From the NCBI GenBank assembly GCA_038818725.1, contig JAWAYL010000003.1, forward strand, positions 1,791-65,790: a stretch of 64,000 nucleotides of DNA, written 5' to 3'. How positions within the stretch are numbered: the stretch's first letter is position 1; the number at the start of each line of letters is the position of its first letter. The notes beneath the pieces were generated by a model that searched no databases, was not told where the DNA came from, and was given only the letters and a program-made list of their open reading frames with translations. Below, in pieces: positions 1 through 64,000 of this stretch. The DNA comes from Thermoplasmatota archaeon. GTDB lineage: Archaea > Thermoplasmatota > E2 > UBA202 > JdFR-43. The position numbers and the translations under genes were made by a program.

Positions 1-2988
1 GGAGATGTATGCGATGCAGCAATTTTAGGTGTAGTAGTTGCTCCAGAATTTGAAACAGATTATACATGCGGACCAGCAAATCCAGTTGAAGTTCCAATAA
101 CAGTAACAGTTAAGAATAATGGAACGCTTGGTCCAGAAGATATTGGACCAATACCAGTTAAAGTTCAGGTATTCCACAAATTGAAGAAAGTGCTGGTTGA
201 GGAGGACTTTGAAGAAGGAGAAGATAGTCTAAATGACTGGATGTTAGCATTTTCAAGCTATGACTTTACTGGACCAACATTTATAGAACATGTAACAAAT
301 TATGATGCAAATACTGGACAATATGCCCTTGCATACTTCACAGAAGGACCAAATACAAATAGATATTATATAGATGGAATGAACCAAGGTATATTTACAC
401 CATCATTTAATGTTCCGCCTGCATATGCAAAGCATGTATGGTTTGACTATGCAGCAAAGTGGAACATGGCTCCTCATCCATTTGGAGGAGCATGGGCAAC
501 CCAGAGATGGAATTATAGATATTCAATTTATTACACTGGATATGTTTATGGATGGGATGCATGGGCGCCAGGCATATTGGATGACTTCGCAAACGCATTC
601 TTATTTGGATTCCCAACAAGCAGGTTAGGATATACAATATTCAACAATAATGGAATGCATACAACACCAGCAAGTGCCCCAACATTTATGGATAGATGGA
701 ACAATCCAAAAGTATTCATATCTTCGCCATATAGATGGTATTATGTAAATCAACTCCATGAATTCCATGGATGGTATCCAGCTTATCCGGATTGGGTGGA
801 TGTTGATTACAAGCCAATGGATATATTCCATATTGATATCAAAGATTGGATTAACGTATATAAGGGAATGGGCTACTTAAACATGGATATGCGCCTTGGA
901 TGGCTGATGAGCACTGCAGAATATGGTATATATGGATATTATTCACCAAACTATAATTCAGCATTCCCAGCATGGAGCGGTTTGATGGTTGATGACGTAT
1001 CAATTTACTATGATTATGCAGGAGCAAAAGTTTGGGAAATGACAAAGACAATTGAACTTAAGCCTGGAGAAACTGGACAACTAACATTCAGATGGAATGC
1101 AACAGATTTCTGCGACTATATAATAGTTGCAACAGTTGATTTGGATTGTGATATGGATCCAACAAATAATGAAAAGGATGCAGAGACAAGAATATATACA
1201 ACAATTTATGAAGAGCCATATGAATATAAATGGAAGCAAGAAGATAATACATTTGGCTTGCCAGATAACTGGCATGTTGTAGAGGAATGCTCAATTTGCC
1301 CAACAAATCACTTCTGGTGGAATGGAGTTGAATCATACAATGGATATGAACCAAATACACATGATGTATTGATAATAAATAGAGGATTTAACACAACAGA
1401 GCAAGAGCCCTATCTTGAAATTGACTTCGATACAAAATACTTGCTTGAAACAGAGTATGATTATGGATATGTTGAAATAAGCAATGACACATTCTACTGG
1501 TATGAAGAGCCAGCAGGCGACCCAGGATGGAGATTAAATACAAAAGGAATATGGTGGATAGTAGCAGAGGATGGAGAGGGTAATTCAGGCATATTCACTG
1601 GACAGAATCCATCATGGCCAGAATTTGACCATGTATCATTGCAGATTACTCCAGGAACAGTATTAGTGGAAGAAATGACAGGAACTGCTATGGTAATTGA
1701 CTCATCATTCTTCAGCACACCAATTTCAGTAAGATTTAAGATGTATTCAGATAGTGGCGTATGCTGGAAGGGATGGTTCATTGATAATGTAAATATTTCA
1801 TATGCAGGCACTGATGGAATGCACTGGCACGAATTCCTCGATACAATGGAAATTCCAGAATTTACAGCAGCAAACTGGCTGCACATGAAATGGTATTCTG
1901 GATGTCACTGGCATGAAACAAGCACATTTGGATTGCCACATCCATCACCAGATGGAAAGTGGTTCTGGAATGGAGTGCCTGTTTTAGGAAACACCTATTA
2001 CCTTGATGTAGATGAGAAACTTGTAATTGAATATGATTTAACTCATGCATATGAAGCAATATTAACATTTGAATATAACTATAGCTTCAGTCAAACATAT
2101 GATTTATTTACTTCAACATACACATATGACTATGGATATGTTGAAATAAGCACAGATGGAGGAAAGACATGGGACTTAATTAAGATATATGGAGGAACAT
2201 ATGGAGATGGATTGAATTCAGGAAATGCATGGAAGAAGAGAACAATTGATATAAGCAAATATGCTGGAGGAGATAAACCAATATTGATACGCTTCCGCTT
2301 CGTTGATGATAGTGGCTATGATCCATTTACTGGTGCTCCAACAGTTAGCTATGGATGGCTAATTGATAATATAAGCATAATTGGAAAAGTTGATTACATT
2401 GCACCAACTGCAAGCCATTCAATTGATCCAGCAACACCAAATGGATGCAATGGATGGTATAAGAGCGATGTAACAATTACATTAACAGCAAATGATAATA
2501 CTGGAATTAAAGCAATATATTATCGCATTGATGGCGGCTCATGGCAGGTATATACAAAACCATTCAAAGTAACAACAGATGGAAATCATAAGGTTGAATA
2601 CTATGCAGAAGATATTGTAGGCAATACATCACCAGTTGGAACAATAACATTCAAGATAGATAAGACCGCACCAACAGTAACAATAACTGCTCCACAAGCT
2701 GGCTATATCTATCTGTTTGGCAGACAGCTCTTCAAGAACCCACTCGGTGGAACACTTATAATTGGAGGAATCTACTTTGAAGCAACTGCAAGCGATGCAA
2801 CAAGCGGAGTTGACTATGTATCATTTAACATAAACGGCTATACATATGACGATGCAAGCGCACCATACAAGATATGGTGGCACAAGTTCGACTTAATGCC
2901 AACGAAATATACATTGACAGTTTCAGCGTACGACGAAGCATGCAACAAAGCAGCAGATCAAACATTAAGCTTTACACACTGGCTATAA
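1..2988 (+). CDS. 5'-truncated large secreted surface protein: CARDB-like module at window start, two jelly-roll/MAM-like modules, Ig-like C-terminal region
   Basis: Frame 1 is open from nt 1 with no stop before the annotated M at 181, so the start lies upstream of the window. Repeated DYGYVEIS...GW[FL]IDN[VI] motifs; aromatic-rich beta-sandwich composition. May be the C-terminal part of another C25-type protein. Confidence 0.6.
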   Translation, partial: GDVCDAAILGVVVAPEFETDYTCGPANPVEVPITVTVKNNGTLGPEDIGPIPVKVQVFHKLKKVLVEEDFEEGEDSLNDWMLAFSSYDFTGPTFIEHVTNYDANTGQYALAYFTEGPNTNRYYIDGMNQGIFTPSFNVPPAYAKHVWFDYAAKWNMAPHPFGGAWATQRWNYRYSIYYTGYVYGWDAWAPGILDDFANAFLFGFPTSRLGYTIFNNNGMHTTPASAPTFMDRWNNPKVFISSPYRWYYVNQLHEFHGWYPAYPDWVDVDYKPMDIFHIDIKDWINVYKGMGYLNMDMRLGWLMSTAEYGIYGYYSPNYNSAFPAWSGLMVDDVSIYYDYAGAKVWEMTKTIELKPGETGQLTFRWNATDFCDYIIVATVDLDCDMDPTNNEKDAETRIYTTIYEEPYEYKWKQEDNTFGLPDNWHVVEECSICPTNHFWWNGVESYNGYEPNTHDVLIINRGFNTTEQEPYLEIDFDTKYLLETEYDYGYVEISNDTFYWYEEPAGDPGWRLNTKGIWWIVAEDGEGNSGIFTGQNPSWPEFDHVSLQITPGTVLVEEMTGTAMVIDSSFFSTPISVRFKMYSDSGVCWKGWFIDNVNISYAGTDGMHWHEFLDTMEIPEFTAANWLHMKWYSGCHWHETSTFGLPHPSPDGKWFWNGVPVLGNTYYLDVDEKLVIEYDLTHAYEAILTFEYNYSFSQTYDLFTSTYTYDYGYVEISTDGGKTWDLIKIYGGTYGDGLNSGNAWKKRTIDISKYAGGDKPILIRFRFVDDSGYDPFTGAPTVSYGWLIDNISIIGKVDYIAPTASHSIDPATPNGCNGWYKSDVTITLTANDNTGIKAIYYRIDGGSWQVYTKPFKVTTDGNHKVEYYAEDIVGNTSPVGTITFKIDKTAPTVTITAPQAGYIYLFGRQLFKNPLGGTLIIGGIYFEATASDATSGVDYVSFNINGYTYDDASAPYKIWWHKFDLMPTKYTLTVSAYDEACNKAADQTLSFTHWL

Positions 2989-3214
2989 GCCAACCCTCTT
3001 CCTCTTTTTATATATTTTTATAAAAATTGAAATTATTTTAGTTTCTTTCCTGTTCATCTAAGCAAGAAAGCAATTTTGCCTCTTCTTTTCATGAGCTATC
3101 AAATTATTTTGAAGGAAAACCAAGATTTTTCGAATTTACTGCTTGAAAGCATATAAAGGCTTCATCAAAAAATTTATTTATATCTTACTAATTTATTTTA
3201 GGAGGCTGATAAAA

Positions 3215-4861
3215 ATGAAAGGAAAAAAAATGCTGGCAACAATTCTGGTAACAATAGTAATTGGAGCAATTTTTGTAAGTGGAACAAAAAGCAATGAGCC
3301 ATTAAAAATAAGCGAATCTGAAAAAATAAAAGTAGACAAGGCAACAAACGCGCATAAGGACTTATGCATTGAATTAAAAACATTGGAAAAGAAAAATATT
3401 CCTCTACCACTTGGGGATATACCAGTAACAGGAAGTGAGACAGATGAAATGCACCCCGCAATTGCAAGCGATGGCATAGGAAATATATGGCTTGCATTTG
3501 AAGGAGATTTACAGCAAACAGGTGAATACAATGTATGGTTTACCTACGGAACAGGAGGAGGCAGTACATGGGCTGAAGAGGCTGTTGCCTGGAATATAGA
3601 AAGCCCAGAAAGACCATCTCTTGATTATTGGGGAGGAACAAGATTCTTTGGAACAATGGTTCCAAGCCCTTATGATGCAGATGGTGGAGCCCTTTATCTA
3701 TTCTCATGTGAAGACCCGACAAATTTTGATACCTATAGTGGTGTATATTGGACAGTAAATGACCTTGGCGCAGGATATTACGGCTTTTCAGATGTTGATA
3801 TAGCATGCGATAATGCTCTTGAAAGCTGGGCATATGGCGGAATTTCAATTCTTGGAGAGCATGGCTCGGGATTGACAAAAACACCTCTATTTTCATATCA
3901 ATGCACTGAAGAAGGAGTTGCTTGGTTCTATTATTTTAGTGATGTTGAAAACGATCCATTTACAATTGAAAACGGGCAATCAACTGCTTTTGATATCGAT
4001 CCAGTAACACATCTTGCTTACCCAATATGGAATTATATGAATGCAGAAACAGGATTTCTTGATATATTCTTCTACATCTTTGACTTTGGAACATGGGATG
4101 AATACCAGGGATATCCAATTCATCCAGATGTTGGAGGAGGTTTCATAAATACAACAGGAACAAATGATAGGAATATAGATATATCCGCATATAACAACAA
4201 TATTATAATCGTTTCACAGACAGAAGAGGGTGGAAATCAAGATATTACATGCTACTATTCAAATGATGGTCTTCAGACAGTTAATAAGGTTATGATTGCA
4301 AATACAGGAGAGAATGAAATGTATCCAAGAGTTATGCATACTGGAGAAAATACCGCAATATGCATATTTGTAAAGAATGGGAATCTATACTTCACTCAAA
4401 CTGAAGATGGAGGAGCAACATGGTTGGAGCCAATAAAAATTAATGATGTCGATGGAAGTGTTGCAGAGGAATATGACACCGCAGATATTTGTAAAGCAGG
4501 AGCAATATGGATGGATAACAGAAATGGAAATTATGATTTGTTCTTTGATACTGTTGGAGCATTCCCCGTGATAGGAATCGAAAGCATTTCTGGCGGATTT
4601 GGAGCAAAAGCAACAATAGCAAACATTGGAAATGCACCAGCTAAAAATGTTAAATGGAGCATTGATTTAGAAGGGAAGCTTGTATTAATAGGAAAGCATA
4701 AGGAAGGAATAATTTCAGAAATTCAACCAGGAGCAAGTGTAACAGTAAGCACTGGCTTAGTTCTAGGAATTGGAAAAGTAAACATAAAGGCAAAGGCAGG
4801 AGATGCTTCAGCAACTGCAACCGCTTTTCTGCTCGGCCCATTTGTGCTGGGCGTGAGCTAA
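3215..4861 (+). CDS. Secreted BNR/Asp-box repeat protein (beta-propeller-like)
   Basis: GGAGG RBS 5 nt before ATG 3215. N-terminal signal/TM MLATILVTIVIGAIFVSG. Asp-box-like motifs GTGGGSTW, TEDGGATW, YSNDGLQT. Confidence 0.55.
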   Translation: MKGKKMLATILVTIVIGAIFVSGTKSNEPLKISESEKIKVDKATNAHKDLCIELKTLEKKNIPLPLGDIPVTGSETDEMHPAIASDGIGNIWLAFEGDLQQTGEYNVWFTYGTGGGSTWAEEAVAWNIESPERPSLDYWGGTRFFGTMVPSPYDADGGALYLFSCEDPTNFDTYSGVYWTVNDLGAGYYGFSDVDIACDNALESWAYGGISILGEHGSGLTKTPLFSYQCTEEGVAWFYYFSDVENDPFTIENGQSTAFDIDPVTHLAYPIWNYMNAETGFLDIFFYIFDFGTWDEYQGYPIHPDVGGGFINTTGTNDRNIDISAYNNNIIIVSQTEEGGNQDITCYYSNDGLQTVNKVMIANTGENEMYPRVMHTGENTAICIFVKNGNLYFTQTEDGGATWLEPIKINDVDGSVAEEYDTADICKAGAIWMDNRNGNYDLFFDTVGAFPVIGIESISGGFGAKATIANIGNAPAKNVKWSIDLEGKLVLIGKHKEGIISEIQPGASVTVSTGLVLGIGKVNIKAKAGDASATATAFLLGPFVLGVS

Positions 4862-4900
4862 CCTTTTCCCTTTTTTATTTTAAAAATATTTATATCTTTT

Positions 4901-6226
4901 TTGTTTAATATTATGGCTGTTGCATTAACAATTGCTGGAAGCGATAGTGGTGGAGGAGCTGGCTTGCAGGCTGATTTGAAAACCTTTGCAGTTTTTTATG
5001 TTCATGGAATTTGTGCTTTAACAGGAATAACAATTCAAAATTCTTCAAAAATAGAAGAAATTTATGATTTGCCTCCTTCGCTTGTAAAAAAGCAGATTGA
5101 AATCCTTGCAAATGATTTTGATATAAATTCAGCTAAAACTGGAATGCTAAGAAATAGTAAAATAATAAAAGCTGTTGCAAGCATCATTTCAAAATATGAT
5201 TTTCCTCTTATTGCTGACCCTGTTATTCTTTCAAAAAGTGGATATGAACTGCTTAAGGAAGATGCAATAGATGACTTCATAAATTTTATCTTCCCTATTT
5301 CCTATCTTATAACTCCAAACAGGTATGAAGCAGAAAAGTTAAGCGGAATAAAAATAAAAAGCAAAGCAGATGTAGAAAAAGCTTTAAAAATTTTGAAGAA
5401 AAAAGGAGCAAACTCCATTTTAATAAAAGGAGGACACTTTACAAACAAAACAGATTATCTTTTTCATGAAGGAAAAATTCTTGAATATAAAGGAAAAAAT
5501 ATAGAAGGATGCAAGCATGGCGCGGGCTGCAGTTTTTCAGCAGCAATCACCGCAAATCTTGCAAAAGGAGTTGAACTTAAAGAAAGCATCAGAATAGCAA
5601 AGAATTTTATAGAATTTGCAATAAAGCATGCAGAAAAAATTAAAAAAAATTGTCCAGTAAATCAGATTTCATGGGTAGCAAAAGATGCAGAAAAATGGCG
5701 AGTTTATGAAGAATTAAAATTTTACTTAGATGAGCTTTTAAAAGAAAATATTTATGATTTAATTCCTGAAGTGGGAACAAATTTCGCATATGCTCTTCCG
5801 AAAATTTTTTTAGAAAATGAAAATGATGTTTTAGCAATTGAAGGAAGAATAATAAAAGCTGGAAAAAATTTAAGAGCTGGAGAAATAAAATTTGGGGCAT
5901 CAAAGCATTTAGCAAAAGCAATAATAAAAGCAATGGAATATGATGAAAGCATAAGATGTGCAATAAATATAAAGTATGATGAAAATTTAATAAGAAATGC
6001 TAAAAAAATTTATACTGTTTCTTCATATGATAGAAGGAAGGAGCCAAAAGAAATAAAAAATAAAGAAGGGAAAAGCATCTCATGGGGAACTGAATTTGCA
6101 ATTAAAAAAGTAGCAAAAGTGCCAGACTTAATTTTTCATAAAGGAGATGTTGGTAAGGAAGCAATGATAACAATTTTTGGAAAAAATCCTTCTGATGTGG
6201 TTGAAAAATTAAGGAAAGTAATCTAA
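4901..6226 (+). CDS. thiDN: Bifunctional ThiDN (HMP/HMP-P kinase ThiD domain fused to archaeal thiamine-phosphate synthase ThiN domain)
   Basis: N-terminus ALTIAGSDSGGGAGLQADLKT is the ThiD signature. About 440 aa, typical of archaeal ThiD-ThiN fusions. Confidence 0.8.
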   Translation: MFNIMAVALTIAGSDSGGGAGLQADLKTFAVFYVHGICALTGITIQNSSKIEEIYDLPPSLVKKQIEILANDFDINSAKTGMLRNSKIIKAVASIISKYDFPLIADPVILSKSGYELLKEDAIDDFINFIFPISYLITPNRYEAEKLSGIKIKSKADVEKALKILKKKGANSILIKGGHFTNKTDYLFHEGKILEYKGKNIEGCKHGAGCSFSAAITANLAKGVELKESIRIAKNFIEFAIKHAEKIKKNCPVNQISWVAKDAEKWRVYEELKFYLDELLKENIYDLIPEVGTNFAYALPKIFLENENDVLAIEGRIIKAGKNLRAGEIKFGASKHLAKAIIKAMEYDESIRCAINIKYDENLIRNAKKIYTVSSYDRRKEPKEIKNKEGKSISWGTEFAIKKVAKVPDLIFHKGDVGKEAMITIFGKNPSDVVEKLRKVI

Positions 6227-7573
6227 TTATTTTCCTCCATGCCTTGTTTCTCTTGTTCTTACTTCAACAAAAATTGGGCAGGCTAAAGGCATGCCAGCAA
6301 CTATTGCAACTCCTATAGGAAGAGTTTGAATTTCATTTGAAGAAGATGAATCAAGTCCTTCAACGCTTGAAGTTATTGCTTTAAGATCATTTGGATTTGT
6401 TGTTTTAAGTATTATATGTGTATTGCACTGTGAGATAACATTTTTATCTATCCTTGCTGGGCGCTGTGTTAAAATTGCAAGCCCTACCCCAAATTTTCTT
6501 CCTTCCGAAGCTATATTTCTTATTATATTGCTTGCAATGCTTTTTCCCTGTCCTTTTTCAGGGCAATATCTATGGGCTTCTTCAATAACTATAAGCAATG
6601 GAGGGATTGAATTATTTTTTCTTTCTTCAAATATTCTTGTGAGCAATATTGAGACAAGCATTTCCTGAATATAAGGAGGAACGCCTCTCATATTTATTAT
6701 CGAGCAATTTCCCTTTTTTACAATTTCATCTAAAGGAGTGTAATATTTTGAGAAAATACCCATTGATATTATTTGCTCCATTTGATTTATCAGCCCCCAT
6801 TTTGCGCTGCTCTTTGCTTCCTTTATTTCTTCAAGGATATCCTCCATAGTATATATTCTTTTTTCGCTCGCATTTTTCCATGCCTCATATAGCAACCCTT
6901 TTTGCACTTGAGTTGCTTCAGGAAATAGATAAAGCAAATCCTGAAATGATAAATTTACCTCATCGAGCAAAAGAGGAATTGCATCTCTATTATTACTACA
7001 TATAGGAGAGTATTCAAAAACATTTTTTGCATAACTTTTTGGACTTACTTCAAATTTTTTCATTTCCTCCATTTCCTCAAAGTTTGGATGCCTTAAAGAA
7101 GTATATTCTCCATGTGGATCTATTATCAGTACAGCATTCCCTTTTTTTATAAATTCTTCTATTATTACTCCCATTGTATAGCTTTTTCCACTCCCACTTT
7201 TCGCAAGTATGCATATATGCTTCTGAATAAGTATTTCAGGAGAAAGAAAAACCTTAATATTCATGTCCTTCAGAATTCCTAAATAAATTCCTTCGTTTTC
7301 TATTCCAATTATCTTCCTTATTGTTTCTTCATCTGCTTTATAAACTTTTTCGCCAACGCTAAATGGAGTTCTTACCATATACTTTTCTTCAGTTGAACCA
7401 ATAATATTTGCTTTTGCAAATGTTCCATCACTTCTATTAAAAATTTCCCATACTTGTGATAAAATTTTATTTTCATGAAAAACACACACATAATCAAGCT
7501 TCTTTATTTCTTGGGATGCTTTGAATATAAAATAAGAAGTAGTTCCCTCTATTATTTCCCCTATTTCTTCCAT
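6227..7573 (-). CDS. HerA-like / DUF87 P-loop ATPase
   Basis: Walker A ILAKSGSGKSYT, Walker B LLIVIEEAH, C-terminal NTHIILKTTNPNDL. About 450 aa. Confidence 0.6.
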   Translation of the reverse strand: MEEIGEIIEGTTSYFIFKASQEIKKLDYVCVFHENKILSQVWEIFNRSDGTFAKANIIGSTEEKYMVRTPFSVGEKVYKADEETIRKIIGIENEGIYLGILKDMNIKVFLSPEILIQKHICILAKSGSGKSYTMGVIIEEFIKKGNAVLIIDPHGEYTSLRHPNFEEMEEMKKFEVSPKSYAKNVFEYSPICSNNRDAIPLLLDEVNLSFQDLLYLFPEATQVQKGLLYEAWKNASEKRIYTMEDILEEIKEAKSSAKWGLINQMEQIISMGIFSKYYTPLDEIVKKGNCSIINMRGVPPYIQEMLVSILLTRIFEERKNNSIPPLLIVIEEAHRYCPEKGQGKSIASNIIRNIASEGRKFGVGLAILTQRPARIDKNVISQCNTHIILKTTNPNDLKAITSSVEGLDSSSSNEIQTLPIGVAIVAGMPLACPIFVEVRTRETRHGGK

Positions 7574-8343
7574 TATCCTATATACCTCAAATCCTCTCTT
7601 TCGCCCTTTTCTTTTTCAATTATCGACCTTTCAATGCTCTTTATTCTTTCAGTAATTTTTCTAAGCTCTTCTGCTTTCCTATCCAAGCTTGAGAGGCTTA
7701 TTTTCAGTCCAAGAATTTTTGTAAGCACATTTGCAACCTCTCTTGCAGAATTCGGATCAACAATATATCCAGAGGTTTCGCCCATAAGGCAAGCTCCTCT
7801 CATTCCACGCAATTTCCCAAGCCCCAGAAGCAATCCGGAAGCACCAACTATGCCCCCTCCTTCCTCATCCTTAAATATCACTCCATGCTTTTTAAGTTCT
7901 TCAACAAGTTCCTTGTCTGTGGCTGCGCCCGTGACGCGAGGACGCTCTACTTCTATGCCCAGCCCGTAGCCGCCGAGAGTGAAAATCATTTTAACTCCAA
8001 AAGCTTCGGCCAAATCAAGTATTTTTTCCGCAAGCATATATTGGCCATGAGGGGAAAGAGCCTGGTAATCGCCAGTAAGGATGATTAAATCTTTTTCTCC
8101 TTTCCAGTAGAAGAATTCATTTTTTACAAGCCTTACTACTCCATCTGACCCAATTATAACCTGGGGTGGGAAATCTGTAGAGTATAGCTCAGCAAATTTC
8201 TTTGCCTTTATTTCCTCTATAATATGCTCAGCTGCTATTTTTCCAACATTTCCTATACCAGGTAGCCCTTCAATTAATATTGGCTCTTTAAGCTGGGGTT
8301 TTTCCAGATACACTATTTTTATTTCCTCAATTTTTTTTGCCAT
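7573..8343 (-). CDS. PAC2-family protein (archaeal proteasome assembly chaperone-like)
   Basis: LPGIGNVG motif near N-terminus; about 255 aa. Its stop overlaps the start of the upstream ATPase by 1 nt. Confidence 0.6.
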   Translation of the reverse strand: MAKKIEEIKIVYLEKPQLKEPILIEGLPGIGNVGKIAAEHIIEEIKAKKFAELYSTDFPPQVIIGSDGVVRLVKNEFFYWKGEKDLIILTGDYQALSPHGQYMLAEKILDLAEAFGVKMIFTLGGYGLGIEVERPRVTGAATDKELVEELKKHGVIFKDEEGGGIVGASGLLLGLGKLRGMRGACLMGETSGYIVDPNSAREVANVLTKILGLKISLSSLDRKAEELRKITERIKSIERSIIEKEKGEREDLRYIG

Positions 8344-8484
8344 ATTTTTCCTCCTTTAACATTCTCCTATATTTACCATATTTATCTTGAGGGGAGAAGC
8401 GAGGTGGTTCTTTTTTTTGCGTCTCCGAGTTGCATACTGGACAATATTTTTTAAGAGTATATCTGTTGCATTTCTGACAATATT

Positions 8485-9258
8485 TCATTTCATTTCCCTT
8501 ATGAATTTTCCATCCCCTTTATGTTTTTTTATGTATTCAATTGCTTTATTTACATTTTCCTTTAATTTTTTTTCCGCCACTTTGTAGTCAGGTGCAATCA
8601 CTTCAATTCTATATAATGGGGCGGATATATATTTTACTCTAATTTTCAATTCATTTTCCTCCTCTATTTTTTCAAGAGCTTTTTTGATATGTTTTATTCC
8701 ATCACTTGTTGGGCAGGTTAATTCAACATATCCATTTATTTCAACAAAAGGAATTATTATATTCTGTTTTGCAATTTCTATAAATGCATCAACCCACTCT
8801 TCATTAAATTCTTTTCTGAACTTCTTTTCATTTTTGATCGCATCTTCAAAAGCACTATAGAGGGTGTTATATTTTTTTAGCAATTTTTCCTCAACTTCAT
8901 CATAGAATTCATCGAAATTTTTGCCTATTTTATTCGCAACTATTTCAATCAATTTTTTTGCTTTCTGCTCATTTTTCCATTGCTCTATTTTCTCCCTTTT
9001 TTGATGCTCAGTAACTCTCTTCAACGATAAATCAACATATCCTTTAGAAGGATCAACATTCATTACCTTGCAAACTATTCTTTGCCCTTCCCTAACATAT
9101 TCTCTTATATTTTTAACCCATCCAGAAGCCACTTCCTTTATATGCAAAAAACCTTTTTTATCAGGATATTCTTCGAGCTTGACAAAAGCCCCAAATCCTT
9201 TTGCCTGCGTTACAGTGCATATAACTAAATCTCCCTTTTCAGGTAAATCCTTTCCCAT
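8485..9258 (-). CDS. eif2a: Translation initiation factor 2 alpha subunit (aIF2-alpha)
   Basis: S1 domain (GDLVICTVTQAKGFGAFVKLEEY) and length about 257 aa. Conserved L44e-S27e-aIF2alpha operon order. Confidence 0.85.
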   Translation of the reverse strand: MGKDLPEKGDLVICTVTQAKGFGAFVKLEEYPDKKGFLHIKEVASGWVKNIREYVREGQRIVCKVMNVDPSKGYVDLSLKRVTEHQKREKIEQWKNEQKAKKLIEIVANKIGKNFDEFYDEVEEKLLKKYNTLYSAFEDAIKNEKKFRKEFNEEWVDAFIEIAKQNIIIPFVEINGYVELTCPTSDGIKHIKKALEKIEEENELKIRVKYISAPLYRIEVIAPDYKVAEKKLKENVNKAIEYIKKHKGDGKFIREMK

Positions 9259-9430
9259 GTTTTAGCTCAGCTACTATTTCACCCTTTATTTTAGCCTTCC
9301 CGCCAGTCGGGCTTGCTAGTATGCTTCCGCAAACCTGGCATTGAACTTGAATGCTTGCCTTGCTGAATATTATCTGCAAATTTCCACAATCCTTACATCT
9401 AACCTTATAAAAGCTAGAGGGCATATTCAC
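9239..9430 (-). CDS. rps27e: 30S ribosomal protein S27e
   Basis: 63 aa, C4 zinc ribbon CKDCGN...CQVCG, FYKVRC motif. Confidence 0.85.
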
Positions 9431-9705
9431 CTCTTTATTTCAAATTTTTTAGCCCTTATGCCTTCTTTCTGATGAGCCTTTCCACACTCCTTGCATTTAT
9501 ATCGGAGATGAACTCTTTTTGTTGGCTTCTCTCTTCCCTCTGGCTTTGGGCGAGGATAACCACCATAGCCAGCCGTCACGCGTCTAAATCTTCTCTGTCC
9601 CCACTTCAATTCAGATGCCTTTTTTTTCTTAACTCTTTCTATTGAATGCTCTGTATGATGTTTGCAATATGGACAGTATGTCTTTATTATGGCGGGTCTA
9701 ATCAT
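9427..9705 (-). CDS. rpl44e: 50S ribosomal protein L44e
   Basis: 92 aa, [11 protein letters not shown]...CKECGK zinc ribbon, basic composition. Confidence 0.85.
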
Positions 9706-9725
9706 GATGTTGTAATAGGAAATAA

Positions 9726-9733
9726 TATATAAA
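9726..9733 (-). promoter_or_regulatory. Putative TATA box (TTTATATA on the minus strand) for the L44e-S27e-aIF2alpha operon; likely leaderless transcript
   Basis: TATA-like octamer about 20-28 nt upstream of the L44e start codon at 9705. Confidence 0.3.
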
Positions 9734-9760
9734 AATGTTTAGTTTTAGTTTATTAAAAAA

Positions 9761-10186
9761 TTACATTTCCAGATAAACAACATCATCTTCATGTGCTGAA
9801 ATAAATTTTTTTATGACTTCAATCTCTTTTGGTTTCATACTTCTTTGGTTGTTTTCCTTATAATATGTATTCCCGATTACCATTAGAATTTCCTCTGTCA
9901 CTCCTTTTTCTTTTAATATTTTAAGTGTTTCGTATGCCTTTTTCAATTCTTCTTCAACATCTTTCCTGTGAGCTTCTAAAGAATAATGAAAATATTTAAT
10001 TTCTACACACAATAGAAACAGGTTATCCTTACCATCATCAACATCTGTTATAGCTATATCTATGTCTCCTCCTCCTCTTTTTCTATTTTTAAATTTTAAT
10101 ATTTCCTCAACAGCTGCATTCCATTTTTCGTTTATAGTTTTATTTTCTTTAAATTGATTTTTTTTAATTTGAAATTCTGAATGCAC
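9761..10186 (-). CDS. Hypothetical protein with PD-(D/E)xK nuclease-like motif
   Basis: DIDIAITDVDDGKDNLFLLCVEIKY fits a D...(D/E)xK core. Only GTG/TTG starts are available in frame, so it may be fused by frameshift to the upstream 75-aa ORF. Confidence 0.4.
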   Translation of the reverse strand: MHSEFQIKKNQFKENKTINEKWNAAVEEILKFKNRKRGGGDIDIAITDVDDGKDNLFLLCVEIKYFHYSLEAHRKDVEEELKKAYETLKILKEKGVTEEILMVIGNTYYKENNQRSMKPKEIEVIKKFISAHEDDVVYLEM

Positions 10187-10391
10187 ATATCCAATTTGTT
10201 TTTCCTCGATTTTGTTGAGAAAATAAATGTATTATATATGTTCTTAAATCTGATTCATTCCAGCAGACGAAAGGATAATCACGCTTACGGGAAAAATTTT
10301 GGATTCTCTCCTCATAAAATTCATGATATCCCTTTGCACTTTCCCTAAAAAGATTTTTTATTTGAGAAGCGGTTATTTTTCGATTAATCAT
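10164..10391 (-). CDS. Small hypothetical protein (75 aa) overlapping the downstream nuclease-like ORF by 23 nt
   Basis: ORF with ATG start; no recognisable domain. Possible N-terminal half of a frameshifted gene. Confidence 0.3.
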   Translation of the reverse strand: MINRKITASQIKNLFRESAKGYHEFYEERIQNFSRKRDYPFVCWNESDLRTYIIHLFSQQNRGKTNWICAFRISN

Positions 10392-10392
10392 C

Positions 10393-11628
10393 TTAGCCTC
10401 TTATCTCTTCAATAATCTCCTTTGCTCTATCCATTCTTATTTTTCCTTCTTCAACCATCTTTTTTGCTACAATATCTATTTCCTCACCTTTTGCTCCAGC
10501 CATTATTGCTATATTTTGAGCATGAAGTTTCATATGTCCAGCTTGTATTCCTTTTGTTGAAAGGGCATAAATAGCTGCAAAATTTTGAGCAAGTCCAACA
10601 GATGCCATTATTTCAGCAAGCTCCTTAGCTGTTTTTACTCCCATTATTTTAAGACAAAGCTTTGCCATTGGATGAACCTTTGTTGCCCCTCCAACTGTTC
10701 CAACAGCGAGCGGGAGCTTTATTTTTCCATATAAGTCACCATTTTCATTTTTTTTCCAAGTGGTGAGTGGCTTATATCCATTCATACTTGCATATGCATG
10801 AGCCCCCGCCTCAATAGCCCGCCAATCGTTGCCTGTTGCAATTGCAACCGCATCTATTCCATTCATTATTCCTTTATTGTGAGTTGCAGCTCTGAAAGGA
10901 TCTAAGCATGCAAATTCATATGCTTTTATGACTTTATCAACAGCATTTCCTATTTCCTCCTTTTTATAAACTACTTCTGCTTCAGCCATTCTATAAATTG
11001 CAAGATTTGATATTATTCTGAGCAATGCTTTTCCATTTGTTATTTTTTCAATTAGAGGAGCAGTCGCCTCCGCCATTGTATTCACTGCATTTGCACCCAT
11101 TGCATCCCTTACATCTACAAGAAGATGCACTACTAACATATCATTACTTAGCCATCTTACTTCAATATCTCTTGCTCCCCCTCCAAATTCAACAAGCACC
11201 TTATCCTGAGCATTTGCAAGCTCTATTATATCTTCCTTTCTCTCCATTATTTTCTTTTCAGCATCTCTGCATGGATTTAAAACCTGTATCTGTCCTATCA
11301 TTATCGGCTCACTCGCCTTTGCCCTAAATCCCGCAGGGCGAGCCATCCTTGCCGCATTTGAGGCTGCAGCAACAACAGATGTTTCTTCAATTGCCATTGG
11401 AATAAGCAATTCTTTTCCATTTATTATAAAATTTGTTGCAATTCCAAGCGGAAGTTGCATGCATCCAACAACATTTTCAATCATTCTATTTGCTATATCT
11501 TTTGGAAGAGCATTAAAAGAAATTAGCTGATTTGCTTCTTCATCGCTAAGTTCCGCGAATTCCTTAACAATTTTAACTCTTTCTTCCATACTCATCTTAT
11601 AAAAGCCGGATATGCGAGACGATTTCAT
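10393..11628 (-). CDS. hmgA: Class II HMG-CoA reductase (bacterial/Thermoplasma/Archaeoglobus type)
   Basis: Near-identical blocks to Pseudomonas mevalonii HMGR: LPKDIANRMIENVVG, DVRDAMGANAVNTMAEA, YRAATHNKGIMNGID, GHMKLHAQNIAIMAGA. Start chosen at MKSS by alignment. Confidence 0.9.
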   Translation of the reverse strand: MKSSRISGFYKMSMEERVKIVKEFAELSDEEANQLISFNALPKDIANRMIENVVGCMQLPLGIATNFIINGKELLIPMAIEETSVVAAASNAARMARPAGFRAKASEPIMIGQIQVLNPCRDAEKKIMERKEDIIELANAQDKVLVEFGGGARDIEVRWLSNDMLVVHLLVDVRDAMGANAVNTMAEATAPLIEKITNGKALLRIISNLAIYRMAEAEVVYKKEEIGNAVDKVIKAYEFACLDPFRAATHNKGIMNGIDAVAIATGNDWRAIEAGAHAYASMNGYKPLTTWKKNENGDLYGKIKLPLAVGTVGGATKVHPMAKLCLKIMGVKTAKELAEIMASVGLAQNFAAIYALSTKGIQAGHMKLHAQNIAIMAGAKGEEIDIVAKKMVEEGKIRMDRAKEIIEEIRG

Positions 11629-11697
11629 AAAAAACAATTTTATTTCAATATAAATAATTAACCGACAATTTTATATCTACCTTTCATTTATCTAAAT

Positions 11698-11859
11698 ATG
11701 GCAAAGAAAAGCAGGAGTGGCTTCCAGTCCGCTGCTGGCTTAGTAAGGTATTTTGAAGAAGAGAAAACAGGTTTAAAAATTGACCCAAGGTTTATAGTTG
11801 TTTTTTCAATCCTCACTGTAGCTATTGTTGTTGCAATGAAATATCTTTTCCCTGTCTAA
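11698..11859 (+). CDS. secG: Preprotein translocase Sec61-beta subunit (not in the supplied ORF track)
   Basis: 53 aa, MAKKSRSGFQSAAGLVRYFEEE... followed by a single C-terminal TM helix. Classic archaeal Sec61-beta N-terminus. Confidence 0.6.
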   Translation: MAKKSRSGFQSAAGLVRYFEEEKTGLKIDPRFIVVFSILTVAIVVAMKYLFPV

Positions 11860-12555
11860 ATGTATGTCTTCATTCTCGGTCCAGCGGGCGCAGGCAAAAC
11901 GAGCATAGCAAAAAATTTATCGAAGCATGGAATTTTAATAAATCTTGATGCTGCAACCCCTTGCAATGCATGCATTGATATAAGAAAATGGGTAAAAATA
12001 GAGGAAATTCAAAAAAATTATGCTTTGGGAATAAATGGTGCTTTATTAAAAAGCATGGAAATAATAAGCAATATGGATGAATGGCTTGTTAAAGATAAAA
12101 ATAAAATTAAAATTGTAGATACTCCAGGACAGCTTGATATTTTTTTATATCACGATTATGGAAGAAAAATAGTTAAGAAAGCATCTGAAAATGATATTGT
12201 TTCATCTGTTTTTGTTATGGATGCAAATGAAATTCTTTCGGTTGAAAATTACCTTGCAATGCTTGCTCTAAATGCAATTATAAATTTGCGCCTCTCAATT
12301 CCTTCAATAACTGTTATAAATAAAATAGATACGATTAATGTTGAGCAAATAAAAAAATTTTTTGATAGAAAATATTTGAAAAATGAAATTAAGAAAGGGG
12401 ATGCTATTGTATCTCTTGCTTCTGGATTGATTGATTATATAGAATATACAAGCATTTATTCTCGTGCTATTCTTACTTCTGCAAAAACAGGCGAAGGAAT
12501 AGATGAATTATATGATGCAATTCATGAAGTTCATTGTTCATGTGGTGAGCTATAA
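11860..12555 (+). CDS. GPN-loop GTPase homolog with variant GIN motif
   Basis: G1 GPAGAGKTS, G3 DTPGQLDIF, G4 NKID, C-terminal HCSCGEL. Collinear with Pyrococcus PAB0955, but the GPNGA motif reads GINGA. Confidence 0.7.
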   Translation: MYVFILGPAGAGKTSIAKNLSKHGILINLDAATPCNACIDIRKWVKIEEIQKNYALGINGALLKSMEIISNMDEWLVKDKNKIKIVDTPGQLDIFLYHDYGRKIVKKASENDIVSSVFVMDANEILSVENYLAMLALNAIINLRLSIPSITVINKIDTINVEQIKKFFDRKYLKNEIKKGDAIVSLASGLIDYIEYTSIYSRAILTSAKTGEGIDELYDAIHEVHCSCGEL

Positions 12556-12605
12556 TTTTATGATTGAACCATACATTTTATAAATAAAAAAACATTTCTT
12601 TCAGC

Positions 12606-14897
12606 ATGAAAAAGATAGCAATACTTATTGCAGGAATTATGTTTGTGTCATTATCCAGTTTTCCAAGCAAAGCATTTTCCAACGGAGGCGAGATTTCTGG
12701 TGTTGCATTAGCAGTTGATGGAAATATAATTACTGTTGGCTACATGCTTGAGAACGATAAATATGTAATGACTGTTGAAAAATATGACAGCCAGAATGGA
12801 TATTTAATCTGGAGCAAAAAATTCGGTACATATTCACAGAATATTGGAAAAGCAGTTGTTGTTGATGCCAGCGGAAACATTTATGCGGGCACAGTTGCTG
12901 GCAGGAGTGCTGCGGGGATTGAAATCCCATCAACCGACTACTTAATTGTCAAATATGATAAAAATGGAAAGGAGATATGGAATAAAACATATGATAATGG
13001 TTTTGCAGATTTTTTAATGGATATGGCAATAGATGAAGATAATAATGTTTATGCAACTGGAATGACCCTTTATCTTTCTGGTGGGCAGAATTTATCGAAT
13101 ATAGATTTCTGGACAATAAAAATTGGTGGGGATGGAAATATAATCAAGCAGGATAAATATGATGAGGAGATGGATGCAGCTTTTGGAATAGATATTAAAG
13201 GAAGTAAGGTTATTGTTGCGGGAACAGTTCAGAAAGGAGAGGAGCAGAGCAAATACTGCATAGTTATTTATAACAAAGATTTAGTTCCTATTTCAACCAT
13301 ATATTATGAAACTGGAATATGCTCTGCATCTGATGTTGCAATTTTCGATGATGGAAGCTTTGCTGTTACAGGAAGCAAGGATGATGATATATTAACAATT
13401 CTTTATGATAGCAATGGAAATAAGAAAAAAGAATTTATTGAAGGAGGAAATAAAAAAGATGATGCCCTCGCAATTTCTTCTGATGGAAGCAATTTTGTTA
13501 TAGGTGGTTATGCAACTGAGAATTTTAAAAAGAAATGGTATATTGCAAAATATACTCAGAATTCAAAATTGTGGGAAATAAAAGATGTAGAAGGAGAAGT
13601 AAAAAGAGTTTTAATAGATAAGGAGGGAAATGTATATGCAGTTGGTTATAAACTTATAGGAGGAAATGAAATTCCATGTATAAGGAAATATTCTTCAAAT
13701 GGAAATTTTATATGGGAAGGAAAAGCAGGTGAGCCACCTCAGCCCTTAAAAGCTGATTTCAGATGGCTTCCTCCAAGCCCAACAAGAGCAGATGTTATTA
13801 GATTTTATGATAACTCAACTGGAGAAATAAACTCATGGGAATGGGATTTTGGAGATGGAAGCTTTAGTTACGAAAAAAATCCAAAGCATAAATACACTAC
13901 TGTTGGAAAATTTAATGTAACTTTAAAGATTAGGGGTCCAGAAGGAGAGGCAAATGTAACAAAGGAAATTTATATTTCAAATGCTCTTCCATTTGCTGAT
14001 TTTGACTGGAATCCAAAAAATCCTGTGGAAAAAGTAAATATAACTTTCAATGCAAGCATTAGCTATGATTTAGATGGAATCATAGTAAATTATACTTGGC
14101 AATTTGGAGATGGAAGCATTGCATATGGAAAAGAAGTTATTCATGCTTATAATAGCAAGGGAAATTATACAGTCAATTTGACAGTGTTGGATAATGACGG
14201 AGGAGAAAAAAGAATATCAAAATTAATTATAGTTGGCGAGAAAGAAGCAAATCCACCATTTGCAATTTTCAAAATTAAAGAAAGAGCTGGAAAGGGAGAA
14301 ACTGTTTTAATTGATGCAAGTGAGAGTTATGATAATGGCACTATTGTCAAATATATATGGGATTTTGGAGATGGAGCTAATGTAACAAAAACTCAGCCGT
14401 TTGTAGAGCATGTATGGTATAAGGATGGTGAATACAGGGTTACACTTATAGTTGAAGATGATGAGGGGTATCAATCATCGTATTCAAGGATTATAGTCGT
14501 AGGGGGTTTGCCAGAGTTAATGATTAATGCGCCATCTGAAATCTCTTGTGAGAAAAATAAAGAAAAATCTTTTAAAATTAATATTTCAGCTGTTAACCAA
14601 TCCTTATTCTATTTGAATTTCTCTTTTGAAATTGAGGGAAATATTGAGGTAAATCCACAAATAAATAACTTTAACATTTCTGCTGGTGACATAAAAGAGA
14701 TTGAAATAAAAGTTATTGCAAAGGAGAAAGGAAAGATAAAGATAAGATTAATTGGAGAAGATATAGAAAATAATGTTCCAGTAGAAAGCAATGAAGCAAT
14801 TGTTTTGGTTAATTTATCAGAAAAAACACCTTCTTTTGAGCTATTTGCATTTATATTTGCAATAATTGCTGTTTTGCTAATAAGAAGAAGGAAATGA
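12606..14897 (+). CDS. Secreted surface protein: SBBP-like beta-propeller repeats, three PKD domains, and a PGF-CTERM-like C-terminal sorting tail
   Basis: Signal peptide MKKIAILIAGIMFVSLSSFPSKA. PKD signatures WEWDFGDGS, YTWQFGDGS, YIWDFGDGA. C-terminus TPSFELFAFIFAIIAVLLIRRRK. Confidence 0.75.
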   Translation: MKKIAILIAGIMFVSLSSFPSKAFSNGGEISGVALAVDGNIITVGYMLENDKYVMTVEKYDSQNGYLIWSKKFGTYSQNIGKAVVVDASGNIYAGTVAGRSAAGIEIPSTDYLIVKYDKNGKEIWNKTYDNGFADFLMDMAIDEDNNVYATGMTLYLSGGQNLSNIDFWTIKIGGDGNIIKQDKYDEEMDAAFGIDIKGSKVIVAGTVQKGEEQSKYCIVIYNKDLVPISTIYYETGICSASDVAIFDDGSFAVTGSKDDDILTILYDSNGNKKKEFIEGGNKKDDALAISSDGSNFVIGGYATENFKKKWYIAKYTQNSKLWEIKDVEGEVKRVLIDKEGNVYAVGYKLIGGNEIPCIRKYSSNGNFIWEGKAGEPPQPLKADFRWLPPSPTRADVIRFYDNSTGEINSWEWDFGDGSFSYEKNPKHKYTTVGKFNVTLKIRGPEGEANVTKEIYISNALPFADFDWNPKNPVEKVNITFNASISYDLDGIIVNYTWQFGDGSIAYGKEVIHAYNSKGNYTVNLTVLDNDGGEKRISKLIIVGEKEANPPFAIFKIKERAGKGETVLIDASESYDNGTIVKYIWDFGDGANVTKTQPFVEHVWYKDGEYRVTLIVEDDEGYQSSYSRIIVVGGLPELMINAPSEISCEKNKEKSFKINISAVNQSLFYLNFSFEIEGNIEVNPQINNFNISAGDIKEIEIKVIAKEKGKIKIRLIGEDIENNVPVESNEAIVLVNLSEKTPSFELFAFIFAIIAVLLIRRRK

Positions 14898-15529
14898 GTG
14901 AAATAGAGATAGCAAGATTTTTTATAGGATTTGCAGTGCTTGCCTATGCTTCATATACAGATATAAAAACAAGAGAAGCAAGTAACTTTTTATGGATTTT
15001 TCTCTCTTTTATTGGAGTTATTTTTCTTTTTTCTTATAACCCAGATGATTTCTTCAAAATTATTATCTCAATATCTGTCTCATTTTTAATAGGCCTATTG
15101 CTGTATTTTTCTGGCATGGGCGGGGCGGATGTAAAAGCCATCTGGGCCATTTCACTTCTTCGCCCTCTTTCAAATGATATTTTTTTTATTTTTCCAGTTA
15201 GTGTGCTTATAAATTCTCTTTTCCTTATTTTGCCTCTTCCCCTAATCTTCTTTATCTATAATGCTTATAGAAAAAATCTTGAATTTCCTTACTGCTTTTT
15301 TGGATATAAAATGAAAGCAGACATTGCAAAAAATAGTTTTGTTTGGGCAATGGAAAAAGACGGTAAAAAAAGTATAACTCCTCAAAAAGATGTTGATTTA
15401 TCTTCTTATGGCAGCAAAGAAATATGGGTCACGCCTCAGCTACCCTTCCTTCTATTTATATTTTTTGGTTATATAACCGCATTTATTTTTGGAAATTTTC
15501 TATTTGCTATCTTTTCTTTCTTTAAGTAA
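14894..15529 (+). CDS. A24-family aspartic peptidase (type IV prepilin / preflagellin peptidase, FlaK/PibD-like)
   Basis: Polytopic membrane protein. Catalytic Asp candidates D23 (YTDIKTRE) and D79 (GMGGADVK), matching FlaK D18/D79 and PibD D23/D80 spacing. Confidence 0.7.
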   Translation: MSEIEIARFFIGFAVLAYASYTDIKTREASNFLWIFLSFIGVIFLFSYNPDDFFKIIISISVSFLIGLLLYFSGMGGADVKAIWAISLLRPLSNDIFFIFPVSVLINSLFLILPLPLIFFIYNAYRKNLEFPYCFFGYKMKADIAKNSFVWAMEKDGKKSITPQKDVDLSSYGSKEIWVTPQLPFLLFIFFGYITAFIFGNFLFAIFSFFK

Positions 15530-16117
15530 TCTTTCAATTTCTTCAGCCCTCTTTTTCATTGCTTCTATAAATCTTTTCTGGCTTGTAACAACATTTTTTA
15601 AAGATTGTTTAAATTCTTCAGTTGCACAATCAATAATAACTTCAATTAATCTTGTATGCCTATTTATTGATCTAACTATTTTTAAATATTCCTCTGCAAT
15701 TTCTTCTCCAAGCTTGTTTTTTAACTCTTTATAAATTTCTTCTGCTTCTTTTTCTTTTTTAAAAATATCCTCTATTTTTTTCTCTAAAGTTTTTTTTGTA
15801 AATGGCTTTACTATATAATTTTCTATTTTATCTATTGGCTTATCTTTTGCATCGAGAGGAGTAAGAGGGAGTGCTGTGAGCATTGAAACAGGTATATCTT
15901 TTAATTTTTCATCTTCCTTTAATTTTTTAAGTGTTTCCCATCCATCCATTTCTGGCATCATTATATCAAGAAGAATTAAATCGGGCTTTTCTTTTCTTGC
16001 TTTTTCAATACAATCCTTCCCGCTATATGCTTTTATTATCCTATATTTTTCTTCAAGCATATTTTCTACAAGCTCAACAATTTCTTTTTCATCATCAACA
16101 ACAAGTATTTTTTTCAT
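15500..16117 (-). CDS. Response regulator (CheY-like receiver) with helical C-terminal domain
   Basis: MKKILVVDDE...DLILLDIMMPEMDGWETLKKLK receiver signature. Confidence 0.8.
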   Translation of the reverse strand: MKKILVVDDEKEIVELVENMLEEKYRIIKAYSGKDCIEKARKEKPDLILLDIMMPEMDGWETLKKLKEDEKLKDIPVSMLTALPLTPLDAKDKPIDKIENYIVKPFTKKTLEKKIEDIFKKEKEAEEIYKELKNKLGEEIAEEYLKIVRSINRHTRLIEVIIDCATEEFKQSLKNVVTSQKRFIEAMKKRAEEIERLLKERKDSK

Positions 16118-16764
16118 TTGAGCGCCTCCTGAAGCTTTACAAGAACTTCCCTTATAGTAGTAGATGACTCTATTATATCTTTCACAAGTTGTTTCCCAAA
16201 TGGCTGAAAATCCTCGCCCCCGCCTGCCTCTATCCTTTTTCTTATCATTTCCATTAGCGCATCTATCGGTGGCATTTCTAGATAGATTTTTTCTATTTCT
16301 CTTTCCCTGAGATATTCCTTAATTCTATCAATAAATTCCACAGATGAAAATATTATTGAGATATTTAATCCCTCATCAAGCTTGCTTAGCAAATATTTAA
16401 AAATATTTTCATCTTTAACATGCTCAACTTCATCTATCATTATTATTACGGGCCTCTCAGAATATTTCTTTTTAGAAAACAACCTTGAAAAAAAGGATGC
16501 TTTTATTTCCTTTTCTATTTTTTCTTTAAAGCTATCAAAACTTATTTCTCCTCCATGGAAATATATTGCTTTAACTTTATATAAGGGAGCAAATTGGTTT
16601 ATCCATAGCAGGAAAGTTGTTTTTCCAATTCCTGTTTTACCAAGGAGCCAGAAACAACTGCTTTTGCTTCCCAATGCTTTTAATATAATTTTTCTCGCCT
16701 CTTCCTTATAAACCATAAAATTGGGGTTTGGCTCATTTGGGTTCAAAAACAATTCTTCTGGCAT
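16114..16764 (-). CDS. Small P-loop (AAA-like) ATPase, translationally coupled to the response regulator
   Basis: Walker A LGKTGIGKTTF, Walker B VIIMIDEVEH. 4-nt overlap with downstream receiver gene. Confidence 0.55.
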   Translation of the reverse strand: MPEELFLNPNEPNPNFMVYKEEARKIILKALGSKSSCFWLLGKTGIGKTTFLLWINQFAPLYKVKAIYFHGGEISFDSFKEKIEKEIKASFFSRLFSKKKYSERPVIIMIDEVEHVKDENIFKYLLSKLDEGLNISIIFSSVEFIDRIKEYLREREIEKIYLEMPPIDALMEMIRKRIEAGGGEDFQPFGKQLVKDIIESSTTIREVLVKLQEALK

Positions 16765-17044
16765 CTCAAATAAATATTTTTAAAATATATATTTCTTCTG
16801 CTTTTGTTCATCCTAAAAGAGCAACAGATTTGCAATTTTAAAATCTTTTTGTTGAAGCCTTTATTTTCTTCCGACAATCTCAAAAAATTCCTTCATTTCC
16901 ATTATATCTGAACATTTGCTTTAGTAAGCTATACCATTTTCCTATCTCTTTTTCGAAATTTTTAGAAGCAACGAATTAGATTTTTATATTAGAAAAGCTC
17001 TATATTTTCCCTAAAAGATTATAAATTCATAAATATAATTTTTC

Positions 17045-18127
17045 ATGGATTTATTTGACGAATTAAAAAAAGCAAAAGAGAAGGACGCAAAATTTAAAAA
17101 TATAATGGGCTCGATGTGCACTTTGCCTCATAAGTTTGCAAAGAAAGCATTTCAGATGTTTATTGAAACAAATCTTGGAGATTACGAGCTTTTTTCTGGA
17201 ACAAAAGAGATTGAGGAAAAAGCAATCAGTTGGGTTGCAAAACTAATGCATGCACCGCCAAGCTATGGAGGAATTTATACTTCAGGCGGAACTGAAAGCA
17301 ATATCACCGCTTTATGGATATTTAAAAAATTGAGCAATGGAAATGAAATAGTTTTGCCAAAGCAGGCTCATTTTTCCTTTATAAAAGCATCAAACTTGCT
17401 TGGATTAAAATTGAGTTTTGTAAATTGCAAATTCTATATGAAAGCAAAGGATGTAAAGAAAAAAATATCTTCAAAAACTACATGTGTTGTTGGAATAGCG
17501 GGAAATACAAATTTTGGATATATAGATGAAATAGAGGAAATAGCAGAAATATGTAGTGAAGAAAATGTTTTCATGCATGTTGATGCAGCATTTGGTGGAT
17601 TTATTGCCCCTTTTGTTAGCGAAAAAAAATTTGATTTCAGAAGCAAAATAAGCAGCATTTGCGTTGATGCCCACAAAATGGGGATGGCATGCATTCCTTG
17701 TGGTTTTCTTTTGTTGAGGGAAAAAAGCTGGCTCGAAGAAATAAAGATAAGGAGCAAATGCACTCATACTCGCTATCAAGCGAGCTTACTCGGCACCCGC
17801 CCTGGCGCAGGTGTAGTTTCTGCATATGCGGTGATGAAATATATTGGGAAAGAGGGTTATAGAAAGGTGGCAAAAGCTTGCATGGAAAATACTTTTTATA
17901 TGGTTGGTTTGCTTGATAAAGCGGGCATAGAATATTTTAAGCCGGAATTGAATATAGTAGCGATAAAAGTAAAGGAGCCATTTAAAGTTGCAAAGAAACT
18001 TGCTAAAAGAGGATGGTTTGTTGGAATAGATGAAGAAAATTCTACAATAAGATGCGTTATTATGCCTCATGTAAGCAAGAGAATGATTAATAAATTTGTT
18101 GAGGATTTAAAAAAGGTGGTAAAATGA
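17045..18127 (+). CDS. mfnA: PLP-dependent L-tyrosine/L-aspartate decarboxylase MfnA
   Basis: Group II decarboxylase; PLP lysine in VDAHKMG. Archaeal MfnA-like N-terminus and length (360 aa). Confidence 0.8.
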   Translation: MDLFDELKKAKEKDAKFKNIMGSMCTLPHKFAKKAFQMFIETNLGDYELFSGTKEIEEKAISWVAKLMHAPPSYGGIYTSGGTESNITALWIFKKLSNGNEIVLPKQAHFSFIKASNLLGLKLSFVNCKFYMKAKDVKKKISSKTTCVVGIAGNTNFGYIDEIEEIAEICSEENVFMHVDAAFGGFIAPFVSEKKFDFRSKISSICVDAHKMGMACIPCGFLLLREKSWLEEIKIRSKCTHTRYQASLLGTRPGAGVVSAYAVMKYIGKEGYRKVAKACMENTFYMVGLLDKAGIEYFKPELNIVAIKVKEPFKVAKKLAKRGWFVGIDEENSTIRCVIMPHVSKRMINKFVEDLKKVVK

Positions 18128-18663
18128 AATTAAAAGAATCAATAAAAGAAGCACCTATTATAAAGAAAGGAGAATATAATTATATTGTTCATCCAATAAC
18201 TGATGGAATACCATTTATTGAGCCAGAAATAATTGAAGAAATTGTAGATGAAATAATTAAGGAAATGCCATCTTGCAATAGAATTTTAACTATTGAGGCA
18301 ATGGGCATACCTATTGCCACTGCTCTTTCATTAAAAACTGGTTTGCCTTTTACAATAGTAAGAAAAAGAAAATATTCATTGCCGGAAGAAAAAGAAGTTA
18401 TACAAAAAACTGGCTATTCAGAGACAAAATTATATATAAACGGAATAAAAAAAGGAGATGAAATTGTAATTGTTGATGATGTAATAAGCACTGGTGGAAC
18501 GCTTATTGCTGTTGTTGATGCAGTGAAAGAAATAGGAGCAAAAATAAAAGGAATATTTATTGCAATAAATAAAGGAAATAAAGAAGAAATTGAGAAAAAA
18601 ATAGGAATGAAAATAAAGACAATTGTTGATATAGAAGTGAATGATGAAGTTAGAATACTATAA
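18124..18663 (+). CDS. Purine phosphoribosyltransferase (archaeal Hpt-like type I PRTase)
   Basis: PRPP-binding motif IVIVDDVISTGGTL; 179 aa. Confidence 0.65.
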   Translation: MKLKESIKEAPIIKKGEYNYIVHPITDGIPFIEPEIIEEIVDEIIKEMPSCNRILTIEAMGIPIATALSLKTGLPFTIVRKRKYSLPEEKEVIQKTGYSETKLYINGIKKGDEIVIVDDVISTGGTLIAVVDAVKEIGAKIKGIFIAINKGNKEEIEKKIGMKIKTIVDIEVNDEVRIL

Positions 18664-19618
18664 TATAGATGAAAATAAATTGCTTGAAGAAGCAAGAAAT
18701 GGAAAAATAGGAATTAAATTGCCAGATGGATTAGCAAGATATGCAGAAAAAATAATTGATTTTTTAAGTAAGCATGGCATAGAAGCAATTTTTATCGCAG
18801 ATTCATGTCATGGGGCTTGCGACTTTTCTGAATATGAAGGAATAGACAAAATAATATTTATTGGAGAAGCAGAAATGCCTTATTTAAAGAAAAAATATAA
18901 AATTGGAGCAATTGAAGCAATTTATGATTTCGATGAAAAATTTTTAGAAACTTTAATTCCTTTTATTGAAGAAAAAAATATCGGGCTTGTAAGCATCACT
19001 CCTTTTATTCATAAAATAGAAGATTGTAAAAAATTTTTTGAAAATAAAGGATATAATGTTTTCATTGGAAAAAAGAGCAGGAGAACAAAATATGATGGTC
19101 AGCTGCTTGGATGCGATTTTTCTTCAGCAAAAATGATAGCAAGAAATGTTGATTGCTTTGTTTTTATAGGAGATGGATTATTTCATCCTATTGGGCTTTA
19201 TATAGCAACAAGAAAAGATGTTATAGCTGCAAATCCTATTGAAAAAAGAGTTTATAAAGAAGAGATAAAAAAAGAGGCTGAAAAAATAATTAAAAAAAGA
19301 TATTCTTTAATTTATAAAGCAAAGGATTCAAAAAATTTTGGAATAATAGTTAGCAGAAAAATAGGGCAAAAAAGAATGGAGCTTGCGAAAAAATTAAAAA
19401 AGAAAATAGAAGGAAAAGGAAAAAAGGCAAGCATAATTTATATTGATGAGATTGATGAAAAGATAAATTATTTAGATTTTGATTGCTTTGTTTCAACTGC
19501 CTGTCCAAGAGTTGCTATCGATGACTCAGATAAATTTAAGAAACCATTGCTTACTCCTTTTGAATTAGAAATTTTATTTGAAGAAAGAGAAAGCTATGTA
19601 ATGGATGAAATTTATTAA
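18641..19618 (+). CDS. dph2: Diphthamide biosynthesis protein Dph2 (2-(3-amino-3-carboxypropyl)histidine synthase)
   Basis: About 325 aa with conserved Cys (SCHGACDF, LGCDF, STACPRVAIDD), typical of archaeal Dph2 radical-SAM-like enzymes. Confidence 0.8.
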   Translation: MMKLEYYNIDENKLLEEARNGKIGIKLPDGLARYAEKIIDFLSKHGIEAIFIADSCHGACDFSEYEGIDKIIFIGEAEMPYLKKKYKIGAIEAIYDFDEKFLETLIPFIEEKNIGLVSITPFIHKIEDCKKFFENKGYNVFIGKKSRRTKYDGQLLGCDFSSAKMIARNVDCFVFIGDGLFHPIGLYIATRKDVIAANPIEKRVYKEEIKKEAEKIIKKRYSLIYKAKDSKNFGIIVSRKIGQKRMELAKKLKKKIEGKGKKASIIYIDEIDEKINYLDFDCFVSTACPRVAIDDSDKFKKPLLTPFELEILFEERESYVMDEIY

Positions 19619-19648
19619 AAAATAAGGAAAAAGGGATGTTATTTATCT

Positions 19649-20644
19649 TTATAAATTTTTTGGAGCAATTTTTGAAAGAAATTTTAAAATGAGATGGGTG
19701 GCGTAATCATTTATCATAAATTTTGATATTGCAAGAGCAATTTCATTTTCTCTCTTAATTTTCTTTCCTATTCTTTCCATCCATATTTTTTTATAATCTT
19801 TTTTCCTTTTAATTGAATCTGCCAAAATTCTCGCTGAAATCATGGAAAGAAGATTTCCAGCCCCAACTATACCCCGCACTTGGCAGGCGGCATCGCCAAC
19901 CAAAAAAATATTTTTTCTTCCAAGCTCAAAAGATTTTGAAATAGGAACATGTCCTCCTTTCCATTTAGCTTTATATTTTTCTTTGAATTTTTTAAAAGAT
20001 TCCTTAAATTTTTTTAAAGAAAGAGAGCCAATTCCTATATTCCATTCCTCCTTTTTAGGGAAAAACCATGAATAGCCATATCTAACATTTAAATCTAAAT
20101 AGAATTTATCTTTATCTCTTTCTATTTCTTTGCTTATTCCAGAAGCTCCTATGGCAAATTTAGGTTTTTTTATTCCTAAATAGTTTTTTACTAAGGAAAA
20201 GCTCCCATCTGCTCCAATAATAATTTTTGTCTCAATTCTTTGCGGCTCTAAAATAAAATTTCCATCTTTTTTAATTGAAATAACTTTTTCATTCATTCTT
20301 ATATTCGCTCCTTTTTTTATTGCTTGATTTGCCAGTTCTTTTTCTACTTCTTTTTTATTTATAGTGAGCAAATTTGTTTCTAAAGAAATTTTTCCATATT
20401 TTGTAGATATTATACATTCATTGATTTCTCTTTCAATTCCTTTCTTACTTTCATATAGATCAAAAAAATAGTAATCATCTATTTTTGTGCCCATGCCTTC
20501 GCCGCATGCCTTCATAAAAAAATCTTTATGTTCTTCAAGCAATACAAAATCCATGCCTTCTTCTGCTAAAAATTTTCCTAAGCTTAAGCCAGCTATGCCT
20601 CCTCCAATTATTACAATATCATGTTTTTCCACGATAAAAAACAT
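19649..20644 (-). CDS. FAD-dependent oxidoreductase, geranylgeranyl reductase family
   Basis: Dinucleotide fold IVIIGGGIAGLSLGKFLAEEG followed by MKACGEG, as in GGR family. Internal M chosen as start. Confidence 0.55.
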   Translation of the reverse strand: MFFIVEKHDIVIIGGGIAGLSLGKFLAEEGMDFVLLEEHKDFFMKACGEGMGTKIDDYYFFDLYESKKGIEREINECIISTKYGKISLETNLLTINKKEVEKELANQAIKKGANIRMNEKVISIKKDGNFILEPQRIETKIIIGADGSFSLVKNYLGIKKPKFAIGASGISKEIERDKDKFYLDLNVRYGYSWFFPKKEEWNIGIGSLSLKKFKESFKKFKEKYKAKWKGGHVPISKSFELGRKNIFLVGDAACQVRGIVGAGNLLSMISARILADSIKRKKDYKKIWMERIGKKIKRENEIALAISKFMINDYATHLILKFLSKIAPKNL

Positions 20645-20679
20645 TTTTATATATAAAATATATTTCTTGCGGTGATTAG

Positions 20680-20889
20680 TTGGGAAACATAAAGCCTTCA
20701 TTCATAAAAAATGTAGCAATAGAACTAATAAACAGGTTTCCAGACATATTTAGCGATGATTTTGAAAAAAATAAATTGATGGTTGAGAAATTCACAACAA
20801 TAAAATCAAAAAATACAAGGAATAGGGTAGCTGGCTATATTGCAAGGATAATGGAGGATAGAAAGAAGAAAAATGAAAAAGGAAGTTGA
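20680..20889 (+). CDS. rps17e: 30S ribosomal protein S17e
   Basis: 69 aa, MGNIKPSFIKNVAIELINRFPD... S17e N-terminal signature. Confidence 0.8.
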   Translation: MGNIKPSFIKNVAIELINRFPDIFSDDFEKNKLMVEKFTTIKSKNTRNRVAGYIARIMEDRKKKNEKGS

Positions 20890-21549
20890 AAAAGCAATAG
20901 ATGAGCTAAAAAGAGGTAATTTTATTCTTGTATATGATGCTGATGGTAGGGAAGAAGAAACTGATTTTTTTATTTCCGCGGAATTTGTTAGGCCAGAATC
21001 AATATATAGAATGAGGAAGGAAGGTGGTGGGCTTATATTTATAATGCTAAAATATGATATAGCAAAAAAAATTGGATTACCTTATCTTTCAGAAATAATT
21101 TATAATTGCTCAGATAAATGGCCTGTTTTTAAGGAAATCATTCCAAATGATATTCCATATGACACAAAATCTTCTTTTTCTCTTACTATAAACCATAGAA
21201 AAACTTTTACTGGAATAAGAGATATAGATAGAGCTATGACAATATCTAAGTTTGCTGAATTTGTTAAATTAGCAGATAAGCTTGAAAGCGAAGAAGCAAT
21301 GCATATTTTTGGAAAAAATTTCAGGAGCCCGGGGCATGTTCCAATATGTATTTCCGCAAAAAATTTGCTAAGGGAAAGGCAAGGACATACTGAGCTTGGA
21401 GTAGCTCTTGCGGAAATGGCGGGATTAGCGCCAGTAATGGCGGGATGCGAGATGCTTGATTTTGGCACAAGTTTGAGTAAAGAAAAGGCAAAGGAATACG
21501 CATTGCGTAATGGACTTGTTTTTGTTGAAGGTCGCGAGATTGTGGAGGC

Positions 21550-21571
<22 letters not shown>
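20873..21571 (+). CDS. ribB: 3,4-dihydroxy-2-butanone 4-phosphate synthase (archaeal RibB)
   Basis: About 230 aa, YDADGREEETDFF acidic active-site loop. Followed by ribL and archaeal ribC in an operon. Confidence 0.8.
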
Positions 21572-22439
<868 letters not shown>

Positions 22440-22567
22440 TATATCTTCTCGCGAAGAATTTCTTAGAGGCATCGAAGAATATGAAACATTTTTACTTTAT
22501 CAGATTCTGATGAAAATAATATAAAGGATTTATTCAACAAATTTCTTGAAGCTCTAAGAGATGAGAA

Positions 22568-22786
22568 ATGAAGAAGAAGTCCGTAGCAGTGACTAAAGCC
22601 CTGCATCTTTTAGCTCCAAATTTCTTTCCTTTATGGGATGAAAAAATAGCGAAAGCTTATGAATGTTGTTATAATAATCCCGGTGAAAAATATTTTTTAT
22701 TTTGTGAAAAAATCAAAGAGATAGCAGAGGAAGTTAAAAATTATGTAAATAGCAAAAACAAATCTCTTTTCAAGTTGATAGATTGA
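22568..22786 (+). CDS. Doubtful small ORF (72 aa) in an otherwise non-coding 400-bp gap
   Basis: ORF only; no domain, no RBS. Confidence 0.2.
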   Translation: MKKKSVAVTKALHLLAPNFFPLWDEKIAKAYECCYNNPGEKYFLFCEKIKEIAEEVKNYVNSKNKSLFKLID

Positions 22787-22847
22787 ATATAACCTGCTAT
22801 TCTTTCTCTTTGTAAAACAACAAAATATAATAATTTAAAAAGTATCT

Positions 22848-23618
22848 ATGAAAATGGATATGAAAGATAAAAAAAGAAATCTTTTGCTATTCTTTTTAGT
22901 AGCTTTTGCCTGGTCATGGTTGCTCTGGCTTCCTGAATTTTTTGGCTTTCGCCTTTATCTCGCTCCCTTTGGTCCAACTATATCTGCTTTTATTCTTACA
23001 TACGCAAATGATGGATTAAATGGAGTAAAAGAATTGTTTAAAAGAGGAATTGATTTTAAATTTAAAAAAATATGGTGGCTTCCGATATTTTTCTTAATGC
23101 CAGCAATTGTTGGCTTATCCTTTTTCCTTGCTATTCTTTGCGGCGAAAATCCTGAAATTGCGGTTTTATCTCAACCATGGATTATAATACCCGCATTTTT
23201 CTATATTCTATTTCTTGGCGGTCCGCTGGCGGAAGAATTTGGCTGGAGAGGATATGCTCTCGATACACTTCAAGCTCGTTATAGCGCTTTTATTTCGAGT
23301 GTTTTTCTCGGAATTATATGGGGGGCTTGGCATCTTCCATTATTTTTTATGAAAGAGCAGGATATATACCATAATATTCCTATTCCTTTTTTTATTTTTG
23401 GCACAGTTTTGCTTTCTATTCTTTTCACATGGATATATAATAATACAGGGAGAAGCATTTTAGCTGTTTTAATTTTCCATACAATGAGCAATTTATCCCA
23501 TTTCATCTTTCCAGCAATGGCAACTTCCTTTGGTGGCTTATATTCTGTGATAATCAACATAATTGTTGTAATAATTATATTAGCTATATTTGGTTCAAAA
23601 AGAATGGTTCGCGGATAA
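22848..23618 (+). CDS. CPBP-family intramembrane metalloprotease (CAAX protease / Abi-like)
   Basis: Motif 1 EEFGWRG, motif 2 FLGIIWGAWH, motif 3 FHTMSN, in a polytopic membrane protein. Confidence 0.75.
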   Translation: MKMDMKDKKRNLLLFFLVAFAWSWLLWLPEFFGFRLYLAPFGPTISAFILTYANDGLNGVKELFKRGIDFKFKKIWWLPIFFLMPAIVGLSFFLAILCGENPEIAVLSQPWIIIPAFFYILFLGGPLAEEFGWRGYALDTLQARYSAFISSVFLGIIWGAWHLPLFFMKEQDIYHNIPIPFFIFGTVLLSILFTWIYNNTGRSILAVLIFHTMSNLSHFIFPAMATSFGGLYSVIINIIVVIIILAIFGSKRMVRG

Positions 23619-23716
23619 AATTCAAGAATTAGAAAACTATAACGATTTGTTATCCAACATTCGGAGTGCTTAAGCTTTAAAAACAAAATTTAAATAATAA
23701 AAATTATTTAAAAATC

Positions 23717-24416
23717 ATGAAAAAAATATTTGGCATATTAATCAGTGGAATATTTGTAGTAACTCCTTTAGTTACTGCGACCTCTACCACTTACAATGAA
23801 TCACCGGTATTAACACAAGAAGCAACGAGTTCCCAAAATACTTTCTATAGTGTATGTCTTGGAAAAACGTGGATTCATGGCGGATTTGATAGGAGTTGTG
23901 ATGCAGAAGCCTTATAACATAAATTTAAATAATCTTAAAGCAGGCGATGTTATAGAATTTTATTTCTTGAAAAAAATTGAGGAATCGGATCTAAAAGAAC
24001 ATTTCTATTTTGAAGGAAAAGTGTATATTGATGGATACGGAGTTAGAGAAGAGTGGGATTATGAAGAAACAGATTTAGAAAATGATATGTCAGAAGATAG
24101 GATAAATAATTCAGACGAAGATTGGGTAAAAATAACAGTATATACCTTTACATATTCAGGTGGAGCAATCTATCTCCATTCTCAGTTATATGTAGAATAT
24201 CATTCCAGCGATTGGGGAGAGACAAATGATCCAGATGATTTTCCAGGAATTAATGACGTTGCATATGGAAACATTTACCTTTCTTTAAATAGTCCTTCTT
24301 GTGATAGTGCACAAAGCCAAAATACACAAACAATTCTTTCTACAAACTCTTCTTCTACATCTATGGAAGCAATTGCAGTTGCGGAAGCAATAAATACATC
24401 TAATACTTTAAATTAG
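23717..24416 (+). pseudogene. Probable frameshifted secreted protein: signal-peptide ORF 23717-23917 plus body ORF 23850-24416 in another frame
   Basis: ORF A encodes only a signal peptide and about 40 residues. ORF B frame is open from 23814 with only a GTG start. The overlap contains an A5 homopolymer. Confidence 0.35.
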
Positions 24417-24848
24417 GTGAATGAGATGAAAGCAATGAAAAATGTAAGTAAGATTACACTCGTTTTCTTATCTATAAGTATATTGCTCCTTCCTTCTACA
24501 TTTCAAAAAATTTCTCCTGATATTGAGCTTCACATTCGTGCAGGGGTTAACCGACCCGCATATAGAGAAGATGATTATGGTTTTGGATATGGTGTAGATG
24601 TATACAACCGTAGAAATGAACCAGTTACTGCATTTTATTATGCTACCTATTATACTATTTCTGGAAAAAGAAATGATAGCGAAACATTTGTTGTTCCTCC
24701 AGGTTTAGGAAGTGGAAGAGATAGATTTTGCTTTTCAGCAATTCTTTCTCCAATAAAAGTTCATCTTGAAGCAGGAGGAAAAGAAAAAACAAGAGAAGGA
24801 TTTGTTGTATTTGGCTTCGTTGTATTTTTAACAAATGAAGAAAAATAA
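24417..24848 (+). CDS. Small secreted hypothetical protein
   Basis: N-terminal hydrophobic signal ITLVFLSISILLLPSTF; 143 aa. Confidence 0.5.
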   Translation: MNEMKAMKNVSKITLVFLSISILLLPSTFQKISPDIELHIRAGVNRPAYREDDYGFGYGVDVYNRRNEPVTAFYYATYYTISGKRNDSETFVVPPGLGSGRDRFCFSAILSPIKVHLEAGGKEKTREGFVVFGFVVFLTNEEK

Positions 24849-24898
24849 TATATTTAATTATTGCAGATAAGTTTAAAAATAAAAATTGAATTAATATC

Positions 24899-25375
24899 AT
24901 GAAAAAATTTGTTGTTATTGCAATTGTTTGCTTGCTTATTTTTCCAATAATTGAAGGTAGAAAAGAGAAAAGCGTTGAAAATAGAAACGAAATAACTTTT
25001 TCTGAAGTTAAAAATTATCTCATCAATTATCCAGGAGGAAAAATTATTATAGAAAAATTGCAAGAATATGGGCTTAATGAAAATAGCAGTGGAGCAATTA
25101 AGCTTTTTTGCCTGATGATAACAAAAGGATATGGATATGCATTTCCTCCTGGCATGCAGTTTGCAATTCTATCATCAATACTCAGTATATGGTATTATAC
25201 AGATGGCTATACTCAGTTTTATACTATTTCTGGGGAAGAAATTTATAATTTCAGTCAGATAGGCGTAGCTTTAATCTGGCCAATTGGCTTTTTCATCTCG
25301 CCAAGCATAACAAAACAGCCAGGCAATATAATCGGCGCAGGCTCCGCAATAGCAGTCGTTATATTCCAAGTTTAA
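24899..25375 (+). CDS. Small secreted/membrane hypothetical protein
   Basis: Signal peptide MKKFVVIAIVCLLIFPIIEG; hydrophobic C-terminus. Confidence 0.5.
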   Translation: MKKFVVIAIVCLLIFPIIEGRKEKSVENRNEITFSEVKNYLINYPGGKIIIEKLQEYGLNENSSGAIKLFCLMITKGYGYAFPPGMQFAILSSILSIWYYTDGYTQFYTISGEEIYNFSQIGVALIWPIGFFISPSITKQPGNIIGAGSAIAVVIFQV

Positions 25376-25835
25376 AGCCAAAGCCCTTTACTGTTGGCAG
25401 ACCTTGATTTTTCCATTCAACAATTCCTCCTTGCATGTTATATATTTTTCCTTCGAAACCAGCTTCTTCAAGCATTTTTCCTGCTATATAGCTTCTATTT
25501 CCTGTTCTGCAGTACAAAATTATTTCTTTTCCTTTAAAAATTGTTTTAAAAATATTTAGCAGATAAGGACTTTCCATCCACTGCAATGTAAATAATATTG
25601 GCTTGTCATAAATATGAGGAGTTGCTATTCTCTCATTGAAATATTCATTGAAATATCTTACATCTACAGGATGCTGTATTCCATCTTCTTCGCTATTTAG
25701 CATATTCCATGCTTGGAGGACAGTAATGTTAGTCAATTCTATAATTCTGCTATTTTCTATTTTTTCGCTTTTAGTTTCACTTATATTGAAGTTTGCCAGT
25801 ATAAGAAATACAACCAATATAGCTAATTTTTTCAT
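25359..25835 (-). CDS. Secreted rhodanese-domain protein (sulfurtransferase-like)
   Basis: Signal peptide MKKLAILVVFLILANF. Active-site loop YCRTGNRS (Cys-x-Gly-x-Arg rhodanese signature). Confidence 0.7.
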   Translation of the reverse strand: MKKLAILVVFLILANFNISETKSEKIENSRIIELTNITVLQAWNMLNSEEDGIQHPVDVRYFNEYFNERIATPHIYDKPILFTLQWMESPYLLNIFKTIFKGKEIILYCRTGNRSYIAGKMLEEAGFEGKIYNMQGGIVEWKNQGLPTVKGFGFKLGI

Positions 25836-25904
25836 GATATTAAGCAAAAAAGAATATAAAATTTTTCTGCAAGGATTTATAAATGGATAAAAAATTTATA
25901 AGCA

Positions 25905-26285
25905 ATGTATAAATTGCCAAAAGAAGAAGAAATAAGAAGAGCAATTTTCAATGCAATTAAAAAAGAGAGGAGCTTTAACTCTTTAAAAGATTTCAGGGAT
26001 AAAATCTTGAATGAATTGAAAAAAATTGATGAAAATTATACAATAAGCTTGGGGAGAGCAAGAAGCTTAATAGCTCGCTCAGGCTTTGTAAAGATATCTA
26101 TAAAAAATAAAAAAACGGATAAAAAAATTTTGAAATGCCCTGTTTGTAGCGGAAATCTTGAAAAATTAAAAAATTTATCTTTGCTGGGAGAAAAAATTGT
26201 AGTTGGTTATAGATGCAAAATTTGTGGTTATAAAGCAAAAAAAGGAGAAATGCCCTATAGATATGAATTCCACTTTACCAAATAA
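25905..26285 (+). CDS. Hypothetical protein with C4 zinc ribbon
   Basis: CPVCSG...CKICGY; basic, 126 aa. Confidence 0.45.
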   Translation: MYKLPKEEEIRRAIFNAIKKERSFNSLKDFRDKILNELKKIDENYTISLGRARSLIARSGFVKISIKNKKTDKKILKCPVCSGNLEKLKNLSLLGEKIVVGYRCKICGYKAKKGEMPYRYEFHFTK

Positions 26286-26313
26286 TTATTTATACTAAAT
26301 TTATTTTTCTTGT

Positions 26314-26398
26314 GCAGGGGTAGCCAAGCCAGGCCAACGGCGCAGGACTTAAGATCCTGTGGTGAAGTCCTTCGAGGGTTCAAATCCCTCCCCCTGCA
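26314..26398 (+). tRNA. tRNA-Leu (anticodon TAA), intron-less, long variable arm
   Basis: Acceptor GCAGGGG/CCCCTGC plus A73. Anticodon arm CAGGA-CTTAAGA-TCCTG. T-arm GAGGG-TTCAAAT-CCCTC. Confidence 0.85.
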
Positions 26399-26437
26399 TT
26401 TTCGCTAAGTTTTTATATCATTAAAATTTTCTATCCA

Positions 26438-27079
26438 ATGGAAATTTTTGAAAGAATAAAACAGGGGATTATAGTTGAAGTAGATAATGTAAAGCAGGCT
26501 ATTGAGATAGATAAGCATGCTCATGGGGTTTTTTTAAGAAATTTTGATATTGAAATGATAGAAGAAATAAAAGAAGAAGTTTCTTTGCCATTAATTGCAA
26601 GTTGCAGAGTTGGACATTTTATTGAAGCAAGAATTCTAGAAAAAATAGGCGTAGATATAATTGATGAAAGTGAGGCGGGAGATATGGAATATATAAAAAA
26701 GAAAGATTTTTCCACTCCATTTATGTGTAAAATTAATAGCATAGAGGAAGCAAAGGAGAGAATAGATGAAGGAGCAAAAATACTCAGAACAGATTTTGGA
26801 GCCCTTGAAGATGTTTTATGGCTTATAAAAGAAGGAAAGGAAAAAAAATTAAAGGCTTTGCTTTTTATTGCTCTTGAAATTGCATCTCCTGCAGATGTTG
26901 CTCTTCTTTTTCAAATTGGAGCAGATGGAATAATTATTTCCTCTAATATCTTTCGCTCTCCAAATCCGCCAAAACTCCTTGATAGTATAGTAAATGCATC
27001 TCTGAATTATAACAACATAGAAAAAATAGTTGAATTGAGCAGACAGATTAAAAAAATTCTGCCTTCTGAAGCGAAATAA
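26438..27079 (+). CDS. Degenerate PdxS (PLP synthase subunit)-like protein lacking catalytic lysines
   Basis: Collinear with PdxS (IEEIKEEVSLPLIASCRVGHFIEARILEKIGVDIIDESE; PADVALLFQIGADGIIISSNIFRS), but only 213 aa, with two internal deletions. K81->S (MAKxRIGH->ASCRVGH), K149->D (RTKGE->RTDFG), D24->E. Confidence 0.65.
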   Translation: MEIFERIKQGIIVEVDNVKQAIEIDKHAHGVFLRNFDIEMIEEIKEEVSLPLIASCRVGHFIEARILEKIGVDIIDESEAGDMEYIKKKDFSTPFMCKINSIEEAKERIDEGAKILRTDFGALEDVLWLIKEGKEKKLKALLFIALEIASPADVALLFQIGADGIIISSNIFRSPNPPKLLDSIVNASLNYNNIEKIVELSRQIKKILPSEAK

Positions 27080-27119
27080 ATATAAAGATGTTTTTAATTA
27101 TGTATTTGGAGGCTGAAAA

Positions 27120-30100
27120 ATGAAAGGAAAAGCGAAAATAGCGGTAGGAATTGTGGTGTTATTAGCGATATCTGCGATAAGCTTTGGCATAACAATGCAG
27201 CCACAGCAGAGCAAACCTATAACAAAATTGCAGAAAAAGATAAAAACAACAGATATATCTGGAAATGAAAAAATAGAAAGCTACCTTCTCGACAGCTACA
27301 TAAGGGATGATGGCGAAGAAGCTCTTTTATTTGCTGAAGGAGACGATGCTGGCTATAATGTTGATACAGGAAATGAATTTAAGAGAGCTTTGCCAATCTA
27401 TCCTGGCGAAATTAGGGATTTAGCGCCTGGAAGAAAATTCACTGGACAACTTGATCCAGGAAGGGACAATGAAGACTGGTATTCATTTTCTGTATGTGAA
27501 AAACAAAAGATAAAAGCTACGCTTACCCCCTCTTCAAACTTTGATTTACAGCTTGCAAATCCTAGCGGCTATGTTGTTGCAACTTCAGCAAATGCAGGAA
27601 ATGCTGCGGAAAGCGTTGAATTTACTGCTAACGTGACAGGTTTATGGGCAATTCGCATATATGCAGGGAGCGGAGCAAGCGCTGGCGGCTATACTTTTGA
27701 TGTTAAAATAGAGGGGCAGAACGATGCGGGCACAGGCAAGGATGCTGGAAATAGCATTTCGCAGGCAACAGCAATAACTCCTGGAACATATAATGGATAT
27801 ATGGATATGAATGACTGGGAAGATTGGTATAGCTTTAGTGTTAGTGCTGGGCAGGGAATAAAAGTAGAAATAAAACCAATGCAGAAATCAGATTTTGACA
27901 TACACCTTTATGACCCAACTGGCAAATGGGTTTATAGTGCTCAATATTATGGGAATGATACTCTTGAATATCCAGCAGATAAAAGCGGAACATGGTATAT
28001 AAAAATAGATATGTTCCCAGGATGGGATAAAAGCAAATGGCCAGAAAATTACTTCCTCTATGGCTCTGGAGTATATGAGTTAACATTAACTCTCGGTGTA
28101 TCAGCTGCGCAGCCACCAGGCCCAATTCCACAGCGTGAAATAATTCCTGTTGCACAGACATTTATTGTAAATGATAATCCAAATAGCAATAGCGATGAAT
28201 ATGCATATATAGCTGCTATACCAGCTGCAAACTATATTAAAGATGGAAAGAGATATGTTTCCCCAATTGTTTATAGAGGAGTAAATAAGCAAACTCATTG
28301 GTTTGGAACAGTTGATGATACAACTCAATATTTGCTTGATGATTGGAATACATATCTTGCAAGGCATGGAATGACAGCAAAAGAATATGTATTGAATGCG
28401 GATCCAGTTAAAGCAGCTGCTGAAATAGCAACTACAAAATGGACAAGTTCAAGCACTGCTGTTGTTACTGTAGATGGTAGCGACTTTAGCGATGAAATTA
28501 ATACAATAGTAGACAAAGATGCAACACTTATAGTTAAAACAAAGCAAATGGTTGCTCCAAAAGGAAGTTCAAAACTTAAAGATTTGGGAGGAAAGCAGGC
28601 ATTGCCAATGTTTTTGGATAAGAGCTGGGGAGCAATGACAGTCTATACACATGGCTCTGATTCGCCAGCAGTAGGAATAATAACTCCAAGATATGAGCCA
28701 GGCACTGAAGAAGATTGGCCTCATCCATATGACGCAAGAGGAGACAATACAAATATATACTTCCCTGTTTCAGTCCCAGGGTTATGGATTCCATATGTTG
28801 GTTCAAACTCCGGCGACTGGACGCTTGAAGTAACTGTTTATAGTGGAGATAGATATACAATTCCAATTTCAACAACAGATTGCAGTATAAAAGTTACTGT
28901 AACAACAGATGAGCCAAGCTATTTAGAAGTATTCCTTATTGATCCTTATGCAAATATAAGAGATCCTTCTGTGCCACACTGGAACGGTGGACCAATAAAT
29001 CCAATTCATGTATGGAATGGCGGTCATTGGGAAGGCATAGGATTTGAGAAATGGCGCAGGTGGGAGCCCACATACAGTAAAGAGCATACTGTTGAAGCTC
29101 ATTATCCAATGACAGGAAAATGGACCGCAATTGTTGCTCCTCACTATCCATATGGACAGGAAAAGACAAGCGACTCAATACCATATCATATAAAAATAGA
29201 GGTGAGGCAGCATAATCCAAAGAGAGTTAATGCTGGCTTGTCTGCTGCAAATGCTGCTGTAATTGCTTCATTGAAACATGCTCCATTGCTTTATGTAAAA
29301 GAGGATAGCATACCTCCTGAAACAACAAACGCATTGACAAAGCTTGGAGTATCAAACATAATATTTGTAAATATTGGAAAAGTCAGCTCTGTAAGCTTGC
29401 CAGGAAGTGTTACAGAATATAAGACAATGGCAGAAGTAGTTGATGCAATAAAGAAAGATCCAAAATCAGAAAATTTCATAACAATTACTTCATTTGGCAC
29501 ATTAAATGGCTATTTTGCTCCTGCAGCAATGATTGCAGCATATCATGGTTCACCTGTTTTGAGCATTGGCGAAGCAGCTGAGGCATATGATATACTTGAT
29601 AAAGCAACAACATGGCGCACATATGGTGGAGGATGGTATCACGGATGCAGAGCTCAGGGGCATTTGCCATCAATGAGTGAGCCATTTGACTGGATAGATT
29701 TCTTAAAGGATTTACTTGGAGGAAATATACCAAGCCCAGGCTTTGATTTAGAAAAAAGATGGTTTACCGCAATACATGATGGAATACATAACCTTACACT
29801 TAAATACAATCTTGATTTGCCAGGAAAGGAAGCTTATTTATTTGTTGCAGATAGAGAGGATGATATTCGCCATCTTGCAATACTTGCAATGACAGGAAAT
29901 AATTCCTATGCAGGACAAATAATATTTGACACGCCTGCAATGCAAACCGCGCTGGTATGCAGAGATATATTATATCCAGCAATAATTTATGCAAACCCAG
30001 GAAGGAATGTAACAACTTCTCAGCTGATGAACTTCCCAGATGGAAATACATGGCGCACAAATGATGGAAAATCATATTCAGTATTTTCAAGCCGTGAATT

Positions 30101-30806
30101 AAAGGCGTCATTCAGCTCACATGGAAGATTTTATGAAGGACATTGCATATGGGAAAATCTACTTAAGAGATATAATACAGGAGTAAGCATTAGCTATTAT
30201 TCCGGTCATGGAACAGGAGGAAGCGGAATTTCCGCACAGCCACGCAACTGGGCTGAAGATTTCCCACAAGCAGAGCCGAGATATGAACATTTGCATGATT
30301 TCACATGGTGGGATGGATGGCGAGGATATATGTATGATGACACTCAAACAAAAGATCCAAGATGGGGTGGATTTACATGGTATAATCCAAAAGAACCAAA
30401 TCTATATGACATAATTCACTTCAAGTGGGTTGATCAGCTATTCCAGAATTTGCACAGCGAAATAGAATTATGGATGTCATGCACAACTGGACAGCATTTT
30501 GGTCCAGACATATATCTTGAGCATGGAGCAGCACTTTGGTATGGAAATGCGGGCACAGGACTATGCCCACAGGAAGATTTGCTCGATGATTGGTGGATAC
30601 ATGATTTCCTAGTTGAAGGAAAATCAATAGGAGAAGCATTATCAACATACATATATTTGCATCAGCGCGACTATACAACAGGCGATGATTTTGCAATGTA
30701 TGGTCCATCATCAATGCAGGTTACAAATGTTCAAGTGATCTTTGGAGATCCAACACTTATATGCTATAGCCCAGAATGGGTTGAGCCAACACCAGTAGCA
30801 CCATAA
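27120..30806 (+). CDS. Large secreted protein: two PPC (pre-peptidase C-terminal) domains plus a divergent C25/gingipain-like His-Cys peptidase region
   Basis: GGAGG RBS and signal anchor MKGKAKIAVGIVVLLAISAISFG. PPC signatures EDWYSFSV...FDLQLANPSG and EDWYSFSV...FDIHLYDPTG. Candidate dyad SYYSGHGTGGSG / LWMSCTTGQ. Confidence 0.7.
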   Translation: MKGKAKIAVGIVVLLAISAISFGITMQPQQSKPITKLQKKIKTTDISGNEKIESYLLDSYIRDDGEEALLFAEGDDAGYNVDTGNEFKRALPIYPGEIRDLAPGRKFTGQLDPGRDNEDWYSFSVCEKQKIKATLTPSSNFDLQLANPSGYVVATSANAGNAAESVEFTANVTGLWAIRIYAGSGASAGGYTFDVKIEGQNDAGTGKDAGNSISQATAITPGTYNGYMDMNDWEDWYSFSVSAGQGIKVEIKPMQKSDFDIHLYDPTGKWVYSAQYYGNDTLEYPADKSGTWYIKIDMFPGWDKSKWPENYFLYGSGVYELTLTLGVSAAQPPGPIPQREIIPVAQTFIVNDNPNSNSDEYAYIAAIPAANYIKDGKRYVSPIVYRGVNKQTHWFGTVDDTTQYLLDDWNTYLARHGMTAKEYVLNADPVKAAAEIATTKWTSSSTAVVTVDGSDFSDEINTIVDKDATLIVKTKQMVAPKGSSKLKDLGGKQALPMFLDKSWGAMTVYTHGSDSPAVGIITPRYEPGTEEDWPHPYDARGDNTNIYFPVSVPGLWIPYVGSNSGDWTLEVTVYSGDRYTIPISTTDCSIKVTVTTDEPSYLEVFLIDPYANIRDPSVPHWNGGPINPIHVWNGGHWEGIGFEKWRRWEPTYSKEHTVEAHYPMTGKWTAIVAPHYPYGQEKTSDSIPYHIKIEVRQHNPKRVNAGLSAANAAVIASLKHAPLLYVKEDSIPPETTNALTKLGVSNIIFVNIGKVSSVSLPGSVTEYKTMAEVVDAIKKDPKSENFITITSFGTLNGYFAPAAMIAAYHGSPVLSIGEAAEAYDILDKATTWRTYGGGWYHGCRAQGHLPSMSEPFDWIDFLKDLLGGNIPSPGFDLEKRWFTAIHDGIHNLTLKYNLDLPGKEAYLFVADREDDIRHLAILAMTGNNSYAGQIIFDTPAMQTALVCRDILYPAIIYANPGRNVTTSQLMNFPDGNTWRTNDGKSYSVFSSRELKASFSSHGRFYEGHCIWENLLKRYNTGVSISYYSGHGTGGSGISAQPRNWAEDFPQAEPRYEHLHDFTWWDGWRGYMYDDTQTKDPRWGGFTWYNPKEPNLYDIIHFKWVDQLFQNLHSEIELWMSCTTGQHFGPDIYLEHGAALWYGNAGTGLCPQEDLLDDWWIHDFLVEGKSIGEALSTYIYLHQRDYTTGDDFAMYGPSSMQVTNVQVIFGDPTLICYSPEWVEPTPVAP

Positions 30807-31576
30807 TCTCTTCCCTCTTTTATTATTTTTTCTGGGGCATTTGCTATTTTTACTAATGCTTTTTCTTCCATAAAATGCAATTTTCCAGGAAAAATTAATG
30901 AATGCGGTAGCTCGCCAAAATCTTCTTTTATTAAATCTCTTATTTTTCCAGCTTTTGCAATTGCATTGCTTGAGGAAACTCTCGCAATAACTACAATTAA
31001 GGAATTTTCATCAACAATCCTTTCTTTCTTTATTTTTTCCATTTCAAGAAGTATTTCCATTGCTTCATTTGCACTCATGCCAATGTCAAGCAGCAATAAT
31101 GAATGCAATCCCGCCTTAAGATTTTCTTTTAGATTTTCATATGGTGATAGAGGAAAATATCCTTCAGAAGGCTTAGCTATGCTTATTACTCGCCCAAACT
31201 TATAAGCTTGCAACCCAACAAAACTTGCAGATGCAGATACAATGCTAACTCCATGAATAATTTTTGTTTCAACTCCTTCTTCCATTGCCCTTATTCTGAG
31301 TTCAACATGCGTTGTTGCCTCCATCGGGTCGCCAGGCACAAGAAGCGCGACTTTATGCTTTTTTGCCTCCTCTATTACAATTTTTCCATCTTCAAGCTCT
31401 TCTCTATTTAAAACACGAATTTTTTTTCCTATAAGCTTTTCTATTTTTTCTGTTTCAACACCCATTTTGCTTGTATAAAATTCTGCAAAAATTTTATCGC
31501 ATTTTCTTGCTTCCTCAAGCCCTTTTAATGTTATGTCTTTTTCATCCCACAAACCCAAGCCAATGAAAGAGAGCAT
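30764..31576 (-). CDS. dph5: Diphthine synthase (Dph5)
   Basis: MLSFIGLGLWDEKDITLKGLE tetrapyrrole-methylase-like N-terminus. About 270 aa from the internal M. Confidence 0.8.
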   Translation of the reverse strand: MLSFIGLGLWDEKDITLKGLEEARKCDKIFAEFYTSKMGVETEKIEKLIGKKIRVLNREELEDGKIVIEEAKKHKVALLVPGDPMEATTHVELRIRAMEEGVETKIIHGVSIVSASASFVGLQAYKFGRVISIAKPSEGYFPLSPYENLKENLKAGLHSLLLLDIGMSANEAMEILLEMEKIKKERIVDENSLIVVIARVSSSNAIAKAGKIRDLIKEDFGELPHSLIFPGKLHFMEEKALVKIANAPEKIIKEGRDYGATGVGSTHSGL

Positions 31577-31603
31577 AAATGTATATATGGGGGATTTATA
31601 TAT

Positions 31604-32587
31604 GTGAAGCATCTCTGCATTGCAACCCCAAAAAATAAAGCGGAAGAAATAAGGAAAAAACTTATTGAAAAAAATTTAATTTCTAAAGAATTAAAGGTTA
31701 TAAGAGATGAAAATTATGTATATTTTCCTTTGGAAAAGAAAATAAACTTTGACGGTTGCTTTATATGTGAAAAAGATTTTGAATATATAAAAAAAGAAAG
31801 CTATAAAGATATTTTGGCATCAAAAGGAATAAAATTGTCTTCTCTTTCAATTGATATAGTTGGAGATATAGCAATTTTAAGAGGAAATGAAGAAAATATA
31901 AAAGAAGTTGCGGATGCCATACTTTCATCTAATAAGCATGTTAAGGCAGTTTTTTATGATAGAGGAGTTTATGATGAATGCAGGCTTAGAGGAGTTGAAT
32001 TTATTGCTGGAGAAAAAAGAACTGAAACAATTCATAATGAATATGGAATAAAAATCAAGCTTGATATTTCAAAAGTTTATTTTTCTCCCCGCCTTGCTAG
32101 CGAGAGAATGAGGATTGCAAAAATGGTTGGCGAAAATGAAATAGTAATTGATATGTTTGCTGGCGTCGCCCCTTTCAGCCTTTTAATAGCAAAATTTTCT
32201 AAAGCAAAAAAAATTTTTGCAGTAGATAAAAATGTGGATGCTGTAAGATATGCAAGGGAAAATATTTTGCTGAATAAAATAAAAAATATTGAAGTAATTG
32301 AAGGAGATGCAAGAGATGTTTTACCCTCTTTACCTTTTGCTCATCATATAATAATGAATTTGCCTCACAGGAGTTTTGAATTTTTGCCATATGCTCTTAG
32401 AAAGGGGAAAATAATTCATTACTATGAAATAATTGAAAGGAAAAAGATTGAAGAGAGGCAGGAAGAAATAAAAGAAAAAATAAGAAAAGAGGGATATGAT
32501 GCTGAAATAAAAAATATTCGTATTTTAGGAAATTATTCTCCTTCAAAATATAAAGTAGGGATGGAGCTATTCATAGAAAAATCTTAA
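31604..32587 (+). CDS. trm5: tRNA (guanine37-N1)-methyltransferase Trm5 / Taw22-like class I MTase
   Basis: SAM-binding VIDMFAGVAPFSL, NLPH motif; 327 aa. Confidence 0.7.
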   Translation: MKHLCIATPKNKAEEIRKKLIEKNLISKELKVIRDENYVYFPLEKKINFDGCFICEKDFEYIKKESYKDILASKGIKLSSLSIDIVGDIAILRGNEENIKEVADAILSSNKHVKAVFYDRGVYDECRLRGVEFIAGEKRTETIHNEYGIKIKLDISKVYFSPRLASERMRIAKMVGENEIVIDMFAGVAPFSLLIAKFSKAKKIFAVDKNVDAVRYARENILLNKIKNIEVIEGDARDVLPSLPFAHHIIMNLPHRSFEFLPYALRKGKIIHYYEIIERKKIEERQEEIKEKIRKEGYDAEIKNIRILGNYSPSKYKVGMELFIEKS

Positions 32588-33604
32588 ATTTTCAACTGCT
32601 TTGGAAACAAGTTTAACACATTCTTCAAAATCGTTTAAACTAATCATCTCTACGCCTGAATGCATATATCTTGTTGGAACACTTATTACTCCACAAGGAA
32701 TTCCCTCTTTTGTTAGATTTATTGCTGTTGCATCTGTTGTTCCGCCTTCGCCTACTTCAAGCTGATATTTTATTCCCTCTTTTTTTGCTGTTTCCTCAAG
32801 CCACCTAAGCACATTCCTATGAACAATCAATCCACGCCCGCCAGCATCTACAACAGTTATAACCGCGCCGCCATCAACTTTTATGCTTTTCTCTTTTTCA
32901 TCTAAGCCAGGATAATCTTTTGCATTTGCTACCTCGCAAACTATTGCAACGCTTGGGGAAATTTTATAAGCGCTTGTTTTAGCTCCTTTTAGCCCCACTT
33001 CTTCCTGAACTGTCCCAACTGCATATATTTTTGAATTGCTTTTTATTCTTTTAATTGCCTCAATCATCATTGCAATTCCTATTCTATCATCAATCGCTTT
33101 TCCAGTTATTCTATTATTTATTAACTCCTTCATTTCGACATCAAGCGTTATAGGGCTTCCAATCTTTATTCCCTCTTTTTCCACCTCTTCTCTGCTTTTT
33201 GCTCCTATATCTATAAACATTTCCTCCGCTAGAATTGGTTTTTTCTTTTCCTCCTCTTTCATTAAATGAGGTGGCTTTGAGCCAATTATTCCATATCTTT
33301 TTCCCTTCTCACCATGAATAATAACTCTCCTATTTATCAAGCTCTGATCAAACCATCCTCCAATCTTTAAAAATTTTATAAAGCCATCTTCACTTATACT
33401 TTTTACCATAAGTCCAATTTCATCCATGTGGGCGGCGAGCATGATGCTTGGCTCTTCTCCGTCTTTAAAAGCAATTATATTTCCTAAATTATCCACTTCT
33501 ATTTTATCAACAAAATTTTCGAGCTCTTCTTTTATAATCTCTCTTATTTCATCTTCATATCCAGAAATGCCATGAGCATTGCATAGTTTTTTTATTAGTT
33601 CCAT
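32567..33604 (-). CDS. M42-family aminopeptidase (TET/FrvX-like)
   Basis: HMDEIGLMV, DDRIG, VQEEVGLKGA metal-binding motifs; 345 aa. Confidence 0.8.
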   Translation of the reverse strand: MELIKKLCNAHGISGYEDEIREIIKEELENFVDKIEVDNLGNIIAFKDGEEPSIMLAAHMDEIGLMVKSISEDGFIKFLKIGGWFDQSLINRRVIIHGEKGKRYGIIGSKPPHLMKEEEKKKPILAEEMFIDIGAKSREEVEKEGIKIGSPITLDVEMKELINNRITGKAIDDRIGIAMMIEAIKRIKSNSKIYAVGTVQEEVGLKGAKTSAYKISPSVAIVCEVANAKDYPGLDEKEKSIKVDGGAVITVVDAGGRGLIVHRNVLRWLEETAKKEGIKYQLEVGEGGTTDATAINLTKEGIPCGVISVPTRYMHSGVEMISLNDFEECVKLVSKAVENLRFFYE

Positions 33605-35001
33605 GAAGCATATTCCTTGAGAATATTTAAAATTTGCATTGATTTAAAAACATAAATTCTTTTTTCATCCGACCAATTGCTTAAAAAGCCATTCTCATCT
33701 TCGGCAATAACTTTTATTTTATAAATTCCCATTTTGTTCCATGAATGCGTTATTTTAATTTTAATTCCTGATTCATAAAATTCAGTCCATTCATCTACTA
33801 TATTATCATTATTCCAGTCCCATCCGTATCTTATTTTATCTCCATCAAAATCACTTGAAAATGTTTCATAAAAATATTTTTTGCCGGTTATTGCAAAAAT
33901 TCTTCCTTCTGGCTTTTGTGGTTTCTCTGGCTTATAATTTATCTTTTTGGCATATTTTAAATCAAGATTACTCCTGTCAACATAGCTTATATGAGGATAA
34001 CCATTTAAATCAATAGCAATTGATGCATATGCTCCAACATCTCCTTCTTCATCTACTTTTTCTATATGCCATATTCCATCAAAATATGCATAATTTAAAT
34101 TCCATCCTTTCCATCCAAAATATGCAATATGAATTCTTCCATAGCTATCGATTGCAATTGATGCACCTTTTGAATTATAAAATCCTATTAAGTCAGGATC
34201 GATAATTTCTATTTTCCATTTTTTCCCGTCAAAATATGCATGTTTTAAAAACCAAGCATCGTCTCTTGAGATATCATAGTAGCATATATGTGGATTTGAA
34301 TTTTTATCTATTGCAATTGAAGTCGATTCCCATATTATACTATTTTTATCAATTTCTTCTACAACCCATTTGTCTTCTTTTAAAAAAGCATAAAATAATT
34401 TGCCTCTTACATTTCCATAGCTTATATGAGGATTTCCATCTAAATCAACAGCAATTGAAGAATAAATTCCACAACCAGCAGATGAATCAACAACTTCTAT
34501 GCTCTTTTCGTTTCCATAAATTCTTGCATATTTTAAATGCCCATTTTTCTCATCGTAATAGCTTATATGCACAGCATCTTTTGATATAGCAATTGAACAA
34601 TATTTGCCAACATTTTCGGAATCAATTATATCAATTTTCCAAGAGCCGTTCTTTTTTGCATATTTAAGATTTTCATTTGTTGCATCATAATAAACTAAAT
34701 GTAAGCATCCATTTGCATCAACTGCAATTGAGGAATATACCCCAACATCAGCAGATGCATCAACAACTTCAATGCCCCATTTTCCATTAACAAAAGATGC
34801 AACCTTTAAAACCTTGCTATCAATATCATAATAAGAAATATAAATTCTATCTTTATAGATACATATGCTTGTATCCATTCCTATATCTCCTTGCATATCA
34901 ATTGTTTCTATCTCCCACCTTCCATCTTCACTAAAACCTAGAGGTGCAAGAATAAGAAAAGTTGTTAAAATTAAAATCGATTTCATGAAAATAAATAACA
35001 A
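33595..35001 (-). CDS. Secreted protein with about 9 tandem ~45-aa beta-propeller-type repeats and a C-terminal PKD-like domain
   Basis: Signal peptide; repeats of form W.IE.VD..G.VG.YSSIA(I/V)D.NG.PHISYYD...LKYA. C-terminal FSSDFDGD...WDWNNDN. Confidence 0.6.
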   Translation of the reverse strand: MLFIFMKSILILTTFLILAPLGFSEDGRWEIETIDMQGDIGMDTSICIYKDRIYISYYDIDSKVLKVASFVNGKWGIEVVDASADVGVYSSIAVDANGCLHLVYYDATNENLKYAKKNGSWKIDIIDSENVGKYCSIAISKDAVHISYYDEKNGHLKYARIYGNEKSIEVVDSSAGCGIYSSIAVDLDGNPHISYGNVRGKLFYAFLKEDKWVVEEIDKNSIIWESTSIAIDKNSNPHICYYDISRDDAWFLKHAYFDGKKWKIEIIDPDLIGFYNSKGASIAIDSYGRIHIAYFGWKGWNLNYAYFDGIWHIEKVDEEGDVGAYASIAIDLNGYPHISYVDRSNLDLKYAKKINYKPEKPQKPEGRIFAITGKKYFYETFSSDFDGDKIRYGWDWNNDNIVDEWTEFYESGIKIKITHSWNKMGIYKIKVIAEDENGFLSNWSDEKRIYVFKSMQILNILKEYASWN

Positions 35002-35056
35002 TGGATAGATAAATTCATCGCAAAAATTTTAAAATATCCTTTTGTTTTTACATACA

Positions 35057-35174
35057 GCGGGCGTGATCTAGCTGGTTAGGATATGAGCCTTCCAAGCTCA
35101 ATGCCCGGGTTCGAACTGCAACTTGTCACAAGTTGCTTATTAAAGCAAGTTGCTTGAAAATCCCGGCGCCCGCA
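35057..35174 (+). tRNA. tRNA-Gly (anticodon TCC) with a 45-nt intron in the T-loop (35116-35160, about position 59/60)
   Basis: Acceptor GCGGGCG/CGCCCGC plus A73. Anticodon arm TGAGC-CTTCCAA-GCTCA. T-stem CCGGG...CCCGG interrupted after TTCGAA by CTGCAACTTGTCACAAGTTGCTTATTAAAGCAAGTTGCTTGAAAA. Confidence 0.75.
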
Positions 35175-35828
35175 TTAATAGCCCTCTGAATAAAGAACAT
35201 CTGGGTAGCTATATTTATTTAGCCATGTATCGCCTGGCAGTATTTTTACTTTCCTTCCTTCCACTATTAGCCTCTTCTTTTCAAATAAATCTATGCTTCT
35301 TGGCAATATTTGATGCTCAACTTTTAAAATTCTCTCTGCAAGAGCGTCGCGAGTGTCATCTTCTCTTACTTTTACTGCTGCCTGCAAAATTATTGGACCA
35401 TGATCTGGCAATTCATCCATAAAATGGGTTGTGCAACCGGCTATTTTAACTCCATAATCTAAAGCCTGCTTTTGGGCATCTATTCCTTTAAAAGAAGGAA
35501 GCAAGGAAGGATGAATATTTATTATCTTATATCTCCATTTATTAATAAACCAAGGTGAAAGTATGCGCATATATCCTGCGCCAACAATAAGTTCAATATT
35601 TTTCTCTTCAAATATTCTATTTATTTCTTCCTCATGCTTTCTTTTATCCTTTGCCTCTACATATATTGCATCTATTCCATTTTTTCTTGCTCTTTCAAGA
35701 GCAAAAGCATTTTCATTATCACTTATCACTACTTCTACTCTTGCATTTATCATTTTTTTGTTACAAGCATCTATTATTGCTTGTAGATTTGTTCCTCTTC
35801 CAGAAGCAAGGACTCCAACAGCGAGCAT
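35175..35828 (-). CDS. purN: Phosphoribosylglycinamide formyltransferase PurN
   Basis: VLASGRGTNLQAIID, IINIHPSLLPSFKG and HFMDELPDHGPIILQ formyltransferase motifs. Confidence 0.8.
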   Translation of the reverse strand: MLAVGVLASGRGTNLQAIIDACNKKMINARVEVVISDNENAFALERARKNGIDAIYVEAKDKRKHEEEINRIFEEKNIELIVGAGYMRILSPWFINKWRYKIINIHPSLLPSFKGIDAQKQALDYGVKIAGCTTHFMDELPDHGPIILQAAVKVREDDTRDALAERILKVEHQILPRSIDLFEKKRLIVEGRKVKILPGDTWLNKYSYPDVLYSEGY

Positions 35829-35858
35829 AAAAATAAACAGAACAAATTTTAAATATCT

Positions 35859-37328
35859 TTGTATTTCATTTCAATGAAATTTGATTTGAAATGCAGCATT
35901 ACTACAAGCAAGGAAATAAAAAAAGAAGAGCTTGCTCATTTTTTCAATAACCTTACAATTGATGCAAAAATGGAATGGGATGCAAAAGAAAATAAAATTT
36001 TTTTAAGAATAATTTCTGAAAAAAGGAGAAGTCATGAGTGGGCTTTAAGAATAGTAAAAAAGCTTGAAGAATTTCTTGGAAAAATGAAAATTGGAATAAG
36101 GGATTTGCATCTTGACAGATATGAAATTGATTTTGAATTAGATAAGGAGCCATTAAAAAGTGTATCAATTCCATTTGCTGAAGTTGAAATAAAAGATAAG
36201 AAAGTAAAATTAATTATTTCTGATAAAGGAGAGGAATTTTTAAGGGAAAACTATGCTGATAGAATAATAAAAAGAATAAAAGAAAAAATAGATGCTCAAT
36301 ATTATGAAGGCAAAAAAGAATACTGGCATTTAGTCTGGCAAAGTGAGGAAAAAAAGGAAGCATGGAATAAAGATCCTTCTGAGGAAATGCTCAATTTGGG
36401 ATGGATAAAGTTGATGGGCAAAGGCAAATGGTTTTATTTCCCGCCAGCCGCAGCCATCATGCGGGCGATGGAAAGAATTGCAATAAATGAAGTAATTGCT
36501 CCCATTGGCTTTTCAGAGATAATTCAGCCAATGCATGTCTCATTTGATACTTGGCTTAAAACCGGGCATCTTGAAGGAATGCCAGGAGAAATTTATTATA
36601 TATGCGAGCCGAAGAGCAGGGAAGCGAGGGAATGGGAAAATTTTGTTGATTTAATTAAAATAAAAAGAGAAGTAAGCGATGAAGAGCTAATTAAAAATTT
36701 AAAGCCGCCAAAAGAAGGAGTTTGCTATGCCCAATGTCCAAATATCTATGCTTCTTTTGCTGGAAAGACAATTGCTGAAGAAAGTTTACCATTGCTTATA
36801 TTTGATCATTCCACTCCTTCAGATAGATATGAAGCAGGGGGCAAGCATGGTATTGAAAGAGTTGATGAATTTCATAGAATAGAAATTGTATATATTGGAA
36901 CAAAAGAACAACTTATAGAAGTAAGAGAAAAACTTATGGAGAGGTATAGATATGTGTTTGACAAAATACTTGATTTGGAATGGAGAATGGCAAAAGTAAC
37001 CCCTTTTTATTTACAGCAGGCTGGCATAACCGCTAGCGAGGAAGATGAAATAAAAGGAACAATAGATTTCGAGGCATATTTGCCTTATAGAGGGGATAGA
37101 AGCAAAGAATGGCTTGAAATACAGAATATTTCAATAGTTGGAGATAAATATGTAAAAGCATTTAATATAAAGGCCCAGAAAAGTGAGTTATGGAGTGGTT
37201 GCTCAGGAATTGGCTTAGAAAGATGGACAGTTGCATTTCTTGCTCAAAAAGGGATAGAGCCAGAAAAATGGCCGCAAGGTTTTAGAAGATATTTGCCAAA
37301 TTTACCAAAAATGCCAAAATTTTTGTAG
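35859..37328 (+). CDS. Class II aminoacyl-tRNA synthetase-like protein, resembling the atypical methanogen-type seryl-tRNA synthetase (or an amino acid:carrier-protein ligase homolog)
   Basis: Motif-3-like SGCSGIGLERWTVAFL near the C-terminus, with Cys adjacent as in the Zn-dependent mSerRS. Motif-2-like EPKSREAREWENF. About 489 aa with a charged N-terminal domain. Confidence 0.5.
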   Translation: MYFISMKFDLKCSITTSKEIKKEELAHFFNNLTIDAKMEWDAKENKIFLRIISEKRRSHEWALRIVKKLEEFLGKMKIGIRDLHLDRYEIDFELDKEPLKSVSIPFAEVEIKDKKVKLIISDKGEEFLRENYADRIIKRIKEKIDAQYYEGKKEYWHLVWQSEEKKEAWNKDPSEEMLNLGWIKLMGKGKWFYFPPAAAIMRAMERIAINEVIAPIGFSEIIQPMHVSFDTWLKTGHLEGMPGEIYYICEPKSREAREWENFVDLIKIKREVSDEELIKNLKPPKEGVCYAQCPNIYASFAGKTIAEESLPLLIFDHSTPSDRYEAGGKHGIERVDEFHRIEIVYIGTKEQLIEVREKLMERYRYVFDKILDLEWRMAKVTPFYLQQAGITASEEDEIKGTIDFEAYLPYRGDRSKEWLEIQNISIVGDKYVKAFNIKAQKSELWSGCSGIGLERWTVAFLAQKGIEPEKWPQGFRRYLPNLPKMPKFL

Positions 37329-37396
37329 TTTAATTAAAATTTAATTCAATTAAATTTTTATTTAAAAAATTATTTTATTTTTTAAATCTTATATTT

Positions 37397-38767
37397 TTGA
37401 TGCTTGAAATTGAAAAAGATTTAAAAAGTAAAATTGATAGAATACTAAAAAATTATTTACCAGATAAAATATCAAATCCTTCAGAAAAAGCAATTTATGA
37501 ACCATCAAGCATGTATAACATGCCAAAAGAAAAGGCAGATGAATACAGATTTAATGCGATAAAATATGTTTTTAAACATCATTACGAAAATAATAAGTTT
37601 TATCGAAGCTTATGCAAGGAAAAAAATGTTAAGCCAGATGATATAAAAAGTATTGAAGATTTTAATAAGATACCTTTAATAACCCATAAATTCTTTAAAG
37701 ATTATCCTAATGGAAAAGATTTTGCAATATGGCTTGCAAATTTAATGTCTGTAGAAATTCCAAAAGTAGTTATAAAGGGTAAAAATCCATCATATGATGA
37801 TGTTATTGAAGCATTTCAGCAAGCTGGCATAACAGTTTGCTATAGCAGTGGAACAACTGGAAAATTCACATTTATTCCAAGAGATGAAAAAACTTATAGG
37901 ATGGGACAATATGCAATTGCAAGATGCGCAATAGAGATGCTCAGCAGCTGGTATGATTATGATGCAAGCGCCTATTTACTATTTCCTAACCCAAAGAAAA
38001 CAAACATTTATGTAGGAAAGGTAACAAATGTTTTATTTGATTTAATTAAAGATGTAAAAGTGGCAATAGACAGAAAAATAACAACCCAATTGCTTCGTAT
38101 TTCAATGGGTGTAGCATTTACTTTCAAAGAAAAAATGATGAGCAAGATGGCAAGGCATGCAACCAAAAAAATGAACGAAGAAATGGTAGAAAATATAATT
38201 TCTTGGGCAGAAGAAAAAAATGAAAAGAAGGAAAGATGCGGACTTGTTGGCGCCCCATTTATTTTGCATATGGTAATGGAAAAGATGATTGAAGAAGGAA
38301 AAAGATTCGATTTTGGAGAAAATGGGGCGGTGCTTACTGGTGGGGGATGGAAAATATATGAAGGCAAAAGATTGCCAGTTAAGGAATTTAGAGAAAAAGT
38401 TGAGCATCTTTTTGGCATACCCAAAGAAAATTGCCTTGATTTATATGGAATGGTTGAAGCAAATGGTTTTATGATTCATTGTCCAGAAGGGCACTATTTG
38501 CATATCCCTAATACTTATCTTCATCCAATAGTTTTAGATGAAAATGGTGAAGAAGTAGCTTATGGAGAGGAAGGAAGATTTGCCTTTCTTGATGCCATTG
38601 CTTTAAGTTATCCTGGTTTCATAGTAACTGGTGATAAAGTTAGGATACACGAAACATGTCCAGCATGCAACAGGACAACACCTGTGCTTGAGCCAGAGAT
38701 AGAGAGAATAAGGGGAGAAGAAATTAGAGGGTGTGCTGAAGAAATGAGGAAGTTAATGCTTGAGTAA
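37397..38767 (+). CDS. Adenylate-forming enzyme of the LuxE / PaaK (coenzyme F390 synthetase-like) family with C-terminal zinc ribbon
   Basis: AMP-binding motif YSSGTTGKFTFIP. LuxE/PaaK-like size (456 aa). CPACNRT...GCAEE C-terminus. Confidence 0.55.
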   Translation: MMLEIEKDLKSKIDRILKNYLPDKISNPSEKAIYEPSSMYNMPKEKADEYRFNAIKYVFKHHYENNKFYRSLCKEKNVKPDDIKSIEDFNKIPLITHKFFKDYPNGKDFAIWLANLMSVEIPKVVIKGKNPSYDDVIEAFQQAGITVCYSSGTTGKFTFIPRDEKTYRMGQYAIARCAIEMLSSWYDYDASAYLLFPNPKKTNIYVGKVTNVLFDLIKDVKVAIDRKITTQLLRISMGVAFTFKEKMMSKMARHATKKMNEEMVENIISWAEEKNEKKERCGLVGAPFILHMVMEKMIEEGKRFDFGENGAVLTGGGWKIYEGKRLPVKEFREKVEHLFGIPKENCLDLYGMVEANGFMIHCPEGHYLHIPNTYLHPIVLDENGEEVAYGEEGRFAFLDAIALSYPGFIVTGDKVRIHETCPACNRTTPVLEPEIERIRGEEIRGCAEEMRKLMLE

Positions 38768-39728
38768 TATGATATCCTGGATAGAAAAAGGATATATAAT
38801 GCCGTGGAGAATGTTTAAAAATGTAATAAGAACTATGCCAGCTCTTGCCATAACGATGGCAAAGCATCCTCGCCTTGTGATTCAGCAGCATAGAGGGGAA
38901 AAAGTAAAATGGTTTAAAAGCAAGCCAAGTTATGAAATACCAGAATATAAGGAAGGAATGAAGTTCTGCAAATCAAATGAAAGATATCTTCGCCCAACCC
39001 ATCTCTGCAATAGCCATGCAAAAGAGATAATTGCAATGGCAAATGAGCTTGGAGCTTTTAAAAAAGATGATTGGGAATATGCGGAAAGTGTTTTTAATTT
39101 TGTAAAGAGGAATATAAAGCTCGCATTTGTCCCAATGACGGGCGTTGTCGAAACACTTAAAAACGGTTGCGGGACATGTGTTCATCAACTTTCTCTTTTT
39201 GCTGCCCTCTGCAGGGCGGGCGGGCTGAAGGCGAGATATCATTTATATACGCTTGCCCTTATAGAGCCAATGTATAAGGCAATGGTTGAAGTTTCTCCAA
39301 TTGTTAAAGGATGGTATGATGCTTTTGGAACTTTTATGCTCCATGGAACAGCACAAGTAATGATAGATGGTAAATGGGTAGTTGCTGACCCAACATTTAC
39401 TCCAGCAGATGAGGCTGCTATGGGCATCCCTATTGCAAAACTTGGAGATGAGCCAACTGGAATATGGAATTATCCAGTTAAAGATACAGAAGTCTTTCTT
39501 GAAGGTCTTCCATATGGTGTAGGCATAGGATGGGATTTCTTTGTAAAAATTCTTGGTCCAAAGGAAGCGCAGAAAGTAAATGAAAGCTTGGAAAGAGAAA
39601 GGAAAAAAGGAGAAAAAATATTGCAGGAGATGGGAGAAGAAAATTATGATAGAATGGTAAGGGAAAAATACAAGGCAAAAATACCAAAAATAACTCTCGA
39701 AAAGTGCCCTAATATAGTGTTTAAATGA
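38760..39728 (+). CDS. Transglutaminase-like superfamily protein (Cys-His-Asp core)
   Basis: GCGTCVHQLSLFAALCRAGGLKARY (catalytic Cys in the TGase-like core). HGTAQVMIDGKWVVADPT supplies the His/Asp. 8-nt overlap with the upstream gene. Confidence 0.65.
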   Translation: MSNMISWIEKGYIMPWRMFKNVIRTMPALAITMAKHPRLVIQQHRGEKVKWFKSKPSYEIPEYKEGMKFCKSNERYLRPTHLCNSHAKEIIAMANELGAFKKDDWEYAESVFNFVKRNIKLAFVPMTGVVETLKNGCGTCVHQLSLFAALCRAGGLKARYHLYTLALIEPMYKAMVEVSPIVKGWYDAFGTFMLHGTAQVMIDGKWVVADPTFTPADEAAMGIPIAKLGDEPTGIWNYPVKDTEVFLEGLPYGVGIGWDFFVKILGPKEAQKVNESLERERKKGEKILQEMGEENYDRMVREKYKAKIPKITLEKCPNIVFK

Positions 39729-40189
39729 AATTTTTATGTGATGAAATGCTTGGCAGGCTTGCAAAATGGCTTCGTATTATGGGTTATGATGTTTTATATT
39801 TAAAAAATATGGAAGATGAAAAAATAGTTGAAAAAGCAATAAAGGAGGATAGAATTTTGATTACAAGAGATAAAAAACTTGCCAAAAAATTCAAAAATTC
39901 TCTTTATATTGAAGAAAAAGATATAAATGAGCAGATAAAAAAAGTGGTTGAAAAACTTAAAATAAGAATTGATGAAGAAAATTTTCTTTCAAGATGCACT
40001 ATTTGCAATATTGAAATAGAAAAAATAGAAAAAGAAAAAGTTAAAGGAAAAGTTCCAGATAATGTTTTTGAAAATATGAGTGAATTTTGGATATGCAAAA
40101 AGTGCGGGCGCATCTACTGGGCTGGCACCCACTGGAAAAACATGAAGGAGAAAATAGAAGAAATAGGAAAAATAGAGTCAGCAATTTGA
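39725..40189 (+). CDS. Mut7-C (DUF82) PIN-like RNase domain protein with C-terminal zinc ribbon
   Basis: MKFLCDEMLGRLAKWLRIMGYDV is the canonical Mut7-C N-terminus. CTICN...CKKCG ribbon. Confidence 0.7.
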   Translation: MKFLCDEMLGRLAKWLRIMGYDVLYLKNMEDEKIVEKAIKEDRILITRDKKLAKKFKNSLYIEEKDINEQIKKVVEKLKIRIDEENFLSRCTICNIEIEKIEKEKVKGKVPDNVFENMSEFWICKKCGRIYWAGTHWKNMKEKIEEIGKIESAI

Positions 40190-40221
40190 AAAACTTAAAT
40201 TATTTTTTTGATTTTTCTATC

Positions 40222-41013
40222 ATGGATTTCTTACAAAACTTTAATCCAGTAATGCAGGCATTTATTGCATCTTCCTTTACATGGCTTTTAACTGCATTTG
40301 GATCATCAATTGTTTTTCTTACTAAAAAAATGAGCAGGAAATTGCTGGACAGCATGCTTGGTTTTGCTGCTGGTATAATGATTTCCGCAAGCTTCTGGTC
40401 ATTGCTTTTGCCTTCTGTTGAAATGATGGAGGGAAAAAATTTTTCATGGCTTCCAGCTTTAATGGGGTTTCTGCTTGGAGGAGTGTTTATTTTGATTATG
40501 GATAAAATTCTTCCACATCTTCACTTTGGGTATGAGAAGGCAGAGGGTTTAAAAACAAGCTGGCATAAAACAACATTGCTTATTCTTGCAATAACATTAC
40601 ATAATATACCAGAAGGAGTTGCAATTGGTGTTGCTTTTGGAGCAGTTGCATATGGTGCTTCTTATTCATCAGCCATTACTCTAGCAATAGGTATTGGCTT
40701 ACAAAATTTTCCTGAAGGAATAGCTGTTTCTATGCCTTTAAAAGGGGAAGGAATCTCGTCACTAAAAAGTTTCTTTTATGGGCAACTTTCAGCAATCGTT
40801 GAGCCAATTTTTGCAGTTTTAGGAGCATTTGCAGTTTTTATTTTTAAATCAATTCTTCCATATGCTCTCGCTTTTGCGGCTGGAGCAATGATTTTTGTTG
40901 TTGTTGAAGAAATTATTCCAGAATCGCAAAGGGGAGGAAATATTGATTTGGCTACAGTTTCAGCTATGCTTGGATTTGCTACAATGATGTTTCTGGATGT
41001 TGCCTTTGGATAA
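40222..41013 (+). CDS. zupT: ZIP-family zinc transporter (ZupT-like)
   Basis: HNIPEGVAIGVAF and GLQNFPEGIAVS metal-binding motifs. Internal M chosen so as not to overlap Mut7-C. Confidence 0.8.
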   Translation: MDFLQNFNPVMQAFIASSFTWLLTAFGSSIVFLTKKMSRKLLDSMLGFAAGIMISASFWSLLLPSVEMMEGKNFSWLPALMGFLLGGVFILIMDKILPHLHFGYEKAEGLKTSWHKTTLLILAITLHNIPEGVAIGVAFGAVAYGASYSSAITLAIGIGLQNFPEGIAVSMPLKGEGISSLKSFFYGQLSAIVEPIFAVLGAFAVFIFKSILPYALAFAAGAMIFVVVEEIIPESQRGGNIDLATVSAMLGFATMMFLDVAFG

Positions 41014-41014
41014 C

Positions 41015-41467
41015 TCAACTAATCCAGCCAATATTTCCTTCCCATTCGTATGTTTCATTTAATGAGGGCCAGTAAAATTTTATACGTCCAAAATAACTTT
41101 TTCCGAATTCAGGAGCAACATAGTTAGGATAAAAACTTCTTGCAATAAATTCCTTAAGAATAGCCTCCTTTACTTCACTTCCTTCTTGATACAATGGTTC
41201 AACTATTGCTGGCCCGTTTTCAATTGGTCCTATACCCATTTCAAGCCCTTCCTGCGGTGGAAAATATATGTCGCAGCGAGGTGCCCCTTTTTCCTTACCA
41301 ACCCATTTTACTTTCATATTAAGCAATACTTCATTGGGATTTTCTGTTTCTCTAAAAAATACGCTCAGCACCTCAAATTTATCTGTTTCTTTTGCTTCTT
41401 TTTCGCTTTTTAAACATCCAAGCATTGCAAATGAGAAAAATATTAACATGGAGAGGATTTTTTTCAT
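41015..41467 (-). CDS. Secreted/lipoprotein-like hypothetical protein
   Basis: Signal peptide MKKILSMLIFFSFAMLGC; 150 aa. Confidence 0.45.
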   Translation of the reverse strand: MKKILSMLIFFSFAMLGCLKSEKEAKETDKFEVLSVFFRETENPNEVLLNMKVKWVGKEKGAPRCDIYFPPQEGLEMGIGPIENGPAIVEPLYQEGSEVKEAILKEFIARSFYPNYVAPEFGKSYFGRIKFYWPSLNETYEWEGNIGWIS

Positions 41468-41481
41468 AAAATTATAATTAT

Positions 41482-42957
41482 TCAGATTATTAAACTTTTA
41501 CTCATTTCTTTTGGCTTTTCTAATCCCATTATTTCAAGAATTGTTGGTGCTATATTTCCAAGAACTCCTTTATTTAATTTCAAATCTAAACCAGCAACAA
41601 TAAATGGAACCGGATTTTTTGTATGAGATGTTTTAATTTCATTATCCTCAAACATTTCTTCAGCATTTCCATGGTCTGCGGTTATTATCGCAATTCCTTT
41701 TTTTCTTAGCACCACATCAACTATTTTTCCAACGCATTCATCCACTACTTCAATTGCTTTTAATGTAGCATGCCAGCAGCCCGTATGCCCAACCATATCA
41801 GGATTTGCATAATTTATAACAATAAAATCATATTTTTCTATATTTTTTAACGCAATTTCTGTTATTTCATAAGCACTCATCTCTGGTTTTGTATCATAGG
41901 TTGCAACTTTTGGGGAAGGAATAAGAATTCTTTCTTCTCCTTCAAAAGGATTTTCTCTTCCCCCGTTAAAAAAATATGTTACATGAGCATATTTTTCAGT
42001 TTCAGCAATTCTAAGCTGCTTTAGCCCATTTAAAGAAATTATTTCGCCAATTGTATTTTTAATATTTTCAGTTTCAAAAGCAAAAGGAACCGGCAGTGAT
42101 GCATCATATCTTGTTAGAGTTATAAAATGAATTTTTAGGGGCAAGCGAGGAAATGCATTAAAGTCATCTCTTGTAAAAGCTTCAGTTAGCTGTCTTGCCC
42201 TATCGGCACGAAAATTGAAGAATACTACAACATCTCCATTTTTTATTCTCCCCTTTTCATTTATTACTGTTGGGCTAATAAATTCATCTGTTTCGCCTTG
42301 CATATATGCTATTTTTATTCCTTCTTCCGCATTTTTTACTTTTCTTCTTCTCCCTTTAACAAGCATATCATAAGCTTTTTTTGTTCTATCCCATCTTCTA
42401 TCTCTATCCATTGCAAAATATCTTCCGATTAAGCTCGCTATTTCTCCAATGCCTATTTCACATATTTTATCTTCAAGTTGCTTTATATATTCCATTGCAC
42501 TTTTTGGAGGAGTATCTCTTCCATCAAGGAAACAATGTATATATACTTCCTTCACCCCATTAATTTTTGCCATTTCAAGAAGAGCATATAGATGTTCCAT
42601 CATTGAATGCACCCCCCCATCGCCTATTAAACCAATTAAATGAAGCCTACTTTTTTTTGCTTTTTCCATTGCTTCATTCAAAACTTTATTTTCAAAAAAA
42701 CTCCCATCTTTTATTGCTCTTAAAATTTTAAGAGATTCCTGCTCAACAATTCTGCCCGCCCCTATATTTATATGCCCAACTTCAGAATTGCCCGCAAGCC
42801 AAAAAGGCAGGCCAACGTTTTCACCACTTGCTTCCAGTATTGTTTTAGAAAAAATTTTCCAATACCTATTGAAATTTGGCTTCTTTGCATAATAAATCGC
42901 ATTACCTCTCTTTCTGTTGCTATGACCCCAGCCATCAAGTATGGCAAGTAAAATCAT
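41482..42957 (-). CDS. gpmI: 2,3-bisphosphoglycerate-independent phosphoglycerate mutase, bacterial GpmI type
   Basis: MILLAILDGWGHS N-terminus, about 490 aa, alkaline-phosphatase-superfamily iPGM. Not the archaeal ApgM type. Confidence 0.85.
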   Translation of the reverse strand: MILLAILDGWGHSNRKRGNAIYYAKKPNFNRYWKIFSKTILEASGENVGLPFWLAGNSEVGHINIGAGRIVEQESLKILRAIKDGSFFENKVLNEAMEKAKKSRLHLIGLIGDGGVHSMMEHLYALLEMAKINGVKEVYIHCFLDGRDTPPKSAMEYIKQLEDKICEIGIGEIASLIGRYFAMDRDRRWDRTKKAYDMLVKGRRRKVKNAEEGIKIAYMQGETDEFISPTVINEKGRIKNGDVVVFFNFRADRARQLTEAFTRDDFNAFPRLPLKIHFITLTRYDASLPVPFAFETENIKNTIGEIISLNGLKQLRIAETEKYAHVTYFFNGGRENPFEGEERILIPSPKVATYDTKPEMSAYEITEIALKNIEKYDFIVINYANPDMVGHTGCWHATLKAIEVVDECVGKIVDVVLRKKGIAIITADHGNAEEMFEDNEIKTSHTKNPVPFIVAGLDLKLNKGVLGNIAPTILEIMGLEKPKEMSKSLII

Positions 42958-42997
42958 TCTTTTCTTTATGCTTTACATAAATAAAAATTTTGGGAAG

Positions 42998-43113
42998 GGC
43001 CCGGGCCGGGATTTTCAAGCAACTTGCTTTAATGCGCAACTTGCACAAGTTGCAGTTTGAACCCGGGTCAAGGGATCCACAGTCCCTTATGTTACCGCTA
43101 CACCACCCAGGCC
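42998..43113 (-). tRNA. tRNA-His (anticodon GTG, encoded G-1) with a 44-nt T-loop intron (plus-strand 43012-43055)
   Basis: Reverse complement reads G-GCCTGGG...AGGGA-CTGTGGA-TCCCT...CCGGG-TTCAAA-[CTGCAACTTGTGCAAGTTGCGCATTAAAGCAAGTTGCTTGAAAA]-T-CCCGG-CCCGGGC-C. Confidence 0.75.
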
Positions 43114-43164
43114 ACAAACATGAAAAAATTATTGATTAATAATTTTTTGCCTTGTAAAAGCCTT

Positions 43165-44412
43165 TTAAAGCCATATAATCTGCAGAAAGAGATGAGAAAC
43201 TGCAACTGCAATTAATGTAAATGGTAAGCTTATTTTCAAATATTCTTTCAATTTTATTTTATATCCATTTTTTTCAAGAATCCCGCAAGCAAAAACATTT
43301 GCAGTTGCCCCTATGGGTGTGATGTTTCCTCCTATGCCTGTTCCTATAAGCATTCCAAAAAGAAGAGGATAAGGAGAAATGCTTAAAATGCTTGCTATTT
43401 GCCTGCATACAGGGATCATAATTATTGTATATGGCACATTATCAACAAAAGAAGAAATTGCTACTGAGAGCCAGACAATCATTGCAACCATTATACTCGA
43501 GCTTTTTATTCCAATTTTTCCAAACCATTTTGAAAAATCACTAAGCAAGCCAGTTAATTCAAGAGATGAAACAACAACAAATATGCCCGTTATAAAAAAG
43601 AAAGAATTCCAATCAAATTCAAAAATCATTTTCTTTAAATTTTTTCTTCCAAAGGCAAGAGAAATTAAGCCTACAGTTAAGCCAACAATTCCAACTTTTA
43701 TTCCAAAATATGGACATATTGCAAGTGCTAAAACACCTCCAATAAAAATAATTGATGGAATATAATCAACCCTTATCTTTTCATCTTCCATTTCAAAAGA
43801 TTTATTCATTTTTCTAAAAATTAATAGGAGGGAAAGTAAAGCGGAGATAACTCCAAAAATAGATAATGTACCAATACTTATCTTATTGGAAAACCAGTAA
43901 AAATCAAAAAATTTCATTCCAGTTTCTATAGCAAGAATAATTGATGGCGGGTCTGCAATCATTGTGACTGTTGTTGCAACATTTGAACTTATTGCAATTG
44001 GAACAAGATAATAGAAAAGATTTGATTTGAGCCTTTTTGCAACTTCTATTGCAACTGGAGCCATAATAAGAACAACTCCAACATTTTCCATAAAAGAAGA
44101 AATAAAAGCAGTTATTGCACATAGAACAAATATAACATATTTTTCTTTTTTAAATTTTTTTATTATCTTATGAGCGATAAATGATGGCACTCCGCTTTCC
44201 AAAAAAATATATGAAACCATCATGAAACCCCAGTAAATTGCTAAAACATCCCATTTTATTGCTTCAAAAAGAGCATATCTTGCGGGCACAATATCAAGCA
44301 AAATAAGTAAAATTGCAGAGATAATTGCTGGATAAACTATTTTTATTTTTCTTGAAATTGCCATCGAATAACATATTACAAATACTAACAATGCTATTAT
44401 CTTTCCATCCAT
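43165..44412 (-). CDS. ArsB/NhaD-superfamily anion permease
   Basis: About 12-TM protein with duplicated halves; composition typical of the ArsB/NhaD/CitMHS superfamily. Confidence 0.55.
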   Translation of the reverse strand: MDGKIIALLVFVICYSMAISRKIKIVYPAIISAILLILLDIVPARYALFEAIKWDVLAIYWGFMMVSYIFLESGVPSFIAHKIIKKFKKEKYVIFVLCAITAFISSFMENVGVVLIMAPVAIEVAKRLKSNLFYYLVPIAISSNVATTVTMIADPPSIILAIETGMKFFDFYWFSNKISIGTLSIFGVISALLSLLLIFRKMNKSFEMEDEKIRVDYIPSIIFIGGVLALAICPYFGIKVGIVGLTVGLISLAFGRKNLKKMIFEFDWNSFFFITGIFVVVSSLELTGLLSDFSKWFGKIGIKSSSIMVAMIVWLSVAISSFVDNVPYTIIMIPVCRQIASILSISPYPLLFGMLIGTGIGGNITPIGATANVFACGILEKNGYKIKLKEYLKISLPFTLIAVAVSHLFLQIIWL

Positions 44413-44588
44413 TCAAGAGGAATTTGTTATTCATATATAATTTTGTTGAAAACTCTTGCAGTATTTCCGCATGTTGAATAGGGAGGGCAAGGGAATAAGA
44501 TCATGTTTTTGGTAATAATCTGGAGTGAAAATTTGTTGAAAAAGCTTCATATGATAAAATTTAAGTATTCTTTACATATTCACCCGAT

Positions 44589-46508
44589 ATGAAAGAGATA
44601 TCAAAAGAAATAATATCGCCACCAGATGAGTTTGTTAATAAAGCATTGATAAAGGATAAAAAAGTATATGAAGAAGGAGAGAACTATATTGAATTCTGGG
44701 AAAAAAGAGCAAAGGAAATGATTTATTGGTATAAAAAATGGGATAAAGTTCTGGATGCAAATCCTCCTTATTATAAATGGTTTATAAATGGAAAATTAAA
44801 TGCTTCATATAATTGTCTTGATAGATGGCTTAAAGATAAGGGAGATAAAATTGCATATATATGGGAAGGAGAAATGGGGGAGGTTAAAAAAATAACATAT
44901 AAGCAACTACATCATGAAGTATGCAGATTTGCAAATGCGTTAAAAAGCATAGGAGTTAAAAAAGGAGATATTGTCACAATCTATCTTCCCATGGTGCTTG
45001 AATTACCGATAGCGATGCTCGCTTGCGCCAGGATAGGGGCGCCTCATTCAGTTGTTTTTGCTGGGTTTAGCAGTGAAGCGCTGAAAGACAGGATGGAGGA
45101 TGCGGGCTCGAGATATTTGATAACATGCGATGGCTACTATAGGAGAGGGAAATTGATAAATCATAAGGAAAAGGCAGATGAGGGAATTAAAAATCTAGAT
45201 GTTGAGAAAGTAGTTGTTGCAAAAAGATTAGAGGAAGAAGTGAATATGAAAGAAGGGCGTGATATATGGTGGGATGAAATTGTTAAAAATATGCCGAGCA
45301 AATGCGAGCCAGAAATAATGGATGCGTGCGATTTACTATTTTTAATGTATACATCTGGAACAACTGGCAAACCAAAAGGAGTTATGCACAGCACAGGTGG
45401 CTATCTTGTTGGAGTTACAACAACAATGAAATGGGTTTTTGATATAAAAGATGAAGATATTTTCTGGTGCACCGCAGATATTGGATGGATTACAGGGCAC
45501 AGCTATATTGTTTATGGGCCTCTTGCAACAGCAACAACAAGCATAATATATGAAGGAGCTCCTGATTATCCAACACCTGGCAGATGGTGGGAGATAATAG
45601 AGAAATATAAAGTTACAATATTTTATACCGCTCCGACTGCAATAAGAATGGCAATGAAATGGGGTGAAAAATGGCCAAATGAACATGATTTAAGCAGTTT
45701 GCGCCTCCTTGGCTCAGTTGGAGAACCAATAAATCCTGAAGCATGGCTGTGGTATTATAATGTAATTGGCAAAAGAAGATGCCCCATTGTGGATACTTGG
45801 TGGATGACCGAAACTGGCATGCATTTAATAACTCCATTGCCAGGCATAACAAAACTAAAGCCAGGCTCCGCAACATTTCCTTTCCCTGGAGTGAAAGCAG
45901 AAGTAAGAGATGAAAATGGTATTTGTCCAGTTGGTCAGAAAGGAGAACTTGTTATAACTAGGCCTTGGCCATCAATGCTTCTTGGTTTATATAGAGCAGA
46001 TGATAAATACATTGAAGAATATTGGAGTAAATACGGATATGATAAATTTTATACAGGAGATGGGGCATTAGTGGATGAAGATGGCTACTTCTGGCTTCTT
46101 GGAAGAATTGGAGATGTATTGAATGTCGCAGGCCATCGCCTTGGAACCGCGGAAGTTGAAAGTGCTTTAATAACCCATCCAGCGGTTGCAGAAACTGCGG
46201 TTGTTGCAATAAATCATGAAATAAAGGGGCAGGCGCCGCTAGCTTATGTTGTGCTTAAAGAAGGATTTAAGCCAAGTGAGGAACTGAAAAAAGAATTGAT
46301 AAAACAAGTTGATAAAATAATAGGTCCAACTGCAAGACCAGAGGACATAATATTTGTTGACGATTTGCCAAAAACAAGAAGCGGAAAAATAATGAGAAGA
46401 TTGCTAAAACAAATTGCAAACAATGAAATGCTTGGGGATATAACAACTCTAAGAAATCCAGAAATTGTTGAGCATATAAAAGAAGCATTTGAAAAGCGAA
46501 AAGTTTAG
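44589..46508 (+). CDS. acs: Acetyl-CoA synthetase (AMP-forming)
   Basis: YTSGTTGKPKGV, WWMTETG and the C-terminal GKIMRR lysine motif; 639 aa. Confidence 0.9.
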   Translation: MKEISKEIISPPDEFVNKALIKDKKVYEEGENYIEFWEKRAKEMIYWYKKWDKVLDANPPYYKWFINGKLNASYNCLDRWLKDKGDKIAYIWEGEMGEVKKITYKQLHHEVCRFANALKSIGVKKGDIVTIYLPMVLELPIAMLACARIGAPHSVVFAGFSSEALKDRMEDAGSRYLITCDGYYRRGKLINHKEKADEGIKNLDVEKVVVAKRLEEEVNMKEGRDIWWDEIVKNMPSKCEPEIMDACDLLFLMYTSGTTGKPKGVMHSTGGYLVGVTTTMKWVFDIKDEDIFWCTADIGWITGHSYIVYGPLATATTSIIYEGAPDYPTPGRWWEIIEKYKVTIFYTAPTAIRMAMKWGEKWPNEHDLSSLRLLGSVGEPINPEAWLWYYNVIGKRRCPIVDTWWMTETGMHLITPLPGITKLKPGSATFPFPGVKAEVRDENGICPVGQKGELVITRPWPSMLLGLYRADDKYIEEYWSKYGYDKFYTGDGALVDEDGYFWLLGRIGDVLNVAGHRLGTAEVESALITHPAVAETAVVAINHEIKGQAPLAYVVLKEGFKPSEELKKELIKQVDKIIGPTARPEDIIFVDDLPKTRSGKIMRRLLKQIANNEMLGDITTLRNPEIVEHIKEAFEKRKV

Positions 46509-46537
46509 AAACATGAAATGTATATATAAGTGATAAA

Positions 46538-47209
46538 ATGGATAACATCTCGATTACAATAGTAGCTATCTTATTATTCCTTTTTGCATGGTTAGGAGCA
46601 ATGATTATTACAACAAAACCGAAAGAAGAAGAGGAAAAAGAAGAAATTGAGGAAAAAAGCGAGATAGATATTTACAAGAAGAGAATTGAAGAGCTTGAGG
46701 AAAAAATAAGAAAGATTGAAGAAGAAAAGCCAACAAATGAAAAATTGCTTACATGGCTTAGTGAATTGTATAGAGAAAATGAAATTTTGAAGATGAGGCT
46801 TTCACATATTGAAAATTTACCAAAGGGCGATTTAATGAAATACGAAGATGAAAAACTTTTGCAAGAATTAGAAGCCCATAAAAAGAAAATTGTGGAACTT
46901 GAAAATGAGATAAGGGAGCTAAAAAACAGTATAAATTATTACAGAGATTTGGTAAGCAAGTTACAGGGAAGCTACACTGTTTTAAATAAATATAACTATA
47001 GAGTATGTATAAGAGATATAGAAACAGGGGAATATAAATATGAACTTGTAAAACTTCCACACGATTTTGATCCCTTTAATCCAACATATATAACAAAAGA
47101 TGGAACCGAGGTTTATGAAGAATATGGAATAAGAATACCAACAAAATTGGGAGATATAATAAGAGAAGAATTCAAGAAAGATATTTTTAAAGAAATTGAA
47201 TTTAAATGA
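46538..47209 (+). CDS. Membrane-anchored coiled-coil hypothetical protein
   Basis: N-terminal TM ITIVAILLFLFAWLGAMIIT followed by an E/K-rich heptad region. Confidence 0.45.
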   Translation: MDNISITIVAILLFLFAWLGAMIITTKPKEEEEKEEIEEKSEIDIYKKRIEELEEKIRKIEEEKPTNEKLLTWLSELYRENEILKMRLSHIENLPKGDLMKYEDEKLLQELEAHKKKIVELENEIRELKNSINYYRDLVSKLQGSYTVLNKYNYRVCIRDIETGEYKYELVKLPHDFDPFNPTYITKDGTEVYEEYGIRIPTKLGDIIREEFKKDIFKEIEFK

Positions 47210-48516
47210 ACTGGACAGAAAAATATAGACCAAAGAGTTTAAAAGATATTGTTGGTAATCATGAAGCAATTTCTGAATTAAAAAAATGGGCTGAGGAATG
47301 GAAAAACAATAAGCCAGAAAAAAAAGCAGTCATATTATATGGTAAGCCAGGTGTTGGAAAAACATCTTCCGCATATGCTCTTGCCAATGATTTTGGATGG
47401 TATGTAATAGAGCTTAATGCAAGCGATGAAAGGAGCAGGAGCGCTATCGAGGAAATTGCGCTGGCGGGCGCAATGAATGAGGCAATTGGCTACGAGAGCA
47501 AACACTGGAAGGAAGGAATTAAAAAATTGATTATCTTGGATGAGGCGGATAACTTATATGAAAAAGAGGGTGATTTTGGAGGGAAAGCAGCCATAATAGA
47601 AACAATAAAGAAGAGCAAACAGCCGATAGTAATTATAGCAAATGACCTTTATGAACTATTTAAAAATGCTGACGAACTAAAAAAAATTTGTAAGTTAATT
47701 GAATTTAAGAAAATAAAAAATGAAGAAATTGTGGGATTGCTAAAAAAAATTTGCTTTCAAGAAGGAATAATCTGTGATGAAATATTACTTTATACAATAG
47801 CAAACCGTAGTGGAGGAGACCTAAGAAGCGCAATCAACGATTTGCAAGCAATATCTTATACCAAAAGAGTAGGAGTTGAAATGCTTTCCTGCATTGGATA
47901 CAGAGATAGAGAGACTGGTATTTTTGAAGGAATCAGAAAAGTTCTGGAAGCAAGAGATATGAGAACAGCTATAAAAATTTTAAGAGAAATTGATGAAACA
48001 CCAGAGGATTTAATAATATGGATAGATGAAAATTTGCCCCATCTATTTCATCTTTCAGATTTAAAAGACGCATATTATTATCTTTCTAGAGCAGACATAT
48101 TCCTTGGAAGAAAATGGAAAAGACAGTATTATGGAATGTGGAGTTATGCAAGCGAGTTAATGAGTGGAGGGGTTGCAATTATAAGAAAAAAAGAATTAAA
48201 AGGTAAAGCTTGCTATTTTCCAATCTGGCTTAAGGAAATGTCAAAAAGTAAAGCCATCAGAAAAGCAAAGTTAAGCGCAGCAAAAAAAATAGGAGAAAAA
48301 ATTCATGCATCATCTAAAAAAACATTTGAAATTGTTGAAATTTTAAGAAATTTACTGCTCAGTGAAGAAGGAATAAAAATACTTTCAAAATTTGAGCTGA
48401 GCGAAGAAGAAATTTCTGCAATTCTAAGCGTAAATAAAGAAAGAGCAAAAGAGATATATGAAAATATTAAAAAATATGAAATGAAGAGTAAGCAATCTCT
48501 TCTTTTCCAGTTTTAG
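47206..48516 (+). CDS. rfcL: Replication factor C large subunit
   Basis: WTEKYRPKSLKDIVGN..., Walker A GKPGVGKTS, ILDEADN; 436 aa. Confidence 0.8.
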   Translation: MNWTEKYRPKSLKDIVGNHEAISELKKWAEEWKNNKPEKKAVILYGKPGVGKTSSAYALANDFGWYVIELNASDERSRSAIEEIALAGAMNEAIGYESKHWKEGIKKLIILDEADNLYEKEGDFGGKAAIIETIKKSKQPIVIIANDLYELFKNADELKKICKLIEFKKIKNEEIVGLLKKICFQEGIICDEILLYTIANRSGGDLRSAINDLQAISYTKRVGVEMLSCIGYRDRETGIFEGIRKVLEARDMRTAIKILREIDETPEDLIIWIDENLPHLFHLSDLKDAYYYLSRADIFLGRKWKRQYYGMWSYASELMSGGVAIIRKKELKGKACYFPIWLKEMSKSKAIRKAKLSAAKKIGEKIHASSKKTFEIVEILRNLLLSEEGIKILSKFELSEEEISAILSVNKERAKEIYENIKKYEMKSKQSLLFQF

Positions 48517-48612
48517 AAACCTATGGAAAGAAATATTTATTAAATCCACTATTCCTATTAATAAATTGAAGGATGGTTAATTATTTATATTGAGAATAAA
48601 ATTCGTAAAAAT

Positions 48613-49536
48613 ATGGATTATGAAATTGCTATAATCGGGGCTGGTCCGGCGGGTTGCACAGCTGGCATATATGCGGGGAGAGGAGGGGCGAGCGTAGTTA
48701 TTTTTGATAAGGGAATGGGTGGAGGGCTTGCAGTAAATTCGCCAAGAATAGAAAATTATCCGGGCTTTTTAAGTATAAGTGGGGCTGAACTGATGGAAAA
48801 AATGAAAGAGCATGCATCGCAATATGCTGAAATAAGATTTTTTGAAGGAGTAAAAGATATAAAAATTGGTGAAGAAATTGAAGTTATAACAGATAAGGGA
48901 AGATATTATGTAAAGGCGGTTATAATATGCACTGGCACAGAGCCGAGGAAATTAAATGTTAAGGGAGAGGAAAAATTTATTGGAAGAGGAGTTAGCTATT
49001 GTGCTACCTGTGATGGAATCTTTTTTAAAGGGAAAAAAGTGGCGGTGGTTGGTGGAGGCAACACTGCAATAATAGAGGCAATATATTTAACCAATATAGG
49101 GGCTAATGTAAGTGTAATTCACAGAAGAGATGAACTTAGGGCGGAAAAGATAATTGAAGAGGAGGCAAAAGCTAAAGGAGTAAATTTCATATGGAATAGT
49201 GTTGTTGAAGAAATATTTGGGAAAGAAAAAGTTGAGGGAATTAAAATAAGAAATGTTAAGACAAATGAAATAAAAGAAATGGGCGTAGATGGAATTTTTG
49301 TTTCTATTGGTGAAGAGCCAAATAATGAAATTGCAAAAAAAATTGGCTTGGCTTTAGATGAACATGGATTTATAAAAGCAGATGATATGGGAAGAACAAG
49401 CATTGATAGAATTTTTGCGGCAGGCGACATTACTGGCGGCATAAGGCAAATCATAACTGCTTGCTCGCAAGGAGCAAAAGCAGCAATATCAGCAATGAAG
49501 GCGATAGGAAAAAGAAGTATTTGGATTGTAGAATGA
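48613..49536 (+). CDS. trxB: Thioredoxin-disulfide reductase
   Basis: IIGAGPAGCTAG FAD fold, redox CATCDG, second dinucleotide fold VVGGGNTA, AAGDITGG. Confidence 0.85.
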   Translation: MDYEIAIIGAGPAGCTAGIYAGRGGASVVIFDKGMGGGLAVNSPRIENYPGFLSISGAELMEKMKEHASQYAEIRFFEGVKDIKIGEEIEVITDKGRYYVKAVIICTGTEPRKLNVKGEEKFIGRGVSYCATCDGIFFKGKKVAVVGGGNTAIIEAIYLTNIGANVSVIHRRDELRAEKIIEEEAKAKGVNFIWNSVVEEIFGKEKVEGIKIRNVKTNEIKEMGVDGIFVSIGEEPNNEIAKKIGLALDEHGFIKADDMGRTSIDRIFAAGDITGGIRQIITACSQGAKAAISAMKAIGKRSIWIVE

Positions 49537-49585
49537 ATAAAATTTCAGGAGTTTTCCGGATCTATTTGAAAAAGTGAAAGAAGGG

Positions 49586-51448
49586 TTAAGGATATCCTCC
49601 TATTTTTAAGCTTGGGTCGCCTAGCAATACCCATTCCTCAACTGTTTTACAATCAATCACATCTTTCATTGGGTCGCGAACCGCTATATAGTCAATTATT
49701 GCAGTTCCCCATGCTTCACCGAGCATATCTTTTCCTTTAGCTCCGTATGCACGGAAAAATCTCTCTTCTATGAATCCGCCAAAGTATTCAACTTCGTCCG
49801 GCACACCATTTTTGTTGTCATCATATCCACCTCCATGCCCATAGCCCAAGCCAGTGTTTCCAAAAGTGGCTATTGCTCCTTTATTTGCCATCTTCACTAA
49901 ATGCCAGCTAAAGCATTCATATGTTGGCTGATATGTCCATGGATTTTGCAGATCATCAAGCAAGCTTATATTAAATTCGCTGTTATGGCATCCTCCTATA
50001 ACTACAATTGGCTGCTTTTCTCCATTGCTAAGTAAATCCATATTGTAGGTCATCAATCCATTTACCCATGGTCCTTCTCCATTTTTGAAATGAGTTGCCC
50101 ATGCAGTTGGACTTCCATGTCCATCCATCGCAACAAAACCAAAGCCATTGCTCCAAGTTTTTATTACATTTATCCATGCAAATCTGCCAGCAAGAGGAGC
50201 AGGTTCAACATGTCCATATGTAAGGGTTCCATCAGATACATATAAACTTGTTTTAACAAACTTGCTCGCCATATAGTTATTATAGAACCAAGAAGTAGAA
50301 ACTTCTCCTTCAAAAACATCATTTCCTCCAAAAGTATCTCCTCCAATTAAAAGCATCTTTTTAAACCATTCTTTGCCATATGCATTGTTTTCATAATTAA
50401 CTATTTTATCAATCACATTCTGCAATTCCTTCAAGCTTTGACAAGCAAGTCTACCAACATATACATCTGGAGCTAAATCCAGCTTATCTTTTCCATATTT
50501 AAATGACCAAGCTCCAAAAACACCATCTCCATTTGTATCCCATGAAGAGAATGAGCCATCCGCATTATATATATCTGCAAAATATAAATCGCTTAAATAT
50601 CCAAATTCTTCCCGATCATCAAGAGCAGCATATCTTACAGGACAGTACCATAGAGCATCGTTGCTTGTTGTGGCTCCGTCCATCCCCCAGTTGCCGGTGA
50701 GATATGATCTTTTACCACCTACAAGCATAACATATTTTATTCCATATTTTTCGAGCACATCTTTTATGAAATACTTCACTTTTTCTGCACCATCCCTTCC
50801 TTCATAATTTGAATAAATGTTTTCAACCTTCTCAGAAATTACTCTTAAACCTTTTTCCTCTTTGTGTTGAATCAACCTTGCTATTTCATTTTCCCATTCT
50901 GAAGGATATATTATTAGCAAATCTTTTTCACTTTCACTCACCCCTTTATTTGGCAAATCGTGTGTAATTTTAATTTCAAAATCATTTGCTATTTCAACCA
51001 TATTCTCTTTTGCAATGTACCTCACTGGATATAAATGAATTGCAACAATCGTAGATAGCTTGCCTTCATAAAGCCCACCATATTCATTAATGGTATACCA
51101 TTCCTGTGGATATATTTCATATGCTTCACCATCCCCTTCATATTTTATATTTGTTCCATATGCGACCGCAGGCGGAGCGACAATTATGCTTGCTTTCTTC
51201 TTTTCTATTCCTTTTGGATTGCACTCTATGCTAACCTTTGTTCCAAGAGGAAACACATATGTTTTTACATAATAGGGCAACATTGGTTTTCCTGGAGATG
51301 AAGTATAGTAAGCATCGCTGTATTTTCCCCCATATATTTCCGCATATTCAATTTCTTCAAAATTTTTTGTGCTTTTTCTGTTATCCAAGCTTACAGCACT
51401 TAAAACAAGCATCATTAAAACTATTCCTGCTATACCTACTTTCCTCAT
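49586..51448 (-). CDS. Secreted peptidase C25 (gingipain-like) family protein
   Basis: Signal peptide. YVMLVGG, DVYVGRL, MDGHGSPTAW (His) and VVIGGCHNSEF (Cys), closely resembling the gingipain catalytic motifs. Confidence 0.8.
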   Translation of the reverse strand: MRKVGIAGIVLMMLVLSAVSLDNRKSTKNFEEIEYAEIYGGKYSDAYYTSSPGKPMLPYYVKTYVFPLGTKVSIECNPKGIEKKKASIIVAPPAVAYGTNIKYEGDGEAYEIYPQEWYTINEYGGLYEGKLSTIVAIHLYPVRYIAKENMVEIANDFEIKITHDLPNKGVSESEKDLLIIYPSEWENEIARLIQHKEEKGLRVISEKVENIYSNYEGRDGAEKVKYFIKDVLEKYGIKYVMLVGGKRSYLTGNWGMDGATTSNDALWYCPVRYAALDDREEFGYLSDLYFADIYNADGSFSSWDTNGDGVFGAWSFKYGKDKLDLAPDVYVGRLACQSLKELQNVIDKIVNYENNAYGKEWFKKMLLIGGDTFGGNDVFEGEVSTSWFYNNYMASKFVKTSLYVSDGTLTYGHVEPAPLAGRFAWINVIKTWSNGFGFVAMDGHGSPTAWATHFKNGEGPWVNGLMTYNMDLLSNGEKQPIVVIGGCHNSEFNISLLDDLQNPWTYQPTYECFSWHLVKMANKGAIATFGNTGLGYGHGGGYDDNKNGVPDEVEYFGGFIEERFFRAYGAKGKDMLGEAWGTAIIDYIAVRDPMKDVIDCKTVEEWVLLGDPSLKIGGYP

Positions 51449-51511
51449 TTTATCACCTTTTTTAAATACAATTTAGAATATAATTTTTGCGATGAACTGC
51501 TAACCACTATG

Positions 51512-51519
51512 TTTATATA
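51512..51519 (+). promoter_or_regulatory. Putative TATA box (TTTATATA) upstream of the L7Ae-S28e-L24e-ndk operon; GGAGG RBS at 51549-51553
   Basis: AT-rich box about 43 nt upstream of the L7Ae ATG. Confidence 0.3.
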
Positions 51520-51561
51520 TAACTAAAATATTTCTCATGCCTATGATAGGAGGCGATATAA

Positions 51562-51927
51562 ATGCCAATCTATGTAAAATTCGAAGTACCGGATGAGTTA
51601 GTCAAAAAATTGTATGAGCTGGTTGAAAAAGCAAGAAATAGTGGAAAAATAAAGAAGGGTGCAAATGAAGTAACAAAATCGGTTGAAAGAGGAGAGGCAA
51701 AGCTTGTTATAATGGCAAAAGATGTTTCTCCAGAAGAAATTCTTGCCCATATGCCATATCTATGTGATGAAAAAAACATTCTATACTCTTATGTTCCTTC
51801 AAAAGAAGAGTTGGGGCGCTCTGCGGGCTTGCAGGTTGCGACTTCTGTTGTTGCAATAGTAAATGAAGGAGATGCAAAAGAGATTTTTGAAGAAATTGTT
51901 AAAAAAGTAAAGGAGATAAAGGGATGA
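51562..51927 (+). CDS. rpl7ae: 50S ribosomal protein L7Ae (K-turn binding)
   Basis: [25 protein letters not shown]...VPSKEELG signature; 121 aa. Confidence 0.9.
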
Positions 51928-51928
51928 A

Positions 51929-52138
51929 ATGCCTGAGGAAAGTATTCCAGCAGAGGTAGTGGAAATTATTGGCAGGACAGGAATGTGCGGGGAAGTATTG
52001 CAGGTGAGAGTAAAAATTCTTGAAGGGAGAGATAAAAATAGAGTTATAACAAGAAATGTGATGGGCCCTGTAAGGAAGGGGGATATATTAATGCTCAGGG
52101 AAGCAGAAAGGGAAGCAAGAAAGCTGAGTGTGAAATAA
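51929..52138 (+). CDS. rps28e: 30S ribosomal protein S28e
   Basis: [40 protein letters not shown]; 69 aa. Confidence 0.85.
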
Positions 52139-52305
52139 TGGCAAAAAAATGCTCATTCTGTGGAAATGAAATCGAGCCAGGAACAGGAACAATGTATGTA
52201 AAGAAGGATGGCACCGCTTATTATTTTTGCTCTGGAAAATGCAAGAAAAATATGCTAAAATTAGGAAGAGATCCTAAAAAAGTTAGATGGATAACAAAAG
52301 CGTGA
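52138..52305 (+). CDS. rpl24e: 50S ribosomal protein L24e (not in the supplied ORF track; start overlaps the S28e stop as TAATG)
   Basis: [39 protein letters not shown]... zinc-ribbon L24e signature; 55 aa. Confidence 0.8.
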
Positions 52306-52309
52306 TGCT

Positions 52310-52762
52310 ATGGAGAGAACTTTTTTAATGATAAAGCCAGATGGGGTGCAAAGAAGATTAGTAGGTAAAATTTTGCAGAGAATAGAAGAGTGTGGTTTCA
52401 AAATAGTTGCAATGAAATTATTGAAAATATCTCGGGAGATGGCTGAAAAGCATTATTCAATACATAAAGGAAAGGATTTCTTTGAAGGATTGATAAATTA
52501 TATAACCAGCGGACCAGTTGTTGCAATGGTTGTTGAGGGAAAAGATGCGATAGAAAGATTAAGAAAAATTGTTGGTTCAACAAATCCAAAAGATGCGATG
52601 CCTGGAACAATAAGAGGAGATTTTGCCCAAGATATAGGAAGAAATATAATACATGCAAGTGATAGCAAAGAAACAGCGGATAAGGAAATAAAACTTTGGT
52701 TCAGCAAAGATGAAATAGTTGATTATATAATGGATGATGAAAAATGGCTTTTTGAGGATTAA
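52310..52762 (+). CDS. ndk: Nucleoside diphosphate kinase
   Basis: ERTFLMIKPDGVQRRLVGKI..., active-site NIIHASD; 150 aa. Confidence 0.9.
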   Translation: MERTFLMIKPDGVQRRLVGKILQRIEECGFKIVAMKLLKISREMAEKHYSIHKGKDFFEGLINYITSGPVVAMVVEGKDAIERLRKIVGSTNPKDAMPGTIRGDFAQDIGRNIIHASDSKETADKEIKLWFSKDEIVDYIMDDEKWLFED

Positions 52763-52848
52763 ATTTATATATTTTGCTAATAATATATTTTAGCTCCATC
52801 TCGAAGGCCTCTATGATAAATGAATAGAGGAGCAAACGTGGAGCAACA

Positions 52849-52906
52849 GCGGCATCACGGGCCCCTGCGCGATTAGTGAGCGTAAGGTCAACCCAGGTGC
52901 CGCACA
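52849..52906 (+). ncRNA. Candidate single-hairpin H/ACA-like guide sRNA (speculative)
   Basis: 69% GC island in a ~33% GC genome. Closing stem GCGGCA...UGCCGC is followed immediately by ACA. Internal GCGC-GA-UUAGU-GA-GCG resembles a K-turn/K-loop cap. Overlaps the last codons of panE. Confidence 0.3.
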
Positions 52907-53787
52907 CTCTCATTTGCTTTTATTAAGGCATATATAGTTTCATTTATACACGCATTTATTCCATGTTTTTTTGCTCTCCTTATTATTTCTCCAATTATCT
53001 CATCTACTTCTGTTTTCTTTCCAGAAATTATATCTTGGAGCATTGAAGAAATGTTTTCTGATGTATTTATTGCAACTTCCTGCGCTTTTTTTATTATTTC
53101 CTCGTCTATTTCAATTCCCTCTGCTTTTGCAACTTCAATTCCTTCCATGCAAATTTTTTCCATTAAATATTTTGTATATTCATTTCTAACCAATTCCCCA
53201 TTTTTACATCTTAAAATAGATGTTAAGCCATTAATTGCTGAATTTACTATTGCCTTCTTCCATTTTTCTTTTTTAATTTGGTTGCTTATTTTTGTTTCAA
53301 TTCCACATTCATTAAATGCTTCGCAAATCTTTTTTATCCTTTCACTAATTTCTCCGTTCATCTCTCCTATTATCGTTTCTCCCCTGCCGGCATGATATAT
53401 TTTTCCATTTTCGAGAAATATTACTCCATGAGTAGTTGTTGCTCCAATAACATTTTCAACGCCAATTTTTTCCGCTATAATTTCCTCATTTCTTAATCCA
53501 TTCTGAATTGAAATAACAGGAATTTTTCCAAATTTTCCTAAAATTTCATCTATTGCAAGCTTTGTATCATATGCTTTTGTTGCAAGAATAACAAAATCAT
53601 ATTTGCTTCCATCCCATCTTGTTTTAGGATAAAAAATCCCTTCAGTAACCCCTTCTATTTTCAATCCCTTTTTTTCTATTTCCTCGATATGCTTTTTTCT
53701 CCCAACAAGCAAAACATCATTCTTTCTTGAAAGAAGCCCGCCAAACAATGAGCCGATTGCTCCCGCTCCAAATATTATGAATTTCAT
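52888..53787 (-). CDS. panE: 2-dehydropantoate 2-reductase (ketopantoate reductase, PanE/ApbA)
   Basis: MKFIIFGAGAIGSLFGGLL Rossmann N-terminus, KPR-like length and C-terminal helical domain. Confidence 0.75.
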   Translation of the reverse strand: MKFIIFGAGAIGSLFGGLLSRKNDVLLVGRKKHIEEIEKKGLKIEGVTEGIFYPKTRWDGSKYDFVILATKAYDTKLAIDEILGKFGKIPVISIQNGLRNEEIIAEKIGVENVIGATTTHGVIFLENGKIYHAGRGETIIGEMNGEISERIKKICEAFNECGIETKISNQIKKEKWKKAIVNSAINGLTSILRCKNGELVRNEYTKYLMEKICMEGIEVAKAEGIEIDEEIIKKAQEVAINTSENISSMLQDIISGKKTEVDEIIGEIIRRAKKHGINACINETIYALIKANESVRHLG

Positions 53788-53891
53788 TGAATAAAATTAT
53801 TCAGCAAAATAAATTTTTTATTCTCAAAAGAGCTTCTCTAACTAATTTCAAAATATAAAATGTTATATATCAAATCAATAATTTACTTTTA

Positions 53892-54008
53892 AGCGGGCGT
53901 AGTGTAGTCTGGTATCACATAGCCCTGCCACGGCTATAACCCGGGTTCGAACTGCAACTTGTGCAAGTTGCGCATTAAAGCAAGTTGCTTGAAAATCCCG
54001 GCGCCCGC
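53892..54008 (+). tRNA. tRNA-Gly (anticodon GCC) with a 44-nt T-loop intron (53951-53994) identical to the tRNA-His intron
   Basis: Acceptor GCGGGCG/CGCCCGC plus A73. Anticodon arm TAGCC-CTGCCAC-GGCTA. T-stem CCGGG-TTCGAA-[intron]-T-CCCGG. Confidence 0.75.
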
Positions 54009-54011
54009 ATC

Positions 54012-54878
54012 CTATTTTTCTTTTTTTGATAAAAAATATATTCCAGCTAAAAGAAGAAAAATTCCGCAAGTTTGAAGAGTTGTTATGTTTTCTCCTAAAA
54101 TAAAAAAGCTCAAAATGGAAGCAAAAAATGGGGTTGATAATTCTATTGCTGAAACTTGAGCTGCTTTTATTCTTTTTAATCCTTCATAATATAGAATTGT
54201 TCCTGTTCCTCCTATAAATCCAAGAAATATCTGGTAAATGTTTGCTATATATAATTTTGAATTTATTGCAAGATAAATAAGTAGAGGAAATGAAGCTATT
54301 AAAAATCTGTAAAGAGTAAGCAAGCCAGCGTTTATTTTAGTAAGATATTTTCTCCCAACAATTGCTGTTGTTGCCCATGCAAATGTTGCAAGCAGGACAA
54401 AAAGGTCGCCAGTTGTGCCAAATTTAAGTGATAAAAAATTTTGAAATGTTCTTGTTGTTACTAAAAATGCAGAAATAATCATAAGAAAAATGCCAGTAAA
54501 ATCATATTTATTTAATTTATCTCCTCTCAGTAAAAAGAAACCAAGAATTATTATGAAAACAGGTTGAATATGCCCTATTAAAACAGCATTTATTACAGGA
54601 ATTTTTGTCAATGAAAGGAAATATAAAAAATCTCCAACAAGAGTTCCAACAATTCCAATATAAAGAATTTTTATCATATGTTCTTTTTTTATTTTTAACT
54701 CAGATTTATTTATTGCTGTTATGTAAAAAATTGCTATAATGCATGAGAAAAATGCTCTTATTGCGGATGTTTGAAGAAAATCAGAATTTTTGTAAGCAAG
54801 TTTTGCAAAGATTGGCTCAATAGCCCAAAAAAAGCTCGCGGTTAAAACTGATATTATTCCTTTTGTTTTATTTTCCAT
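54012..54878 (-). CDS. EamA/DMT-family transporter
   Basis: Ten predicted TM segments with duplicated EamA halves; 288 aa. Confidence 0.7.
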   Translation of the reverse strand: MENKTKGIISVLTASFFWAIEPIFAKLAYKNSDFLQTSAIRAFFSCIIAIFYITAINKSELKIKKEHMIKILYIGIVGTLVGDFLYFLSLTKIPVINAVLIGHIQPVFIIILGFFLLRGDKLNKYDFTGIFLMIISAFLVTTRTFQNFLSLKFGTTGDLFVLLATFAWATTAIVGRKYLTKINAGLLTLYRFLIASFPLLIYLAINSKLYIANIYQIFLGFIGGTGTILYYEGLKRIKAAQVSAIELSTPFFASILSFFILGENITTLQTCGIFLLLAGIYFLSKKEK

Positions 54879-54969
54879 TTATTTTGATATTATTTTTCAA
54901 ATTTAAACTTATAATTTGTTTTTGAGGGCAAAAATATTAAAATACCTTTTTATTTGCTGGATGATTGCC

Positions 54970-55365
54970 ATGGTTGAATTTAAGGTTGTAATAAGTGATG
55001 GAGCAAAAAGCTGGCAGATAAGCGTGGACGGCCATCATGCAAACTCACTGGTGGGCAAGAAAATTGGCGATGAAGTAGATGGAATATTTGTTTCCTTGCC
55101 AGGCTATAAATTGCAAATTACAGGAGGCTCAGATAAAGATGGATTTCCAATGAGGAGTGATTTACCAGGTATGCAGAGAAGGAAAATATTAACAGCAAAA
55201 GGCAAGGGATTTAAAAAGTGTGATAAAGGAGTTAGGAAAAGATTAACTGTTTGCGGAAATACAATAAGCTTAAATACCTCTCAAATAAATATGAAAATAA
55301 CAAAAAAAGGAGCTAAGCCAATTGAAGAATTGCTTAAATCTGCTGGAAAGCTTAAGGAAAAATGA
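54970..55365 (+). CDS. rps6e: 30S ribosomal protein S6e
   Basis: [11 protein letters not shown]...[11 protein letters not shown]...[13 protein letters not shown]6e signature. Internal ATG chosen; the track ORF begins at a TTG. Confidence 0.85.
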
Positions 55366-56567
55366 GCCAGCCAGAAGTAAATATAGGAATGGTAGGGCAT
55401 GTTGACCATGGAAAAACTACTTTAACTCAGGCATTGACTGGCAAATGGACAGATGAGCACTCAGAAGAAATAAAGAGAGGAATTTCAATAAAACTCGGCT
55501 ACGCTGACACATCCTTTTATAAATGTCCAAATTGTGATGAACCGGAATGCTATTCAACAAAACCAGTTTGCAAGCATTGTGGAAGCGAAACTGAATTTTT
55601 AAGAAAAGTTTCATTTGTTGATGCTCCAGGGCATGAGACGCTTATGGCAGTTGTTATATCTGGCGCCGCCATAATGGACGGCGCATTGCTCCTTATTGCT
55701 GCAAATGAAAAGTGTCCTCAGCCCCAAACTGAAGAGCATCTGATGGCACTTGATATTGTTGGGGCGAAAAATGTTATAATTGTTCAGAATAAGATTGATC
55801 TTGTTGGAAAAGAAGGAGCGATGAAAAATTATGGTGAGATAGTTGATTTTTTGAAAGATACAATAGCAAGCAATTCACCAATAATTCCAGTATCTGCACA
55901 TCATGAAATAAATCTAGATGTCCTTATCATGGCAATACAAGAATTTATCCCTACTCCAGCTAGAGATAAAAATAAGCCACCATTGATGTACTCTGCAAGA
56001 AGTTTTGATGTAAATAAGCCTGGAACAAAACCATCTGATTTAAAAGGTGGGGTAATAGGCGGCTCATTAAAGCAAGGCGTGCTAAGGGTAGGGGATGAAA
56101 TAGAAATAAGGCCCGGAGTAAAAGTGCAGGCTCATGGAAAAACAACATATGAGCCAATTTTTACAGAAATTGCATCCATAATGACAGGTGGGGAATTTGT
56201 CGAGGAAGCTTACCCTGGTGGATTGCTTGCAATAGGAACATATCTCGACCCCTCTTTTACTAAAGCTGATGGGCTTGCAGGGAAAGTTGTTGGAAAAAAT
56301 CTTCCGCCTGTTTTTTATGATTTGTGCATGGATTTGCATGTTATTGAAAGAGTGGAAGGAAAAGATTTAGGAAAAATAAGGAGCAACGAATCGCTTATGC
56401 TTACTGTAGGAACCGCAACAACTGTTGGTGTGCCAAAAAATATAAAAAAGGATTATATTGAAGTAGATTTAAAAATCCCAGTTTGCGCAGAAAGCGGGCA
56501 GAGAGTTGCTATTTCTCGTAGCATAGGTGGGAGGTGGCATTTATATGGATATGGTGAGATAAAATGA
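55362..56567 (+). CDS. eif2g: Translation initiation factor 2 gamma subunit (aIF2-gamma)
   Basis: G1 GHVDHGKTT, zinc ribbon CPNCDEPEC...CKHCG, G3 DAPGHE, G4 NKID; 401 aa. Confidence 0.9.
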
Positions 56568-56947
56568 GAGCTGTAGTGTTAGATACAAATGCCCTTATGA
56601 TGCCATATCAATTTGATATAAATATTGAAAAAGAATTAACTCGCTTATTAGGAGTTTGCAGAATAATTGTTCCAAGAAGTGTTGTTGAAGAAATTGAAAA
56701 AATTGCTGAGAAAGGTGGAGAAACAGGAAGGGCGGCGCAGCTTGCTTTAAGTATAATAAAGAAAAGATGCTTTAGGGTTGTTGAAACCGAAAGAAAAGGA
56801 GATGATGGAGTTATTGAAACAGCAATTAAGACAGAGGCAGCGATTTTAACAAATGATAAGGAATTAAAGAAAAAAGCAAAAGAACTTAAACTTACAGTAA
56901 TATATTTAAGAGAAGGAAAAAAGCTTGAAATGGAGGAAATACCATAA
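56564..56947 (+). CDS. PIN-domain ribonuclease (conserved archaeal gene downstream of aIF2-gamma)
   Basis: VVLDTNALM..., ILTNDKEL acidic PIN residues; 127 aa. Confidence 0.7.
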
Positions 56948-57315
56948 TGAAATATGGAGAAAGAGAAATAAAGAAAGCAAAAATTGAATTATGGGAAAAT
57001 CCTTTTCCTGATAAAAATTATTTTATTGAAATAACTTTTTCAGAATTCACTTCTCTCTGCCCTCGCTCTGGCTATCCTGATTTTGCAACAATAAAGATAA
57101 GATATATACCTGATAAATATATAGTTGAACTTAAATCTCTTAAACTTTATCTTAACTCATATCGCTACAAATATGTAACTCATGAAGAAGCAACAAACAA
57201 AATTTATAAAGATTTAAGCGAGGCATTAAAGCCAAGATTTATTGAAGTTATTGGCGATTTTAATTTAAGAGGAGGAATAAAGACAGTTGTAAGAGTAGCA
57301 TCTGATACATGCTAA
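56947..57315 (+). CDS. queF: QueF-family protein (preQ0 reductase / archaeal QueF-like)
   Basis: [23 protein letters not shown] nearly matches the B. subtilis QueF catalytic Cys motif. QueF motif ELKSLKLYL. Confidence 0.7.
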
Positions 57316-57357
57316 CATTTTTCAATAAAATTTATATTTAGGTAAGGTATTAAACAC

Positions 57358-60300
57358 GTGATTGAAATGGCAGCATATAAAAAAATGGGTATAATTTTTT
57401 TAAGTATATTGATGCTAACATCGACTTTTCCAGTTTATAGCGGCTCTAGCCGAGGTGAAAACCTGGAAAATAGTGAAACACTTCTGTATAAAATAAATTT
57501 TCCAGAGCCATCCCTTAAAGAAATTGAGGTGAATGGAAAAGAGTTTACTATAGTAGAGATACCTGATTGTATTAATACCGGCAAAAGTGGAGCCCCCTCC
57601 TTGCCTGTGTATGGTGTGCAGATTCTTCTTCCTTATGGAAGTGAATTAGAAGAAGTAAAAGTAAAAGGTGAAAAAACCGCGATATCAACAAATCTTAGGG
57701 GGAAACCAGTATTTCCATACCAAGAGCCTGTGCCCATTGGATATAAGGGAAAGGAATTTTTCATTGATGAAAATGCTTATAAAATTGAAAAATATCCTGA
57801 AAAAATTTACGATGTTATAGGAGTTGGATATTGTAGAGGATATGCAATACTTGCAATGAATTTATTCCCTGTAGAGTATTATCCCGTAGAAGGGGAGTTA
57901 TTTTACTATCCATTAATTGAAATAGAATTAAAATTAAATAAGAACGGTTATGTAAATGAGTTTTACAGAAATAATCCGAATGATAGAAGTTATGTTGCTT
58001 CTCTTGTAATTAACCCAGAGATATTAGATTCTTATAAAGTAAAAAGCGTATTTGAATATCCTGGAGGAATTTGCGATCCTTCACAAAATTATGACTATGT
58101 AATAATCACCAGACAGGCACTTGCAAACTTCTCCGGAAATTATACCTGGGCACATTTCATCGCAAGGAAGCAGGCGGAAGGAATTCAGGCAATAGTAGTT
58201 ACAGTAGAAGATATTGTAGCATGCCAAGCTTATTGGAACACAACTCCTATTTTTAATGATACCCCAGCAAAAATAAGGGAATTTTTGAGAGATGCTTATA
58301 TTGACTGGGGGATTGAATATGTTCTTATTGCTGGAGATAATGATGGAAGTGCTATGGTTCAAAGAAGATTGCTTCACTATGGAACAGGAGCATATGCAGA
58401 AAATGTTGACTCAGATTTATATTGGAGCAACCTTGATAATACATTCAATAGTGATATGGATAGTCAGTGGGGAGAATCAGATGATTCAGGATTCGATTTG
58501 TATTCAGAACTATTTATAGGAAGTATACCATGCGATACTGGAACAGATATTTCAAACTGGCTCACAAAAAGCTTTTATTATGCAGACTCAATGGAAAAGG
58601 ATTATCTTGAAAATGTTGGATTTTATGGAGGAGATACAGGATGGGCATGCCAAGGAGATGACTTTATGGATTTCACGTTGTATGGCACAAATAATTGGCT
58701 GGGTCCGGATCCAAATTATGATGGTCCGTGGCCAAGCTGGCTTGGCTTCCTCTATGGTTTCGACACATGGAATTTATCAAATCCAGGAATGGAATTCAAT
58801 ACAAGCGTTAGATGGACTGCTGAGCCGCCGAATCAAGGATGGCAAGGTGGCTCTGAATCTGCTGCAATTGCTGGTTTGAGAAATGCAATAAATAATAATC
58901 TCTGTGCAATTATAAATGGTATAGCCCATGCTAACGAGCATATGTCTCTGGATGTATATGATACAGAATGGGAGTCACAATATTTCAATACAAAACCATT
59001 TTTCATACATGATTACGGATGTCATTGTGGAGATATGGATGCAACAGATGATGGTGTGCTTCATTCAATGCTTTTCCATTCAAATATAGAGCTTGCTTTT
59101 GCATGCGTTTATAATACAGGATATGGATGGGGAAATTATTATTCAACAAATTCAAGTAGTGCATTGCAACAAAAATTATTCTGGGATTACATGCTCAATA
59201 CAAGCAAGTGTGGCGGAGTAATAAACTGGCGCCTTGGAAAAGCGCAAGCCTATTCAAAAGATGCAATGGCTCCTACTATAAATTGGGATCCTGGATATGA
59301 GACCTGGCGAGGAATTATCGAAAGCTGTCTGCTGTTTGGTGATCCTCATCAATTAATCAAGCCGCCAGAACTTCCAGAGCATAATGTAGGGGTTGTCTCC
59401 CTTAAAGTAGATGACCATGTTTTACCTGGTGAGCAGGTTTATATAAATGCAACTATAATAAATAGTGGCTTGAACAATGAAACAAATGTTATTGTAAGAT
59501 GTCGTATAAATGAAACAGAGATAGGAAATATAACAATTCCATTTTTCCAAAGCCAAACAATGCAAGAAGTAAGCTTTTTATGGATTCCAGCAATGGGATG
59601 GTATAATGTTGTTATAAACGTAACTATTCCAGGGGTAGAAGAAAATATCACTGTAGATAATGAAAAGAGCAAAGTTGTTGTTGCTGGGCCTGATGTCGCA
59701 GTTTCTTCAATAGATACACCTGTTTTTGCATCGGTTGGTACTATTACTGAAATAAAAGCTACTTTAAGCAATTTGGGAAAAGAGGATGAAATAGTCACCG
59801 TAAAAATAGTTGTAAACAATGTAACAGTAGATAATATTTCATTGATTTTGCAAGGGAGAAGGACAGAGAATATTTCATTGTTATGGAATCCTACCTATGA
59901 AGGATTTTATCCTGTAAAAATAGAAGTATTATGCGCAAATGATGTATATCCTGAAAATAACTTCAGAAGCAATAATGTAAATGTTGTAACTGCTTTAGGA
60001 TATGTTCTTCTTGTGGATGATGATAAAGGAGACAATTATGAAATTTATTACGAAAATGCATTGATGGCAGCTGGTTATGTTTATACTCTATGGAATAGGG
60101 ATGCGCAAGGAGTACCATCTCCTTCTTATATGGCAACATTTACAGCGGTTGTATGGTTTACTGGAGACGATTATACAACAACATTAACAGCCGAAGATAT
60201 AAATGCCCTTACAACTTATCTAAACAATGGAGGTAAATTGTTTATAACAGGCCAAGATATAGGTTTTGATATAAATACGGATCCTTTCTATAGCAATTAT

Positions 60301-62523
60301 CTACATGCTCAATATCTTGTAGATGATACAAATATTTATATCCTGAATGGGATAGCTGGTGACCCGATCGGAAATAATTTAACCATAGGCATCTCAAGTG
60401 GTGACGGGGCAAACAATCAGAATTGGCCATCTGGAATAAATCCGATAGGAGGAGCTACGCCGGTATTTCAATATTCTGGCTCATCTTATTATGGAGGAAT
60501 AAAATACGCTGGAACATATAAAGTAGTTTATTTCTCATTTGGTTTTGAAGCAATTAATAGTATGGCTCATAGAACAGAAGTTATGAGCAGAATAATGAAC
60601 TGGTTTGGGGGAGGAGGAAATGTATCAGATATTTATATAAATCCGTTGAATCTTGCATATGTAGTTGGAAGAGGAGAAATAATACATGAAAATATCGTGA
60701 TCGGAAATTCAATAAATGCAACAAGGAATCTGACATTTTCAATATCCTTACCACATGGCTTTATATTGCAATGGACTCATCAGCACGGCGGCGACGGCCA
60801 CTCAGAACTCGCCCAACCAGTAGGAGATATAGACGAAGATGGAATAAATGAATTTATTATTGGAGGATATGGAAGTGGAGGAACTTATATCTTTTCATAT
60901 GATTCATATAGTAAAACATATGTGCAAGAACATTTCTGGACACATGCTGGTGGCTCCTATAATGTGCCTTCTGGAGCTTGTGTTGTTGATTTAGATGATA
61001 ATGGTGACCTTGAGTTTGTGGTTTCGTGGGAATATAGTGGAGCAAATGGAATTCATGCTTATGATTGGAATGGAACAACGCTTACGGAGCTTGCGTGGTA
61101 TACAGGCACAGGATACGAGTTTGCATATGATGTTTATGCGTGTGATTATGACGACGATGGAGATGTTGAAGTGCTAATTGCAAATAGACCATCTTCTTCC
61201 ACTGGCTATCATGTTACTGCTTTAAGATGGAATAATACAACAAATCAATTTGAGAGAGAAATTTCATGGGGCAGTGGTCAAGCAACAGAATGTCCAATGG
61301 TATGGAGTGGAGATACTGATGGAGACGGAAAAACTGAAGTTATTGCAAGTGCTGGTACAAATACTGTATATGCTTTAAATTATCAGAACGGGAGTTGGCT
61401 GGCTACTATAGTTGCAAGTGGTCTGCCAGCTCATCCGTACGGTGTGGCATGCGGTGATTTAGATAGTGATGGGATAGATGAAATTGCTTTCGGATTAGAT
61501 GGAACACAGGCTTATATATACAAATGGAATGCAACATCTTCATCTTATCAACAGGTCTGGTACTATAATTATGCAGGAGAAAGTGATATTATAGAAGGAG
61601 TTGCAATTGGAGATGTAGATAATGATGGGCTAAAAGAAGTGGTTATTGGTCCAACTTATTTACACATTGTTAAATGGAATGGAACAGCATACAAAGAAGT
61701 TGCTACAATAACTGAAACCCAAGGAATGCTCGCTGGAGTAAATGTTGGAGATTTTGACAGCGATGGGAAAAATGAAATTAAAGCTTGTGACATTTTATCA
61801 GATGTGGGTAAGGAATGGATATTTGAGTATATAGAAGAGCCAAATTGGATTTTAATAAATCCAACGAATGGAACACTTCAGCCTGGACAAGAAATAAATA
61901 TATCTCTAACTATCAATACAGCAAATCTTGAGAATTTAACAAAAATTTATTTGCAGATAAATACAAATGATCCAGATGAAGCTATAATCCGCCTACCACT
62001 CTATATTTCTGTATTAAATGAAATAACCCATAACTTCTCCTTAGTTAATCCTTGGAACTTAATTACAATTCCAGTTTTAGCAAATTTAACTGCAAAAAGC
62101 TTAATTGAAAATATCTCAGCTTGTAATGTTGTTGTAAGATGGGATCCAATAAATCAAAGCTATAAAATATATACAGCAGGAATGCCAGAGCAATATAATT
62201 TTGCTTTAATTCCAGGAAATGGCTATTTTGTTGGATTAAATAATCAAGCAAATTACTCAATTACAGGAATGCCAATAAGTAGTGTAGAAGTAAATTTAAG
62301 TGTTGGATGGAATATGATAGGATGGTTTAAAGATTCAACAAATGCAAAGAGCTTAATGCAAAATATAACATCATGCAATATTGTATGCAAATGGGATGCA
62401 ATAAATCAGAAATATAAAGTATATGTGCAGGGAATGCCAGATTCATATAACTTTGCTATAAACAGAGGAGATGGAGTATTTGTAAGCGTTACTCAGCCAA
62501 GCATATGGCATGGAGAGGGATAA
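57358..62523 (+). CDS. Giant (1721 aa) secreted multidomain protein with many domains (listed in evidence)
   Basis: Domains: C25-like peptidase region, two CARDB-like domains, an alpha/beta module, seven FG-GAP/VCBS repeats, and two novel C-terminal tandem repeats. Signal peptide MAAYKKMGIIFLSILMLTSTFPVYSG. Candidate His AHANEHM and Cys DYGCHCGD. FG-GAP motifs GDIDEDGINE, VDLDDNGDLE, CDYDDDGDVE, GDTDGDGKTE, GDLDSDGIDE, GDVDNDGLKE, GDFDSDGKNE. Confidence 0.8.
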   Translation: MIEMAAYKKMGIIFLSILMLTSTFPVYSGSSRGENLENSETLLYKINFPEPSLKEIEVNGKEFTIVEIPDCINTGKSGAPSLPVYGVQILLPYGSELEEVKVKGEKTAISTNLRGKPVFPYQEPVPIGYKGKEFFIDENAYKIEKYPEKIYDVIGVGYCRGYAILAMNLFPVEYYPVEGELFYYPLIEIELKLNKNGYVNEFYRNNPNDRSYVASLVINPEILDSYKVKSVFEYPGGICDPSQNYDYVIITRQALANFSGNYTWAHFIARKQAEGIQAIVVTVEDIVACQAYWNTTPIFNDTPAKIREFLRDAYIDWGIEYVLIAGDNDGSAMVQRRLLHYGTGAYAENVDSDLYWSNLDNTFNSDMDSQWGESDDSGFDLYSELFIGSIPCDTGTDISNWLTKSFYYADSMEKDYLENVGFYGGDTGWACQGDDFMDFTLYGTNNWLGPDPNYDGPWPSWLGFLYGFDTWNLSNPGMEFNTSVRWTAEPPNQGWQGGSESAAIAGLRNAINNNLCAIINGIAHANEHMSLDVYDTEWESQYFNTKPFFIHDYGCHCGDMDATDDGVLHSMLFHSNIELAFACVYNTGYGWGNYYSTNSSSALQQKLFWDYMLNTSKCGGVINWRLGKAQAYSKDAMAPTINWDPGYETWRGIIESCLLFGDPHQLIKPPELPEHNVGVVSLKVDDHVLPGEQVYINATIINSGLNNETNVIVRCRINETEIGNITIPFFQSQTMQEVSFLWIPAMGWYNVVINVTIPGVEENITVDNEKSKVVVAGPDVAVSSIDTPVFASVGTITEIKATLSNLGKEDEIVTVKIVVNNVTVDNISLILQGRRTENISLLWNPTYEGFYPVKIEVLCANDVYPENNFRSNNVNVVTALGYVLLVDDDKGDNYEIYYENALMAAGYVYTLWNRDAQGVPSPSYMATFTAVVWFTGDDYTTTLTAEDINALTTYLNNGGKLFITGQDIGFDINTDPFYSNYLHAQYLVDDTNIYILNGIAGDPIGNNLTIGISSGDGANNQNWPSGINPIGGATPVFQYSGSSYYGGIKYAGTYKVVYFSFGFEAINSMAHRTEVMSRIMNWFGGGGNVSDIYINPLNLAYVVGRGEIIHENIVIGNSINATRNLTFSISLPHGFILQWTHQHGGDGHSELAQPVGDIDEDGINEFIIGGYGSGGTYIFSYDSYSKTYVQEHFWTHAGGSYNVPSGACVVDLDDNGDLEFVVSWEYSGANGIHAYDWNGTTLTELAWYTGTGYEFAYDVYACDYDDDGDVEVLIANRPSSSTGYHVTALRWNNTTNQFEREISWGSGQATECPMVWSGDTDGDGKTEVIASAGTNTVYALNYQNGSWLATIVASGLPAHPYGVACGDLDSDGIDEIAFGLDGTQAYIYKWNATSSSYQQVWYYNYAGESDIIEGVAIGDVDNDGLKEVVIGPTYLHIVKWNGTAYKEVATITETQGMLAGVNVGDFDSDGKNEIKACDILSDVGKEWIFEYIEEPNWILINPTNGTLQPGQEINISLTINTANLENLTKIYLQINTNDPDEAIIRLPLYISVLNEITHNFSLVNPWNLITIPVLANLTAKSLIENISACNVVVRWDPINQSYKIYTAGMPEQYNFALIPGNGYFVGLNNQANYSITGMPISSVEVNLSVGWNMIGWFKDSTNAKSLMQNITSCNIVCKWDAINQKYKVYVQGMPDSYNFAINRGDGVFVSVTQPSIWHGEG

Positions 62524-62524
62524 A

Positions 62525-64000
62525 ATGAGAAAAATTATAGCAATTTTTGTTTTCTTCTCCATCTTTCTCTTATCTTTTTTAAATTTTTCTACAGGAGGAA
62601 GCCAAATTAAGAGGAGCAACTTAACTATTAATGCCTTTAACAATGGTGAAAAAATATTGATTGACTTAAAAATAGAAAAATTTGATTCTCAACAAATAGA
62701 AATAGATGGAAAAAGATATTACAAGGTTGGTATTGAAAAGGAAGGAAAAATAATGGAAAAGGGTTATCCAGAGCTTCCCAAGATATGTAGGAGTGTTATA
62801 ATTCCTGATAATATGGAGATGGAGGCAAGGATAATAGATGCAAAATTTATAGAATATGAAAATATAGATGTTGCACCTTCTAAGGGAAGCATTCTCCGAA
62901 CTATAGATCCAGATGAAGTTGAATATGAATTTGGAGAGATATATAAGGAAGATAAATGGTATCCTGGAAATATAGTAAATTTAAGGGAGCCATATATCTT
63001 AAGAGATTTTAGAGGGCAAACAGTGGAGATTTATCCTCTTCAGTATAATCCAGTTCAGAAGAAACTAAGATTTTATACTGATATAACCTTAGAAATATAT
63101 CCAAAAGAGGAAGGAGGAGCAAATGTGTATGAGAGAACAAAACCGCTTGAAAAAATTGATAGAGAGTTCAATGAAATTTACAAGAAACATTTTATAAATT
63201 ATAACAGTGCCAAATATATTCCTGTTGAAGAGGATGGAGGAATGCTTATAATATGTTATGATAGTTTTTACTCCTCAATGCTTCCCTTGGTTAGATGGAA
63301 AAACATGAAAGGGATACCAACTGAAATAGTAAATTTATCTGCTATAGGAAATACTCCAACTGCTATAAAAAATTATATCGTAAATTACTACAATACCCAT
63401 GATTTAACTTTTGTTTTGCTTGTTGGAGATGCCCAGCAAGTGCCAAGCATGTCTGCTGGAGGATATGCTTCTGATCCAAGCTATTCATATATAGTTGGAA
63501 ATGATCATTACCCAGATTTATTTGTTGGAAGATTTTCCGCTCAAAATATAGCCCAAGTTGAAACACAGGTAAATAGGAGCATAAATTACGAGAAATACCC
63601 ACAAATAGCAAATTGGTATAGCAAAGGAGTTGGAATAGCATCATCGCAAGGACCAGGAGATGACAATGAATACGACTATCAGCATATAAGAAATATAAGA
63701 AATAAATTACTCAATTACACCTATATCCAAGTTGATGAGTTATATGATGGTTCTCAGGGCGGAGAAGATGCGCCTGGCAATCCAACGCCGAGCATGGTTG
63801 CATCATCTATAAATGCTGGAAGGGGGATAATAAATTATTGCGGGCATGGAAGTGCAACTTCATGGACTACATCTGGATTTAGCAATAGCGATGTAAATTC
63901 TCTCCTAAATGATAATATGCTTCCTTTTATATGGTCTGTTGCTTGTGATAACGGAAAGTTTGATACATATGATACATGTTTTGCGGAAGCATGGCTGAGA
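62525..64000 (+). CDS. Peptidase C25 (gingipain-like) family protein, 3'-truncated by the window end
   Basis: Starts 1 nt after the giant ORF. Signal peptide. YLLLVGDAQQVP, DLFVGRFSAQN, NYCGHGSATSW (His) and IWSVACDNGKF (Cys) with gingipain-like 33-aa His-Cys spacing. Confidence 0.8.
   Translation, partial: MRKIIAIFVFFSIFLLSFLNFSTGGSQIKRSNLTINAFNNGEKILIDLKIEKFDSQQIEIDGKRYYKVGIEKEGKIMEKGYPELPKICRSVIIPDNMEMEARIIDAKFIEYENIDVAPSKGSILRTIDPDEVEYEFGEIYKEDKWYPGNIVNLREPYILRDFRGQTVEIYPLQYNPVQKKLRFYTDITLEIYPKEEGGANVYERTKPLEKIDREFNEIYKKHFINYNSAKYIPVEEDGGMLIICYDSFYSSMLPLVRWKNMKGIPTEIVNLSAIGNTPTAIKNYIVNYYNTHDLTFVLLVGDAQQVPSMSAGGYASDPSYSYIVGNDHYPDLFVGRFSAQNIAQVETQVNRSINYEKYPQIANWYSKGVGIASSQGPGDDNEYDYQHIRNIRNKLLNYTYIQVDELYDGSQGGEDAPGNPTPSMVASSINAGRGIINYCGHGSATSWTTSGFSNSDVNSLLNDNMLPFIWSVACDNGKFDTYDTCFAEAWLR

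Follow-up and report, generated by a model that had tools for sequence, protein, structure and literature searches.

A tRNA-Gly(GCC) gene of a Thermoplasmatota archaeon probably carries a protein-spliced T-loop intron copied between tRNA genes

The tRNA-Gly(GCC) gene described here is interrupted in its T-loop by a 44-nt insert. It is most probably (a probability of about 0.82) a functional gene whose insert is a bulge-helix-bulge (BHB) intron that would be spliced by proteins and was recently copied between tRNA genes. The gene lies in a 64-kb stretch of DNA, the whole of which was analysed and is called the window. The neighbouring genes of the window are archaeal (S6e, aIF2-gamma, aIF2-alpha, and L7Ae), its aIF2-gamma protein matches that of a 'Candidatus Thermoplasmatota archaeon' MAG with 100% identity, its nearest relatives are Thermoplasmatales/Thermoplasmata MAGs, and its GC content is 34%. 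The best reading of the family to which the insert belongs is that of endonuclease-spliced introns that are gained, lost, and copied between tRNA genes. The chemistry of the intron is ordinary; what makes it notable is the lineage in which it occurs, its confinement to the T-loop, and evidence of gain and loss that is exact to the base. The positions of the genes and of the parts of the fold are collected in Table 1.

Table 1. tRNA genes of the window, parts of the interrupted tRNA-Gly(GCC) gene, and elements of its predicted intron fold (positions are those of the window)
Feature	Position	Strand	Description and basis
tRNA-Gly(GCC) gene	53893-54009	+	117 nt with intron, without encoded CCA; ARAGORN on the spliced sequence
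Gly(GCC) exon 1	53893-53951	+	From the acceptor 5' strand to T-loop nucleotide 59
Gly(GCC) intron	53952-53995	+	44 nt, position 59/60; precise presence/absence against L027
Gly(GCC) exon 2	53996-54009	+	U60, T-stem 3' strand, acceptor 3' strand, discriminator A73
Candidate archaeal TATA box, TTATATAT	53863-53870	+	23-30 nt upstream of the mature 5' end; sequence read
Two T runs, likely archaeal terminator	54015-54027	+	Directly 3' of the Gly(GCC) gene; sequence read
T-stem 5' strand, predicted outer helix h	53941-53945	+	Pairs with 53997-54001; 100% paired across the family, with compensatory changes
T-loop 54-57 (UUCG), 5' strand of the predicted central 4-bp BHB helix	53946-53949	+	Pairs with 53990-53993
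Predicted 5' bulge (A58, A59, first intron base C)	53950-53952	+	Predicted cleavage after A59
Intron helix h' 5' arm, GCAACUUG	53954-53961	+	Compensatory variants in L010, L018, L039, and L041
First 3'-arm copy, CAAGUUGC	53964-53971	+	Alternative nearby hairpin possible; stretch missing from the aligned 29-nt L039 His intron
Second 3'-arm copy, CAAGUUGC	53981-53988	+	Arm of the BHB-forming fold (minimum-energy folds)
Intron UGAA, 3' strand of the predicted central BHB helix	53990-53993	+	Complements the universal T-loop UUCR
Predicted 3' bulge (A, A, U60)	53994-53996	+	Predicted cleavage before U60
tRNA-Leu(TAA)	26314-26398	+	Uninterrupted comparator; T-stem GAGGG/CCCUC unlike that of the three intron hosts
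tRNA-Gly(TCC)	35057-35174	+	45-nt intron at 35116-35160
tRNA-His(GTG)	42998-43113	-	Encoded G-1; intron at 43012-43055, 44 nt, same as the Gly(GCC) intron

The tRNA-Gly(GCC) gene is concealed by its insert. ARAGORN makes no call on the unspliced gene, and the Rfam tRNA model gives it 21.8 bits against a threshold of 29. When the insert is deleted, a perfect 73-nt tRNA-Gly(GCC) is obtained. The gene reads GCGGGCG-UA-GUGU...CACA-U-AGCC-CUGCCAC-GGCU..., followed by CCGGG-UUCGAA, the 44 nt of the insert, and U-CCCGG-CGCCCGC-A. A first, sequence-only reading had recognized this gene at 53892-54008; the gene is real, and both of its ends lie one base further downstream. The intronless orthologue in a related genome (L027:8236-8308) is identical to the joined exons at 73 of 73 positions and scores 68.1 bits on the Rfam tRNA model. 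The covariance-model check that had been proposed for the exon halves was made through this sequence-identical orthologue, and it did not reject them as a tRNA. The same use of sequence-identical intronless orthologues was made for the other interrupted genes, where the match for tRNA-His covers all 72 nt compared. Comparison with intronless orthologues fixes the boundaries of the insert exactly; because of flanking A residues, the Gly(GCC) junction could by sequence alone equally be placed at 57/58 or 58/59, and the BHB register fits 59/60 only. With exons that rejoin to a canonical tRNA and a BHB that can form around the junctions, the earlier description of the insert as a T-loop intron holds. 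The region of the candidate TATA box is partly conserved in L027.

Three of the four tRNA genes found in the window are interrupted at the same place. ARAGORN and the Rfam gathering search of the whole window returned the uninterrupted tRNA-Leu(TAA) and a distorted tRNA-His at 43042/43060-43112 only, and both of them overlooked the two Gly genes. In the unspliced tRNA-His, ARAGORN builds a poor T-arm and acceptor stem out of intron bases. Deletion of the inserts yields a perfect 73-nt cloverleaf for tRNA-Gly(TCC) and the correct tRNA-His. A split-T-loop scanner and a GC-island scan revealed no further hidden tRNAs in the window. The sequence-only reading had counted the Gly(GCC) gene as the third interrupted tRNA, with a homologous intron in three of four tRNAs and tRNA-Leu(TAA) at 26314 free of it; this count agrees with the scans, and the insertion site is 59/60 in Gly(TCC), His, and Gly(GCC) alike. 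The 18-mer spanning the 5' junction occurs at three sites of the window (35108; 43046 on the minus strand, with one mismatch; 53944), as does the 19-mer spanning the 3' junction (35145; 43009 on the minus strand; 53980), where 0.03-0.04 sites are expected by chance.

Comparison of the three inserts separates the history of the intron from that of its hosts. The Gly(GCC) and His introns match at 44 of 44 positions, and are thus identical as the first reading had stated; the Gly(GCC) intron agrees with the Gly(TCC) intron in 41 of 45 columns (one indel and three substitutions). The T-arm ACCCGGGTTCRAA ... TCCCGGC is common to all three hosts. T-arm and 3' acceptor strand are the same in both Gly genes, in keeping with the block CCGGG-TTCGAA-[insert]-T-CCCGG-CGCCCGC-A that had been noted as common to them, and the His 3' exon is different. 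It had been suggested that the intron-containing 3' halves of the Gly genes be compared over their full length; the exon parts are indeed identical, whereas the introns differ at four of 45 columns. Gene conversion of the whole 3' half between the Gly genes is therefore ruled out. Since the Gly introns differ while the Gly(GCC) intron equals that of a tRNA with a different 3' exon, the shared unit is the intron alone or, at most, the intron plus the T-arm, which was common to all three genes beforehand.

Empty orthologous sites were found for each of the three interrupted genes. In GCA_014361195.1 (L027), whose aIF2-gamma is 92% identical to that of the window, the order of ApbA, tRNA, EamA, S6e, and aIF2-gamma is kept and tRNA-Gly(GCC) has no intron. 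In GCA_014361245.1, the block from BNR and PurN through SerRS to iPGM is kept and tRNA-Gly(TCC) has no intron; the intronless Gly(TCC) orthologue at L034:7700-7772 has exons identical at 73 of 73 positions and scores 68.7 bits on the Rfam tRNA model. The His orthologue of L040 is likewise intronless, has exons identical over the 72 nt compared, and scores 64.0 bits. Between the window and these relatives, the DNA on either side of the Gly genes reaches no more than about 66-85% identity. The exons must be under strong selection, because they are 100% conserved while the flanks have diverged. As judged from these sequences, the relatives belong to other species, and the intron changes far more quickly than the exons. 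Other candidate loci were uninformative about the state of the intron, since synteny is lost and no tRNA stands at the relevant positions: this applies to the S6e/aIF2-gamma loci L028-L033 (77-80% identity) and to the LuxE loci L035-L038 (70-74% identity).

The conservation of the exons also bears on the view that the three genes are dead tRNA pseudogenes, or that the insert is an assembly artefact. This view would explain why standard tools fail on both Gly genes and mis-call tRNA-His. It is hardly credible given exons that stay 100% conserved between flanks that have diverged by 15-34%, and an insert that always preserves the BHB. The insert, moreover, occurs at three loci of the window as well as in independent MAGs and metagenomes of several studies. 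tRNA-His is normally a single-copy and essential gene, which is a further point against a dead copy.

The intron of tRNA-His differs greatly among relatives. With identical exons, its length is 44 nt in the window, 29 nt in L039, 24 nt in L041, and 0 nt in L040, which is the closest relative sampled by CitMHS identity (90%). In GCA_014361195.1, a tRNA-His with a divergent 29-nt intron lies between CitMHS and iPGM on the same 278-kb contig as the intronless Gly(GCC) gene. The His introns thus vary widely among relatives, yet the pair in the window is identical at 44 of 44 positions, and from this we infer that the sequence moved recently between the non-homologous His and Gly(GCC) genes of this genome. 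tRNA-His is the more likely source and tRNA-Gly(GCC) the recipient of a new insertion, because the relative in which both genes were found has the intron in tRNA-His and none in tRNA-Gly(GCC). The Gly(TCC) intron, with its four differences from the other two introns of the window, suggests an earlier event; it contains a 17-nt stretch that is missing from the 29-nt L039 His intron. Taken over these genomes, the intron family seems to turn over quickly in one Thermoplasmatota clade, with tRNA-His as the usual host in the closest relatives.

The same data can be read in the opposite direction, with introns that were ancestral in all three genes, were lost precisely in the relatives, and were made identical in tRNA-His and tRNA-Gly(GCC) by gene conversion, that is, by concerted evolution. 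The intron is precisely absent from the L040 tRNA-His, which shows that loss or repeated gain does occur, and the short direct repeats (TTC)RAA and (TTG)AAAA that flank the intron could allow its exact deletion by slippage. The duplicated CAAGTTGC arm is also found in introns of distant MAGs, so the form may be old. This reading is nevertheless unlikely. It needs an independent exact loss in the sampled relative for each Gly gene (L027 and L034), and it has to accommodate GCA_014361195.1, where tRNA-His keeps its intron and tRNA-Gly(GCC) is without one. The identity at 44 of 44 positions still demands a transfer between non-homologous tRNA genes. Since the ancestral reading needs the same transfer, the sole point that separates it from recent copying is whether the Gly sites had been empty. 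For each Gly gene the sampling covered one intronless relative, and gain against loss is argued here from identity in an unrooted comparison.

The intron is found beyond this genome, always in the T-loops of tRNA genes. A scan of a genome collection gave five matches, each of them in a Thermoplasmatota MAG and at position 59/60 of another tRNA, namely Ser(CGA) in AUK033 and AUK189, Cys(GCA) in S5B3_HD70 and JdFR-43, and Val(GAC) in HyVt-387. A looser scan of metagenomes added family introns in Ala(GGC), His, Cys, and several Ser tRNAs. A structural scanner that is independent of the intron sequence detected a divergent 59/60 intron in the tRNA-Arg(TCT) of L001. Most members of the family were found by a sequence pattern that fixes the junctions, so their invariance at those positions is partly an effect of retrieval. 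Eleven metagenome matches outside tRNAs (L007-L009, L012, L013, L015-L017, L020, L022, and L023) look like chance, the rough expectation being similar. Among viral contigs, which bear on a viral origin, there were 0 matches. A blastn-short search of the window and all loci for free-standing copies returned the three tRNA sites; its other matches are at most 19 nt long with E values of at least 0.6, and the L004/L025 match at 1580-1598 falls in a coding region.

This distribution can be set against the proposal that the insert is a single-hairpin DNA element of the REP/PATE kind, mobilized by an HUH enzyme (IS200/IS605 or RAYT type). Such an element would enter single-stranded DNA on the 3' side of TTCRAA, leave it scarlessly, and be tolerated only for the reason that it happens to be spliceable. 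Scarless insertion and absence with no target-site duplication would agree with this, as would the constant short target sequence and the inverted repeat, whose primary sequence is kept across different tRNAs and across genomes of 31-53% GC. Against it stand the lack of a Y1/HUH transposase or TnpB among the annotated ORFs of the window and the lack of any copy outside a tRNA T-loop in 398 kb (blastn-short over the window and all loci). The insert also has one hairpin rather than two distinct ends, and its 3' end is exactly what a BHB requires. The proposal is very improbable, a good deal more so than ancestral introns.

For the copying of a spliceable intron, the most likely route would be DNA-level transfer between genes with the identical T-arm. 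Reverse splicing followed by reverse transcription, or the action of an HUH-type enzyme on single-stranded DNA, are possible alternative routes; no reverse transcriptase or transposase was seen among the annotated ORFs. A derivation of the TTGAAAA end of the intron as a mutated target-site duplication of the palindromic TTCGAA was considered and set aside as speculative, as no simple derivation exists. A bolder form of the copying hypothesis is an actively mobile, self-contained T-loop intron that brings its own half of the splice site, complementary to the universal UUCR, and so could colonize any tRNA gene while staying removable. This is an open bet with the odds slightly against it.

The fold of the T-arm together with the intron supports splicing by the archaeal protein pathway. 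Its elements follow one another as the T-stem, the A-A-U60 bulge, a central helix of UUCR(A) with (U)UGAA, the 5' bulge, and an inner helix of GCAACUUG with CAAGUUGC. The fold z-scores are about -3.1 to -3.7. In all 17 family members tested, the minimum-energy fold is a helix, bulge, helix, bulge, helix structure, although the register is displaced by one base pair in every member except one; the canonical 3-4-3 register costs 0-2.1 kcal/mol over the minimum. For the intron of the window, the central helix of the minimum-energy fold has 5 bp, including A58-U, and the canonical register is about 2 kcal/mol costlier. In the main family, the canonical register contains a U.U mismatch at the first position of the inner helix. 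The slipped 5-bp central helix was rejected as the register of cleavage, as it would yield an 8-nt T-loop unlike that of the intronless orthologue. The 3-4-3 register is taken as the functional one because it is the sole register that reproduces the T-loop of the intronless orthologue. Support for this register comes from the His introns of L039 and L041, which were found by synteny alone: they have U.G and A-U at the position of the U.U mismatch, and enforced 3-4-3 folds of them are free of mismatches. Their central helix (UUCA/UGGA) is weak and open in the minimum-energy fold, and the BHB costs +0.6 to +2.6 kcal/mol.

Covariation points to the same register. When 11 distinct members are aligned in a fixed register, 94.5% of the cells are paired, and sliding the register leaves no more than 51%. 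Pairing in the central helix is complete (100% of cells), with alternation of G.U with A-U and of U-A with U.G; since eight of the 11 rows were retrieved by a pattern that fixes the junction bases, invariance at those bases says little. The clear double changes are mostly in the T-stem, and others lie deeper in the inner helix, namely GCAACCUG/CAGGUUGC in L010, GCAGGUUGC/GCAACUUGC in L018, and GCAUG/CAUGC in the Arg gene of L001. The modelled fold has the two 3-nt bulges as well as the helix on either side, and the motif that can form is a near-strict hBHBh'. Neither bulge is disrupted or missing, which sets the intron apart from the relaxed HBh', hBH, or BHL classes. A self-splicing group I or group II intron was discarded, as the insert has 44 nt compared with a core of hundreds of nucleotides and there is no match to an Rfam intron. 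A guide RNA of the C/D-box type within the intron, known from tRNA-Trp introns, was also considered; no C or D box motifs were seen by eye.

The archaeal endonuclease EndA cuts in both bulges and generates 2',3'-cyclic phosphate and 5'-OH ends; RtcB then ligates the exons. In the precursor of the tRNA-Gly(GCC), the T-stem would serve as the outer helix, and U54-R57 would pair with the 3'-terminal UGAA of the intron in the central 4-bp helix. A58-A59-C and A-A-U60 would be the two 3-nt bulges, and the two arms of the intron would form the inner helix. EndA would then cut after A59 and before U60, and an RtcB-type ligase would join the exons to give a normal 7-nt T-loop. The intron would thus bring the complement of a near-universal T-loop, and a splice site would become possible in almost any tRNA. 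The constancy of the insertion site across seven tRNA identities is explained by the UGAA-AA end of the intron, which complements the near-universal T-loop. No genes for EndA or RtcB were found among the ORFs of the 64-kb window or of the fetched loci. tBLASTn with the PDB-validated EndA of M. jannaschii and the catalytic repeat of A. fulgidus gave no match in 398 kb, about 64 kb of which belong to this genome.

The literature describes the alpha'2 EndA (assigned to Thermoplasmatales) and the alpha4 EndA as typical of Euryarchaeota and as enzymes that need a strict BHB. As both bulges are kept here, a broad-specificity enzyme need not be assumed. From phylogeny, the class that would be expected in this archaeon is the alpha'2 EndA known from Thermoplasma acidophilum and Archaeoglobus fulgidus (PDB 2OHC and 1R0V). 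That enzyme recognizes an isolated BHB independently of the mature tRNA domain; here it would have to accept the U.U mismatch in the motif of the window.

Position 59/60 is among the non-canonical intron positions published for Crenarchaeota and Nanoarchaeota, as far as the review covers them (Marck & Grosjean 2003; Sugahara 2008; reviewed in PMC4090602). Like those introns, the present one is short, lies outside the anticodon loop, and forms its BHB from exon and intron bases; unlike them, it has a Thermoplasmatota host, and its motif keeps both bulges. For Euryarchaeota, the same review is cited for few introns and only the canonical 37/38 position (PMC4090602). A full-text search returned no literature report of such introns in Thermoplasmatota or Aciduliprofundum. 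Another uncultured lineage outside Crenarchaeota also has introns at non-canonical positions. The introns of that lineage have relaxed motifs and depend on an enzyme of broad specificity that has a special loop, whereas the motif here is near-canonical.

The closest parallel is with Thermoproteales, where near-identical introns in different tRNAs are described as intron transposition, by a mechanism that the reviews give as not known (PMC4090602 and PMC4033280). The original account is Mol Biol Evol 27:2233, 2010, as cited in both reviews. As in the transposed introns described there, near-identical introns occur at the same position of tRNAs of different identity within one genome, and gain by copying is implied. 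By the standards applied to Thermoproteales, similar introns are found here at the same position in differing tRNA bodies, and syntenic orthologues without an intron are also found; the direction is read from an unrooted comparison. The two cases differ, as far as the reviews allow a comparison, in that the host belongs to another phylum and a single family restricted to the T-loop is seen in place of many groups at many positions. Judged against the same reviews, they differ further in that empty syntenic orthologous sites here define the event to the base.

The occurrence of non-canonical positions and of intron sharing between tRNA genes is thereby extended to Thermoplasmatota, against the textbook view that Euryarchaeota have canonical introns only. 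How archaeal protein-spliced tRNA introns are gained has been a question since the Thermoproteales finding, and the locus of the window offers a sharper case. It combines one and the same 44-nt intron in two unrelated tRNA genes of a single genome with empty syntenic Gly sites and a length series in tRNA-His. If the introns should prove to be actively mobile, the clade would be a very clean natural system for intron movement, with donor and recipient copies, empty sites, and lengths of 24, 29, and 44 nt. The spread would then have occurred within a phylum that was thought to have canonical introns only and an endonuclease of strict specificity. Since ARAGORN and Rfam miss or mis-call such genes, the tRNA sets of the clade and the completeness estimates derived from them may be undercounted wherever genomes are annotated with tools of this kind.

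Each of the three window introns, those of tRNA-Gly(GCC), tRNA-Gly(TCC) and tRNA-His, contains the 3′ arm CAAGTTGC twice, and two mutually exclusive hairpins are possible in the intron because of this duplication. Alignment with the 29-nt tRNA-His intron of GCA_014361195.1 places the extra length of the window intron, about 15–17 nt, where the additional arm copy sits. The spacer differs in the long intron forms of other MAGs (GTTTCCAAGCAGG).

A divergent 48-nt intron was found at position 59/60 of tRNA-Arg(TCT) in MAG AUK033, with a different inner helix, GCAUG/CAUGC. An intron-bearing tRNA-Ser(CGA) lies 0.5 kb away, and the AUK033 genome therefore has at least two intron hosts. In GCA_014361195.1, the slot beside the PurN-like gene is occupied by tRNA-Gly(CCC) and tRNA-Pro(GGG), both intronless, and tRNA-Gly(TCC) is not in this slot. 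The tRNA-Gly(CCC) has the CCGGG/CCCGG T-stem of the intron hosts, yet it carries no intron.

In GCA_014361245.1, the tRNA-His gene is absent from the position upstream of iPGM. Similarity in this region (locus L034, 15561-15640, versus window 42960-43000) ends exactly at the tRNA-His 3′ end. This junction is a rearrangement breakpoint at the tRNA 3′ end, and it resembles what the integration of a mobile element would leave.

In the unspliced window sequence, the 3′ half of tRNA-His (43042-43112, minus strand) was wrongly built by ARAGORN, and its Rfam match was truncated (31.7 bits). Both tRNA-Gly genes were undetected by ARAGORN and Rfam. Annotation based on tools of this kind would give tRNA counts that are too low for the clade.

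Directly adjoining tRNA-Gly(TCC) is a gene whose product joins the core of a class II aminoacyl-tRNA synthetase to an N-terminal PF18490 (tRNA_bind_4) domain, a domain that marks seryl-tRNA synthetases of the atypical "methanogen-type". Between NDK and ApbA, 0.8 kb downstream of L7Ae, lies a GC-rich island with a match to HgcG/Pab40, a family of archaeal H/ACA guide RNAs; at 55.5 bits (E = 5.6e-14), the match falls short of the gathering score, 77. Relatives encode RNA 2′-phosphotransferase (Tpt1/KptA, PF01885) and RNA 3′-phosphate cyclase (RTC, PF01137); these enzymes process RNA ends and may have a bearing on splicing or repair.

The window also encodes a gingipain-like C25 peptidase, a 1721-aa protein in which C25 propeptide, CARDB and FG-GAP domains are combined, and several further large PKD/BNR/Ig surface proteins. 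The peptidase and the large surface proteins are consistent with a protein-degrading lifestyle in sediments or vents.

Coordinates of features in the window and in loci of related genomes
Feature	Sequence	Position	Strand
tRNA-Gly(TCC)	window	35057-35174	+
CAAGTTGC copies, tRNA-Gly(TCC) intron	window	35129-35136; 35146-35153	
Class II synthetase	window	35859-37328	+
CAAGTTGC copies, tRNA-His intron	window	43036-43043; 43019-43026	
Gingipain-like C25 peptidase	window	49586-51448	-
L7Ae	window	51562-51927	
HgcG/Pab40-like island	window	52737-52937	+
tRNA-Gly(GCC)	window	53893-54009	+
CAAGTTGC copies, tRNA-Gly(GCC) intron	window	53964-53971; 53981-53988	
1721-aa protein	window	57358-62523	+
tRNA-Arg(TCT) intron	L001 (AUK033)	5161-5208	+
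tRNA-Gly(CCC) and tRNA-Pro(GGG)	L039 (GCA_014361195.1)	18753-18935	-
Tpt1/KptA	L039 (GCA_014361195.1)	473-1105	
RTC	L030 (S6e/aIF2-gamma locus of a relative)	7788-8801

Follow-up and report, generated by a model that had tools for sequence, protein, structure and literature searches.

The locus raises the question whether two neighbouring genes from an uncultured Thermoplasmatota archaeon, located at the end of the 64,000-nt stretch of DNA analysed (the window), encode secreted peptidases of the gingipain family (C25), and what role their C-terminal parts may have. Exported C25 peptidases form a core element of the view that detrital protein sustains Thermoplasmatota and Bathyarchaeia. We are highly confident that the locus is a tandem pair of secreted C25 cysteine peptidases; this confidence belongs to the core claim of the pair, and the role of the C-terminal module lies outside it. 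Such a pair is ordinary for protein-degrading archaea, and C25 is a known hallmark of sediment Thermoplasmatota. Both genes were already annotated in GenBank, one as 'CARDB domain-containing protein' and the other as 'C25 family cysteine peptidase'. New here is a module of 167 aa at the C-terminus of both peptidases.

The gene pair and its C25 domains

The first gene, referred to as the giant, is recorded in GenBank as MEM1513473.1 with 1718 aa and a start at ATG 57367, while the mechanical ORF (57358..62523, forward strand) begins with a GTG and comprises 1721 aa. The motif TTTATATT upstream of the ATG is a candidate for an archaeal promoter and would give a short-leader or leaderless transcript; a sigma-70 promoter scan is uninformative for archaea. 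The separation of the two genes by a single nucleotide, as given in the sequence-only reading, was confirmed: the stop codon TAA of the giant (62521-62523) is followed by one A at 62524 and the ATG of gene 2 at 62525 (junction TAA-A-ATG). The relative L092 keeps the same junction sequence, with a module-bearing gene 1 nt upstream of an RgpB-type gene, and in the relative L087 a giant-type gene is followed by an RgpB-type gene after a gap of 22 nt. Judged from the sequence, the giant and gene 2 are probably co-transcribed, and co-transcription or translational coupling can be inferred. All features are collected in Table 1.

Table 1. Features of the gene pair and of further C25 candidates in the window (residues of the giant are counted from GTG 57358).
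Feature	Position	Strand	Basis or remark
TATA-box-like TTTATATT	57333..57340	+	~27 nt 5' of ATG 57367; read from sequence
Giant gene	57367..62523	+	ATG start, 1718 aa, as in public gene calls
Signal-peptide-like N-terminus MAAYKKMGIIFLSILMLTSTFPVYSG	57367..57441	+	hydropathy
C25 propeptide, aa 40-194	57475..57939	+	PF08126 E 1e-8, above curated cut-off
C25 catalytic domain, aa 247-663	58096..59346	+	PF01364 and HHalign
Catalytic pair of the giant	His524 58927-58929; Cys555 59020-59022	+	family conservation, HHalign register
Two CARDB Ig-like domains, aa 684-860	59407..59937	+	PF07705 E 7e-14, two stretches
Middle domain, aa 868-1130	59959..60747	+	kept in family members covering 61-66% of query
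FG-GAP beta-propeller region, aa 1150-1480	60805..61797	+	FG-GAP_3 E 5e-27, five stretches
Ig-like linker domain, aa 1490-1552	61825..62013	+	weak: sub-threshold BACON_2, ASH and MSP matches only
C-terminal double-repeat module, aa 1555-1721	62020..62520	+	two ~84-aa units, ends WHGEG
Shine-Dalgarno-like GGAGAGGG	62512..62519	+	within the giant's final codons; 5 nt to ATG of gene 2
Gene 2	62525..64000	+	RgpB-type gingipain; leaves window after 492 codons of 831 aa
Gene 2, signal-like N-terminus	62525-62596	+	hydropathy
Gene 2, propeptide	62660-63205	+	Propeptide_C25 E 3e-35
Gene 2, catalytic domain	from 63242	+	Peptidase_C25 E 3e-55
Gene 2, key residues	Asp384 63674-63676; His441 63845-63847; Cys474 63944-63946	+	alignment with RgpB
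Third C25 paralog, 620 aa, minimal secreted form	49586..51448	-	PF01364 E 8e-53, positions 2-373 of 374
620-aa paralog, catalytic residues	His444 50117-50119; Cys487 49988-49990	-	
1228-aa protein with two PPC domains	27120..30806	+	PPC by Pfam; C-terminal 540 aa gingipain-like (clan CD) by predicted fold
1228-aa protein, candidate catalytic residues	His1030 30207-30209; Cys1121 30480-30482	+	family conservation

The N-termini of both proteins show a K/R-rich start followed by a hydrophobic stretch of 15-17 residues, with KD17 maxima of 1.97 and 2.61. By hydropathy, the signal peptides expected for both genes are therefore recovered as signal-peptide-like N-termini. Among family members, similar N-termini were counted in 100/120 (the family of the giant) and 108/120.

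The complete copy of gene 2 is known from one full-length record, P0522 (831 aa), which lies on a 5.4-kb contig of a sibling MAG and shows the order propeptide, C25, C25_C Ig domain and C-terminal double-repeat module. Its PF01364 match covers positions 1-374 of 374 (E 2e-62), and the C25 Ig-like domain PF03785 was found with E 3e-15; for gene 2 itself, the PF01364 score was 188.5 bits (cut-off 23). Compared to gingipain R, E-values of 1.3e-50 for the mature domain (1cvr) and 6e-37 for the prodomain were obtained. His441 (CGHGS), Cys474 (VACDNG) and Asp384 align with His211, Cys244 and Asp163 of RgpB (1cvr), while Glu152 of RgpB is replaced by Gln. Asp163 forms the bottom of the Arg-binding S1 pocket of RgpB. 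As the Asp of the S1 pocket is conserved and the complete copy has the C25 Ig-like domain, gene 2 can be assigned by its sequence features to the gingipain R type within C25.

For the giant, the propeptide was detected in a scan of the full-length protein (PF08126, 34.9 bits, cut-off 22), and its prodomain matches that of Kgp (5mun) with E 4e-7. Since hmmscan of the full-length protein missed the Peptidase_C25 domain, the PF01364 match was obtained from aa 200-700 scanned alone (E 7e-22, 78.6 bits, cut-off 23, model positions 1-370 of 374). The HHalign comparison of the giant with the family of gene 2 resulted in a probability of 99.6% (E 6e-24), with His and Cys in register. Both proteins are assigned to C25 by HMMs, and their His/Cys motifs align with the catalytic residues; a failure of the HMMs or a displacement of the motifs from these residues, named beforehand as outcomes that would speak against the pair, was found for neither gene.

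The multidomain character of the giant was also borne out, with two CARDB and five FG-GAP_3 stretches. Of the adhesion-like modules described before, the Ig-like region is present, but its only match, to ASH/BACON, is sub-threshold. For the middle domain (aa 868-1130), Pfam gave just sub-threshold matches to DUF4159 and ABC_transp_aux, and searches of the PDB (by sequence) and NCBIfam gave none. Since the CARDB, FG-GAP and Ig-like modules make up two thirds of the protein, the His motif is AHAN in place of the canonical GHG, and Pfam missed the C25 domain in the full-length scan, the giant could be regarded mainly as an adhesin or surface-structure protein in which the C25 domain is a non-catalytic scaffold. 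However, His524 is invariant in the family (117/117), all but one member have Cys555 (116/117), about 120 further positions are near-invariant across archaea and bacteria, and the prodomain is retained. The conservation of His and Cys and the retained prodomain argue for a latent, active enzyme, and a pseudo-peptidase is considered very improbable. The specificity of the giant cannot be read from the gingipains, because AHAN replaces GHG (motif pair AHAN...GCHCGD) and the domain contains large insertions at roughly aa 425-500 and 565-590; the catalytic domain is only ~21% identical to those of canonical gingipains.

Among the matches listed, 120 homologues share the first ~700 aa of the giant with 47-73% identity and differ in their C-terminal domains. 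The conserved part comprises the first ~670 aa, i.e. signal peptide, prodomain and catalytic domain, and full-length orthologues show 60-64% identity. At the terminal position that the C-terminal module takes in the giant, other members have a dockerin, a transmembrane tail or, in bacterial homologues, a T9SS C-terminal domain. These sequence comparisons place the giant in a separate C25 subfamily that is large, conserved and widespread and has no characterised member.

Other C25 candidates in the window

The sequence-only reading had counted at least four C25-like paralogs and suspected a fifth. By sequence, three genes of the window belong to C25, namely the giant, gene 2 and the gene at 49586-51448, which shares 22-23% identity with the giant and gene 2. 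The 1228-aa protein at 27120-30806 can be added only by its predicted fold and its conserved His and Cys. Pfam gave PPC as the only match, and the C-terminal part scanned by itself gave no Pfam match up to E 10; C25 family HMMs gave nothing, and the HHalign profile-profile probability was below 10%. The AF2 model of the C-terminal part (pLDDT 85) shows RgpB (E 3e-8) and Kgp (E 1e-6) as best PDB matches, followed by separase and CHAT (PDB range E 3e-8 to 1e-3). Within the family, His1030 is kept in 57/58 and Cys1121 in 56/58 members, each after a predicted strand. Based on the model, a clan CD, gingipain-like fold is predicted for a protein that lies outside C25 by sequence. The family of ~1230-aa 'PPC domain proteins' is widespread and occurs also in the original MBG-D single-cell genome.

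The ORF at 1-2988, proposed as a possible CARDB-containing fifth member, finds no support. In its visible part (the N-terminus lies beyond the window), Pfam and the family HMMs gave no match to C25 or to the propeptide, and CARDB remained sub-threshold with E 0.052. The domains determined are an InhA-like MAM, Big_7 and an OmpL47-type barrel, and only accessory MAM and Ig domains are held in common with members of the giant's family.

The paralogs are mutually ~21-23% identical, and the families of the giant, gene 2 and the 1228-aa protein have closer relatives in many other genomes (47-94% identity). This low mutual identity and the wide distribution of the three families speak against a recent expansion, and the suggested lineage-specific expansion is not supported.

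The C-terminal double-repeat module

The module shared by both genes is the most distinctive part of the locus and was absent from the earlier description. At the DNA level it appears as a direct repeat (62088-62231 and 62340-62483), and the AF2 model (pLDDT 97) shows a compact all-beta double domain. Neither Pfam, NCBIfam nor the PDB gave a match for the 167 aa; no recognisable lipid-, glycan- or S-layer-binding signature was found and, by hydropathy, no feature resembling a membrane anchor. The module occurs in 1629 cluster representatives, always as one pair, and lies at most 3 residues from the C-terminus in 137/148 cases (93%). Its carriers include C25, M14 and M28 peptidases as well as PKD, beta-helix, FG-GAP and RHS proteins. 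A signal-like N-terminus was present in 77/113 full-length carriers compared to 3/113 control windows.

The modules of the giant and gene 2 are identical at 167/167 positions, a value which rests partly on the 5.4-kb sibling contig, where repeats could be collapsed, the 71-kb contig confirming the first 42 aa only. This identity could be explained by an assembly artefact (a collapsed repeat or a chimeric contig) without a true second copy, as short-read assemblies break exactly at the module and the sole full-length record of gene 2 comes from that small contig. The 71-kb contig, however, spans the module of the giant, gene 2 and then 42 residues of a second identical copy. Moreover, an orthologue with 72% identity (P0122) carries the module in another assembly, and its contig contains two copies in different genes with unrelated flanks that are 96.8% identical. 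An artefact is therefore considered very improbable.

On otherwise unrelated proteins, module copies from a single genome population (this pair) or a single contig (L092) show 95-100% identity, compared to a background median of 41%. The sequence of the module is much closer between different genes than between the orthologues of these genes, in one case on one contig. Drawn only from its position, distribution and homogenisation, a role in cell-surface anchoring or sorting may be assumed. We tentatively suggest, with clearly less than even confidence, that it is an undescribed archaeal surface sorting or anchoring domain, analogous to the T9SS C-terminal domain or to dockerin. It would mark a large Thermoplasmatota secretome made up of peptidases and of PKD, beta-helix and FG-GAP proteins, its copies being matched to one co-evolving partner by gene conversion.

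The occurrence on many different hydrolases and adhesin-like proteins, the compact all-beta double domain and the lack of anything like a membrane anchor would also suit a substrate- or particle-binding domain, comparable to a carbohydrate-binding module, which tethers the enzymes to detritus or mineral and is neither a cell anchor nor a sorting signal. Binding modules usually vary in position and copy number, whereas here the extreme C-terminus is occupied in 93% of the carriers, always by one pair. In addition, homologues replace the module with transmembrane tails, dockerins or T9SS C-terminal domains, all of which are anchoring or sorting devices, and homogenised copies on unrelated carriers fit co-evolution with one cellular partner better than a generic substrate. 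We regard a binding domain as less likely than not, though still a serious alternative to the sorting domain.

PorU is a C25 member that bears the sorting domain itself. One of the two C25 proteins could accordingly be a PorU-like sortase which cleaves the module off its cargo and attaches the cargo to the surface: both proteins bear the module, NCBIfam gave partial matches to PorU models, and in two genomes a gene with the module is followed after 1 nt by an RgpB-type gene. The scores for NF033707 / NF052324, however, were 72-84 bits against cut-offs of 420-450, with the shared C25 core alone aligned, and gene 2 matches RgpB (E 1e-50) far better than it matches PorU (E 0.0045). The probability of such a sortase is judged to be very small.

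Proposed function and comparison with known systems

According to their domain order, both genes would encode extracellular cysteine endopeptidase zymogens of MEROPS C25 that are exported via the Sec pathway. By analogy to the gingipains, the prodomain would keep each enzyme latent until its removal. The mature enzymes would then cleave detrital proteins in the surroundings of the cell, and the conserved Asp suggests that gene 2 probably cuts after arginine. Activity and localisation of both proteins are in this way deduced from sequence. The module at both C-termini might retain or sort the enzymes at the cell surface and in this way keep released peptides near the cell; we consider this conceivable, at somewhat less than an even chance.

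For Thermoprofundales and for sediments, exported C25 peptidases have been described as both abundant and expressed (PMC6461988, PMC6752024), and among the predicted secreted peptidases of anoxic sediments they rank first in abundance (PMC6752024). A proteolytic host, as proposed in the sequence-only reading, agrees with this, the host being a Thermoplasmatota archaeon and thus from a group for which exported C25 peptidases are documented (PMC6461988, PMC6752024).

To the picture of detrital protein degradation the locus adds nothing surprising, but it provides three concrete handles. The first is a clean pair of C25 enzymes that differ strongly from each other, one RgpB-like of Arg type and one from the giant subfamily, which could be expressed and compared. 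Secondly, a candidate retention or sorting module in more than 1600 protein clusters makes the question of exoenzyme retention testable; if true, the sorting-domain reading would explain how these archaea keep extracellular peptidases and released peptides close. The third is the ~1230-aa family; the gingipain-like fold predicted for it escaped the Pfam, NCBIfam and family-HMM searches of this analysis. If it were an active peptidase, profile-based peptidase counts would miss it.

Among the characterised enzymes, RgpB (gingipain R2 of Porphyromonas gingivalis, C25, PDB 1cvr and 4ief) agrees with gene 2 in its domain order, in which the propeptide is followed by the catalytic domain and the C25 Ig-like domain. 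In contrast to RgpB, the archaeal host has neither an outer membrane nor type IX secretion, the module stands in place of the T9SS C-terminal domain, and the position of Glu152 is taken by Gln. Pfam and NCBIfam found no T9SS C-terminal sorting domain (PF18962 / TIGR04183) in the giant, gene 2 or the module. Kgp and PorU, for which C25 structures are solved, have a catalytic core homologous to that of the giant, and the prodomain of the giant resembles that of Kgp; the cut-offs of the PorU families are not reached.

Like the T9SS C-terminal domain, dockerin and archaeosortase signals such as PGF-CTERM, the module is found at the very C-terminal end of many secreted proteins that are otherwise unrelated, although it matches none of these devices in sequence or fold. 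Since it is a globular domain of 2 x 84 aa without a hydrophobic helix, it is not an archaeosortase-type tripartite signal.

In term-matched passages of the studies of Thermoprofundales (MBG-D), Thermoplasmatota and sediment C25 peptidases, genes are counted by MEROPS family, and these passages contain no description of the architecture of the giant subfamily, the module or the cryptic 1228-aa family (PMC6461988, PMC6752024). With the peptidases reported in these studies, the locus shares the phylum, the family, the predicted extracellular site and the occurrence in multiple copies per genome (PMC6461988, PMC6752024).

The tandem gene pair and its surroundings

The sequence-only reading had described a tandem pair of secreted C25 proteins separated by one nucleotide. 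This description was borne out by the open reading frames, by N-termini that are signal-peptide-like in both proteins (judged from N-terminal hydropathy), by Pfam C25 matches and by aligned His and Cys residues. In the following, the first protein is called the giant (residues counted from its GTG) and the second, RgpB-type one gene 2. Public gene calls and GenBank (MEM1513473.1, 1718 aa) start the giant at ATG 57367, and a TATA-like TTTATATT lies ~27 nt upstream of this codon. A sigma-70 promoter and terminator scan gave signals at or below chance; such a scan is not applicable to archaea.

Positions of the features in the window
Feature	Position	Strand	Description
ORF at window start	1-2988		5'-truncated large secreted protein; InhA-like MAM, OmpL47-type barrel, Big_13, Big_7
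ORF	3143-4861		weak BNR-like match
ORF	12606-14897		three PKD domains, SBBP
1228-aa protein	27120-30806	+	two PPC domains, nothing else by sequence
ORF	33595-35001	-	BNR_4, PKD
620-aa gene	49586-51448	-	C25
Giant	GTG 57358 to TAA 62521-62523	+	1721 codons
Middle domain of giant	59959-60747		aa 868-1130
Module of giant	62020-62520	+	last 167 aa, two units of ~84 aa
Spacer	62524	+	single A, read from sequence
Gene 2	from ATG 62525	+	past window end after 492 codons, read from sequence

Since the final codons of the giant (…GGAGAGGGATAA) include a Shine-Dalgarno-like GGAGAGGG 5 nt ahead of the ATG of gene 2, the two genes are likely co-transcribed. These codons belong to the C-terminal module shared by both proteins, the conserved end of which (…WHGEG) is encoded by …CATGGAGAGGGATAA. 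The same holds true for L092, a contig of a relative: in the window (62512-62524) as well as in L092 (2950-2975), this stretch also supplies the Shine-Dalgarno-like motif to the downstream RgpB-type gene, which begins 1 nt past the upstream stop.

The neighbouring genes are archaeal housekeeping genes (aIF2-gamma, the ribosomal proteins L7Ae, S28e, L24e and S6e, and QueF). The aIF2-gamma showed at most 72% identity to Thermoplasmatales/Thermoplasmata MAGs, and GenBank MAGs under the label Candidatus Thermoplasmatota archaeon contain the same locus. Neither the giant nor the partial gene 2 had a record by exact look-up, and a look-up with QueF gave no longer contig. When aIF2-gamma synteny was compared over 80 loci from Thermoplasmatota and other archaea, none had a C25 gene or the module within 10 kb. 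Three further ORFs with extracellular-type domains (3143-4861, 12606-14897 and 33595-35001) lie amid the housekeeping genes, so that the window is generally rich in such proteins, beyond peptidases.

Catalytic domains and C25 candidates

Gene 2 matched Propeptide_C25 (E 3e-35) and Peptidase_C25 (E 3e-55) in Pfam, and the closest solved structures were gingipain R (1cvr, E 1.3e-50) and the gingipain R prodomain (4ief_A, E 6e-37). Its His441, Cys474 and Asp384 align to His211, Cys244 and Asp163 of RgpB, while Glu152 of RgpB is replaced by Gln. The enzyme encoded by gene 2 is probably specific for Arg. A sibling MAG contains a complete copy (P0522, 831 aa, MEM2583826.1), which is identical across the 492 aa in the window and continues with the remaining catalytic domain, a C25_C Ig domain and the module. 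The family comprises 1603 matches, most of those listed being ~800 aa long and many of them finishing in a C25 Ig-like domain and/or PKD domains.

A full-length hmmscan of the 1721-aa giant showed Propeptide_C25, two CARDB and five FG-GAP_3 domains, which confirms the multidomain architecture proposed earlier, and no Peptidase_C25. Scanned alone, aa 200-700 matched Peptidase_C25 with an E of 7e-22 (78.6 bits, model positions 1-370 of 374), so the miss is an artefact of filtering and does not mean that the domain is absent. Automated annotation can thus overlook the catalytic domain; the GenBank name of the giant is only 'CARDB domain-containing'.

The homologue search for the giant found 155 proteins, 120 of which were listed. 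The first ~700 aa are common to all 120 (47-73% identity), while the remainder of each varies and includes CARDB, BACON, HYDIN-Ig, FG-GAP, PKD, beta-helix, MAM and dockerin domains. Full-length orthologues (1704-1724 aa) showed 60-64% identity. The conserved middle domain of ~260 aa, located between CARDB and FG-GAP, had no family or structure match, DUF4159 and ABC_transp_aux being sub-threshold only. Three bacterial homologues from Glassbacteria and Zixibacteria (P0093, P0095 and P0115), in which a T9SS sorting domain is among the variable parts, showed 52-55% identity over the first ~700 aa. Since many archaeal homologues are no closer than this, the sequences suggest that the subfamily was transferred between domains of life.

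The giant-family HMM aligned with gene 2 and the 620-aa protein across the prodomain and first catalytic subdomain only; His and Cys came into register in a profile-profile alignment. HHalign of the giant and gene 2 families (99.6% probability, E 6e-24) placed His524 and Cys555 on the gingipain His/Cys. All 117 aligned family members have His524 (IAHAN), and 116 of them have Cys555 (DYGCHCGD). As had been proposed as a check, the HMM comparisons place the His/Cys regions of both proteins in C25, aligned to catalytic residues. Based on this conservation and register, the giant is read as a putative active-type C25 peptidase of a separate subfamily without a characterised member. That it could be a degenerate adhesin was rejected, since its catalytic His/Cys are conserved and align with the gingipain pair.

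At least four C25-like paralogs had been counted in the window. The six-frame HMM scan found three C25 genes, namely the giant, gene 2 and the 620-aa gene, while for the 1228-aa protein every sequence test against C25 was negative (Pfam on the isolated part, family HMMs, profile-profile alignment). The AF2 model of its aa 691-1228 (pLDDT 85, pTM 0.89) matched RgpB (E 3e-8) and Kgp (E 1e-6) best, followed by separase and CHAT proteases. Taken together, the C-terminal ~540 aa are gingipain-like by predicted fold, and the protein is not a C25 member by sequence. Its family (438 matches, 55-94% identity, one from the MBG-D single-cell genome SCGC AB-539-N05) keeps His1030 (YYSGHGTGG) in 57/58, Cys1121 (W.SCTTG) in 56/58 and a terminal FGDP. 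This 'PPC domain-containing protein' represents a highly conserved Thermoplasmatota family. The ORF at the window start, suspected as a fifth paralog, was rejected, since its visible part showed no C25 signal; it shares with some giant-family members accessory domains only.

The three C25 paralogs are ~21-23% identical to one another. Since the families searched, those of the giant, gene 2 and the 1228-aa protein, are each widespread, the paralogs appear to be old, which argues against the lineage-specific expansion considered before.

The shared C-terminal module

The module itself had no match in Pfam, NCBIfam or PDB. In the complete gene 2 it is identical to that of the giant (167/167), compared to 21.7% for the protein bodies over an aligning stretch of 327 aa. 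The 71-kb GenBank contig stops within gene 2, 42 residues into sequence identical to the module. Several independent short-read assemblies (ends of contigs L001, L003, L004 and L091; window 62020-62145) break 30-126 nt into the module, those other than the 71-kb contig at 30-93 nt of the giant's copy, and the two Logan contigs checked stop after ~29 nt, which would fit a k-mer of ~31. Breaks just inside the module are a classic repeat signature and explain the fragmentation of this locus in public MAGs.

Searched for exhaustively, the module turned up in 1629 cluster representatives, with E ≤ 1e-30 for 108. It ends at most 3 residues from the C-terminus in 137/148 top matches (proteins of 130-2855 aa), and its carriers include C25, M14 and M28 peptidases as well as PKD, NosD/beta-helix, FG-GAP, BACON, MAM and RHS proteins. 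A signal-like N-terminus was found in 77/113 full-length carriers, compared to 3/113 control windows.

In L092, a single contig, the RgpB-type orthologue starts 1 nt behind the gene of an unrelated 428-aa secreted protein, and the junction has the sequence seen in the window. The module DNA of this pair is 96.8% identical, compared to 29% (random level) for the flanks; this contig thus gives a direct view of two copies being kept nearly identical on the same DNA molecule. Transposase fragments (DDE_Tnp_1, L092 554-1116) lie directly upstream of the pair. Over 171 carriers, the module identity has a median of 41% and a 99th percentile of 67%, and several more pairs with unrelated bodies have modules 85-100% identical. 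The L092 copies lead us to read this homogenisation as putative gene conversion among the module copies of one genome, and the other near-identical pairs fit the same process. The module of the giant showed 75% identity to that of the gene 2 orthologue versus 43-45% to those of the giant's own orthologues; in this genome it has probably been overwritten by the gene 2 type.

Possible roles and comparison with known systems

The strict C-terminal position, the occurrence on many unrelated secreted proteins, the homogenised copies, and homologues that carry transmembrane tails, dockerins or T9SS C-terminal domains instead suggest that the module may serve to retain proteins at the surface or to sort them, with a partner that co-evolves with it. 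The main alternative is that it binds substrate. Our literature search brought up no comparable C-terminal sorting domain from archaea, though one may be described elsewhere.

Altogether, the core interpretation of the sequence-only reading is correct. The finding is real but ordinary, since GenBank already carries annotations for both genes and the family is known to be a hallmark of such archaea; what is modestly new is the unannotated module, together with the cryptic gingipain-fold family at 27120-30806. Both proteins are probably secreted C25 zymogens that serve to break down protein outside the cell. This fits published work in which genes for exported C25 peptidases make up the dominant part of peptidase inventories from sediments and show transcription in Thermoprofundales (PMC6752024, PMC6461988).
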